From Marsupella aquatica (lineage: Eukaryota; Plantae; Marchantiophyta): a stretch of DNA of 64,000 nucleotides. A model generated the notes under the pieces. The model was not told where the DNA came from and made no database searches. It saw nothing but the letters and a program-made list of their open reading frames with translations. The DNA lies in NCBI GenBank assembly GCA_973895155.1, contig OZ316893.1, forward strand, positions 25,037,520 through 25,101,519. The letters are read 5' to 3'. Shown here one piece after another: positions 1 through 64,000 of this stretch (positions are counted from its first letter, which is position 1; every line of letters begins with the position of its first letter). A program made the translations under genes and the position numbers.

Positions 1-190
1 TCAATTTGATTTGATCTGCAGCTGTGAGAACAGCTTGAAGGGTGTGACATGCAATGATTGTTTACTTGACCTTCTGTTTTTTTCCTCCTGGATCATCTAT
101 GTTACTGCCATGTTTGCACTGAAACTGCGCTTGGTGGGAGAGCCGAATGTTGATACTCTTGGACGCGCACGGACCATAATTTAATTGCAG

Positions 191-1173
191 ATGACCATCG
201 ATTATTTTGTGGAGACCTGGGAAACGAAGTTAATGACGAAGTTCTTACGAAAGCCTTCACCAGATTTGCTTCTTTTAATATGGCAAGGGTAGGTTTCTGT
301 TGTATTCTCGTTTATGCTTCTCTTTATGCAAAGTCCTCACGTTTTCGCTTTTGCTCACCTGGTGGTTCTGTTCACTTCATAAATGCTTGCCCTATAAAGG
401 TTTTCCTATACAGAACGTCTGCAACATATGTGTGTGTGTGTCATGTTGATCATATAAAGTACTCATCGATCCTGGTGGTCTGGATCTGCAATTGGCACCA
501 TATCTTTTACAATCATACTGAGGTGGTCTGATACAGATTGTGGGTGATGGATTTATAGGTTGTTCGAGACAAGAGAACTGGCAAGACCAAGGGCTATGGA
601 TTTGTCAGCTTTGCCAACCCATCTGATCTTGCATTGTCATTCAAGGAGATGAATGGTATGATTCTATGAACTGAGAATATCTGCGTACTCATTATTGAAA
701 CTCTGAGCTAGACGTGAATCATAACTTTTTCATATTTATTATTATTGATGGGAGTTCTTCAATGTGATTGTTATGCTTTGTTTGAAGTAAATTGCCTGGA
801 TTTGCAGGAAAGTATGTTGGGAACAGGCCTATTAAGTTGCGAAAAAGCACATGGAAGGAACGGACAGACATGGACGCGTTTGAGAAACAGAAGGTGCTGT
901 TGAAAGTTGTCTTGATGCCAACTTTTAGTTGTTTTATGAATGCCAACGAAAGGGACCGGCTCGGATTATTGGATCCTGGTATATCATAGTATTCTGGCAC
1001 AGAACGTAATGAGAACCATTTATAGAGCTGCGTAATCTCAACTGACATTTGGACTGCTGATTTGCTCAACTGACTTTGCTGCTGTATGTCTTGACACTTT
1101 ATGGTGTTTTTCTTATCGTGTTGTGCAGAATTCAAAGAGACACAAATCAAAGAAGTCTCTTTTACACAAGTAG
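191..1173 (+). CDS. RBM42: RBM42-like RRM RNA-binding protein, 3' part (exons 191-288, 559-655, 808-893, 1129-1173; 5' exons lie outside the window)
   Basis: GT-AG spliced translation DHRLFCGDLGNEVNDEVLTKAFTRFASFNMAR/VVRDKRTGKTKGYGFVSF...KEMNG/KYVGNRPIKLRKSTWKER.../NSKRHKSKKSLLHK*. RNP1 motif KGYGFVSF is present and exon phases are consistent. Confidence 0.92.
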
Positions 1174-3641
1174 CTTAAAATTACAGGGTGACTCGACTGC
1201 CGACTGCTGGGTCCTCAAATTCGGTTCAAAGTTTCATGTCTCCTCATCGAAGAAGCAAGGTTGTGGAAGGGCATGATTGAAGCCAAATGGCAGGTGCGCA
1301 TGATCAGGGTTGCATGCTTCGAATTTTTTCCAGTCTGTTTGCCTAAGCTTGCCATGCCATCTTCCCTGAGGGTGGAGGAATGCTTAAAGCGACTGTTGTG
1401 TTTGGTTTCTTGGGTGATTTGCTGTCCAGTTCTCCGAAGGACTCAAAACTGGTGCCATCAACAGGAAGCAAGCGATCAACGTAGATTTACTCTTGAAGGG
1501 CAACATTATTCTCCCGGGCGATATTTGTCAGATATTCAAGAATGAGTTTTCTTAAGCCATCAGCCTTTGCAATCTCTTCTGTGCTTCTGTTTGTAGATGG
1601 CAAGTAGACAGAAGAGCGGCAGTTATTCTACATGATTTGTAACAGGTTGTTTTCTTAGAGCGACATAATAACCACTGTTCGCAATGTGCTATCGCCCTTA
1701 TCATGAAATGATTTGCCAGCTTGGGCGTGGGAGCAAGACGAGCTTTAGTTTGTGTCCATCCTGTACATTCGTGCAGGCCTCTGCTCTGCCCAGAAATTAC
1801 TCACCAGAAGGCAAAAATTTACGTCTAGTCTAGTTTAATTCAGTCGTTTCTCAACTGTTTGGTCAATTGTACAAGTTGTGAATATCCATTGGGCCCTCCA
1901 ATTTGGGCAGGAGAAGTTGGTAACAATTTCAGGCTCTTGGATGTACCGTGGCTACCCTAGCAGTGTTTGGTGTGATGCCAGCAATGAGTAAACAAAACCC
2001 AATCTAGCGATGGGATATCATGTCCAGTGTCCAAAGTGTAAACAGTGTCTTGAAACTATTTATCCATTTGGAGGGTGAATACAAGTTGAACAAGAATAAT
2101 TTGAACATTGTTGAACATTTGGCTCGTCGGGAAATCGTTGAGCAGCCGTAGTGGTCGTAATCCAGTAAAGCAGGTTGTCGAAGGATCAAAAGAAGTGTAC
2201 CCCCGTCTCCCACATTGTGGAGCCCTTGTGTGTACCCCAGTCTCAAACATTGTGGAGCTTGTGTTTCATTGTTAATCGATCAAAAGCCGATGGCTGGTAC
2301 TCTGTGGTAATTAAGGGTCCGGTGCAGTCGATCAAACACCAACGAAGATTACACTGACCGAAATTGGAACACTGAATCCGTACTCTCTTTTTTATTTTGC
2401 CGACAACTTCTGTTGACGTGGCTGTATATATACTTCGGAAGAATCACGCATCACATTTGTCATTGAACGGAGGTGTATCTCTGATCGTTCTGTCAATGAG
2501 CCGAACTGTATCTTGAAGCTCTTTGAAAGTATTTGTCCACTTCCATACTAAGCCACCCGTGTTCTAGAAGTGCTCCCTTGGGCCACTCAAACCGGGGCTT
2601 CATAAAGTACCAACCTTCACGTACAAATTCTTATAAGAAGCGTCACATTTCGAGGAACCTGCATGTTTTTGTTAATTGAACTCAAGTTCAATTTTCATTC
2701 GATAGTTCAAGAGGGTGTCCCTTTCCGGGTTTCTTGGTTTAATTCGCTTGGCCTCTGCGCGCCGCGCAACACAATCCCCCCCCCCCCGCCCGCCCCCCGT
2801 GTTACTTAGGGAATGTCAAAGACTGATTCTCAACCATAACACCCAAAACTTAGATTAGGATTCTTGAGACTCGCGACAACAACTCTTAACTTCGAGACCA
2901 TTTTAAAAATGAAAATTTCAAGGGAATAACATTTGACCTATTATCTTAAGTGATCATCAGGCACAATGTTCTTCTGTGCAACTTCTGTGCAGTGAACTTT
3001 TTAGCGACTGCTAACTACAGATGTTCCACACTCGTCTCCCTAATTCCATAATTGCTGTTATGATCAGTTCTTTGCGAAGTGTTTCTTCCTCTGCTGCGAA
3101 ATGGCTGATAATGAGGCATCCATCAGTGGTAGGAGAATACCACTAAGCTGACTACAAATAGGATCATTATCAAAGGGCCGAAAACAAAGCTCAAAATACC
3201 AAGGACGGAAGAAGAAACGCACATGAAAAAGTTGTGCATCTGATTGATTGTGAACAGAGATGAAATTTTCGGTGCTAATTCTCAAGTAACAACAAAATGT
3301 ACAAATTGATCCTGTCGTTTGTCCAAATTCGGCTACCTATACAGAATGATATCCTGCTAGAATTATTCAGTCTGTACAATGTATGATAAGTCCGTTCCAG
3401 ATATCTTTCCAAGAGAAATGGGAGAATCTCTATCGTATCTACGTGATAGGATCTACTATGATTTTCACCATGGAAGGATACCCTCCATTTGTGGGTTGCT
3501 AGACTTAACCCATGTCTTACCATGTCTGTGAGAAACTATCGAAAGCAAAGACAGAAAAATTCCTTGGTACTCTGGCTAGCCTGAATTGACTGAGCTTGCC
3601 TTTCTTGAGGTAACCCGTTGGCCTGAGTTTCAACACATCGA

Positions 3642-4645
3642 TCAGGCCACATCGATCATTTTCGTCTTAGGCTTCTAGGTCACGATTGTGGGAGCTGTCA
3701 CAGTGAGCACGCCGTTGACGACCTTGGCAGTGACGACTTCGACTTTCATATCAACCGACCACTTAATCTACGAATGAAGTTTACATGAGAACGCTGCGCA
3801 GAGTGCCAAACATCTCCTTCCTTGACCTCCTCCATGTTCTGTTCTCCGCTGACCTGATGGATTCGCTCTTATTCTAGTTGCAATTTCACGTCGTCCTTCT
3901 TCAATCCTGTGTGCAGAAAAAGTACATGACGAGAACGAATTTCAGTGATCATGTTTCCTGCTCAAGAAACTGACCAATTTTAGCCCCAGACCCTAATAAG
4001 AGCCGCTCAATCGCTTCCACTTTGGAGATAGGGTCACGATAGAGGAGAAACAATATCTCACACACACCTTCCTCAAAAACTAGTCCAAACCCGGAACTAT
4101 TGATGTCTGGGAATTTCTGCTGTTCCTTCACTTCGCTTGACAGCAATTCATTAGCTGAATCGCTTCTAAACGAGAGATCACAGTTGATGGTTAGTGAAGT
4201 ATACCCTTAAGAAGTCTCTTCCTAGTCCCTATTTCATTTTACGGACCGGTCTAAGAATCAATGTGCCTCATTTCAGCTGCTTACCTGCTTCTATTAGACA
4301 CTCTTCTGACATAGCAAAGCCCATCTTATGCAGACCGCTTACGACATCATGAAGTGATCAAAGTTGCTTAGGAATAAAGCAATGTACTCTTCACTGCTTT
4401 GTTCTGTTAGTGTTTTCAAGGGATAAAAGAAAGGCAATGCATGGTAGATGTAATACCTGGCAACTCAGCTTTGGAACTATGTACGCGTTTCGAGCCAGCC
4501 GACCTTAGTGCCAGGATCAGCTCTCGCTGCTTGCGCCAATCACAATGATCATCAGCTCCAATGGATCCCACGCTCTGTCCAACCAGGAGGGGACCCAGAA
4601 GCTATTCTACGGAGACCGCCCATTGCCAAACAATGACAAAGCCAT
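3642..4645 (-). pseudogene. Cytosolic small heat-shock protein (Hsp20/alpha-crystallin) pseudogene, exons 4645-4457 and 3906-3642
   Basis: Minus-strand reading MALSLFG...WDPLE...TKVGWLET...KAELPG|LKKDDVKLQLE*ERIHQVSGE...EGDVWH..RSH.NFIRR...VTAKVVNGVLTVTAP...KPKTKMIDVA*. It carries several in-frame stops and frameshifts, and has a GT-AG intron at 4456-3907. Confidence 0.85.
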
Positions 4646-4924
4646 CTTTTGTATGCTACTCAGTATGTTGCCCCAGCCTCCAAGGAAACAATTTTAAGCA
4701 ATCGGCAAAGATGCTGGAGAGAGCTCAAAACCAGAGTACAGGACAGGAAATCTGAAGCACACTGTGCTATGCAGGGAAAGGGACTTGAATCAGAGTTCTA
4801 GATTACGATCTTCCACACATCTGCACCTAATAACGAATACTACGCTTCTTCAATATGTTAACGTTATCTGACGATGTGGGCGTTCGCTAGGGACCTACGT
4901 AGAGCCGAGGACAGGTTCTAGCAA

Positions 4925-4975
4925 TTTATATAGCCCTATCAAACTTCTGGAACTGGTCCTGGTTTTTCTGGAATC
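4925..4975 (-). promoter_or_regulatory. TATA box plus heat-shock elements upstream of the sHSP pseudogene
   Basis: TATATAAA on the minus strand (4925-4932), with TTCtgGAA modules at ~4945-4952 and ~4966-4973 immediately upstream. This is the typical nGAAnnTTCn HSE arrangement. Confidence 0.6.
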
Positions 4976-5522
4976 TCATCTAAAGATTTTAAGTTCATTT
5001 CCGGCGGTGTCTGTGTGACGAATAAAACCACGAGCACCGAAGCAGGGGAGCAACGCAAAGCGGCAGATATGAAATTGCAACTGAGTTGATATCCTCTGCC
5101 CTTTTCAAACCCTAAATCACATTCATGCTCAAAAATAAAACACGGTTCTACATTCTCTATCAAACAGTGATTGGTTGGCTTTATTTGATATATTGCACAG
5201 ACAATGAACCCTACACTACTTCTACACAGCAAGGGGCCGTTAAAAATACATACCCCGTATCTACAATAGCATCGCCTCTTCTAGTTGACTGACACTTTGG
5301 CAACTGGAGACTGCTCTGAAACGTTTCCTCTTCTGAAGCGACTTCTACTTCATCCCTTTGGAAAGTATTGGCATGGACGGCAGACTCCTCTTTGGGAGCC
5401 GTGTCAGGGCATGACCATCGACAAGAATAAGCACCAAGAGCTCGTCAGTCTGACTGAGAACTTCTTCAACATTTAATCCTGACCTGATAAAGCACAGTGG
5501 GTGAAGAAGAGAGTTCATACAC

Positions 5523-6440
5523 TCATTTATGGACAGGTTTGTAGAGAGCCACAGTGACATATTTCGACCGATACCGATGAGTCAAGCCGAGAGCCAAAAC
5601 CGAGCGAAGATTCTTCCCCTTCTCCGCATAGAGGTGATTCAACGTGACGTGCTGTGGGCGAGGCAACCACCCCGAGGTGTCCTCAGTAGGTGGCGCATTC
5701 AGAAGAGTCAAGTGTAAATGCGATGGCAGAGGCGGAGGCTCCCTAGAAAAATCCTCAGGACTGGGGAAAGTGTCATTGTAGCTCGATGTGGGAGACCCTG
5801 GTGGCTCAAACCCTGCAACGCTGTCCAGATTCTCAGGCACATAGTCCTGCACATCGAGCACGTTGACGACCTGTGAGAGGACCTCCTCTGGGTAATGCCA
5901 ATCATCGTCCAATATGACCTTATACTGGTAAACCCCAGAGGGTAGCATTTTCACTAGCGTGAAATCCTTCCCCACTTTCTGCATCTGTTGCCTTGTGGCC
6001 CAATTGTCCCACGACCCCTCCACCGACACGTTGTTGCCTCCATGGCTCCACACAATCATAGTTGGCACTCCCCTCTCCGGAGGCTGCAGCATACCTCTGC
6101 CATAGTCACGGTGCCCATACACATCGCCATGGTAGGAACCCAACGAGAACTCGTCGCCTCTGGCAATTGGGACCATGGGCATCTGCGGAGTGAACATAAG
6201 AGGAGACCGAGAGACGCTGCTGGGGCTGTCTGGTGGAGTCTGCAGCATGCTCTCTGCTCCATAAGCCATGAACCCTCCTCCTCCTGATCTGCTAGACGCT
6301 CCAGCTGCAGAGTGTTGGTGGAGGAGGAGAGCATTATTGCCACCTTGTGGGTTGGGGCCATCGAGCTGGCCGGTGGGTCTCCCAATGGATTGATGATGCT
6401 CTCCTTTCGGATTCCTCGAATTCACACTCGCGTTCCCCAT
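5523..6440 (-). CDS. SnRK1/AMPK beta regulatory subunit (KIN-beta), intronless, ~305 aa
   Basis: Starts MGNAS (myristoylation-type N-terminus) at ATG 6440. Contains the CBM region (PTMIVWSHGGNNVSVEGSWDNW...LPSGVYQYK) and the ASC domain (PPPLPSHLHLTLLN...PRPQHVTLNHLY...THRYRSKYVTVALYKP). Confidence 0.93.
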   Translation of the reverse strand: MGNASVNSRNPKGEHHQSIGRPTGQLDGPNPQGGNNALLLHQHSAAGASSRSGGGGFMAYGAESMLQTPPDSPSSVSRSPLMFTPQMPMVPIARGDEFSLGSYHGDVYGHRDYGRGMLQPPERGVPTMIVWSHGGNNVSVEGSWDNWATRQQMQKVGKDFTLVKMLPSGVYQYKVILDDDWHYPEEVLSQVVNVLDVQDYVPENLDSVAGFEPPGSPTSSYNDTFPSPEDFSREPPPLPSHLHLTLLNAPPTEDTSGWLPRPQHVTLNHLYAEKGKNLRSVLALGLTHRYRSKYVTVALYKPVHK

Positions 6441-7149
6441 CGGTTGTTGCTGCTGCTGACGGTCGCACCGAGGACTGCTGCTTCTTCTGCTGGTGGGTGA
6501 GGTGACCTGCCGCCCAGTTACTTTCACAAATCACAAGATATTGATTGATCTCTCCTCAAATCGAATTCCACGGAGATGTCGAGCTTCTTCGTCCCTTTCC
6601 TTTCGTCTCTTCTCCTTCCTCTGTACTCTTCTCGAATCAAATTTGACGGAAATGTCGAGTTTCGTGGCTGAAGACGAACTTGTAGACATTGATTCCGTTG
6701 TGCGAGAGCGGATGAGGATGCAGAATCATCATCTACGCGGTGGGCATTGTCGAATCCGCCCCAGACCTTGACTACTAATTTACGTTATGAGTGGGTTTGA
6801 GATGCGGGGGTTGAGGTGGGTTGTTAAGAGAGCCAGAAGGATGATGGTGGTCATTAGGGCGGGTGGAATTTTGATGTGCTTTGGATGACCCGAAGCACTG
6901 ATTTTATTTTTATTATATATTTGGGTGCTGGAGTTGAACTGGCCAGCCAGTGCATGGAGGGCCTAATAAGTGGGACCTATCTGAGATCCTTAATTAATGT
7001 TTTTCAGTGCTTTTTGGGCCCTGTATTTTTCGGTGCATTCTTGGAGGAGAATGCCCCGTCAAGATTTGGATCATCTCGCTCTGAAATAAAGATTCTCCTC
7101 TATTTTTACTAAATTAGTTAGAAATAAAATATTTCAGGCATTTAAAGAT

Positions 7150-7305
7150 GAGAGATACCTGATGGACCTTGGAAATGCAAAGTGTTTCTTGATGGACCCA
7201 TGAGTGATCCAGACCCTTGAAAGATGTCAAATCAATGTACCCAACAGCTCATGGGGTATATGAAATAAGAGGTTTCAATTTAGGGGTCCATAAAGTATAT
7301 CTGTC
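7150..7305. mobile_element. Mutator-like MITE with 10-bp TSD
   Basis: Ends GAGAGATACCTGATGGACC ... GGTCCATAAAGTATATCTGTC form imperfect TIRs. Flanked by an exact ATTTAAAGAT duplication at 7140-7149 and 7306-7315. Confidence 0.75.
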
Positions 7306-8368
7306 ATTTAAAGATATCAAGGTCTTGTGTAGGGAAACTTATGGACAATAATAGCCCCTCAAAACTCAGTAAACTTGGTTGAATCTCTTGTTATTGGGGG
7401 CATCATATCTCATAATGCCCTATAAACAAGACATTACTATGTACATGTCTCCCTGTCTACAAATTACAATATGTGATCAAATTGGCTGGGGGCTCTGAGG
7501 TCAGAGGAGTGATGGAAAAGCAATCTGGGGAAGAAAGTGCCAAGAAGCGAGAAAAGAGGCAGAAGCAAGTAGTCGAGTGATCCACCATGGATGGAATGAC
7601 ATAGCATCTATAGGTTTTTCAAATCAAATTCTATCAAGCTTTGGCATAATTTTTGGGCAATTTATTGTGTAGCATTTTGGTGTGCAATTTCTGTGTGTGT
7701 GTGGTCGAGGAGTCCATACAGCCACTATATTTAGCTCCGATTGCCTATGCGTATACGAGGATAGTTTGTTTTTTTGTTCTAACTTAGAGGAGGTGATGGA
7801 CGTGGTCATGATGAAAGGGTGACTGAGACGACGCACGGGCACAGTTGAGAAGATGGATCATTCTGGTCAAAATGACAAACAGACATGGGCAAGGCAATGG
7901 ATGTTGTCAACATGGCGAACAAGCATGATTGAGGTGATGGATGTGGTTAACACAATGACCAATGAGAAGTGTGACCAGTAGACAAAAAATGTATTTTGAA
8001 TTTTGTGGAACATGCCAAAAGTCCTTAATTATGTCTCAAAACCACAAATCTGTCAAAGAATGCAAAAAGGATCCAACATGGAATTCGTAATTGGAATACT
8101 TTCAAATTGAAATTGATGAGCCCTTAAAGATTGTGATTAAAAAACTTAACCAGTCGAGAACAATATTTCCAAAATTCCCTAAAAGACATTTTGCTCGTCT
8201 TTGGGAGCCCAATCCAGTCAAACGCATAAGTGACCAAGCCCCTGTTGCCACACTAAGGGTAACCATGCAACAACCCCCCCCCCCCCAGCCAAAGTACAAC
8301 CCATTAAAAGATTATTAAATTATAAAGTATCAACATATCATGTTATACATAAAAAGTGCAAAATATGT

Positions 8369-9721
8369 AGGAAAGTACATAACCAGGCCCCTCTAGCATC
8401 TTGTAGACTTGATGTACCACAAAGATGGATTGAGTACTTGATCCCTTGGACGGTAGGCAGTCCAAAATCCAAAAAATATTGTAACTCGGGCCATAGTAAT
8501 CCGAATAATATCGTAGTTCTGCAGTAGTCATTGTTGGGTTTACCTCCGCTGCACAGTGCGCCACTACATGACTCACCACAAAACCTACAAAATGTCAATT
8601 TTTGATAAATCCAAAACACTTTATTGAATGACTAAATGAATCTAAAATTGTTTGGTGTGATTTCTAGAGTTCAACCTACCTACAGAAAAAAATTGGGACT
8701 TTTGGGACATGACCCTTTGGACATAACACTCAATCTCATGTCCTCAAAAATATGTGCTTGGGAACTTTCCTTAGGTCATTTGTTTTGCAAAAGCATAATA
8801 ATTTTACACTTGGACCCTTAGAATCTGTTCATTTATTCAAAGAAGGTATCTACACTGTTCATCGTAACTAGTGTTCCTCACACTAATTTTGAGAGCGTCA
8901 ATTTTCATGGTCTACTTGTGAATTAGTGTTAATCACACTAATTTTGTCATGACACTATCTCTGTGCGCATGAAAGAGTGTTACTGTGGTCTCAACAGTGG
9001 TAAAATAGAGTAAGATACTATTTTGAAATATACACTAGAACTAGTGTGACTTTGGACTCAAGATCACCCATTTTTTCCGTAGAGATTTGAGCAAAAGTGG
9101 AAGAAAACTGTTCTGAAAAACCTGCAAATTTAGTGTTACTTGGACTCACAATCCCTTTTACCAAAACGAGTATAAGTAACACTAATATTGTAGTCACGCT
9201 AATTCTTGCATAACACTAGCTAATTATGGTGAAAAGTGTAGCTTAGTTTTGGTTCTAAGTTTGCTCTAAGTACCTAAAGAAAAGTGCAGAATTGTAGATT
9301 ACAGTTTGTACAATAGTGATGTTTGAGGAGATGTTTGAGTGTTGGAGGTGTCTGAGTGTTGGAGGTGTCCAAAACATCCCAACTTTTTTCAGTAGGTAGC
9401 TTGAATGTGAGTGATCACACCAAACAGTTTTCAGCTCAAACATAATTTATTTAGTCATCCAATAAAATGTTTGGGTTGATCAAAATTAACATTTTGTAAG
9501 TTTCATGGCGCCCCGAGTCATGTAGTGACACCCTGTGCAGCGGAGGTAAACCCGATGGTGACTACTGCAGAACTACTGTATCGTTTGGATTACCACGGAG
9601 TTACAATATTTTTTGGATTTTGGACGGCATACCGTCCATGGGGCCTGATTAAGTCCTCAATCCATCTTTGTGGTCAATCAAGTTCACAAGATGCCAAAGG
9701 GGCCTGGTTAAGTCCTTTCCT
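8369..9721. mobile_element. Non-autonomous foldback/MULE-like DNA transposon with ~270-bp TIRs
   Basis: ~8369-8640 is the diverged reverse complement of ~9445-9721 (e.g. AACCAGGCCCCT..GCATCTTGT vs ACAAGATGC..AGGGGCCTGGTT). The interior is non-coding, with short ACTAATTTT/ATTAGTGT repeats. Confidence 0.75.
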
Positions 9722-11136
9722 GCCCTTAATGTAACCCCTAGATTGGAAAACATGATTTATAATGATAACCATACATGAATTAACACCAACATTATTTGGT
9801 TTTACCTCTTCTCTTTATTACATACATAAGGTGGGGCCCCAACCAGTGGCTTGTACTTAAACTCATCTTCAAAACAATAAATGAGCAATATCCTGTTATG
9901 GATTCAAAAACACAATTTGGGAAGGAACAGACCTACCAGACTGCTTTTGGACATCACTGGATTGAAAACATTGAACCCGAATAGTTGCACTGCTACATAA
10001 AAGTACCTTCAACCATAGTCTTCAAATTAACACACCACTTGGTTAAGTTAAGTTAACCCAAACACTTCTTAGATAGAAACTAGTACCTCAAACACAACAG
10101 GATCCTATCTTGTATTCAAATTGTAGGATTGACAACCGGTAACAAATGATAGATTGAATACGTAGTTGATCAAGTACCAAGATAGATCCAAGTATCCACT
10201 TTGTATTCAAGCTATCAATTTGAGGGGTGAAAGTTTGTGAGACCTCTATTTTTTTAGATTGAATACTGGCCTGTGTACTTGGATCTTGTGGTTTAGTTCT
10301 AAGTATCCACATTCACCTTTTTGCCCGCCTTTTTGCCAAACTTTTGTCTCCCAAAGCACCTTTTTCGTTCTTAGCTTTTATTGTCAAAACATCATAGAAC
10401 AAAACACTGGCATTGGCCTAGTACTATATATGTTTCATTTATTTGTGTACCATCCCGACAACACTCTCTTTGAATGTAAATAGAGGTGAAGACATTCAAC
10501 CTGATTGCTCATTCATGGAATTGACTTCAATCTGTTTCTAGTGACTTTTTACACGCTATACCATTTTCACAGTCATCTTGCCTGCAATTTTCATTTCCCA
10601 TGTGCACCCCAAACTTCAGTAACGCCCTTAAAGTCACAGTCTAGACGCTTCACTCTAGACCATAGGACTGAACACTAGGTTCACATCAATTATTCTTGAG
10701 AGTCACAAGGGACTACGATTAATAATATTAATTTTTGCCCAACCAATCCAAAAATGTAATGTCCAAGAATGTTCAAAGTGTCCCTTTTTCCCTGCCCTTT
10801 TCTTCCTGGTGTAAACTTGTTGCCACTTTATGTGTCCAAGGGATGGGCAGGGACAAACTCTCTGTCCATCCAAGCTTTGGTTTCAATCCAAATTCTAGAT
10901 TGCCATTCTTTTAGTGCAAAATTAGCACTTTTCCCATCCTTCTTAGTTGGTTTACTATGTCGCCACTCGTTTGTAAGAAACCGTCAGCTTAGACTAGACA
11001 GCAAATGTGGCACATCAGTGAGAGCACACTCAATTAGACGCTACACCAACAAGGCACCATGAGTGAAGAAACTCCTGAATGATAATTAACTCATGACAAA
11101 GTACATGTGAAGAATGAGGGAGATAATGTTCTCCCT

Positions 11137-11593
11137 CCAACCTATACACCCAAGGGGAGACCAAGACGTGTGGGCCTAAGTAAAGTGGATCTTATCCTAA
11201 TCTAACCAAGGGATCTTATCTTATCCTAATCTAACCAGTGGATCTTATCCTAATCTAACCAAGACTAACCCTAGTAAAGCCAAACAAACTACAACCCTCG
11301 CTATAGCCGGGAACTTGAGTCAATTCCTAACAATCTCCACCTTGACTCCAGTTCATGCAATGACTCAGGTGATAAACAATATGTGAAGTGACATATCTAC
11401 ATAGCCTCCAATTTGGCCCTAGAATTTAATACATGCAAAGAGTGGGGGAGCAAATACTTTCCAACCTATACCCCCAAGGGGAGACCAAGATGTGTGGGCC
11501 TAGGTAATTAAATTATCCTAATCTAACCATGGGTTGACTAACCCCAGTAACGCCAAACAAACTACAACCGGGAATTCAAGCAAATTCCTAACA
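11137..11593 (-). mobile_element. Copia-type LTR remnant or miniature LTR element (two short direct repeats)
   Basis: Direct repeats ~11137-11333 and ~11459-11593 both start TGTTAGGAATT on the minus strand. A PPT-like AGTCAAGGTGGAGAT directly precedes the lower copy. Confidence 0.5.
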
Positions 11594-11989
11594 TCTTTTT
11601 CAGCACTAATTAAATCAACTCATGTACAAATACCCCAACTCATCCAATGGCCAAGAACACACAATTGGACAGATCATATTGCTCTAAAGGTAATCCAACC
11701 CAAAATCAGTCCAGCCCCTTCAAGCTCTTTTCCTGTTGAGCCTCTCACCCTGGTCATCATATTTCTCTGGCCAACCTTAAACCACTTGCATGTTTCCACA
11801 TTTGTTTTTCTTAAGTTTGTTTCCTCAAAAAAATGCAAAGGTTTGTGTTGAATGTTGTCACATTGGATTGTGGCGGAGGATTTCAGTTTCTGACCTTTTC
11901 TTGGCAGAATTTGGATTGGAATAGTAAAGAGAGAATGGCAGAGACATTGGGCATGGATAAGGTCTAAGAGAGCTTCAAACTCAGGCAAC

Positions 11990-12450
11990 GCTGGCCATTT
12001 GACAGCTGATGTCAGCCGTGTAAAATGAGACACCAAACTGATGTTTTAAAGGGGAATGCATCTAAAAATGTCAATTTTGGTGCTCGATGTGGAGCTCATG
12101 ATTAACAATTTAGGGCTGAAATTTTGAGCTTTAGAGAACTTCTGATTGAGGGAGCGTTGGCCATCTTACAGTACATTGCAGCCCAGTCAAAATTAGAAAT
12201 GAAATTGATATTTTTGTGAAGGAAAAGGCATCCAAAAATTGCCAATATTTTTGGCTTAGTTACAATTTAGAGCTCACGATTCACAAGTTAGGGCGTGTTT
12301 TGAGGGAGTGCTGGCCCTCCCACAGTCAATTCCAGCCCCATCACAATGACAAACAAAAATGAAGTTTTTGTGAAGTAAAATGCATCCCAAAACTGCTGGG
12401 TTTTTTTTGCTCACAATTTGGAGCTTGCAATTTACAAAATAGGCTGAGAC
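11990..12450. repeat. Degenerate ~155-170 bp tandem repeat, about 3 copies
   Basis: Recurring blocks ATGCATC.AAAA, GAGCTCA.GATT.ACAA and GAGGGAG.G.TGGCC. Confidence 0.55.
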
Positions 12451-13059
12451 TTGAGTTGGAGGTGAGCTGATGGAGCTGGAGGAGAGGTACTAGATATAGG
12501 AATGGTGGTGAGCAGCTGAAAACGTGAGTGTTGGAGCTACTGTTTTGAGCTGAGCTGGGAAGGTTTTGAAGCTATGATTTGGGGCTTTGCAACATCAAGG
12601 AGTGATTTCTAGATGGCATATATATATTGAAGCTTTTGTTCTGAATGCAACTTTTCTTACAATTTTTTTAATTTGTTGAAATGTTGTGTAAAAATAGTTT
12701 TGAGTGCTCTTTTCAATTCCTTAGCTTGTGTGCTGAAAGTTGTGTGCAAATCTGAATTCCTTTCTAAATCTTAATCTCATAATGTGCTGAAATTTTCTTT
12801 GCAAAAATGTTGTCGTTGTAGGGGAAATTGAATTGAGTAGCTCTGAGTGGTCTGTTCTGTTGGTACTTAATTCTAGCGCCTAGAAAAACACACAAACCCT
12901 AATATTTGATATTAACACAGTGAAAATTAATTCTAATAGAATATAACCCTTTGCATTCCATGATGAACAACTCACCCAAAATGGCCAAAATATCTCTGTC
13001 ACTTCGATGGAATGTAGTAGGTTCCCTACTCCTTTAGCACATCCTCAAACTAAAAAAAA

Positions 13060-13745
13060 TATGGAATCTATTACAATTGAAGTCAAATTTTGGGAAATGT
13101 GGTCCATCGGATTTTCATAGACCAACGTCGTGGTCCATGTTAGCGCTGCTAATTGGAATGGATGAACCAAAATTAGAATGCAAAAATTGAATAAATCAAA
13201 ATCAAAATTTGGCAATCTATCATTTAATAACTAATATGAATTAAAATACCTTGTTTTGATTATTAGCATTACAATTTCTAAATGGGCTTAAATAAAAGGA
13301 CATACTTTGAATGGATTAAATGAGAAAGATACTTTGATATGTGTAGAAACAAATAATCCAATTAGTAAACCAAATGCAATTTCTGATATTTTTAATTCTT
13401 CTTTGTTTTCAAAGTAACTTGAAATTTTGTAAAACTTATTTATTTAGAATGCAAGTAATTAAATACAGATGCAAAAAACAAATACAGAGTGAATTGAATA
13501 GTTAAATAGTTGAAACACAGCTATTTTTGAAATCATAAATAAATAACAAATTTTAATTTAAAAAAATGTATGGATACTTCATCTAAATATTGATTTTTTT
13601 ATACCAAGAAAAATTTTAAAAATTATTTTAAGAGATAAATCTAGTTCTTTTGATAAATAGTAATTTCACAGATCTATTTACCAAACTTACCTAAACAAGG
13701 TCCTTTTTCAGCAATCAGAAAAATAAGATTATATATAATTTAATT
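13060..13745. other. Very AT-rich island of unknown origin
   Basis: Abrupt drop in GC relative to the flanks, with no intact ORF. Confidence 0.4.
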
Positions 13746-14458
13746 AAGGTCTCCTTAAAGGCGTGCCAAAGCTGTATGTAAAGGCTGATGTGAAGGGACA
13801 CCTACGAATCTGTACAAGAATTGCACAGGCACCAGCACCAGGAGGTGCTAGCATGATGCTCAAGCATACCCATTGGACGCTTTCTAGGCACAGGGATTGA
13901 TCATAACCCATGAATAAATGAACATCCATAGTCATTGATCCAATCATTGCGACCTTTGAACAAACAGCCATACTCAATCCAAACATTGTGATCTTTGACC
14001 GGATTGAAGATGGTTACTCTTAGCTATTTGCATCTCATGAGCCAATTGTGATGCCTCTCAGTCCTGACTCATGATAATAAAAGGTGATGTTTAGCAGTGT
14101 TTCTGTGCTCACGTTTGAGAAGATTGCAATGCACAAGAAGGCCTTCAAGAGTTTAGTCCCACACCTTTTTTGCAACGCTACTAAGATATGTACAAGTAAA
14201 GGTCACCAATCTTGTGTTTTTGGAGTCCCTTTGTGACGGCCTTGTTGTACAACTTCACTTCATTGAGTACACTAAGGGAACGGTCCAACTACAATCATGC
14301 GAGTGTCCATCAATTTATCAAACCGCGTTGAGTTCTTCCAACAATTCGGTTAGCCCATGAGCTGCTAATCATTGAAGAATTTATTTCTTGGAGAGCTTTT
14401 TATATACAAGAGAGATAACCATATTTGGTTTCTTGTTATCAGCAACACCCGATGAATA

Positions 14459-14674
14459 AACTAACTGGCTTTGGTCAGTTGGCCAGAGGATGAGCCTAGA
14501 ACCGAGAGGTCCCAGGTTCAATCCTCCCTCCACACATAAGGGGTGTGGAGGGTATGTCCTTGTCGGATCCCTGGGTATTGTCCCCTTGTGGCTGCCCTAC
14601 ATAGAAATGCATGCTCCAAAGCAAGATGTCTATCCTCTGTTGGATGGGCCTGCTTTCGGTTTTCAAGGCAAAAA
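14459..14674 (+). mobile_element. tRNA-derived SINE with 15-bp TSD
   Basis: A-box-like TGGTCAGTTGG and B-box GGTTCAATCC at tRNA spacing, with a short A tail. Exact TSD AACACCCGATGAATA at 14444-14458 and 14675-14689. Confidence 0.85.
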
Positions 14675-15099
14675 AACACCCGATGAATATTTGTGTCATC
14701 ATAAAGAAATATTTTGAGCACTTTCGAAAGCTTGGAGAAAGCTAGGGAGAACATATATTTTGGTGTCCCAAAAATACTCATAGAATTGCAGCACGCCTAG
14801 GTGTACATCATGCCAAATCTATTTGCAAAGTATTCAACAGTTACCAACATCCAATAAAAATCTGCAATCTGCATCATCATGAATAACAGCTATCATCTTT
14901 ATTCAAAAATTTGACAACTTACTACCTCCTCCGATGCCAATAGAACACCATAGAATACTACTACAAGTGGGTCTAGAAAGTGGCCAAATTTGTGGATTAA
15001 TGAACACAAACCAGGAAAAATAAACTGCAAAGAATGGAACAATCTCTATCAATGTGTGTGATATCTATGACTTGAAACAAAGTCTGAGTGGATCACAAG

Positions 15100-18000
15100 C
15101 AGATAATATCATTAAAACTAAGCTCTGTAATGATATACCAATGGGACATATCACTGGAAACAAAAGTGACTCATAGATTATGAGCCACAAATAAAGTTTG
15201 TAGTGGATCAGAAGTGGGACATATCACTGAAACCAATTTTGTACTGAGACACCGGTCGGACGCATCACTAAAACTAGAATGACTTATCAATCAGACTTAT
15301 CACTGAAAACAAACTTTGCCAGAGATCAGGAGATAGCACTTGCATTAACTGCTTGTCAACTCAGGATGGCATATTAGCATGAACAACACCCATCATCTTT
15401 TCTTCCAATTTGAGAGCTCTACAGTTGAAAGCCTCTTGACATGAGAGTGATTATGTTGGTTATTTCACTCACTGACTACACTGGGGCAACAATGTCAGTA
15501 TGACATGGGGCATCTTCAAGTGGATCCTTGATTCAATTCAATACATGATTATTCAATTCATTTGCAAAAATCTGCAAGGAGCATTTCTCCATGTGGTGTT
15601 TCTGAGAAACTTAGATCCTATTCTGTGAGGGGCCATCAAATCTGGATTTGAACATCTCTCAGTGTGATGATGGTGACCCTGAAATGGGATATATCACTAA
15701 CAATAACCTTACTGCTGAGACACCAGTGGGATGCATCACTAAAACTAGAATGACTTATGAATCAGACTTATCATTGGAAACAAATTTTTCCAAATATCAC
15801 GAGTATGACATAGCACTTGGATTAACTGCTTGTCAACTCAGGATGGCATATTAGCATGAACAACACCCATCATCTTTTCTTCCAATTTGAGAGCTCTACA
15901 GTTGAAAGCCTTTTAACATGAGAGTGATTATATTGATTATTTCACTCACTGACTATACTGGGGCAACAATGTCAGTATGACATGGGGCATCTTCAACTGG
16001 ATCCTTGATTCAATTCAATACATGATTATTCGATTTATTTGCAAAAATCTGCAAGGAGCATTTCTCCATGTGGTGTTTCTGAGAAACTTAGATCCTATTC
16101 TGTGAGGGGCCATCAAATCTGGATTTGAACATCTCTCATTGTGATGATGGTGACACTGAAATGGGATATATCACTGAAAATAACCTTACTGCTGAGACAC
16201 CAGTGGGACGCATCACTAAAACTAGAATGACTTATGAATGAGACTTATCACTGGAAACAACCTTTTCCAAATATCAGGAGTATGACATAGCACTTGGATT
16301 AACTGCTTGTCAACTCAGGATGGCATATTGGCATGAACAACACCCATCATCTTTTCTTCCAATTTGAGAGCTCTACAGTTGAAAGCTTTTTGACATGAGA
16401 GTGATTATATTGATTATTTCACTCACTGACTACACTGGGGCAACAACTTCAGGACGAGATGGGGCATCTTCAACTGGATCCTTGCTTCAATTTGATACAT
16501 GATTATTGAATTCATTTGCAAAAATCTGCAAGGAGCATTTCTCCATGTGGTGTTTCTGAGAGACTTAGATCCTATTCTGTTAGGGGCCATCAAATCTGGA
16601 ATTGAACATCTTTCAGTGTGATGATGGCGACCCTGAACTACAAACAACCTTTGTACTGAGACACCAGTGGGACGCATCACAAGTTAGAGTATGCTTTATG
16701 AGTGGGACTTATCACTAATTATTATTTTTGCCAAAAATCAAAAGTATGACATAGCACTTAGATTAATTGATTGTCAACCTCTTAATTTTAATTTTTGTTA
16801 TCTCTTAGATTGTCCAATGACTTTAATTTCTACCACTTCTCATATGAGAGAGAAATGATTCTGAATACATTGAACACATAGTGTATTAAGTTCCCCTCAT
16901 GGCTTTTTTTCCTAAGTTTATGGTTTTTATTGAATTGAGTGTCATTAATAAGGCACATTGAGTTAATAAGTGAACACATCCTAGCACCTTTGTGTCACAG
17001 CACTTGACTGCATTGTACTTTTCATTGGTCATTACCTTTGTGTCATAGAACTTGACTGAACTTTTCATTTGTCACTCACTATATGAGTTTTTTTGCATAT
17101 CCTCTATTTATATTATTTTATCCACTTACATATCACTACAAGACAAAATATCAAGCTTGTTCCAGGATGAGCATGCTATAATGGTCATGCAATTCATTTG
17201 CAGAAATCTATTTAATACATTTCTCCATGTGGTGTTTTACAAAATGTAAGGTTCCATTTTGTTAAACGCCATCAACTCTACAATTGAACATGTCTAAGTC
17301 TAACAAGAGTGGGATATATTATTGGAAACAAACTTTGTACTGAGACACCAATGGGATGCATCACAAGACATGGTAGCTTTTGAGTAAGATTTATCACTGA
17401 AAATAAAGTTTGCTTTAGACCAGGAGTATGACATAGCACTCGGATTAATTGCTTGCCAACTCAGGATAGCATATTAGTATGAACCACACCCATCATCTTT
17501 AATTCTTCCAATTTGAGAGCTCTATTGTTGAATGCTTTTTCCTTTAAATATTGTTGAATGCTTTTTGATATAAGAGTGATCATATCTGTTATTTCACTCA
17601 CTGACTATACAAACAAGCTTAGAGTGAGATGAAACATTTTTAATTGGATACATGGTTATTCAATTTATTTACAAAACTCTACTAGGATCATTTGTCCACG
17701 TCCTGTTTCCAAGAAACATAAGGTCCAATTCTGTTAGCTAGGGACCTCATTAATTAGGGACCATCAACTCTGACTACAAGAGAATATTTATCAGTCTAAG
17801 GATGGTGGCCCTGAAGTGGGACATATCACTGGAAATAAACTTTGTACTGAGACACCAGTTTGACATATCTCCCCACATATCACTAGAAGCAAAATGACTC
17901 ATAGATCATGAGTTGGGACTTAACACTTGCAACAAGGTCTGTCATAGATCAGGAGTAGGACATAGTACTTGGATTAATTGCTTGCCCACTCAAGATGGCA

Positions 18001-18290
18001 TATTAGTATGAACAACTTCTACCAATTTGAGAGCTCCATTGTTGAATGCTTTTTGACAATAGGAGCAATCATATTTGTTATTTCCCTCACTGACTTAGAA
18101 TGAGATGGAGCATCTCCAGCTGGATCCTTACTTCGATTGGATACATAATTATTGAATTCATTTGCAAAAATCTACTAGAAGCATTTCTCTATGTGATGTT
18201 TCTGAGAAACGTAGAGGTCCCGTGTTGTTAGTGGCCATCAACTCCACAATTGAACATTTCTAAGTCCAAGGATGGTGATCCCTTTTTTGT
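15100..18290. repeat. ~477-bp tandem repeat array, about 6 copies, progressively degenerate
   Basis: Anchor CTGAGACACC recurs near 15244, 15715, 16192, 16657, 17340 and 17847. AACAACACCCATCATC occurs at 15382, 15859 and 16336 (period 477). The unit contains internal GGGAC/TATCACT sub-repeats. Confidence 0.92.
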
Positions 18291-19804
18291 CCCTAGTTTA
18301 AAAAAACAAAATTCTTTTTCTAATGCTGGGTGTTCTACTCAATGCCTTGCCATTAAATATCTAATTGGATTTTATAAACTGAAAGGCTCTTCTGTGGGCA
18401 ACATTGTAAAAGTTCACTAGAGAGTGCTTTCGCTGCAATTGTCAAAAACGCAAATGTATACGGTAATCAAAGTTCCACTCAAAGCTATTATAAACAACAC
18501 CCATCATCTTTATTCACAATTTGAGAATCCGAAACTCTTCCCTTTGCAAAGAGTTGAATTTCAATCAACTTGCTATTGACAGCACTACCATTGGGTGATT
18601 TTTTTATGCAAAATTATAAAATTCTTGTTAAGTTTGATTCAATGTTTGAGAGCTCCAAGATAATTTTATAAAATAATCACATCAGCACATAGAGTCCACC
18701 TCAAGAGTTGAGAGTTCCATGGTTTTAATGCAACCAATTCAAAAATTAAATTGAAATGAGGATGTGATATAGAACACACTTTTAAACCTTTAATTAGAAA
18801 GCTTCATGACATGCGGCCATCATTTTTAATCAGTTAAATTAGCTGTGCTTTGGATGCCAGCTTCCATTCTTATCATTTTTTTAATACTTTGTATTTGTGC
18901 CCAGACCACTTTTGTCGCTTCTAAATTATCTAAGAAACACTAAAGAGATCTGACTGACGAAACAGCTTGGTACTACTTGGCTGAACTTTTGTTCACTATT
19001 GTGATAGGGGCCAAAGATGACCGGACTTATATATTACCAGAAAATTTAATGTCAGAATAACATGAACTCTAGACAATAGTTCAGCTTACTGTGACCACAT
19101 AACTTTAGTCACAGCAGAAGCAAGGGCCTAGAGTATATTTAGGGGTGTTAAGGGTTTAGGAGCACCCAGTAAGTGATTGCCCCTACATGTTTATGGCTTT
19201 AATGGCAAGAATTTGGTCTTTTGTTTCACAAAACATGTTATTAATTAGTTTTATTCCCTCAGTAGTCACTAGAAGGGAACCTCCCTCACTTAGGGGGGGG
19301 GGGGGTTAGTGAGATCAGTCGCAGGATTTTAAGTTATTGGGTGCACATTATGGCCCCCGCCCTTGCTTCACACATTTGTGGCTGCTGGGAGGACCTAACT
19401 GGCAACAGAAGCCACTAAGTACATTTCAGGAGTGTCACATTGGGTTTTCTATGTAGGGGTTCCATGGGCAAAAAAATCTGAAAGTGGAGGTCTGACACTA
19501 TCACACCCAGTGACGGAACCCGGGTTCCATTGCGGACCCAAGTTCCACTACGGTCTAGAGTGGAGCCTTAGAGCAGGACTCTGAGATCGTAACTGTTGGG
19601 GGTCTGGGTGGTAAAATAACGGGGATTGGAGACAGGCCAAGTCAGTGTGTGAGGAGTCACCGGAAACCAATTGAAAGCACATTGGTGAAGAGGGAAATGG
19701 GTTTGATGTCCTCACCTTTATTTACATTGAAATAATGGGAAGTCAGGCTAGTAAATAATTATGCCTCTGCGGTACACAATGTCCAGTCACCCCTATTGAC
19801 CAAA

Positions 19805-20300
19805 AAAGCTTTTTACTAACCTGTACCCCAAACTACCCCAGACGTGCCCCCAAAACAAAACAATTTATCAACCTGCCCCATTTTGTATCCGCCTGGGTGA
19901 GTATTAACTCATATACAGGTTCCCTTTGCCATGTGGTGAGTCACTACTGGCTAGCCTTAACCTGCTCCCCCCCCCCCCTTCTCCTTCAATCCCCAGTGCA
20001 TTCTCTCCAGTAAAAATGAGGCTTGAAAGTGTCGAGTTTTTGTGAGGGGAGTGTGAAGCAAAATATGACACGTTTTCGCCCTACCACAATCTGTGACTGT
20101 GCTCCGCAATGGGGAAGGGGAAGGAAGGCCGAGGGGGGCCAACGCTAGCCAGTGGAAACTTGCCACATGGCAACAGGAACCAGTATTGGATTTGATACTA
20201 ACCCAAATACTAAATGGGGGGCAGATTGATAAATTCATTTGTTTTGGGGGCAAGTTTATAATTTCGGATAGTTTTGGGGATATGTTAGTAAATAGCTCTT
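19805..20300. mobile_element. MITE with ~170-bp imperfect TIRs
   Basis: 19805-19975 is the reverse complement of ~20130-20300 (CCCCAAAACAAA..AATTTATCAA.CTGCCCC; TTGCCATGTGG; ACTGGCTAGC). Confidence 0.75.
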
Positions 20301-20351
20301 GACCACAAACTCTCCCAGGAGCCCTCATGTACGTCTGTACAATTCAACTAA

Positions 20352-20482
20352 ACTCCTACGAATCTGTATGACAATTGGAACTCCTACGAATCTGTATGAG
20401 AATTGGATGGACACCAGGATCTGTATGAGAATTGGAAGGACACCAGAATCTGTATGAGAATTGGAAGGACACCAGAATTGGA
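20352..20482. repeat. 28-29 bp minisatellite, about 4.5 copies
   Basis: GAATCTGTATGAGAATTGGAAGGACACCA-like units, directly head to tail. Confidence 0.85.
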
Positions 20483-22260
20483 GCAGAACGATGCAGCACC
20501 TTGATTGGACGCTCTTGGGGCACCAGATCGACCTTCACCATGACCCACAAATTGAAAGGTCGTGACGTTTCACCCGATTGCTGATCGATCCAGAGCTGCG
20601 TACCGTCGTAACCCAATTGCTGATCGATCCAGCTTAGCGTCGTCTCACGAAGCCGTGGTGCTTGCCACTCGTTATAAATCGATCAACGATAGCTCCCCTT
20701 TGAATAGATTTCTGTGTGTACATTTCTCTAAACTTCTGAAAGCAATCATGCCTTCTCTAGGTCTGTAAGAATGCAGGTCTGGTGCTGCTCGTGGATTGTT
20801 ATCGATTTGATTCAAAGTTTGAGGTCAGCATTATAGAACTACAATTTGTCTTGAAGCGAAGGAGGGCCATCTTTGCTTCTCTGTGGCAGACCCATCCAAT
20901 TCATGCCACCGGTACACGAAAGAAGCGCCCAACTCAATGTGGCGTGAATGGGTAATTTCAACCTCACAAATCAACAAGAACCATCATCTTTATCGACGAT
21001 TTGACATCTCCGGTCATGGACACCACTGTTGTCTTCGACTTGCATAACAGGAGTACCGTCACTTCGACCATCCTTAAGTTGTAACTCGGAGCTGCATAAC
21101 AGGGCGAGCTCCATCAAACTGTCTAGCTTTGAGCTGCATGTCTGGGCGTAACGTACGCTATACCGCAAATCACAGTCAAATCACAGTTTGAGATCTCGAT
21201 TCTTGAACGCTGTCCAGTTAAGAGCGTGACCGGAAAAGAGATGAGGTCAATCTTGCTAACAGCGACAGAGATCATCTCCATTCAAGATTTGGAAACTATA
21301 TTCGTGAGTGCTCTCACTGCATCTTATAATCGGACTTGAACTGCATCGAGACTTGAACGAGATCTCGATTCTTGAACGCTGTCCAGTTAAGAGCGTGACC
21401 GGAAAGGAGATGAGGTCAATCTTGCTAACAACGACAGAGATCATCTCCATTCAAGATTTGGAAACTACATTCGTCAGTGCTCTCACTGTAACAGGAGAAT
21501 CGGACTTGAACTGCATCGAGACTTGAACTCGATCTTAGTATCAACAACACCCATCAGCTTTATTCCCAATCAGGGAACTCCCTTCTTCGATGCCATCGCT
21601 GCAAAACCTCTCAGTATAAAGGCACCATCTCGGAGATGCATTCAATTGCATCTAGAGTTCAATTGAGCCTTAGCATGAACGACACTCATCATCTTTATTC
21701 TAAATTTCAGATCATTCTTGAATGGTACTTCAATGCCATTGCTGCATTTAGCACATGCAATCAGTGTGCAATATCTAGAGTTCTATTCAGCCTTAGAATC
21801 GACAACAAATGTCATCTTGAGAAAAAATAAATTTGAAGGTCATTTTTGAAATGTACTCAATGCCATCTCTGCAATTGGTACAGAGTACTTGTGCAATGTT
21901 CATGTAGAGTTCAATTCAGCCTTAGTATCTGAATAAAATTGAGATCATCCTTGATGTCACCAATGTTACCACTCCAAGATATAATAACGAAATATCAGTC
22001 AGTCCAGTTTCCGGCCTTTATTTAAGCAACTTGGTTTGGCACACCCTGAATCGATCGTTACTTGTGAATTGAAGAAGCCGAAGTCTAAATTCTTGAATGT
22101 CACCCGATCGAAATAAGATTCGCTCGCAGTCCGCATTGCATCCAGAGTTTAGTTCGAAGCTTGAAACTCCATCTCAATTTATCATGGAACTCTAAGATAA
22201 TTGTAAAATTAGGATTGGCATCGATCTAGAGTTTAACAAAGTATTTGCGAGTTTCATTTT
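20450..22260 (+). repeat. Paralogous non-coding block A (related to 23880-24990 and to the 477-bp array)
   Basis: Shares colinear segments with block B: CTGATCGATCCA, TGCCA.TC.T.ATAAAT, GTCTGGT.CTGCTCGT, ATCGATTTGATTCAA.GTTTGAG, GCCCAACTCAATGTGGCGT, GAACTCGATCTTAGTATCAA. Confidence 0.75.
21190..21528. repeat. 170-bp tandem duplication
   Basis: GAGATCTCGATTCTTGAACGCTGTCCAG... occurs at 21190 and 21360, nearly identical. Confidence 0.9.
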
Positions 22261-22289
22261 CAATGCAAGCACTTCCGAGTTGGGAAAAC

Positions 22290-22650
22290 ATGGACAAAGA
22301 GTTACCCAATAAAGGGGAGAAAACATGAGAAGAGCCCCAGACGATGAAAGAGCCAAATTTGGAGAGAGATACCAAAGACAAGAGACGCAGTAAAGGATGG
22401 GAAAAGACCACTAAGATAAAAGAGCCAAATAAGTCCAAGAGTCCTAACAACAGCAAAGACAACTAAGACCCTACTCAATTGTAAACTAAAACACTACTGG
22501 GCAGTAAACGGACAAGTGTGGTAAAGAGCGTGGTAAAGCTCGAGGGAAAACTGCATAGGAGGGTGAACAACCTGGGCGGCATTTTGAAAAATTGTGAATA
22601 CCTGAGCCTATGTAGTGCAACAGACACATTGTATGAGGTCCTAACTGGGA
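22290..22650 (-). mobile_element. Degenerate 3' end of a CRE-like non-LTR retrotransposon
   Basis: Minus-strand VSVALHR/AQVFTIFQ (frameshifted) resembles ISVTLQRAQARAIYH of the 55.1-kb element, and is followed by a similar T-rich 3' UTR. Confidence 0.45.
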
Positions 22651-23879
22651 CTGTTGGACTTCATGTATGATGATGTCCTCTTTCACTTTTGGGGCTGTTT
22701 TCAATTAAAGCCGAAACGATCTGTTTGTCTGGTGATGAGTGCTCGTCTCAAAACAGCTCGTCAACAAAACCTGAGACCACTTTGCTCGATCGTTTATGCT
22801 TGACAGTCTGGAGGCATTAAAAACGAAGGGAGGACTCCCGAAAGTTGGCGGAGATTTATTTAGATACTAGGGCTGAATTGAACTCTAGTCACAACACCCA
22901 ATCTCTGCCCAGGTCTCAGCTGTAGACAAATAGGCAGGTGAGGCGCACAGACATTGTAGATAGGTACCAGAGATCTGCTAGTCTTGGTTACATGTTCCTA
23001 GGAATTTCATTGATGTGCACAGGGTTCCAACTGGATTCCTCCAGCTACTTCAGGAGCATGACCCTTGATGTCAAATGTATTCCTTTCAGATCTGACTAAT
23101 TTGATATTCACTGCCTCTCCTCGAACAATTATATGCCATCTGAATAAGCTCTGACTCCAGGGGTGTCCTCCTAAAGCTATGAACGCAAGCCTGGATCAAA
23201 TCACTGATTCAATCAAAAGTTGGGCGTGAGTCATGCTTGATTCGACTCAAGGAGCAGCATACCTACGAGAACCATGCACCGAATCGAATAGACTGAAGAT
23301 CGCGGCAACTTGAAAAAATTAAAGCGAAAGCCGAAAAGTAAACACCCATCTGATCTGAGAGGAATATATCTGCGGATAAGTTTGAACGACTCTGGACAGA
23401 GAACTCCCCAAATCTTGAGCTTACCTTTCGAGGCAAAAAATAGTCCTGAGCTGACCTCATACGGGACCTCATAGCAGCCAAAGAAATGATTTCTTTGGTA
23501 GCAAAGACTCGGTCATGGTGTGGGTCCCGGTCGAATAACTAGGCTCTCGACACGGGCAACTTACAACGTAGCTCAGCTTCTACTGTACTGTAGTTCTAGG
23601 TCAGTGATATGGACAACAAGTTTTACATATATATCCCGGACCCAAATTGCAACTAGCCAACAACACCGCCAGAGTTTGCACAGGCAAATGGCAAAAGTGT
23701 AGATTGGACAAGATCCTGTATTGTACAGATTCTGATGAGGTCAGATGGGACCTACGTTACAGTGCCGATCAGGCTCACTGATGACGCCAGATGTTACCGC
23801 TGCATCAGGCCCAATCTCGAACGGGCCCGGTTTGTACTAGGTGCGATTCAACTTACACAAGAGCACCGTGTCCGCCTCC

Positions 23880-24990
23880 GACGCACAATTTGGAAAGGCA
23901 CAATTTGGAAAGGCGCACCTGATGAAGCCTTGACTGCACGAAGAGCCATGACCCCAAAATCAAAAGGCAAAGTTTGACCGACCTGATCGATCCATAGCTA
24001 GTGTCGTCAATTGAAGAGTCGTGCCGCCTGCCAGTCATGATAAATAGAACAAGAGCTAACATCTGAAAGGATTTGCGCGAGATTTGAGAATGCCGCTGTA
24101 GAGAGCCTTGTCCCAGAGAACCTCGTAAATTTTCAAAGTTGTAAAAGCAACCAACCTTTTCTTCCGCAGTCATGTGCTTCAGTGATAAACCTTTCTGAGC
24201 TCCACAACTTCATAGCTCTGTTGACCATCATTGTAATACACTAAATGAAGAGCTATGTCTGTCTGGTCCTGCTCGTCCTATTATAACAGCACTCATCGAT
24301 TTGATTCAAGGTTTGAGAACAAATTCTGCACGTCGCGTAAAGCCATCTTTGCTTTATGTGCGGTGTGGACAGGAACACAGCACACATCCGATCATGCAAA
24401 GTTTTGAGGGCAAGAACGAAGTGCCCAACTCAATGTGGCGTCAATAGATCATTTCAATCACACCATCAATAAGAACAATCATCTTTATCGTAAATTTGAC
24501 ATAGCAGTTCAAGAATGACACTGCGTCCGCTGTACCTCAAATGAGGGTTTAAGATCCCGCCTTTTGAACGCTGTGTAATGGAAAACGAGTTGAGGTCAAT
24601 CTACAGCGATGAGGACAACTATCATCTATAATTCTCCACTCGTGAATGTCATCACTCCATTTCACCAGGCAGGATGGCATCTAGAATTGAACTCGATCTT
24701 AGTATCAATAACACCCCATCATCTTTGTTCAAAATTAGATAACGCACTTTTTGAATGACATCGCGGCAAAAAAATCCCAGTAGCATTCAGGGCGGAGATG
24801 CTGTCAAATTTTGTGTCAACACACCAATCATGTGTTGATCAAAATTCGGAAACTCCATTGTTCAATGCCATTTACAATGGGCCGTCTCTTTTGAAAGGCC
24901 CTCCATGGAGAAAGCCTCTAAACCAAAAAGCAAGTTCACTGTGTTGTTACTTGTGCATTGTTTCCAGGCAAAATGCAAATTCAATGAGAA
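23880..24990 (+). repeat. Paralogous non-coding block B
   Basis: Colinear diverged copy of block A (20450-21650). Confidence 0.72.
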
Positions 24991-25504
24991 ACAAATCTCC
25001 CTTCTGCTTGGCGTTCTAGGTGATCCACTGCTATTGAAAATCTGGCTGGCTCTTAAGATTGTATGTCTGTGGAAGGTACACATCCCACTTTTGAATCTCT
25101 CTAGGTCAATGTACACCATCAAAGCTTTGCTATGGTGGGAGAGAATACGAAAAGATTAAGGTAGTACGATAGTCAGCGGAGAGAATCTAGGAGAGCAATA
25201 TGCTTCCCTGTTCCCAACTTCCCTCCTTGCCTCCAAACTCCCAAAACTCCCTCTTCTATCGAGTAACCATGGGAGATCGCATTGATCAAGGGGACTCAAA
25301 TGAAACCCACGTAAGAGCTAGGACCATCCTCGTCATGAGATACGATATTCAGGATGTTGGACTACTCCTTGAATGCCATCAACCCATCTTCAAAGATCAG
25401 CTTAAATGCGGCTCGCTAAATAATTACAAATACCACAAAAGTTCTTGTAACGTGCAAGGCTTTCTAGTAGTACGACAATAATGTATCACACTACCAAGCT
25501 CACT

Positions 25505-27683
25505 TTACGAGTCAATGACACTATGGATATCCTTAGCAAAGACAGTTGCCATCAACTTGTCCATGGGGGATGATACAGATGTAAGAGCCGACATGATATC
25601 AGGGTAGGTTACAATTCCCTGCAGAGTTCCATCTTCCTCTGTCACCCAGACGTGCGTGGTCCTGTAGGCCAGCATCTGAGCCATGACAGCTGCTACCGAA
25701 TTGGAAGATCTGCATGTGAGAGGCATGATCCTGCTCCGAATGCTAGAATACTTGCCTCTCCCTTTGTACTGCACTGCGCATGTCAACAAACAAACTTCAA
25801 GTAAATTACATGCAGCAGCAGACTGGGAATTAGAATGCAGATGCAGAATTTCTTATGTAATTGTAATAGCCTCGTCTGTCATTGCGGCATACAGACAGCA
25901 AATACGACAGTCGAGGCCAATCATAACAGTTTTCTGTACGCCAAGGAATATTTAAAGACAGACGTTGAGTAGAGAAATTGAAACGTACATTGATAGTTCA
26001 AATCTGTGAGACTTTTAGTCCATAATCTTTCATCCTCGGAAATTCCGGTACTACCACCAAAATGATCCACATATCCAGTAAAGTCACCAGCTGACAGTGC
26101 TGCTAGGGCTAGCGCCACCCTGAAGCCACATGTAACAAGCCTAATGGCAGATATTTCCCCGATCAACAGCTGTCTACCTCGCTCCGCCCCCTGAACCACA
26201 GCCACTGCTTGAGTGTGTGCTGGGGCCTGGGGCCAAACTCTGAGAGCTTTCTTCGCTGGGTCAGAACACAGAATAAGAGGAGGGCTTGTGTTGATGATGC
26301 CTTGACTGTGAATACTGGTTAGAGGAAATGGAGCAAGAGCACCAAGACAGCTCAGCAAAAAACGAGCGACATCTTCTACGGACAGGCAGCAATATCCCAC
26401 GGGTTTGTCCGGCTTGGAGAGTTTCAGCTCAAGGTTTAGTGGAATCAGCCTTTTGCTACTAAAGGAAGACCCCTTGCACAGTAGCTTTGAGACTAGTTGA
26501 GATCCCGAACCAAATGGGACCAGCAATCTTCTTGTGCCTTCGTTGATCAAAGTCAGAGCGTCGATTAACCTTCATTGGAAGGAAGAAAATTCACAGATGT
26601 TCAGAATGTGCTAATTAATCCAATTTCCTAATCTAGGTGGCTGGGTCTTGACATGCATTCATTACAAATTTGTGAAATGATGTGGCTCTTTTTCTCTTGT
26701 AGATGTACCAATCACTCGCCTCGTTTAGCACCGTTACATACTTTGAGTACATTGCTAATCGTAAATCCTCCATTCCATCGTCATCATTCTCTTGCGGGGT
26801 CCATTCAAAACAATGCGTGCAGACAGGTACCAAACTAAGGATGCACAGAAGTATTGCATGTTTAACGGAGCAGGACTGCCACTACTGTCAGATGTACTTG
26901 CCAGCAGTGTAAATGTTTTACCCCATTTTTTATATTAAAACTCTGTAAATCCAGCTGAATCTGTCTAGATCATGTAATGACACTGAACAAATGCTACTGT
27001 TCCCATATAAACTTACAACCACTTTAACATGAGACGCACTCCCACAGTGTAACAGTGCACCCTTTGGAGAACCAGAAGATGGGTGTTTGAAGCAAATTTG
27101 ATTTGCCCAGTACTCGAGTCTCGCGATGGGGCCGTCGATGCAGTGCGCTTGACTAAGAATTTTTTCAGATTGATTATTGACACGCGACCGGAGTTCTTAC
27201 TCACGTACGAAGTGACTCTATTTTGTGAGCTAGTCGTCTGTGATGTAGTGTGGATTGTGAACGGGGGAGTTTGAGAATGAAAGGAAAGGAGTTAGGGACA
27301 GCTGATGCTTACCTAGTTCCTGCTGGAACAATCCTCAGGAGACTTGGGTCCGGGGTCAAAATTTCAGAGACCGAGACGTCCAGAGCCGCGATGGGATCGG
27401 CCAAGCTGGAATCGGAGCCCAAGTGTCTCATGATATCCACCATGCTTAACACGCCCACGAACCGCTCCTCCTTGGCCGCTGAGGTCTCGTAAGTTTCAGG
27501 ATTTGCTCCAAATTTCTCCAGACTCTTCTTTCGTGACACCCTCCACACCGGCAACTCGAAGTCGCTCATTTCCATCAGCGTCTCCAACGCTTCCTTCACC
27601 GTCCTTGTCTGAAGGAATTCCTTGAATTTCGGTTTCCCCACTGTCAGATCTCCCACCACCCTTGAATACAAAATAGAAGCCAT
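25505..27683 (-). CDS. CBSX6: CBS domain-containing protein, CBSX6-like (exons 27683-27313, 26569-25989, 25773-25505)
   Basis: MASILYSRVVGDLTVGKP...RFVGVLSMVDI...PAGTR|LIDALTLINEGTRRLLVP...YCCLSVEDVARFLL...LIGEISA...ALSAGDF...PLTCRSSNSVAAVMAQMLAYRTTHVWVTEEDGTLQGIVTYPDI. Introns are GT-AG with matching phases. Confidence 0.9.
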
Positions 27684-27764
27684 GGTGATCGTCCCTCGCC
27701 ACCACCTGTTTGTCAATTCCCACTCCTCAACAGAACCCAGTTCTGCTCTGCTGGTTCAGTGTGG

Positions 27765-27794
27765 TTCTTCTTCTTCTTCTTCTTCTTCTTCTTC
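27765..27794. repeat. (TTC)10 microsatellite in the 5' region of the CBSX6-like gene
   Basis: Ten perfect TTC units. Confidence 0.95.
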
Positions 27795-29169
27795 CACCAA
27801 ACGGTGAGATCCTGTTTGATGAACGTGGAGTTCAATACACCTGCGCCTTGACGACACTCTGATCTCCACAGAGATCAAAGGATCTCGTATCTTCTTATTA
27901 AATAATTACTGTTGAAAAGAGCCATAGTCCGCATACTACCAGCACCAGAGATGAAAGTCGCCGTCGCCAACCTGGTGTAGAAGCTCACAAGCGCCTTTCC
28001 GACCATCGTTTTCGACTCTGAGAGAGACTTTGACAGCAATATGTAAGCTGCGACACCAACGACAGAAGTTCCACGTTGCAAAATTGAGATTGGCAGTTTG
28101 GCACGCTGCCCAAGACGATTAGTCAACTGCTTTTGAAAAATCCTCGTTCCGCCGCGCGAGACAACGACGAGAGATCTCCTCTTCACAACGGCTCTTCTCT
28201 AGAAAGATAGACACAGACAAGAGACTCAAGGAAAACAGGATTTGGCATGATCCTCCCGCAGCAGCTGCATTAGCAACAGTAGCTCTACCGAACGAAACAA
28301 CACCATATATCGATCGAGATTCTCTCCAGTAGAGACCACAGCAAGAGCCACAATTACGCGCTGGAAAAACTACAAACGCACATCACTCTCCACATGAGGA
28401 TTCGACAATTCGATGGCACCTTGCTTCAACAGAGCAGCGTCTCCGTCAATCCGTTCCAACGCAATCCAAATGCAGTCACGATTAAACAAAGTCGTCAATT
28501 CGCTCGACCGCCTGAATCATCAACAGAGCAAATGACAGCAATGCCGGTCGCTCAGCCCACCAATTCGCTCGAGCGGGAGAGCGATCGGGAGCTCCAACCC
28601 TAGCCGAATCGATGGATCACTTGGTCTCTCCTCTCAAACATCAACCAATTGCTCCACTGATCGGAAAGAATGGCTTCCACCGATCGCGCAATGCCGATTA
28701 TCCCATCCTCTCGAGCAAAAGTGGCGTTCATTCCTCTTTGGTTCGAAGAAAGAGGAAGAAAACGAAAAAGCACAGCGTTTCTTCTCCCGCGTGCGCTCGA
28801 GGGTCTCTCGGTGAGGGTTCCATGGCGGCGAGTGCTATATAGGCCGCCCCCGCAAGAGACAATTCCGGGCACGTTAGGTCCTCCAGTCCCCGGCTTATGC
28901 GGTCGCCCGTCCCGTCGGTCCCACCCATACGACCGGAGGTTGATTTGCAATAGTGAGTCTCAAACACATAAATACGAAAGTAATTAAAGGTTACAGGTGA
29001 GTCCCACTTACACCTCAAAATATGACATATAAGGTGTAAATATCCTTACATATCATGATAAATTCACTGTTTTTATTTAAATCAATGAGTGCACGCCTTA
29101 TATAATCACATTTTGATGTATGATTACTGGCAGTGTTATAAGTGTGTAACTATATTAGAAGATCTTTGC

Positions 29170-32100
29170 TATTTTAGTTAAGGGCAGTGGGGTTTTGTTA
29201 ATGGCTCTCGGCTCACCAGAGCTTGCCACGTATGTCACTTTATACTTCATTATTTGGGACCATATTTTGGGTGTATTTATACACATGCTCGTTTATTGGT
29301 ACAGCTTGCAGTTTTTTCAAAAACTGAAAATCTTTCATAGGGAGAAATCCCGCGGAGGGGATACAAATTTATTCATACGTAAAAATGATTTACAATTGAA
29401 TGACTCAAATCGAGTCTAAATCATATGAATGTTCTGGACACCAATGAATGTCCGCTAGCTGTTGTAATAGTAAGAATATCTGCTAGCTATAATAGTAAGA
29501 TTGTCCACTAACTGTTCTCATCTATAATCTATAGTATCTATAGTCTATATCTACAATCTATATCTACTAGATTGGCCTAAGGTATTGCCAAGCCTGATGC
29601 GCCTCCATCTCCGCCTGCAGCCCCTCCTCCAGCTCCTCCACCGTGTGGGCCAAAATTAAGGCTGAAGGTACAACCATTCATCGTGCAATTGGTCAAGGCT
29701 TTAATCTTATCAAACACAGTGTTGATGACAGGGTTACTAACAGTCAGACTTGGCCGAGGAGCCATGCCCCTAAATCCAGGTTGAGAACTCAATCCATCCC
29801 AATCAAGAGACTCCAAGAAAAACTTAAAGTCATTAAACTGTGGCTCTGAAGAAAAATGTGGCTCTGAAGAAAAATGCAAAGGAACATTGGAGTCTAGCTC
29901 CTGTAGGGACGCGTCCACAGTCTGAGCCTGAACCTCAGCTCGAGGAACAACCTCTGCCTCTGTTCGCACCACCTCCTCATTGGACTGAACTACTTGCACT
30001 GGGACGCTTAAGTCAGCAGACTTGATCCTAGACGGCAAGCTTGATTCAGCAGACTCGGACACTGCACACATACACCACAAAGATAAATCATTATTCCATA
30101 CAAGATAACAAGTTAAAGAGTCATACAAAACTTTTCAAGAAACACATAACTCATTTATTACCTTCAGATAGTGCTTCATCCTTTGATCTCTTTACCTGTG
30201 GTTCATCCATAGAAGCAGCAAGAGCCTCCACTGGTTCTTCGCATGTACCACCATCAATGAGCACTCGCTTCCCCTTCGCTGTTTCCAAACTCATCATTGA
30301 AGAGTAAGGAGTGCCGTCAGTGGCAGATCTCACTGTAGCACGTACTTGAGCCTCTGAACTGCGATCGTATCTTTCATAAGCACCTTCACTCTTGTGGCCA
30401 GAAATTTTCATACCAACCTTTGGTGGGACACCCTCGGCCCCCATTCGTGAGATACAAGTCGTGCGTCCAGTTTTATTAGAGACACCTTCAGTACCAAGGC
30501 CAGCCTCTTGGTGCAGAACTTTCAAACAAGAGCCGAGGGTTTTCTCACCAAGTCTCGACGTCGAGTACCATGCATGCGTCCTGGGGTACGTGGTCGATGC
30601 ATTGGTAAAACAGAAAGGTGGCACTCACTGGAAGATGGTGGATCAAGCTCCTCAATGTCTTGACCACATCCAAGTCATAGTTAATCACAGCCGGCCTGAA
30701 GTGTTCTTCTTGATATCGATCCATACTTATTCTATAGTTCTTACTAAGCCTCTCGTCGTACTTCACAAAGTTACCATGCACATCAGGACCACAAATAAAG
30801 TCACACTTCATTAGATTATACAGCTCCTTACCACCACGAATGCAAAACCGGTTTAGTAAAAAGAAAACTGCCCTTCGCTGCAGGCCTCGCGAATGTGAAA
30901 TTGAGGTGCTTGAATGAGCCAAAATAGTGGCTTCATCAGCAAATGTGATTACAGAAGCTTTCTTTCGAGGTAAGTTAGCCCCTGCATTCCTTGACCGCTC
31001 CATTACCAGCACACATGTAATAGCTACCGGCTTGAAAAGTGGAGAAGACCGCATGTCAAAAACTACCTCTTCCTTACCTGATTCAACGATGCGCTTCTCT
31101 TGCTTCTTCCTCAATATACGGTGAAATGCACGGTAAAGGCCCATCAAGGTTTGGGACGGATAGACCTTACCATCCTTCTTGCAGACCTGCTCAAAGAACT
31201 TGGTCAGGAGCAACACACAGTCGCGGCCAGACATATCCTCGAGCGGAATGGCAGTGTTCCATGTCTTAAACTCACGGAACTTGTTTAGGCGGTTCCTTGC
31301 CCACTGATCAACGGCTGTGCTTGGGTTGCTACCACCCTCGGCAAGGGTACGCTGGAACTGCGCATCTTCAGGTAGAAACTCACATGATGTGTCATTCGGG
31401 AGATTAACTGTTAGATGTTGCGGTATCAACGATTCAAGAAATATATCGGGGTTGCCATTCAGGTTCTGAATTTCAGACTCTAAACAGGAAAACGAATCTG
31501 CACCGGATGTATTTTCAATCAGAGGCTCAGATGCAGTTTTGCTCGAGTCTGCAGTAGTCGTTGTCATTACTGACATCCCAAGGCTGAATGAAGGGGCGAG
31601 CTCTCTGGTGGTCTCTGCTTCATCATTCACGAGGGAAGCAGGCGATCAGTTGGCCGAAGCCTCGTTTCGGCTCTACAATGATGCAAGATGAGTATTACAA
31701 GGGAACAAATCAATGAGTGTCGAACTGCTAGCGACCCCAAGCAGTCTACATCTGAAGCGATCCGAACGCCCCTCATCTTCATCGATGGAGTACTGAACGA
31801 AACTGAATGCAAGATAATAGTCGAAAACAACTTGGAATGTTTTCGGAGGCATGATCAAGCGACTTCGTCCTTAACTCCTTAACTAGATTTTACTGCTACA
31901 CAACGGCAACAGCAGTCAGAACGGCATCGAACAACAGTCAAGCTCAGCATTGACATGAACAGCAGCATCGACATCCACAACAGCATTGACATAAGCGTTG
32001 ATAACAACATCGACAAGATTCAGCGACATTGACATCAACAACAGCATTTTCAACATCGATTGCATTGAAGTTTAAAAGCAATCAAGTTCAGAATCAACAC

Positions 32101-32863
32101 ATTCAAAATGACTAGCAATTGATATATAACAAAAGGGCAGATGAAAACCAAACCACTTTACGCAGCTTGCAGCCCAATGAAGTTGCACCCAACTCACTGC
32201 AGCCGATCGTCCCGAGCTCAGAAAAACACCCTCAAGCTCTCAATGAACATGTTCTTGAGCTCTAAACTACTCAAGCTCTCGATGAAGTGGACGAAGCAAC
32301 CTGACTACGAAGAGAAGCTCCGCTGTCAAAGCTCTTGCTCAAGCTCTTGCTGACAAAGCTCTTGCTCAAGCTTGACGCAAACAAAGCGGAACGCCCGGCT
32401 GAGACGGAAACAGCCTGACGGCGTTTCCAAAAACTGCAATGGGAAGTGGCCGCATCCTGCTGCTCGCCCACCCTAAGTAACGCCCACCCTGGAATCCACC
32501 GGCCCACTCAACAAAATCTGGGCCGTTGATTGTTAAATGGAGGGCACAGATTAGCCGCGGATTGAGCACCTAAATGGATGACCTAGATTGGCCGCAGGAA
32601 GGGCAACCCTATGGACGGATCAGATTTGGCCGCAGGAAGCATATCGTCAAAGCAATTCCAAATGGAGGGCCATGATCTGCCTCGAGAAGGGAGATCCTGA
32701 ATGTAGGGCCAAGATTGGCCGCGGGTACAGCAGCAGAAGGAGGCACGGAAGGTCGTATGGCCTATTCCCGATCTGGACCGTTCACTGCTGGCTGGCAAGT
32801 GGATTCTTTCAATCTGGACCACCGATTCCAGCTTTCAAAAGCCCCCTACCTTTAACTTATATT
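29170..32863 (-). mobile_element. Crypton-like tyrosine-recombinase DNA transposon, apparently full length (~3.7 kb)
   Basis: Contains a DUF3504-type YR gene. Imperfect inverted repeats AGTTAAGGGCAGTGGGGTTTTG (29176-29197) and CAAAAGCCCCCTACCTTTAACT (32836-32857) match at 18/22. They are immediately flanked by TATTTT (29170-29175) and TATATT (32858-32863). Confidence 0.75.
29577..31576 (-). pseudogene. Crypton/DUF3504 (ZMYM/QRICH1/KCTD1-like) tyrosine recombinase, ~631 aa after repairing one frameshift; intron 30062-30161
   Basis: Motifs LTKFFEQVCKKDGKVYPSQTL, FCIRGGKEL, YDERLSKN, WYSTSRLGEKTL, VSNKTGRTTCISRM, MKISGHKSEGAYERY, and a C-terminal NCTMNGCTFSLNF. The phase-1 GT-AG intron joins the last exon in frame. 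A frameshift lies at 30570-30577. The start ATG is tentative. Confidence 0.88.
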
Positions 32864-32971
32864 TAGGGTCCCCCCATTCCTCCTTAATGAGGTATGGGGG
32901 CTTCCATATGCGGGTCGGCATACGGTCGCCCCCAATACCTCATTAAGGAGGAAGGAAGGACCATAAACATA
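32858..32971. repeat. ~115-bp palindrome/hairpin
   Basis: TTCCTCCTTAATGAGGTATGGGGGC (32877-32901) pairs with 32928-32953 with one bulge. Outer arms TATATTTAGGGTCC and GGACCATAAACATA match at 12/14. Confidence 0.85.
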
Positions 32972-35559
32972 TACATAAAAAATTTGTGCGGAAATTCATG
33001 ATGCTTCACTTTTCTTTGTACACATTTACATACTATAACAAAGGTTTGGGTTTGGGTCCTAGTTTTGGAAATTTTCTCCCAGAATACTCAGGAAGGTTTC
33101 CTAGTGGTACCATCACCCTTCCTAGTGGTACCATCACCTATTAGCATTTCTACATTTTCTGGTCACATGGTTTAACCCCGCTAACACTATACGCATTTCT
33201 ACACTTTCTGGTCACAGGGTTACAGTCTACTAACCCTGCACTAAACCCTGTAAGCAAACCAGCATTACCCATGTTTATGGCAACAACACATCCCTTGTAC
33301 GCAGACCAACATTACCCATGTTTATGGCAATGAAACATCCTTGGCTAGAAAGTCCCAATTTTGGTCTTTGGTCACAAGTGGAAGCACAAGCTTTTGCAAG
33401 TTTGTCACTTTTGTCTAGGAGTGCTGTAGTGGAGCATTGCTGAATTTATAGTGTCTTATAAAATTATTGTGGATTGATAAAAGTGCGCAAATGTGGAGAA
33501 GGGGAACTTAGAGTCAAGTGTGGTACATCAAGTGTCTTTATATAAAACACAATTTTGTTGTCATCTGACGGTGATGTGTAAACTGTAAGAATTTATATAC
33601 TATATAATATAATGATGAAGTACTAAAATAAAGTCCTGTTTATGCAGATGTATTTGAATGTCAATATTGTTGAACTATGACGTCTTCCTTCATGACGATA
33701 CAATCATGACTCATACCATGCCCACATAGTCGACACACTCCATATGTGGTTCACCTCTTCTCCAAGGCTACATCCACACAAACTTTGATAAACTTTAATT
33801 CAGAATAGTTGAACACACAAGCTCTCTCTCTTCCTCAAGTAATTTCGTTACAATGAGCAAGCACCATGTACCAATGGCTTACACTAGAACTAGTATATGC
33901 AAGGTCACACACGACTAACTTAACCTCAGCTAAGTTCCTAACTGTGGTTAACCTAATTGCCGTAACTATGAGTCACAAGACTAAGAGCAATCCTTGACAA
34001 ATACCAACTTACTAGCTTTGGTTCCTACAAATTGGTGTTGACCAAACCTAGTAAAGAAAATGCAAGAATTCAGGTTCAACTCATTTATTGGAATGGAACA
34101 TTGCTTTCAACCAGGAGTATTGGATTACAGGATCTATGTATGAATGAGACTATACAATACCTGGCTTTCTATTGGGTTTGTTGTTGGGTTATCAAGACTA
34201 TCAAGGAGAACTATCCTCTTAAGGTTAATCTCCTTTTGAGTTGGCAGTGATATGACCTTTACTTCATAAAACAACAATCACATGTGAAACATAAGAGATA
34301 TCGAGTTCACCTCACCAGAGACTACATACACAAAATTACACAAGAGAGTTTTAGTGGAGTCTAAGATTGTCCTTATCTCCAGGCTTGCTCAATAACAATG
34401 AGCTAAGTTCCAATCAGCAACTAAGTTTCACTAGTGAATATTTATTTAGTAGCACATCTAACCTTCACCAACCACTAGACTATGGTTAGACTTAGTACAA
34501 TGACATAGTAACTCTAGACCCCACACGTAGATGCCTAATATATTACTTCCATAGGACAGTGGTTACTGCAAGGTAGTGTACTTCGTTCATCCCTTTTCAA
34601 AATAAACTTAGCCTGTATTTTACAATTCTAGCATGAACTGGGATGTCGTTTTGGTACTTATATAGAAAGCAAACCTGAAAAGCTAAAAGGGGTAGCTCTC
34701 CTCGTTAAGGTGGCTGGGCTACCTTTGGTCTATTCAATTGACCTTTCCTTGGTGGCCCTAACCGCCATCTTGCAATTGTGCAATAAATAAAATGAAATCT
34801 GGCATGCATAATTTTTTAGGATTTTGCTGTATGCATTGGTTTGGCGTTGCTCTTCTAATCTTTCAAACTTATCTCAGGAGATGGACGCGTACTTAAGGGT
34901 GCTTGGTGACTAGAGTAGTTTTTGGTGACTTGGTACTTGTGCCTTTCCTCTTTGCTCATGGCCTCACAAAGTTTTCTCCCAATATTTGAAGCCGTCTCCA
35001 CATGTCATTGTTCTAATAGACAATTGTATAGCCTCTAATAGATTGTGAATGGCTTTCAAACAGGAGGTGGGCCTTTCATACTCTTCTCACATAATGACTG
35101 TAGTCAGTGACAAGTAGGTCACTTAGAACCATGAACTTACGAAACAAAACTCTGAAGAGTAGTCCAAAAGGGGAGGGATTATTATATTGAACCGTTTCTT
35201 TCTCATATACCATAGTAAAAGATGGGTCAGAGTGAGAACAACTATAGAGCTATAGAGAAGGTCTAGGAAAAGTATACTAAAGTCATGAAGTGACGTGAAA
35301 ACAATTCCAAAACATACACCTTGTCCACCACAAGTTCAACTAAAAATACATAATAAAGTAGTCTAAATTAAATACAGCATGACTCCCTGTGGGTGCTCTA
35401 CTGCTCTCGTCTCCCACCGTAATTGGCCGACTGCGGATGACTCACTTGCGGGTGCTCTCGTCACCTCCACTTGCTCGTCACCCTCGCTTTACTGCGCAGT
35501 CAATTCAATATTACCAACTTAAAGTATAACTATACTTTGTCCATTCCCCAAATGCGCAT

Positions 35560-35641
35560 GTGGTCGTGCCGGAGTGGTTATCGGGCATGACTAGAAATCA
35601 TGTGGGCTTTGCCCGCGCAGGTTCGAATCCTGCCGACCACG
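35560..35641 (+). tRNA. tRNA-Ser (anticodon AGA)
   Basis: GTGGTCG/CGACCAC acceptor stem, anticodon arm CATGA-CTAGAAA-TCATG, long variable arm and GGTTCGAATCC T-arm. A TTTT terminator follows, and TATA-like and CAA motifs lie upstream. Confidence 0.97.
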
Positions 35642-36399
35642 TTTTCCTCATGTGTTTATTAATCATCTGATTATTTCTGGTAACAAGGGCATACCCTTTT
35701 CACTCGGGAGTGTTAGTCCCTTGATTGTTTTTCTTTGTAATGGTTGGTGCTGTTTTGGAAAGGAATGTACAATCCAGATTAGGATAGGTGTATTATGAAA
35801 TTTCTCTACTTATTCTGAAAATAGTAAACACTGGAAAACCTCTTAGGCCAATAAGTGTATTCATGTGTTGCTCTCAGAGCATTATGCCAAGCAATAGCCC
35901 TCCAAAACTTGAATTAAAGTAATCATTTTTTAGGGCATTATAGCCCACTGTACTTTCAACAGGAAGTATATTAAAAAATGATCTCAGGTCCCTTGCCTCC
36001 CCCTTTTGACTGGTGATCATTTCAAGATAAATCCATAACCCTAATCAATCGTTAAGAATGGCCCAACACAGAAAAGTTATCAACACCATTATTTATGTAC
36101 CAAGCATCTTGCCCATTGAGCAAATTCATGCTCTCATGAGCTCAATTGTGAGCTCATCTCACTAGTTGTTGGACATATTTGGCTTGAATTGCCACTAGAT
36201 GACATCAAGGCCTGGGTGATAAAGGTACAAAGGAGATTTGCTGTATTCATATCAGTGGTGAGACAAGGGTAGTGCTTGAGCCAGGGATGGAAAGTGAACT
36301 TCAAATATCCGTGTAGGAGAGCATGTATCAATTTCCTCAAAGCAGGGGTTCACAAACTAATTGAATAGGATTATTAACCAGTTTCTTGATTTGGGCAGA

Positions 36400-36710
36400 C
36401 TGCAGTGTTTTGGTTCTTTGCACCCGCAGTCTTTGGGATAGATTGGAGACACCGGTTGGTGGTTTTTTCTCTGTGCCCGCTGGTCTTTGCCACCGCCGTC
36501 TTTGGGATAGATTGGAGACACCGGTTGGTGTTTTTTTCTCTGTGCCCTGCTTGTCTTTGCCACCACCGTCTTTGGGGTAGATTGTTTTTTTCTCAGTGCC
36601 CTGCTGGTCTTTGCCACCGCCGGTCTTGGGGTAGGATGGGGACCCTTATGGTTTCTTTTTCTCTATGCCCTGCTAGTCTTTGCCAGGAAGGGCTTTGGAA
36701 GAGATTGGGC
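36400..36710. repeat. ~55-70 bp tandem repeat, 4-5 copies
   Basis: Units of GTCTTTGGG.TAGATTGG...TTTTTCTCTGTGCCC..GTCTTTGCCACC.CC. Confidence 0.85.
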
Positions 36711-37009
36711 ACCTGTTATGTTGTGTTATGTTTTCTTTTCTTTTTAATTTATTGCAAAAAGTGGGAGGGGAGGCAACGTTTCTGTTCTCTGAATGTTTAA
36801 TCCTCAGCCAATCACAAACACGTCCTCCTGTCGAGTGTCAACATGCACAACCTTTCCTGAAGAAGAAGCTTCACTTCCCACTTTACATGGCCGTGGTAGT
36901 CAATTTCATTCCCTGGGCTTGGGGAAGCACAGACACTCCAAACACAGCACGCAGAGCACGTGAATCGCATGCTTCCTGAAGAAGACGCCGTCAGGAGAAG
37001 ACGGCATCA

Positions 37010-37420
37010 CTTTTGGAATCCAGTGGCTATTAAAAAAACAGATTCGAGTCCAATTGGTGGAGAGTCAAGAGAGGATTCAGAGTTTGGGGCTTAGAATTTC
37101 AATTGCTGAAGAAGAGTGAGGAGAGTATTCGAAGGTTGAAATTCATTTGCTGGAGCCAGGTCAGGGATCAATTGCCTAAGGAGAGTCACGTGGGTACTCT
37201 GTAATTCTTTGGGATCCGATTGGTGAAGGAGAGTCATGAGAACAGTCAATCAACTTCTAGGAATCCAATTGCTGAAAAAGAATCGGAGATAGGTCGGAAT
37301 TGTGAATCCAATTGTTGATGGAGAGTCGCAAGAGAATTTTATGGAATTTTGGAATACTATTTCTGAAGTTGAGTGAGGAGAGTTTTCAAACTTTCGAATC
37401 CAATTGCTGAAGGACACCAC
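37010..37420. repeat. Degenerate ~50-bp repeats upstream of the nsLTP
   Basis: About 8 recurrences of AATCCAATTG(C/G)TGAA...GAG(A)GT. Confidence 0.6.
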
Positions 37421-37507
37421 AGAGAGATTTCAGAGTGTCTCTGGGGTAACTTGTAAAGGTGGCCAACCGAACCAGGCAAACCCTTTCAACTGAATAATCT
37501 TGCAGCT

Positions 37508-37876
37508 ATGGCAAGAGGCTCACCAAATGTATGTCAGAGTAAGGGCCGGCTTGAGTTGTTGCTTGTGAGGAGGCTCCTACTTTTCTTAATGCTTCTACTA
37601 GGTACCCATAAGTCTGCACCCGCTGTTGTAAGAGCAACAGCAACAGCAGCTCCAGAATGTGATCAGCCGATGAACATCATGATCAATCTTCTCAGACCCT
37701 GTGTCCCCGCACTGCTTAATGTAGATGACCGTCCGTCATCGCTCTGCTGTCAGGATTTGGGACAAATCTCATATGGATGTTATTGCTTCATAGAGTCGTC
37801 GCTGCCAGTCATGGGTGTCACTGTTGCTGATGCAGAACGAGTGGCAACGTATTGTCAAAAGCAACACCGGTGCTAA
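37508..37876 (+). CDS. Non-specific lipid-transfer protein / prolamin-superfamily 8-Cys protein
   Basis: Hydrophobic signal-like segment followed by C-Xn-C-Xn-CC-Xn-CYC-Xn-C-Xn-C (ECDQ...RPC...PSSLCC...GCYC...TYCQKQHRC). Confidence 0.85.
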   Translation: MARGSPNVCQSKGRLELLLVRRLLLFLMLLLGTHKSAPAVVRATATAAPECDQPMNIMINLLRPCVPALLNVDDRPSSLCCQDLGQISYGCYCFIESSLPVMGVTVADAERVATYCQKQHRC

Positions 37877-38934
37877 GGGAGAAGGTTCTCAACCTTCCAG
37901 CCCGATGCCTGATGGTGAGTCTGAATTAACGAAATTGAAGTCGATGGTGCGCCACATCGGCCAAGGGACGAACATTGCAGGCAAATGATTTAAAATTTCG
38001 CTGCACCGTGGCACATGCAACAGAAAGAGGTAGTAAGACCAGGAGCTGATCAAAAGTCAGATCTGAGCCTCGTATCATAACTAAATGTCTGTATAACTTA
38101 CCAAGTGGTTTCTTAGTGTGTGATTAAAGTGCATCCACAAATGGATTTGCGCTTGTCGGAAGGTGTTGGTGAGCATACGTCGGGGTTGACCCAAAACCAA
38201 ATTGGAATTGGCAGGATGACAAACTTACTGAGGATGAGCCCTAGAAGTCCCTCAAGTTCTCAGCCTCGTCATTCAAATGTGGGGATTCATTCCAAATTTT
38301 GGATACAGCTTGGTTTCTTGCAAAAAGGAAGCTGAGAGTAGAAGCATTCATCACATCCCACAATAGCGAGGAATGTTTTTAATGCCAAGCTGATGTCATT
38401 GAATATGTTTGATCCACAGCATCACCGACATCGACTCTCTTGATTGTCAGAAAACAGTCACCCCTGACTAATAAGAGAAGTGCGTAGTGTCTCCTCGTAC
38501 CGTTCAAAAGTGCCCCTCTCAATGCATACATCCGGCCTTTCCCATCTGAACCACACCTCTATTGGTTCACAGGAACTTTCTTGGAGGTTGCTGCTCATGG
38601 TGTTTTACGATCAGTCTTGGAAGTGGATGGGGAAGTGGTAGACCGCGCGAAATCAGCACAGCTTATGCATGCCACAAGAGTTGTACGTTCCAACATGCTG
38701 ATTGGAAACAGAAGTCCCACATTACTTAGTCAACCTAGGAGAAAATCAATCGGAAGATCGTGCAGATTAATTCTCATTCTCACCAGACATAACAGCCCAA
38801 TCGTCTCGAAAGTGTCACTTTGAATTCGCAATTAACTCGACATCATCACTTTAAGACAAGCACGTTTACACAGATACCACCCGATCGCCTACTAGGTAAT
38901 TGCTGAAATTATCCATCTTGGCAGGGTACCTTAC

Positions 38935-39158
38935 AATTGAGTTCATTGGGTCCCAGCCGACTTTGCTTTCTAGTCGAATCACATCTCCGGTTGGCACAGA
39001 TTATCTTACTAGGTTTTTGTTCCAAAGTACTTTTCAATTTAAAATTGAGTTCATTGGGTCCCAGCCGACTTTGCTTCCATGATTCTAGTCCAATCACATC
39101 TCCGGTTGGCACAGATTATGTTGCTAGGCTTTTGTTCCACAGTACTTTTTCAATTTAA
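38935..39158. repeat. 108-bp tandem duplication
   Basis: AATTGAGTTCATTGGGTCCCAGCCGACTTTGC occurs at 38935 and 39043. Confidence 0.9.
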
Positions 39159-39706
39159 CTTGGCTCAGGAAGGATGCAACTGGACTTTGTCGTGATTTTT
39201 TGGCCACAAGACAGCCATTGGTTGCCTAGACTTTTTTAGTCACGAAGAGGTGAGTCCCCCCGGAAGAATAGTTTGTTCATCATTGTAAGAGTGAGGCACG
39301 CCCCAACACAACATCGGATACCCTTTGACACAAAGCGCGTACAGTCAGAATAATGCCCTGAAGAAATTTCACGTAAGCATTGAGGTACCTCCCCTGTCAG
39401 TGTATAAGTACATGGATGGTCCGCGCAGCGTATATGTTATGACTACCAAAGCGACCATTTCTATATGTAGTGAATCCAACCATATGGAACTGCAAATCGA
39501 GTCATGGTCACGAGTGCTTCAAAATTTGGTTTAGCCCTTTCTTCCTCGTAAATTGTGCAGGTATCACAAACTGTCCCCTTAATCGGGAGCATCTGATATC
39601 TCCACAACTTAAAAAAGAAGGAATGAACCCAATCTTATGGAGTGTATGACTAGAACTTGCTCCTTCTACTGCTCACATTCGCTGACCGTCTTGTTAAATG
39701 GTGGTC

Positions 39707-40306
39707 ACCGGCGTTCATAAATGGGAGGTGGTTGAACTAACAGCGAAGAACATGGAGTTCAGGGTTCTAAGTTTCCACGTTCTTAGCCGTCAGTGCAGTA
39801 CTCCCCTCGATGAATCAACTGCATCCCTCCATCACACCACCGCTTTACCTTCCTTACTTCTCGCATGTGCATCGTCTCGGTGTAGACTTAGCCGTTCAAT
39901 AGCAGCCTCCATTTGGGCAAGCTTCACCTTGCACGGCACGGTTCGTTCCTGTTCGCTCTCTATGACTTATGGTTGTAATCCACCTGCACTTTTGTCTTGC
40001 CCAGTTACCGGCGTTCATAAATGGGAGGTCGTTGAACTAACAGCGACGAACATGGAGTTCAGGGTTCTAAGTTTCCACGTTCTTAGCCGTCAGTCCAGTA
40101 CTCCCCTCGATCAATCAACTGCATCCCTCCATCACACCACCGCTTTACCTCCCTTACTTCTGGCATGTGCATCGTCTCGGTGTAGACTTAGCCGTTCAAT
40201 ATCAGCCTCCATTTGGGCAAGCTTCACCTTCCACGGCACGGTTCGTTCCTGCTCGCTCTCTATGACTTATGGTTGTAATCCACCTGGGCTTTTGTCTTGC
40301 CCAGTT
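39707..40306. repeat. 300-bp tandem duplication, near identical
   Basis: ACCGGCGTTCATAAATGGGAGG occurs at 39707 and 40007, and the two copies differ by few substitutions. Confidence 0.95.
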
Positions 40307-40992
40307 AGAGCAATCAACGTTCCCTGCGAAGAAACGCGAGAAACTGCACCTGTTTATATATGACCAGAACTCATTAAAACAACGCAACTATCGAATTTAC
40401 GTTTTCGAGGCTGAGATCATACCCTATAGACGACAGGAACGAGAGGCATCCATCAGTGTAACTATGACAATTCAGCCCATCATTAGCATGGGCCCATGCA
40501 AACGCATAGCCCACGATCTGGTCTTTTGTTGTCTTCATCCGGATGCTTCCTTGTTTGTCAAGACACTTCAAGGGATGCTAATAGTCATGGAAATCTAAAA
40601 CAACCATCGGGGAACTGGGCTAATACAATTATCATTTGGGATAACCACTGTTCCTCCTACAGCACTAAGGTATCAGGAGGATAAGCTGAATTAGAGTGCT
40701 GAGAAAAGCCCGTCATAAACATAGGAGTCATGTAAGTATGACGACCGCTGTCTAGCACATTCCTTGTCCTCATCCAAATATGCTACATTCTTGTCCCCAC
40801 TAGTCCAACAGCCTTGGTGTGGGACAGCGACCGTGACAAACAACTCTCTTTTCAAGAACGGAGGTTTGGAGTTTATGGCAAACCAAAACCTACCCGCAGT
40901 GCAGGGTGCAAGGTGCACATGCAAGCCCACTTTTAACAGAAATTCCACACCACATACATCCAACGACAATAACAACCTTCTAGATACACCAT

Positions 40993-41800
40993 TCCGACGA
41001 AGCCCTTCAAAATATATATCAAACTGCCAAAAAGCAGGGGGCGCTCCGACGAAGCCCTTCAAAATATATGTCAAACTGCCAAAAAGCAGGGGGTGCTGAA
41101 CCGGGAGACAGGATCCCACAGGCCAAAAACCCAATCAAGGGAAAACAAGAAAAAGGCCCAAAAGGCCACAAAGCCAAAAAGACCAGGCACAAGCCCAGCA
41201 CAAACCCAATCAAGGGAAAACAAAACACACTAACCTAAAGTCTACGCAGCCGCAAATTGAAGGGCCTGATAACGCTCAGTTGTGAACTGCGGAGGGTCAA
41301 ACAAGGGAATCCCACTAGATGCCCGGACTCCAACTGCCTCTCCTCTATGAAGGATAGTGAAGGCCCAAAAACTTCTGTCAATGGAAGCAAGATTGAGAAC
41401 ATCAAAGGGAAGTGACGAGAAAGACCTTTCCAGAACTCGGCCTAGTCAAATGAGCGCAAACTACACGAGATACATGAACCAAACGGAAAAGTAGTGGCAT
41501 CAGAGAAAGTCACCTGAGTGACAACGCCCTACAGTAAGGATCAGAGCACGCCGATAGCCTACCTGTCCAACAGTGACCGACAAGCAACCACAAACAAAAG
41601 GCAACCGCCACTTCCTTTTCCTTCCATCGATACCCTAAGCCGGCGGCAACATGCATGCCAATCATCCAGCTCAACGGGATGACGACTCCCAACTGCAAAT
41701 CATACAGCAGACCAAGCGAACAGGGCGACTCAAACTTTCTAGCGACAGTATCCAGAAGGTCATTTCAAGGAGCAGACGGGAAGACCCGTTGCTTAAGGTG
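40993..41800 (-). mobile_element. Possible degenerate LINE 3' end, including a 52-bp tandem duplication at 40993-41094
   Basis: The duplication TCCGACGAAGCCCTTCAAAATATAT.TCAAACTGCC is clear. LINE identity rests only on a T-rich 3'-UTR-like tract and decayed coding-like sequence. Confidence 0.3.
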
Positions 41801-42901
41801 GCTACAGATAGGACACGGCCCTTCGCCATATCCACAACTCTCCTTCTAGACCCACCGCCCACGCCATAGGATGGGCGTGCCGGAATTGAACAAAATCAAA
41901 ACCACACGATTCACCGCCCATCGTCTACCGCCCTGTCTCAGATTTACAACAAAGAATTGTCTCCAAGAGAGGCTCGATGACTCGATTGATTAGCGATGAT
42001 CGGAATTTCACGGCAGAAGCGTCCGTCCTAAGCAGAAAGAAAGAACGTTTCCTCGCTTCTTGTCAATCGATCACTCCAGGTGGGCGGCTGTCAAGGAGCA
42101 TGACCGAAACTCCGGAATGAAGGAAGTGGGTAATGAATGCAACTCGGTCTTCAAGTAATTACGAGCTTCACTGACGGCTACCGTGAGTCATGCATGAGAG
42201 TATGAGACGATGCAATCAAGCAATTCCTCACACCAAGCAACCAGAACGGATTATGAATACAATTCTACACAATGCAGTTGAAACCCTAAAAACGTGATCT
42301 ACAACTAATATAAAGGATTCAGCATTTTTTTACGTAGTCCCAATACAAAAAAAGCTCCTGGGCAAGAAAAATACACCATAGTTGGATTCCTTTGGCTGTT
42401 TTCCTGACCATTGAAAAAGTAAATGGGCACCCCTGGGGCATGTGTGCTTCCCCAAGCTGCCCCATAAATGCCCCTACCCGACTACCTATGGGCCGATCCT
42501 CCTTGCACCATGCAACGCACGGGCATAGGGTTCATTCCATGTATAATCCCAATTCGATCCTCGGATGTCCAAAATCCAAAACCCTAAAAAAGCTTTGAGA
42601 TGTGGACTTAAATGTGGATAAATACAGCTGTGTATAAGTTTGTTATGCAGGTCCGGTCATGTACACTAGTTCCTTAATATTACAACATATATTTTTTTTG
42701 TAAATGCACCAAAAAATGCACCTTTTGTCATGCAGGTGGATGTCACTAAATTACAAAGACATAGGCGCATTTCTGTCTATAAGAGTGCACATGCATTAGT
42801 CAATTACTGCAACACATATGCGGCACATGGTCGTTTCATGCACTTATCCAGTTGGATTGTGCAGTATGAGGATTCCGTGTATGAGGTGTTGCTTATGACC
42901 T

Positions 42902-42957
42902 TACTAGACACTTGCAGCAGTGCATAAGTGAAAATGCACTGCTGCAAGTGTCTAGTA
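42902..42957. repeat. Perfect 24-bp stem hairpin with 8-nt loop
   Basis: TACTAGACACTTGCAGCAGTGCAT-AAGTGAAA-ATGCACTGCTGCAAGTGTCTAGTA. Confidence 0.9.
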
Positions 42958-43082
42958 CTGGAAAGTGCAAATGTACATATGGAGACTTCATATTTGACAC
43001 CTCTGCACTTATGTCATAGTACATAACAGGCATAAGTGCAGGCTTGGGGTGTCTTTCCGGGAGCCTGCACTTAGACACAATA

Positions 43083-43582
43083 GACTGTGTACTCCATGGA
43101 CCCTAAATGAAAACTGTTATTTGACGGACCCCTGCAAGGAAAACTCTTTTGATGAACCCCATCTGGACAGTTTTTTTTAATAGTTTTTTTAATTTGAAAT
43201 TAAAGGGGGACAGTTCCCCATCCGGACAGTTGATATAACTCAAATCAACTTACCCAAAATCTCATGGGAAGCATGAGTCCATCAAGTAATACATTTCAAT
43301 TTTGGGGTCCATCAAACATATCTCTCAAAAAATACTCCGCCAAAAGTTGATATACCTAAAATCAATGTACCAAAAATCTCATGGGTCTCAAGAGTCCATC
43401 AAGTAATAACTCTCAATTTAATACTCTATGGTGCAGAAGAGTTTGATCATAAACTCCACATTTGACGTATTTGCTTGATGGACCCCAAAAATGGAAAATA
43501 TTACATGATGCGACCCCTACATTGTTGGGTAAGTTGACATCAACAGTCTGGATCACTCTGAGTCCCATCAAGTATATACCTC
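43083..43582. mobile_element. Cluster of MITE copies and fragments of the same family as 7150-7305
   Basis: Repeated GATGGACCC/GGGTCCATCAA, AAATCAATGTACC and CTCATGGG motifs, with one copy ending CATATCTCTC. Confidence 0.65.
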
Positions 43583-45062
43583 TTACCATTTGAACTGGTC
43601 ACCAAACCAAGTGGTCCATTCTTTAGACATCCAAGGTTTTGATAAACTGTCATTCCTTATCATACCCACCAAACATGTTAGATTCATTGACCGGTGCCCA
43701 AAAGTAACTACTACCTTGAAAAAAAGTGTTTTCCAATTCCTCTCCACGTTTAGCCATGTGAGCATTTTTTGGTCACAACCAGGGATGTCTATGTTGCAGC
43801 AATATACAAAAATGACCTCATGTGTTTGACTCAAGACCAGAATCACTTAGACCCCAACTTAGATCCATGAACGTAAACACATGTTTGTAACAACAACCAA
43901 CAGGGGTACAAAAATAATTGAATAAATAAACGGTAGAATATTTGAGATTGACAGATTGGATAAGATTTCGATGATTAACAATGATAGGGTGCACATTGAC
44001 CTTAAAATACTTCAAACTTGTCAAGTGTTCTTTTCAAATTGTATGGTGTTGTTTATGTGCAACTAGGGTACATCACATAAATCATTTTGAGATTTTACAT
44101 ATGTTTTCTGCCTTTTTTGTGAACTGGATCAACAATGTTCACCAAGACTATTGGATATACAGTCATATTGACACTTAAGATAATACACATCTAACGCGAA
44201 ATGGATGTATATATCCAAACCACCTGTCAATATGTCTGGATATCAAACGGATATAGAACCCACTTTAGTGATGTATGATTGTCACCATTTTGAGCTATAT
44301 CAGAAGAGGTTATAGCCATAACTTTCTAGTCTCAAGCCCATCTGGGCTAAGAGTTTTATTGGTGTTTCTTGGGGACCTACTAGCACTACAAATTTCAAGA
44401 CATGGATTTCCAAAAACTTTTCAATGACCCTCATCAAACCAATCAGATAAAACAGAAGAAAAAAATTAAAAATTGGGTGGGATTGGGGTAGTGAAAAGTG
44501 AATTAAACCAAATGCTAGTAGTTACCACAAACTATTTTAAAGATCCATTTGGATTCACACAGAATTAATGGAGGGCAGCTTGAATGGATCCAGAGTGAAA
44601 GGCTGTGTAAGGGGAAAATGCTAACAAGCAGCTTTCTTTTGCAACGTACTGACACCTTTACAAGTCAGTGCAAATATTGAATCATTCATCCCCTTGTCAA
44701 CCCCTAGTACTCTATTCTTGCAAAGGGGGCCTGCACAGAGGTTGCCAAAACAGAGTTAAGGGGCAAAAGGGGTGAATGGAAATCAACACCTCGCCATCTT
44801 TTTGGTCACTATGATAAATGGTGGAGGATGATATCAGTTACATTTATCCACACTGAACTAAGTGCACAGGTCCAGCTAGCGTTCTTGAGGTCAAGCTATT
44901 CAGTAAAAGCACATGTCTTATTGCAATACTTGATTTTTCATGGCTTTGGCAGCCCCCACTAACTGAAAACATAGCTGCAGCTGCCAATTAAGAAAAAAAA
45001 AACATGTTTGTATTGTTTCCAAGCATTAGTGGTTAAATTGTCTCAATCTATTAAATACAAAA

Positions 45063-48000
45063 TCATTGTGAATGTTTTAAGAAGTGGGGGGGGGGGGGAG
45101 GTGTTGCAGCTTGAAATCCAAAGGGATCTGGCCATTTCCAGGGTTCTTTTGGTAAAGATCCAGAATTCTTTGGAACATTAAGGGCCATCTGACTTTGGTC
45201 CATGTCACAAGAACAAAGGCAACCTGTGAAATGAAAGACAATATGTGAGCACCAATTGCCACTTAATATTTGAAATGAACATGAGAAAATATCCAGGGCT
45301 TGTCTCTAGTCTAGTAACCCAAAATAAATTTGGAGATCTGCTTAGTGCCTTCACAGAGAGTGTTGTCAACCCATGCCAAATTTTAGTTTGGTGTCATGAA
45401 GAGTGTTTCCACACCAGAGATTATATCATATTGAGAGTCCTCCAACTACTTTGTATTCTTTAAAGTGCACGAAACCCATAATTATGGATTGTTCAAAACT
45501 ATTTAGAATTCCCTACTGTTATTGACCTACCTTTGCCCTGAACCCAGTGATGGGTTTAAGAGCTTCCCATAACGCAACCTAACATATTATTCTCCTGATT
45601 TAGTTTGTTAAGTTTTAAGTGAATGCATGGACTGAAAGTCAGTGTTTACATGAAGATACTTGGAATATTCTGAGAATGTCTCTCAGGAAATACTTAGTCA
45701 CGTTTCACAACCACTCTCATATATTTTGTCAGTCAGGTACAAAATTTTAATAATATAATGGCACTAAGGTAGTACAAGACACATTCTAAAACCCCAAGTA
45801 AAGTAAGTGATTGCTCAAAGGTCCATTTTGGTCCTTACAAATGTAATTCTGTCTTCAAAAGACACTAGAATGGAGGATTTTCAAACTAGCCCTAACTGCC
45901 TGTTCTTTGAATGTGAATAGAGGACAGGACAATAGAAATGTCAACAAATTATATTCTCTATTCACCTTATTTGAGGGTTGTAATGAAATGACAGAAAAGA
46001 ACATCATGCATGTCATCATGTTAACAATCATACATATCATACTATCCTCCTTTCTATGAACATATAGTATGGTGGGGCCCTAGAGTCATAACCTAGAGAC
46101 TTCACTCTGGAAGCCTAGACCTCAACTCTAGCTTCCCTTCTCGCTTTATAAGTAAGATACAAATGACAATGATTGTTAAACAAATCTCATGCAATTCAAC
46201 TTTTTGTCTGTTAGTATTTGAGTCCTTGAGAATAGAAGGATACAGAAAAATCAGTGTTTTGTGCTGGAGTTGTGGGAAGTGGGATGGCACTACAATATGT
46301 GCCACAACTTGGCCCAAGGGACATATTTTCATCTGGATCAGTTCAACTTTCCTTACCATTCATATCATGTGCATTTGGATCAATTGAAACTGCTGCAATG
46401 TCCACCGCTTCTGGTGGGTTGGTGCAAGAACACTCACAAGGACAATAAGTCTCACAAGCCTCACTTTCTTCTCCACATACCTCAGAAGTACTGGCTGTGT
46501 CTTTCGAAGCATTTTCCAACATTCTTTCTACATAGACCCCAGGACCACCTGAAAATAATTTCTCCAAGAGCCATGTCATTCACATATTATATGCACCCAT
46601 ATTATATACCTGCCACTTTTGTAAATTCAAGCTTGAATTGAGTCGAGGAAAGCACCATTGCGGAGTATGGTTGTCACGTTGAGTAATCTCAGGCCAAACA
46701 AGCAATTAGATTTATTTGTATTTCTAGCAGGGAAGCTAGCTGAATGAGCCTAGATGTTGGTTTTCAACTTTTGGGGGAAGAACTTATTACTATCTAGGCA
46801 CTATGACAACCACTTAAAATAATGAAGTTTTTTTTGTTGTGTCACAGCAGTGTATGGAGTCTTGAGTTTAATGGCATTCAACGCTCATGACCATCAATCT
46901 AATGATCTGACAAAACATATCAAATGAACTGCAAAATGTACAGGTTCATATTGTTATCAATCTAAGTACTCATGCAAGCGACTTTTTGCATAGGTGTCCT
47001 TGACAAATCTGTCCTAAATGCTAACAGGAGAACTTCTCCATTCAAACCATTCCCCATTCCCTACGAGCAATATTAATTTGCACCTACTTGTGCACTTGCA
47101 ATACTCATTTTGTATCCTAACTACATAAGTTTTGTAAGGAATATTCTACTTTTATGGGAGCATACAAACTACCCAGCTCTCTCAACAGTATATCTCCCTA
47201 GATCAACATTTGAGATGGCTTGTTGTTTATGCTATCTCATTGTTAGCAAATCCATAGACTCATTTTGAACTCATACGAGTCTATTTGTTGTACAACCATC
47301 CTACATGGTGACCTCTAGCCTTTTTACCATGACCAGGGGGTGTCTTCCATTCCCAAGCACCCACCAGGTTTGTGGCCAGGAGCAAGCAAATTGAAGTGCT
47401 TGTATGCCAGTTTGGGTTTCATTCCAGCTTGCTTCAACTCAAATTCATTCACAACCAAGGCTCTACTATCGGCATAATCAACAAACTCTCTAGAAGTTTT
47501 AGGATTGGCCGGTAAGGGACGAAGTATCCGAGTAACCTTTCCATATGATTTTCCATATATGTGCTGCACACAATACCACGTAAGAGTACATGTTATTCTC
47601 ATTAATTCTATTTTTCAACCCAAAACCTTCACACTAATGACACCCACAGTGTATCTCAGTTTCAGTACCAACAGTAGTGTCTTGCATTTTATTTCATTGG
47701 GTGAAGAAAAGAATGGTGAAAATGGTTTTTAATGCTTCATACATTAAGTACAGTCACCCTGGTCTGTCCCAGTCTGTCCATTCAGTAAAAGGACACTCTC
47801 AAATTCTGACATGTGAGCAAAATGGGTAGTTCTTATGTTTAATAAATCCATGGCCTGGATTCATCATTTCTCAAGATGTGTCTAAAATGCAAGAAGGAAA
47901 CTAAGTTTGAAACTGGCGTAGGTTTCTTCTTCACCAAAGACAACAGATAATTCCCCAGATCCTTCTTGGCCAAAGACACCACAGAATTACTTCCTACAAA

Positions 48001-49736
48001 CTTAAAATGCCTTGATTTCTTAGCTCTTACTCAAGCAAAAGTTTATATACTTCTTATTCATCCAACTACTGATTTGGATGCATTACTGTTTTGTTCCACC
48101 TCTAAAAGTTAGCGCAAATTCTCATTGTGGTACCTGCTTTGCATGAGTATGCCCGCTATAACCTTTGATGTGGTGTCTTGCTTCTGCAACCTCAAGGACA
48201 TCATCTTTCAATTTCTCAAATGTTCTTCGAGTACAAATCTTTCTGTCCTTATATGGAGGATCTGGTATGGACATGTGTGGAGCGCAAGTTGTAACCCCTG
48301 TAGGTGTAGTTCCTATACAAGTCCTACAAAAAAAGACCCCTACAAAATTAGATCTAGTGCTTCAATGATCTGACTATCTAGAACACAAATTATCAGTGGA
48401 TGTTCCACAAGCTACAAATTCAGAATTGTGTGGATTTTGCGACCTCAAATGTCTCAGTTATTATGTTCCCAGTGATCTTGTCCATTTTTTTTTGCCTCAA
48501 CTTGTTATGACTGAGTTCTTTTACAAGGTTTCCCTTTTTTAGACATTCCCTCAAGAGTTTCTTGAAAACTTGGTTAGTAGAGCCTGTTTCAGAATGGGGA
48601 AAAAATATAGAGTGTGTTAGACAACTTCAGCTCCAAAAACTCAGACAAAATAGCTTGTAAATAGTATAAGTTCAACTGGTACTTCACTAACTTCTTAAAT
48701 GCATGCAAACGTAAAATGGTGCCCCAAAAAGAGTTTCTTGATATAGAAAGACCACTAGTTTAATGCAAATGGCACTCTGATCGTTGTTAAAGCACATGCA
48801 TCAACTTGCCATTGTGATTTGAAGTGAGTGTCATTGGGATGAACTTTCAATACCAAGAATGACATACCGCCTACTGGGTTCTGTAGGACCGTCAAATGAT
48901 AACGTAGTGACATTTAGTTTTGACACATGTGGTCTGAGCTAGATAAAGCTCATTAATTCTAGGATTAATGTACAATTATGGAGTATTTGTATTTAAAAGT
49001 CCCCATGTGGTGCAAAGATCGAAAGTGAATTGTACGCTTCTATTCATGCTTCCATCTCTCTCATTTGGGCAGCTCGATCCCTCACACACAGAAACCAAAG
49101 GCAATTCAACGCCTTGTTTGAGAGACAGTGAAATGGTACTAGGTAGAGTTATTTGTGCATTACTTCATTTTTCGGATATCCATGAGACCAGATGTTGCGT
49201 CCATATCTGGAGGTAGATCTCTTTTGCTGCATATCCATTTAATGGCCTTTGGAGGTTGTTCAAGTGCTGCTCTAGAAAGCTGGGCATAGAAGAAGTTTCT
49301 ATCTTGTGGTCGAGACTCAACTGTCTGAAGAACTCCAAACACAACAACATATTTGGAAAGATCAAAGATGCGTTCAAAATGGGAGGACCTACAAATGCAG
49401 GTGGTGTGTGTTCTGTCCCATGGGAGAGGTTTGTTGCTGTTATGATGCCATGAGGATCATTGGAACAATTAGCTTTACAATGAGATTCAAGATGATCTAT
49501 TGAGAGGCCAAACTACACAATCAACTAATCGGGGTAACATAAAAGTGAAACGTCAAAATGAAACTGATCCATACCAGCTCAATGGCTTTTGAATATTCTT
49601 TGTGACGAAGGGAGTCGGTGCAAGCAACTGCTCTTCTGGTGGAATCACCATAACTATGGCCAATCAGATGATTACGCATTGCAGGGATGTAACCCGTGTA
49701 GCCCGGTGTGGCTGGCTCCTTGCCAAGTTTGGCCAT
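45063..49736 (-). CDS. FAM166/CIMIP2-like ciliary microtubule inner protein. Clearer exons: 49736-49575, 49324-~49164, 48297-48134, 47563-~47365. Probable further exons: ~46548-46356, ~45222-45063.
   Basis: Two repeats, PGYTGYIPAMRNHLIGHSYGDSTR and KGYSGHTHAKQ|HIYGKSYGKVTR, each followed by an ESRP/DSRA-like motif. GT-AG junctions are present, but some internal splice phases are unresolved. Confidence 0.7.
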
Positions 49737-51282
49737 AGTCTTCTGACGGAACGTCATTTTTCTAGATTTGAGAGAACACTGCCCTAGGCAAAAGGTTGAT
49801 CTTGAGTTGGACAATATTGGCAATTGAACAATTACCCAAGATCTGACGAGGACAGCTGATGAAAAGGAAAGATGAATTCTAACTTTGAGCTTCTGGAAGA
49901 GGCTGTTTGGCAGGAGAAAATTGTGTCAAACTTCTCTCGTCAATGAACCCATGTATCATTTTCCATTATTCCACTCAGCTTCTTGCCAATTCATGTGTTG
50001 GAGGACTTGGTCAAATGTGTCAAATGAGCCTTCTACTCTGCTATGTACGTTCATCATTTGACTTCTACTTGCATAAGATATGCTGTGTCTCCTGGTATCA
50101 CAATTCAATCTGCAAGCATTCATTTCAATTATGGCAATCAGAATATTGTTACTTCTTATTAGTGATTTGCTTTGGACAGTATGGAAGAAAGGTGAGCATT
50201 TGTCACTTTTCAGTCACAAAGAGAAATGCCAGAACCTCCAAGCAGCCCCTAGATATTGCTCTTTCTAACATTCATAACATCACAACATCCAGAATTGTAT
50301 TTAAGAACCGAATTCCACCAATAATTCACATTTTGCACAATAGTTCTTAAAATTTATAATCTATCAAGTGTCCATAAATCACTAAGACTAAACATGCAAG
50401 AGATGCAAGATCTGTTCAATCCTATCTGCATGATTTTGAGAGGGAATGGCAATGCTCTGATGTAGAAACAGATTTGACCAGACCTAGATATATGAGCTTC
50501 TTTTTGTGTGTTTCAGAACATGCTCTGTTATTGTCAAAAGTGTGATAATTTCTGCTCATCATAGACCAAAAAGGAAAACGATGTTCTTGATTTAAATTAG
50601 ACTACCCTACACATAGACATCGTAGACTAATATTATACGACCTATGTTTTGAGGACATTTAGAACATCATTTTGTGATTTAACAGCATGCTTGTAACCTT
50701 CAAAAGCTAAACCAAACCCTTAGAGTTCATCTCCAAGGGACACTAGTACAAATTAAAACCCACCATATCCTGACCTGCCAGACTATGACAGGGCTGACAA
50801 TGAAACAGATGGTAGTCACTACTCTTGATACAAATTAGACGACCCAAAACAGAGATTCATATACCTAAATGTGGAATCTACAATGCTAGCTCGTGAATCA
50901 GGTGAGAAAGCACAATTCCACCAATGACACAGATCCATTTGTAAATTGAATGGCAGCTAATTGAAGGTATACATACATGCAGCTGTCATTGTAGTTGATT
51001 CAGGATATATGATACGTAGAAGCAAGGGTTTCATGTAAGGAACAAGAAGAGGCATACAACAAATCGATGATCTAGTTTGAAAAAGAGAGGGTTACATTTT
51101 CATGGAAGCAAAAGGGAAAAAAGGGCAAACCAAAAATCGTGATCATACACACTACTTTGCAATATAGCAAGCACCAAACCCAAAAGTTGACCCCACGTTG
51201 CTGTAGGTGGAATATGACTCAAATCATCTCCATTCACAAGGTTGTCAACATGGTCCAAATTCATTTGCTCACAATATCCAAA

Positions 51283-54200
51283 TGTCGCACCCCTACCCTA
51301 GGCCTTAAATCCGGGTTAGTGTCGTGGTGCGACCTCGACCACCAGTAGGGGTGAGGGTTTGGGCAAGGAGGTGTGTAGTGACCTTCATTAGCCCTAAGTC
51401 GGGCTAAACCGCTATACTTACTGGTATAACACTCGCATAATTCGTACTTGACATAGGTATATTTATTTTCCACCGCTGGAATTTTCCCTCAGTTAGTGAC
51501 GCGGACTAACTCCCGACTTGGGGCTTTTCAAGCCATCGACGTGACAGGAACTTGTGACATGCAATGAGTGGCAATCCCTACCATTAGTCCGCACCCGGTA
51601 CGTCCCTTAAAATGGCGCCTTTGCCCGGACAAAGCATACACACAACACCAGTTACTCTCAGAAACATTAGGGGGAAAAGACTACATTTACTCAGCGAAGC
51701 ATCAGTTTACATGGTTGACTCGACTTCAAAGGGGGTCAGCAGGCCCAACGGCAATCGATGCCCAGTCTCTACGAGGCCCTGCCTCGCACTTGCCCAGCAA
51801 GCTCGACTCTGGCTCTCACTCCTTGGTACGCTCTGACCCTACTCAGGCCGGGACTCCCCGTGCCTCGCCTTTCTTCTGCTGAGATAACTAAGCCTTCTCC
51901 CGCTTCCCATCGCGGAAGGGGAAGCCTAAATACTACCATAGCGGAAGAGAACCGGAGGATACTACCTTTCGGGGTACTACCTACTGACTAACTAACTGCT
52001 GACTACTGGTCGCGCTGCACTGATCGGTTGACCGTCGACTACGAGTGTGCCAACCGGAATGGCAGCGGCCAAGCCTACTGACAAACTCTAGTCCGTTGAT
52101 GGACTCAATCCTATGTTGGCTGATCCTAACTGACCGGCCCTAATTCTTCCTACTGCCGCTAATCGGCGCCTAATGATAGTCATTCTGTCGTTACGCCTAA
52201 CTAAAAGATGCCGCTGACTTAACCGCCTCGTGCGGCGCCTGCTTCTACCCTTCGCTAACTACCCCTTACGTGTGTGCAGTGGTTGGACCAGGGCTGGTCC
52301 CCTTGTCGGGGCGAGACCTCGAGCCGCCTTGATCAGAGGTGGGCCCAGGTTTTCCCCGCTGGAGGACGAGCAGGGTGACGCGGTCCTGCAAAGCCTTGTT
52401 GTCCCGTAATGCTTCCTCCGCCTCGTTTGCAGCTTCATCGGCTTCAGTCTGGAGCCGCGCCACCTCCAAGTTGAGCTGGTCGATGGCGTCGCGATGGACC
52501 TGGTCCTGCGCTAGCAATTTATCTCGTTCAGCGGAGAGACTAGCCACCTGCTGTGCTGCCTGCAGGAATTGTTTGTTGAGGTCGGTCAGGCTGGTAACCC
52601 GAGCCGAAGATTCTGAGCGTAATTGAAGCACGGTGTCGTCCAGCTTCTTGAGTTCGGCCTGCGCTCCGCTTAACTCCTGGGTTAGTCCGTCCCTCTGTTC
52701 GACAGTGCGGACTAAATCCTCGCGGCAGGTCGTTGCCTCTTCCTCGAGGTGCTCTACCAGCATCTGGAGACGCCCGATCTCATTCCCCTTCGCCATGAGT
52801 TCTTCTTCCAAGCGGCTGACGATCCGTGGTTGGTGCTCTAACATGAAGAAGGCTGGCTGAAAGTACGCCGAGACTTGTTGTCCGATGTATGTCGCCAACT
52901 CCCCAGACATAGTCTGGCTAAACTTCTGGACCAGGTCGTAGGCCATGGTCCCCGGGGCTACTTGGTAGTCCTCCATCCTCTCGGGTACCGGTGGTTCCTC
53001 GGCAGGGGCAATGAGCTCCTCCATAGTCAGCGCTGGGGAGGGAAAGGTTTCTTCAGGTGGTGGAGGGATTGGGGGTGGTTGTACTGCAGGTAGCGGAGGC
53101 TCAACGGAAGGAGGCGGTGGAATTTCCACAGGGGGCAGTTGCGGAGTATTAGTCGGGGCTTCCGGCTCGGGGTTTGTCCGAGGGACAGTAGTCCGCGTAG
53201 TCGGGGTTGCCTCCTCTGGGGCGGGGGTGACATTACCCGGGGCTGAGGTGGCCGTATTCTTTCCTCTGGCCTCCCGCCGTGCCTTGTACCAGGCGAGGAT
53301 AATGGCGATATGACTTCCCAAGTAAGTCTTCCCTCCAATAGCCATACCCTGAGCCCGCTTCAGCTCCCCCGAGAATCTTCGGTAGAAGAATTGGGCCCAG
53401 TTTCGTCGTTTGTACTGTTCCACCTGCACTATCGTGCAGAGGAAAATCTCGGATCGTGGCTCAATCATGTGTAGGGTAGTCCGTATGAAGTTAAGCCGCT
53501 CCATACAGGTTAAGTTGGTGCACGCCCCCTGCTTGTATCTGTTGTCCGTCTTACCCTCGGGTTTGAAGTGCCGCGGCGTATACTCCTTATCCCGAATTCG
53601 GATTTCCACCGGCACCGGCCCGGTTGGTAGGCCGAAAATTTGTGTTAGCCGATGCTCCGTGAGTGATAAGGTCTGCCCCGAAACCTTGGTGGTCGACGCA
53701 TCAGTGTCGAAATTGGAGATGAACTCACAAATCTCCTTCGGCCCGGCGGCGCACGGCCTCCATAGTAAGTGGGCGAACCGCTCCAACTGATGCTCCTTGA
53801 GATAGTCCGCATGTTCGAGTTTCTTGATCGCGATCCAGACTACCTCAGGGACGCGGATTACCTGTAATAAGTTGGACTTCGGGTTATCCGGGGGCCGTCG
53901 GGTCTGGTTGGTCGGGGGGTTTGCCGGGGCAGGTGCAGGCGCGGCGTCGGTCCGTGTTGATTCGGGGGCCGTCGTAGTCCTTGACCGCTTACGAGGACGC
54001 TGTTCGAGTTGCGGACTAGCTCGCTCGGAACCCGAAGAACACTCCGCGTTGATTACTGGATGGACTTGGGACTGGTTCGGCGGTACTCCGGTGGTCATCG
54101 GTTGAGGCGCTGGGGTAGCCATATCCCAGTTGAAGGCGTTGGAGCTTTCCCCGAGGAACGTGAGATTATGCGCCGCTTCCCGTTGTCTGCTGATGTCTTC

Positions 54201-55117
54201 TTGGCGCTTTTCGGCTGTGATCTGCTGGTCTAGGTACCCCGGAATCTTGTCGAACTCCGCTTGAGTAAGCCGCTGGTTGCCCTTCAGCTTAAAGAACTTA
54301 GCTGGAACCTCAAGAATCGCCTCTGCTACCGATCTAAGCCCTTCCTCGCTGAGATATAGTTCGGTGATGTAGTCTCGCAGCTCGTTATAGCTAGAATCCC
54401 TGGTGATGGCTGTCCTTTCGCAATTAACCAATGCTACCTTGGTTACCAGCTTCGCGTACCTTCGTTCGTAAGCGGCTTTCTCGGGGCAAGAGTACCAGTA
54501 AGTCTCGGAGAACTTAGCACCTACCTCGCCAAACAAGGTCCAAAATCCCAAGGCTGTGAGAGTCATACTAACCTCGTAGTCCGGTTCGTTGCATCCACGT
54601 TCCCACCTGGCTGGTCCTTTTTTGCGGAGGCCTCGCTCGTCCTGACTAAATCTCGCCACATTCCGCTCTTCTCCCTCGATAATTTCCTCGTAAAGGTCGA
54701 CTGGATTCAATCAAAAAGGTGAGCGGATGGCAGCGTCCATGAATTCCAAAAAGGTAAACGTGAGCGAATGGCCCATAGTGCCATCGGCTCCTCTCTTATG
54801 GGGGTGCCCGGACGAGCCCGAGCGTGAGAAGGTCAGGCCGTTTGGTCATTGATAACGAGCTGAAGTCGGCGTCTAGGTCCAAGCGTGATTCTTCTAACTG
54901 ATTTTTACTCCGCTGCCGCCACCGTACCTCGGTCGTGCGTAATAATCCCTTTCCTGAACTCGTAATTATTTGGTTATCTTAACCTACTCCTAATCTAATC
55001 ATAATGGCACCTTGGCGGCTATACGTGCTATTCTACGCTATGGCTACGGTCCTTATGACCGTATAAGTCCTAATCTTCGACCTGGGTTCGGTCAAGTGAC
55101 ACGTTGCCCGTGTCACA
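51283..55117. mobile_element. GC-rich LTR-retrotransposon (Gypsy-like) derivative lacking visible gag-pol
   Basis: Sharp GC shift. Begins TGTCGCAC, has GTGACA ends at ~51546 and ~55102, and finishes GTGTCACA. Contains a long accessory-type ORF. No TSD was found. Confidence 0.55.
52266..54776 (-). CDS. Retroelement accessory ORF (plant-transposon-like domain, Pro-rich linker, coiled coil); one TGA at 54711-54713 just after the likely ATG
   Basis: 814-codon open frame. Contains ICEFISNF...LSLTEHRLTQIFGLP...RNWAQFFY and a long heptad-rich C-terminus. In-frame ATGs at 54776 and 54740 are cut off by a single stop. Confidence 0.6.
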
Positions 55118-55780
55118 ATTGGCAGATGTAGTGGTGGCAAACCCATTGCGCCAAGACATCATTGGGACAGCGGCAACTACGGCAGGGGCAGCAGCGTCAC
55201 ATGCGGCAACAACGAAGGAGGCCAAATATGCTGCACGAGCTTCATCTGACAGCTTCCTCCCCCTTGCTCTAGAGCTATTTGGGCGTCTTCATCCTCAGTT
55301 TGATGGGCTTCTTCGGCAAGCTGCCCGGGATGTTCATGGCCGCATGGGTCCCACCGGACCCCCGCTTTCTATTTTGACCACGCACTTTCGCCAACGCATT
55401 TCAGTCACCTTGCAGCGTGCTCAAGCTCGGGCCATCTATCATCGATCTCTTACAGTGAGTGCTAGTGTGCCTCCGCAGCGGCTAGCTCCCCTAGAGGATG
55501 TTCCAATCCCACTTGCCGATCTAGTTTTGACCCTTGATGTGGACCAGTAGCTTTTTGCCACATTCGCTAGGAATGATGAGGACCTCGGTCCGCTTGGGTT
55601 AGTTTTAGTCTCTCTTTCTTGGTTTTTAGGGGTTCCCTATTGTTTATTTCTTACTTTTAGTTCCTCTTTCTTGGTGTTTAGTGGTTCCCTTTTGCTCACT
55701 TCTCTTTCGATTGGTTTTGTCCACTTGGGCCCTCTTTTGTTTGTTCATTTGTACTCTGATTGGTCCCTTTGTATATAAAA
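55118..55780 (+). mobile_element. 5'-truncated CRE-clade non-LTR retrotransposon (C-terminal restriction-like endonuclease region and 3' UTR)
   Basis: LADVVVANP...GAAASHAATTKEAKY...FLPLALELFGRLH...FRQRISVTLQRAQARAI, stop at 55550, then a T-rich UTR ending TATATAAAA. Confidence 0.75.
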
Positions 55781-56869
55781 AGTGTGTATATTTGAAACTT
55801 CAACTGTTAATTACTTTGTGACTAAAGATGTTCAAATCGATATACTTTGATATTTTATTTTTACAAATATATCATAATTCTGTATGAAGATCATGAGTTT
55901 AAAAAGGACGGGAATATACAAAAACAGTGACATATTGTAAATTAGAACATCTTAGTGGCAATGTAGTTATATTAAAAGCTGTTCAGCCTTTTTGCGAGAT
56001 GATCTAGGGCTTTTTATAGCTGCTAGGGAGGTGGATTTTTAAATTCAAGGAGACCAGTCATTGGATAGTCATTGATGCTTGTCTGAATCGTCTGCCCAAC
56101 CACTGCCCAGAAAATTGTGATTTTTTCCTTAGTGTAACTAGTCTTGTACCAACCCCGCTTTTGGGTGGAGTTTGTGTAAAAAGGTTTCTGTCTGTAGGTA
56201 TTTTTTGAACTGCACACCTCCGCCTCCACACTCGAGTGGTCTACCACCAGGCCAGAGCCTCCTGGACGAAAGTGCTGGCTGATTCTTGGGTTTTAACCTG
56301 TTATTGTTGTTCACACTTTGGGCAGCATCCCGCAGGCAGCGCATACGGAAAGTCAGAAAAGACTTTCTAAGGACTCATAGCCTTGGATTGTTTGAACAGG
56401 CTTGGAGTGCCTTGAGTTGTTATGAATGTGCCACTAGAGCTACGATCTTCCCTCAAACACAATGTCATGGCCTTGTATTAATTTGAACAATGGATAATGG
56501 GGCGCTCTGTTTGAATAGTGCGCCCAAGGCATTGTATTCAAGTTTTGACTATGTGTTTTCAGTTTTTGTATTTGCAGGGTGTTGTGTTTGAAGATGGACA
56601 TTGTCTTTGAATATTGACATTGTGTTTGAATATTGACATTGTTGTATGATTTTTGAATTTTTTATTGTTTGTGCTCAATGTAGAACAGTTTAGGGTCAAA
56701 TTTCAAACAGAGTGTCCTACTCAAACACAACTCACACCAATATTACACAACACCCGGGCGCTATGTTAAAATAATGTTGTGGTTGAAGAAAAAAATATTT
56801 TTCCTTATGGCGACCTAAAAAAATTCATGTTCGAACACAACGCCTGGGCGCTGTGTTCCGGGGAAGACG

Positions 56870-58400
56870 CTAGACTCAACCTGAGCAAATTGATTTTGAT
56901 CCCTTTGGCACGCTTTGGATGAGATCCCTGATTGGATACAAACTACTGGTTATTCAGAAATATCTAGGCCTATTGCACCGCTTCTGTTTGGACTGTATTG
57001 GTGCAAGGCTCTCATCCTGGTCAAGGAGGTTCCTTCTCTTTGACTGGGAAACTTTTATTGGTTAAGCATGCCTTGAAATCAATTCCGGTATACTCCATGA
57101 TGTTCCCACTATCTCCTTATTCCCTGGCCAAGAAATTGATTGCTCTGAGAAGGGTATTCCAATGGGGTGTTAATAAGCATGCATGGTGGGAAGGGTATCC
57201 CACCCGTTGCTTGCTAAAAGTTGTCCCGTCCTAACCTGGTTGACGATGGCCTTGGTTTGAAACACTTTTGAAGTCATTTGGATGCTCTGTTAAGTAAATG
57301 TTTCCATGGGGCCTTATATCACCCTGAGTCAGATTGATAAAATGGAAGAATTACAAGAATTACTGTTTACAGAAATCTGTGCTCGATGGCAAATAACATG
57401 CTCTCAGTACACCTACATCTTTCTGAAGGCTTTTCTAGAGTGGCCAGGTCCGGAGTGCATGGGGGAACAGGTGCATGAAGACCTGCTTTATTATCCAGGT
57501 ACTGCCCCTATCCCAGGCCATTGGAATGGGGAGTGGAAGACCTGTTACGCTATATGCATCGCTTCTGTGATGTACCAGACGTGACCCTAGTGGAAGTTGT
57601 GAAAGTTTTTGGAAGGCTGGGGATAAGAAGGTATGCAACTTCTGGTCGAATGCAGAGAATGTCTACAAGGATTTGGAGGGTTGGACAAATGCACACATTG
57701 AGAGACTATCGTCCAACCTCCAGACCCACTGTTTATCATTCATGACTGTATAACATGTATAGTTTTGACTTTTGAGTTAAGTGCTTTTGACTCTTCTTCT
57801 AGATAATGGCGATGGCTGGACCTGGACACTGCCACCAAGAGCTTTGGGTTACCAAACCACAAGGTCTGCCAGATGCTCCAGCTGATTTAGGTAGACTTAA
57901 CCAAATCTGGAACGAGACTCTTACAGATTATGGAGTGGAGTGCGGAAAGTAGCCTGGATTGCTGATCTCTCACGCAGGGCTAAGACCTTTAAGTGGAGAC
58001 CCAAGGGCTTTTCTTTGGCTCCATGGCTTTAAATATTGCAAAGTTACATGGTTTATCAACTGGTTTTTGTGTGTTGTGCTCTGGCCAGGTGGAGGCCATC
58101 CCCCACATGTTCCTATTCACTAGACAACTTAAAAAGAAACTCAAGCATGGCTGAACTGTCAACTCATTAGCCATGATTTAAATTTGGTGGGCTTTTGCTG
58201 TTGTCAAAATAGGGGCAAAAGCCTTTGAATACTCGTTGTACATTCTTTCATGCTATATCAGACTTTGTGGTCTATCTAGCTTGCGCACGGAGATAACTCA
58301 TGTTATAGTTATCAGTCATTTCTATCGGTTGACCTGATATTAGTTGTCATGTCATCTCAAAGAGGCCGCTGAGTTTTCAAATTTCTTTCACTGTGTACGG
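56870..58400 (+). mobile_element. Degenerate L1-clade LINE, ORF2 C-terminal half
   Basis: Frameshifted motifs LNLSK..LIP, KYLG, SLTGKLLLVKHALKSIPVYSM, FQWG, GLGL, and zf-RVT-like GFCVLC..VEAIPHMF. Confidence 0.75.
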
Positions 58401-59912
58401 ACACCCATGTCGTCGGGGTGGAGCATAGGGAAGCAGCAAACCCAAGCCAGGATTATGCATCCGGACCAGTCTTCTCCCTTGATGAGTGTCGTGCTTGGCC
58501 TAAGTCGAGCGAACTAACTTCCAACACTAACTAACAATCCTCTTTCTATAGCCCTGGGTTACTAGGCTGCGCACCAACATAAATTGATTACCAAAAATAT
58601 TTCCTGTGACCCTTACACTACTACTACTGCATGGAAAGCCCCTTGGATATTCAAAGAACTTGCCCACCATTGATCAAAGAGTGGTATCAAAGTGCGGATT
58701 ACTTTGCGGAAGGCATCATGGGTATGCATAGTTCTCGTGGTCCTAACCTTTGGCTTTGGAGTCCTTTTTACTGGCTTCCGCACCCGACATCCTATCATGA
58801 AAATATCCGGACCAGGTACAATGCTGTGAAATTGGTCTAGGTTATCCTGGACGTCCACTCAGAGCGCTCTACCTCGTCCAAACCTCCACCAAGTACCTCT
58901 CCACTGCTGACTCCAGGGTCACAAGACGACACTCAATAGCAGAGGTGAGCTTTCCGGCAGTATCTGAACCACCCGGGGGATAGGGAAAAAGGGAGGACTA
59001 CCTCTTTTCCCCTCAGCTACCCCCGGACAGGGCGTACTCTACCTAGTGTAAGGTATGAAAGGCCTTCGTCCGATGGGGGATTCCACAGGACGTTGTCCGG
59101 GTGACCGTGTTTTCTGGCAAGAGCATGTTGGCTCTTTTGAAGTTAACCTTGCATGCTCATAAGTTCTACACTAAAATCAAAATGATAATTCTAGTAACAA
59201 AGGTAGTGGGTATTAAGAAAGGTTCAGGTGAAACTAAAATACTGTTAAACCTTACTTCACCATACTTGCGGACCAACACATCACGAAAATTAGTTTTCTT
59301 ACGACATATGATCCTAATATCTCCAAGAGAAAATGAAACAGGAATATCCTCCGGACTCCTATTCAGATCCATGACTTCAATAAAGGACAAAGATGATGCA
59401 CTCCTACTCCTCTCGGTACGACACCATTGGGTATATTATTGGCTCGTTAGAAACCATAACAACAGTTGCAAACTGAGCTCCAAAATGATAGGTTAGATGT
59501 TGCCTCATAGATGGTTTGTCTAAAAGATGGACTCTAATCAAAAACGGATTACGAAGGGGAAGATCAAGGATAACTCTCTCTCCTGGATTCATGATGACTC
59601 TTTTATTCCTTTGCTATCCGGGCCAAAGGACGCCCCACCCCTATATTTCCAAAGAAACCTTATTCCCTAAGGTCCCATCTATAAGTCTACCACTCATTCT
59701 TTTGCTATCCGGGCCAAAGGACGCCCCACTACTATGTTCAAAGCACAAAATAGCTTCACAACCTTGAATGATAAACACTGCGGAATGAGGAGAGATTGCC
59801 CCTCACCACTTTATTTATAGTGCACACCAAGAGGGTATGGATCAAGCCCAAGCACTTGGATGAAGGCCAAGTGTCAAACATCTAATACCTAAGAGTGTGC
59901 TAGTATTGTTCA

Positions 59913-60163
59913 TAGTTGGTGAAACTACTTTTAGTAGGTGGAACTACCATGCGTTGGTGGAACTACTATGCGTTGGTGGACCTACTATGCGTTGGTGGAC
60001 CTACTGTGCGTTGGTAGAACTACTGTGCGTTGGTAAAACTACTGTACATTGGTAGAACTACTGTGCGTTGATAAAACTACTATAGTTGGTAGAACTACTA
60101 TGCGTTGGTGAATATTATTGTAGTTGGTGGAACTACTCATATGCATTGGTGGAACTACTATAG
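59913..60163. repeat. 19-bp minisatellite, about 13 copies
   Basis: GTTGGTGGAACTACTATGC-like units, head to tail. Confidence 0.92.
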
Positions 60164-60757
60164 TCCGTTAATATAGCTAAAGAAGTTTAATAAAATCTAA
60201 ATTTAATAATCTAACTACCAAATTACTTATATAATCTATAGCATATTAAAACAAACAGTTTTTTATAACTTAAAAGAAAATCACGACAACGTAGACAAGA
60301 GACAAAGCATAGAGATTAAATTCCAGCTAGACCCCTAAGCTCAACTCGACCTTGCTGCTCTTCATCCTTACTCTTGTTGTAGGCGAGACACATGGTCATA
60401 AAATGATTGAGTCATCCGATCTTGACACAGGTTCGGACAGTCTACAATACAGGGGAAAGCAACCTCCTGTTGTCACTATTGTTAGTATTCGAACCTCACT
60501 TCCTCAACAACAATCTCCACTGGGAATTCAACGAGGACTGACGTATTGAAATGGGAATAGAACATTGCACATCAACGCAGATCTGCTTGCAAGAATGCAC
60601 ACTATGTAACTGAATAATGTTCCCCCCTAACCACTTCAGTCTGGGGGTTTAAATACTTTACAATTGGTCCTAAGAAAGGGGGAATGGCCACCTTGATCCT
60701 AACTAACTATTTTTTCTTCCTAACCTAGTTCTACTTGCCGATCCTTCCATCCTCTAT

Positions 60758-63700
60758 TCAAGCAAGTGACGGCCCTAATCCTCTCTCATGTGCGGCCTCC
60801 CACTCGGCTGCCTCTGCATCTCTTGTCACCACTGCATCAATTCGATGGCAAGCCCAACGCTCATGATGCAGCTCATTCCGCTGCCTTAGGCATTGTTCTA
60901 CCCTTTCCCCCAGCGTCTCGCCCGCGACTACCCACCAATTGTGGTACTCTTCATAAATGTTAGTCTCCCATTCCTCCTCCAGCTGGATATCGTCATCCAC
61001 AGTGCAGGATTGGGTTGGTATACCATGATGTACCCCCAAGTGGGCGCTGGTGGTCCTCTGCATCTAATTATGGGGTCCTCCCCTGTGAAGAACTCAGCGT
61101 CTATCAATAAATTGTACATCCACGCGGCTGCTGGTCCTACTGGTCCTGCTCGGCTAAACAACTTCCACATAATAATACCTTTACATTGCATCTCCCCATT
61201 AAGACCCACGTTAACCTCGCCTGCTCATCCGAATCGATCCACTACCTCAATTAAAGAACGCGCAAAATAGTACCATCGGAAGTAGCGGGGGTCCGCAAGT
61301 GAATGCCCGAAAGGATATTGACGTGTCAGGGCATTTATCCATCACCTGAGTTGAGCCAAAAGGCTTGATGGTGGATTGTCCTCATGCTGGGGCAGTTGTA
61401 TCCAAACCTGGGGATCATGCTATCATATCGAGTGATATACAGCTATAGGGTTGGTCTCCAAGTATAGACCAAACCCGTCCTCATCTACAAGTTCTCGAAA
61501 GAACTGATGTGGTGTCCAGAAGGCCGCAAGTCCAAAGTAATTTCCTAATCTATAATTATGTACACTTGCTTCTAGCTATCTAATTACATTCTCCGTAGGG
61601 GTTACCTTTTCCCAAAATGATGTCTTTCTCCCAAATACCCACACGCAAATCAGTCGGATCGAAGGGAAACTTGTCAGTTCAGATAGTATCCCCCGCACAG
61701 GCCACTGCGGCCGGATCCCTACCTAGCTAATAGAAGTGAGTCATGGCAAGGTGACTGAACTGGGGTAAGACAGGAAGGTCTACGAAGCTCATCCACTCCT
61801 TGGATACTATAAGGTGGGAGGTGAAGTAGGGATTGAAGATAACCCTCCTCCCATTCCACTCTGTATTATGCCATCCTGCCGTCTAGAGAAAAGTAACCAG
61901 GCAAGGGAGTGCGTACTTCCCAGAGTTGGTTTGGATCTCCCTTGCCGCCCAGGATTTCATAACTACTTCTACTAAATCAAAGACTTTCCTATGTAATGCT
62001 AAACAATAGAACCAGTGAAGCTTCCGTGCCGGACAGTCGGTTTGCATGGTGTTTGCATCTGCCATCAGCGCTATGTAATGAGGGTGGCCAGCGTGCTCTC
62101 TCTAGTTTGGACAGCAAGATTTACGTGACTCTGCTGTTGGCCATCCCTCCTAATCTAAAGTACAAGTCTTCGGGTTGGGTAAACCTTATAGCTCCCGACC
62201 ATTCGAAGAACAACAGCATAAACCTGATCCGGACTGGGATTTCATGCCATATCTGCTCACAATTGTCTGGACAAATAGCCCTCTTGTTAACTCTTGCTGC
62301 AGCTAAAATAATACGAAAGGTTTCTAAACCTATAGCTTCATCAATTTCAATAGTATTCCGGGATGCTATATTTTGTCCAATGAATATTTTCCACGAGTTT
62401 ATGCTCACCTTCCTGAGTTGCTCTAGCTTTCTCTTGTGCACCGGATCTGCTAGTGCTTCCTTCAACAATTTAGCCGCCGTGGCAACTTCGTCTCTCAAGC
62501 TCTGTACTTCCAGATCCCAGGCCTCGTAGGTATCCTTCGGGATCCGAACTACCTTATCCCATTGCTAGATGAGCTCCTTACCAGCTACATCTTGCAGCCA
62601 TCTTGTCCTTTCCCTCTCTCTTCTTTGTTCTTCTTTCTCTAATGCCGCAACGTATGTCTGCTTCTCCCCCAATTGCCCTTGTAGCTCACAATTTATTTTC
62701 TCCGCTTCTTGGAGCTTATTCTCACACTCCAAAGCCCCTAGTCTGGCTGACACTTCCTTCTCGGCCAGTACTTCCGCAACTTTTCCTTGTTCAGCCAACT
62801 GGTCAACCAGCCGGATTGCCAACTGTTCTCCTTCTCCTACCCTCTGCTCCAGCCCTTCAATTTCCCTCTACAGCTTGTCGGCCTTTTGTTGGGATACATA
62901 GCCACATAATGCATGTTGGGCGGTCACCTCCTTCAAATCTTCACCAAGTTTCCGCCAGATGCTCTGTTCACGTCGTAGCTGCTGGTCTCTTCGCTCAAGG
63001 GCTGCTTTTGCCTTATGGACCTCAGTTTGTAGGTCCGCTTCCCCTTCTTTGGCAGTGGCCATGCGGTGGCCCCATTCTTCCTCCTTGTCAGCCTACTGCT
63101 TTTGCAGCTTCTCTCTCTCCTGCTGAGCCTTTCCTAGCTTGATCTTTAGAGCTTGTGTCCCAACCTTCTCTGTCCGGACCTCTTCCTGGGCCTGTTGTAG
63201 GGCTGCGGTTGCTTCTTCATATTTCTGCCACTCCTGATCCAGTAATCCTTCTGTTTCCGTCATGTGCTTCATCATAATTTTGTTGGACGCAGACTTCTTC
63301 TATACTTTCTCGAGGAGTCGTGCAACCTTCTCTTCCAATTCGCTCATCTTCTCCGTGTTACAAGTCTTGCCCTTGGACTCCACGACTACTATCCTCGCCA
63401 TCGCCTTGGCCTCTCTCAAATCCCTCAACCAGTAGCGTAGGTCCTTTTTGTTGGGGACTGGCCTCCCTATAAAATCCAGGCGCTGAGCAAAAGTCTTCAA
63501 TTCCACCAGGTTGGTAGTGTCCGGGAGTTTGGACAGTGTGGGTTGTTGGAAGGTGGCTTCCCTCCTTTCTTCTTCTCCTTCTTCCTCTTCGTCTTCTTCA
63601 TCTGGGAGATTCACCGCCCTCCTCTTTCTCTTGAGGCTCTTACACCATTATTCGGCCTGCTCGCTCAGGTTTCGAAGAGCCTCTGCTCTCCCTTTGCTTT

Positions 63701-63830
63701 CTGCATCTGAATTTAGGGGTGCTTCCCCCTCTTCTTCCTCTTCATCATCTTCAAAGTCCTCCTCATTGCATTCTGGTGAATCCACATTGACGTTGGTTGT
63801 GGACCCCAATGCCATCCCAACCTGCGGTAT
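60758..63830 (-). pseudogene. Decayed retroelement accessory ORF (acidic stretch and long coiled coil), probably extending beyond the window
   Basis: A chain of minus-strand ORF fragments (63300-63614, 63093-63275, 62868-63062, 62565-62822, 62121-62498), rich in E/K/Q heptads and broken by stops. Similar in character to the 52-54 kb ORF. Confidence 0.55.
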
Positions 63831-64000
63831 CCCCTAGGCCTCTACTCGATCTTCTGGCTCCGATTCATCTGAGTCTAAATCGTCCGGTGGAGCCCTATGA
63901 ATTGCCTCCTGGGCACCAAACACATTGTGCACTAGAACTCCCAACTGATATGCTAACAATGAAGGGAACTTCGGACAGCCCTTTGAATTGATCATAGCGG

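What the first reader, a model, noticed from the sequence alone, without database searches (positions are those of the whole stretch)
29170..32863. Apparently complete Crypton-like tyrosine-recombinase transposon in a land-plant genome
Seen: three separate ORF-track entries join, via one frameshift repair and one in-phase intron, into a ~631-aa protein. It has the tyrosine-recombinase catalytic series R (IRGG), K (SKN), xxxR (KTGR), H (SGH), Y (YERY) and a short NCT..CTF tail. No RT is nearby, so it is not DIRS. Known: DUF3504-type YRs define Cryptons and the domesticated ZMYM/QRICH1/KCTD1 genes, described mainly from animals, fungi and stramenopiles. To my knowledge they are little documented in land plants. 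Inference: a distinct plant Crypton lineage or a horizontal acquisition, and a potential eukaryotic site-specific recombinase.
Basis: partly seen in the sequence, partly recalled or inferred. Interest (0 to 1): 0.85.

Follow-up and report, generated by a model that had tools for sequence, protein, structure and literature searches.

The report
Young liverwort tyrosine-recombinase (Crypton-like) transposon
This 3.8-kb repeat in a liverwort genome carries a gene, broken here by four extra bases, for a protein whose close relative is predicted to fold like the DNA cut-and-rejoin enzyme Cre; it is likely a young copy of a jumping-gene lineage of liverworts, mosses, clubmosses and ferns, with an unusual active site and unusual ends.

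Summary
Real, but neither complete nor bounded as stated. A 631-codon minus-strand gene model holds; four extra bases at 30586-30589 break it. They are present in two runs and absent from all contigs laid there in two others whose flanks match. A 62%-identical Calypogeia relative folds like Cre (pLDDT >90 in the core; Z 18.3), and QRICH1/DUF3504 is the nearest sequence in the PDB. Named relatives come from liverworts, a moss, ferns and lycophytes. They form one group, apart from H-x-x-R DUF3504 proteins, with Lys at the His position (60 of 67; R-K-K-R-H-Y, as in topoisomerase IB). The host is likely a leafy liverwort. The family has very roughly 7-19 copies. The right end is 32976, not 32863. 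Near it lies an inverted copy of both ends abutting (32836-32900), like the internal complementary region of DIRS, with no reverse transcriptase. An end-to-start joint stands in 4 of 4 runs, probably a tandem dimer. Verdict: a land-plant Crypton-like lineage, a new variant. My searches found no paper on it; Repbase could not be checked. This scan noted dead fossils of the kind three times on other DNA; this copy adds ends and youth.

The parts
29170..32976 (-). Whole element, about 3.8 kb (strand = that of the gene). Left bound uncertain within 29170-29186
   Evidence: Depth above the flanks throughout; loose ends behind 32976; joint 32976->29186; flank contigs stop at 29206 and start at 32925 (table 8)
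29170..29197 (+). Left end (3' of the gene)
   Evidence: 8-10 contigs cover 29214; matches the inverted internal copy 21/27
29577..30061 (-). Predicted last exon: low-complexity tail ending in an NP..F.KI...NC...F.LNFG motif
   Evidence: Frame; tail matches those of P0003 and P0010 by eye; MAFFT did not align it
30062..30161 (-). Predicted 100-nt GT-AG intron
   Evidence: not shown by RNA
30162..30585 (-). YR gene after the break: Lys (30474-30472) and Arg (30465-30463) of K-x-x-R, His (30396-30394), catalytic Tyr (30369-30367)
30586..30589 (.). Four extra bases that shift the frame
   Evidence: Relatives read through. Present in X1 and X3; in X2 and X4 the depth lacking them equals all depth there, 80+31.3 of 111.3 and 216.5+111.5 of 328 (table 4)
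30590..31576 (-). YR gene before the break: core-binding helices, Arg (30838-30836) and Lys (30742-30740)
32535..32725 (.). Two 64-66-nt direct repeats (32535-32598, 32660-32725; 71% alike); many other copies skip 32568-32695
   Evidence: joint 32567->32696 in 4 of 4 runs
32836..32862 (-). Internal inverted copy of the left end
   Evidence: 21/27 identity; best of 1270 tiles of the window; 4 of 3000 shuffles as good; 3 of 2992 random 27-mers pair as well
32858..32900 (+). Internal inverted copy of the right tip; overlaps the previous part by 5 nt and forms the left arm of a 114-nt hairpin (32858-32971)
   Evidence: 37/43 columns; fold -38.8 kcal/mol, z -9.6, 0 of 200 shuffles
32930..32976 (.). 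Right tip (5' of the gene)
   Evidence: Loose ends behind 32976; joined directly to the interior in other copies, 32712->32932 and 32734->32912

Best explanation
This is a multi-copy element with one tyrosine-recombinase gene, broken in this copy, that is likely a young member of an old Crypton-like DNA transposon lineage of non-seed land plants and is predicted to move by recombinase-made excision, a circular intermediate and re-insertion without target duplication. Shown: the gene and its break, the fold of a close relative, the R-K-K-R-H-Y residue set, other copies, the right end and an end-to-start joint. Inferred: the protein binds a short motif shared by both ends and their internal inverted copy (T...TT.A.GG, 6 of 18 columns invariant in 4 sites), cuts with the tyrosine, joins the ends into a circle and inserts it at A/T-rich sites. 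Inferred: the joint is a head-to-tail dimer left by such an insertion or by unequal crossing-over, and the two copies have been partly made alike by gene conversion. Inferred: this copy can now move only with protein from another copy.
For: Fold: AlphaFold model of P0008 (Calypogeia fissa, 62% identical to the window core) has 322 residues at pLDDT >= 90; Cre is the top match, Foldseek E 1.2e-7 and VIA Z 18.3, rmsd 3.5, 299 aligned. Kinship: QRICH1 is the best PDB sequence hit, E 4.4e-18; Atlas structure rows 1-3 are DUF3504 clusters, TM 0.79-0.82. Lineage: 27-row plant-side group against 20 H-x-x-R rows, SH-aLRT 100. Lys in place of His is the type IB topoisomerase set (PMC2747268, passage), so it fits an active enzyme. 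Copies: summed depth about 7-10 (X1) and 9-19 (X4) times single-copy contig depth at both ends and the core (rough). Differences listed in coding sequence are synonymous in 13 of 22 against 0.28 expected, P 0.0025. Joint 32976->29186 in 4 of 4 runs, 2 studies, at depth 20.5, 38, 69.7, 65.6; interior contigs run at about twice flank depth in X1, X2 and X4. Circle model for Cryptons: PMC13465315, Background.
Against: No empty site or free circle was seen, and no enzyme activity was tested. No direct repeat of 5 bp or more spans the two bounds, whereas CryptonF and CryptonS have 5-6-bp repeats (PMC3212892). The letters inside the joint are not given, so it may be an internal copy in another family member rather than a dimer. 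Summed contig depth is not a copy number, by the tool's own note. The 22 variants are only the best-supported rows shown (40 of 575 and 40 of 617). The window pieces miss the DUF3504 cut-off; of the plant-side proteins scanned only P0070 passes it. Some copies lack the internal inverted region. The first structure model (9 sequences) was poor, pLDDT 43.5, with no Foldseek match at E <= 0.001.
Confidence: 0.7

Rival explanations
1. Same enzyme, other route: the internal inverted copy is a working splint, as in DIRS. A single strand (DNA, or cDNA made by a reverse transcriptase borrowed from another element) folds so that both ends pair with it, is closed into a circle, and the recombinase inserts the circle.
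For: Layout left end - internal copy of left end - internal copy of right end - right end, with a short overlap, matches the DIRS description (PMC3266345, passages). Arms of 27 and 43 nt are near the listed DIRS range (36-88 nt per arm in the rows shown). A read variant at 32906 in X1 strengthens the hairpin (-38.8 to -43.9 kcal/mol). Other copies hold parts of the region (joints 32747->32822 and 32873->32929).
Against: No reverse transcriptase or gag in the element; no long conserved inverted terminal repeat (tips 10/20 alike); pairing is only 78-86%, where DIRS extensions are near 100%; the internal copy is about 11 nt shorter than a full joint; the gene points away from the DIRS direction; some copies lack the region. 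Seen in one locus only.
Confidence: 0.17
2. The transposon ends at imperfect inverted repeats 29170-29197 and 32836-32864; the 114-nt hairpin is a separate miniature element that landed in the TATA at that end.
For: The hairpin is flanked by TATA on both sides and has 43-nt arms; contigs from either arm of a palindrome could pile up behind 32976.
Against: The right arm is joined straight to the element's interior (32712->32932, 32734->32912) and to its left end (32976->29186) in other contigs; shared sequence runs 5 nt past the palindrome; all four sites share one motif. No loose ends before 32858 among the 12 rows shown of 243.
Confidence: 0.1
3. A domesticated host gene, or a contaminant or chimeric join.
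For: Degenerate relatives that look like host genes exist in Marchantia and lycophytes.
Against: Multi-copy with defined ends; frameshift differs between runs; contigs identical to the window bridge flank and element at both sides (27804-29206, 32925-33695); the neighbouring gene is 83% identical to a Calypogeia protein.
Confidence: 0.03

Closest known systems
CryptonA elements and DUF3504 genes of animals (Kojima and Jurka 2011, PMC3212892)
   Same: One YR gene, no reverse transcriptase; DUF3504/QRICH1-like core; short NC..F tail also seen in H-x-x-R hits such as P0112 and P0138; low copy number with shorter derivatives; domesticated relatives.
   Different: Land-plant hosts; only 19-26% identity in the core; Lys for His in H-x-x-R; the paper found no terminal repeats in animal Cryptons, whereas this copy has end motifs, a hairpin and an internal inverted copy of both ends.
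Glomhoppers, CryptonA of Glomeromycota (PMC13465315)
   Same: DUF3504-type YR, introns, catalytic residues kept; their hosts live in bryophyte thalli, a conceivable transfer route.
   Different: Described with the His and Tyr kept and no detectable repeats. No named Glomeromycota protein was among the 27 hits that I looked up, so kinship was not tested.
DIRS1-like retrotransposons (PMC3266345)
   Same: YR integrase; internal region complementary to both ends, arms overlapping by a few bases, near one end.
   Different: No gag, RT, RNase H or long ITR; the YR is DUF3504-like, not ALOG-type (ALOG cluster rank 10 by features; ALOG domain Z 5.5).
Cre and type IB topoisomerases
   Same: Two-domain Cre fold; catalytic set R-K-K-R-H-Y as in topoisomerase IB.
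   Different: 11-16% identity; fold shows no specificity; no activity tested.

Membership tests
Tyrosine recombinases | Core-binding plus catalytic fold | tested here: met
   On relative P0008: Cre E 1.2e-7; Z 18.3, rmsd 3.5, 299 aligned
Tyrosine recombinases | Arg, Lys, Arg, His/Trp and Tyr of the active site | tested here: met
   All five in the window's frames; plant-side hits R 51/64, K 67/68, R 59/67, H 53/59, Y 47/50
Tyrosine recombinases | His of H-x-x-R | tested here: not met
   Lys in the window; K 60, R 5, H 0 of 67 plant-side hits covering the site; H 20 of 20 in the outside group
Tyrosine recombinases | Strand cleavage and exchange | not testable with these tools
   needs an assay
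Crypton (broad sense: YR DNA transposon) | Single YR gene, no RT or DDE transposase | tested here: met
Crypton (broad sense: YR DNA transposon) | Repeated, with ends in differing flanks | tested here: met
   6 contigs with unlike flanks behind 32976; raised depth at both ends. Left end less sharply shown
Crypton (broad sense: YR DNA transposon) | Empty site without target duplication; circular intermediate | tested here: inconclusive
   End-to-start joint in 4 of 4 runs, letters between not given; no joint across the element among the rows shown
CryptonA | DUF3504 domain | tested here: inconclusive
   Window pieces no hit; P0002, P0003, P0005, P0008 under the cut-off; P0070 passes, 31.7 against 29.7; Atlas and QRICH1 support kinship
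CryptonA | R-H-R-Y tetrad and place inside the CryptonA clade | tested here: not met
   Tetrad is R-K-R-Y; separate group in an unrooted tree with unnamed DUF3504 rows, no Repbase references. Sister or nested cannot be told
CryptonA | No terminal repeats | tested here: not met
   End motifs, hairpin and internal inverted copy
CryptonF / CryptonS | 5-6-bp terminal direct repeats; GCR1_C domain (F); TATGG termini (S) | tested here: not met
   No repeat of 5 bp or more across the bounds; no GCR1_C hit
DIRS1-like | gag, RT/RNase H and long inverted terminal repeats | tested here: not met
DIRS1-like | Internal region complementary to both ends | tested here: inconclusive
   Layout present at 78% and 86%; conservation across copies not shown
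Any Repbase or Dfam family | Already deposited | not testable with these tools
   no repeat library on hand

The most novel reading that the evidence does not exclude
Non-seed land plants carry a still-mobile tyrosine-recombinase DNA transposon of a new build: a topoisomerase-IB-type active site in a Cre fold, acting on a joint that the element's single strand forms by folding both ends onto an internal splint, a DIRS-like trick without its own reverse transcriptase. The lineage would predate the split of bryophytes and vascular plants and have given a host gene kept in Marchantia and lycophytes.
Probability: 0.17. Interest if true: 0.88.

Novelty: new variant of a known kind. Interest (0 to 1): 0.66.

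Why it matters
Cryptons are described from fungi, animals and stramenopiles (PMC3212892, Table 1), and their way of moving is mostly inferred. A young plant family with mapped ends, an end-to-start joint and relatives that keep all six catalytic positions makes the excision-circle model directly testable in a plant. It extends the group to four lineages of non-seed land plants, which standard DUF3504 searches largely miss. It also offers a eukaryotic Cre-fold enzyme with a changed active site, and points to uncharacterised host genes, such as Marchantia Mp5g04240, that may be plant counterparts of the ZMYM/QRICH1 domestications.

Tried and rejected
No whole genome is held for this window, so copies could not be counted or aligned as DNA. 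No RNA holder was listed; this says nothing on expression or on the intron. No family member in viral contigs (71 pattern matches, 0 confirmed) or in the first metagenome scan (165, 0 confirmed). The second metagenome scan gave 80 loci with short matches; the 5 that I translated were H-x-x-R integrases and were set aside. NCBIfam gave nothing useful; PHROGs gave only the general integrase family. The first PDB sequence search with 9 sequences found only an unrelated hit. Rfam gave two sub-threshold hairpin matches at the right end, taken as chance. A protelomerase-like hairpin mechanism was considered because of the Lys and the palindrome; protelomerases rank low (Z 6.7-7.8), which neither supports nor excludes it. 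A loxP-like core at 32848-32869 is only 14/22 palindromic and is a lead at most; two earlier counts were off register. The tree left out hits under 230 aa or covering under 65% of the core, 8 near-duplicates and 2 poorly aligned rows (P0006, P0132): 46 proteins plus the window were kept. No complex was predicted. Literature: searches showed no paper describing a land-plant Crypton; 25 and 102 were too loose to exclude one. No supplements were read; those of PMC3212892 and PMC13465315, and automated 'Crypton' labels in plant genome papers (listing, not opened), may bear on novelty. UniRef already calls the Marchantia protein 'DUF3504 domain-containing'.

Full report
1. The observation. Three minus-strand frames exist as described. 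Relatives read straight through the break, which is four extra bases at 30586-30589. It is no assembly slip: a 1030-nt contig of run X1 matches across it without a difference. In runs X2 and X4, whose flank contigs match the window, the depth lacking these bases equals all depth laid there (80+31.3 of 111.3; 216.5+111.5 of 328). So the lesion is recent and differs between samples. Whether that other allele is whole elsewhere is not known. The intron is supported only by phase, splice signals and the tails of P0003 and P0010, compared by eye; no RNA holder was listed.

2. The protein. Pfam is weak: no DUF3504 hit in the window pieces, hits under the cut-off in P0002, P0003, P0005 and P0008, one pass in P0070. 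A first model from 9 sequences was poor (pLDDT 43.5). With 86 sequences the Calypogeia relative P0008, 62% identical to the window core, folded well (322 residues at pLDDT >= 90) and matched Cre best (E 1.2e-7; Z 18.3, rmsd 3.5, 299 aligned). The profile's best PDB sequence hit is QRICH1 (E 4.4e-18), and the Atlas gives DUF3504 clusters of molluscs and cnidarians first. Five catalytic positions are standard. The His of H-x-x-R is Lys in the window and in 60 of 67 plant-side hits that cover the site (Arg 5, His 0), and His in 20 of 20 outside hits. Type IB topoisomerases have Lys and His at these two positions (PMC2747268, passage), so I infer a working variant, not decay.

3. The family. The profile search found 1681 proteins at E <= 0.001 and listed 150. 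A tree of 46 proteins plus the window splits 27 plant-side rows from 20 H-x-x-R rows with SH-aLRT 100; the window lies in a 7-row group with two Calypogeia proteins. The tree is unrooted and lacks reference Cryptons, so origin and direction of any transfer are open; a recent transfer into this host is unlikely. Marchantia and lycophyte members with degenerate sites group at 97 and look like host genes.

4. The host and mobility. The neighbouring CBS-domain exon is 83% identical to a Calypogeia fissa protein and 60% to Marchantia paleacea, the only 2 hits at E <= 1e-20: likely a leafy liverwort. Contigs identical to the window bridge flank and element on both sides, which rules against a chimera. 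At 80% likeness, summed depth at the left end, the YR core and the right end is about 7-10 times single-copy depth in X1 and 9-19 in X4; this is a rough guide, not a count. Of the 22 coding differences among the rows shown (40 of 575 and 40 of 617), 13 are synonymous against 0.28 expected (P 0.0025), as expected if the family's gene was under selection.

5. The ends. Six X4 contigs leave the sequence behind 32976 into unlike flanks, and a joint 32976->29186 stands in 4 of 4 runs. The unit is therefore about 29170-32976. In X1, X2 and X4 the joint has about single-copy depth while interior contigs have about double, with patches where two versions differ by 3-5%. The simplest reading is a head-to-tail dimer, partly homogenised, of which the window shows one unit; the letters in the joint are not given. 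Just inside the right end, 32836-32862 is an inverted copy of the left end (21/27; best of 1270 tiles; 4 of 3000 shuffles) and 32858-32900 an inverted copy of the right tip (37/43), overlapping by 5 nt; the latter makes a 114-nt hairpin (z -9.6). All four sites share T...TT.A.GG. This is the layout of the DIRS internal complementary region (PMC3266345, passages), but there is no reverse transcriptase, no long terminal repeat, and some copies skip the region. No direct repeat of 5 bp or more spans the bounds.

6. How it likely works. Shown: gene, break, fold of a relative, residue set, copies, right end, joint. Inferred (0.70): the recombinase binds the end motifs, excises a circle and inserts it without target duplication, the model given for Cryptons (PMC13465315, Background).

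7. Against what is known. It works like a Crypton in the broad sense and is kin to CryptonA/DUF3504, but it fails two tested features of CryptonA (the R-H-R-Y tetrad; absence of terminal repeats, PMC3212892) and is not filed there. Papers seen: PMC3212892 (abstract, Results part 1 of 3, sections 8 and 17), PMC13465315 (abstract, sections 3, 5, 6, 7, passages), and passages only of PMC3266345, PMC2747268, PMC8371274, PMC12130899, PMC11630846, PMC10288648, PMC3537659 and PMC9406493; no supplements. Searches showed no description of a land-plant Crypton; the library is partial and Repbase could not be searched. This scan's notes e1-7225981, e1-9517370 and e1-7303634 report dead fossils of the kind in other genomes; they are unchecked, and I tested only the claim on distribution, which my bear out.

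8. Verdict. New variant of a known kind; interest 0.66. The extension to non-seed plants is solid; the value of this locus is a young copy with mapped ends, a family-wide active-site change and an end structure not described for Cryptons in the papers read.

Noticed in passing
P0022/P0164 (Marchantia Mp5g04240, Mapa_012797); P0051, P0069 (Selaginella); P0038 (Diphasiastrum); P0081: Relatives with altered or lost catalytic residues, nearly identical between two Marchantia species and annotated with isoforms in lycophytes, group together (SH-aLRT 97; long branches). Possibly one ancient domestication. No paper named these ids.
   Followed up: partly
window 27312-27683 (-), upstream region to about 28850: CBS-domain gene, 83% to Calypogeia fissa and 60% to Marchantia paleacea; the element sits about 330 nt beyond a TATA-like box near 28836-28845.
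   Followed up: partly
window 33668 to about 34000: Very high-copy repeat with a sharp left edge and unlike flanks (depth hundreds to thousands of times the flank); in X2 and X4 a contig joins it to 31328 inside the YR gene, suggesting it has inserted in another copy.
   Followed up: no
window 29071-29133 and 33202-33236: Short high-copy repeats just outside both ends.
   Followed up: no
window 35559-35642 (+): tRNA-Ser (AGA) gene.
   Followed up: no
window 5526-6530 (-): SNF1/AMPK beta subunit in one unbroken frame; intronless, possibly a retrocopy.
   Followed up: no
window 52269-54710 (-) and 55074-55547 (+): 814-aa GC-rich frame without a Pfam family, and beside it a frame that recalls the end of a non-LTR retroelement protein (recalled, no Pfam hit).
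   Followed up: no
window 15000-18300; 39704-40303; 8369-9721: 477-nt tandem array; 300-nt tandem duplicate (96%); nested inverted repeats like a miniature element.
   Followed up: no
P0016 (Adiantum capillus-veneris): Family member annotated in one protein with PPR repeats; P0016, P0019 and P0020 are near-identical, suggesting recent spread in that fern.
   Followed up: no
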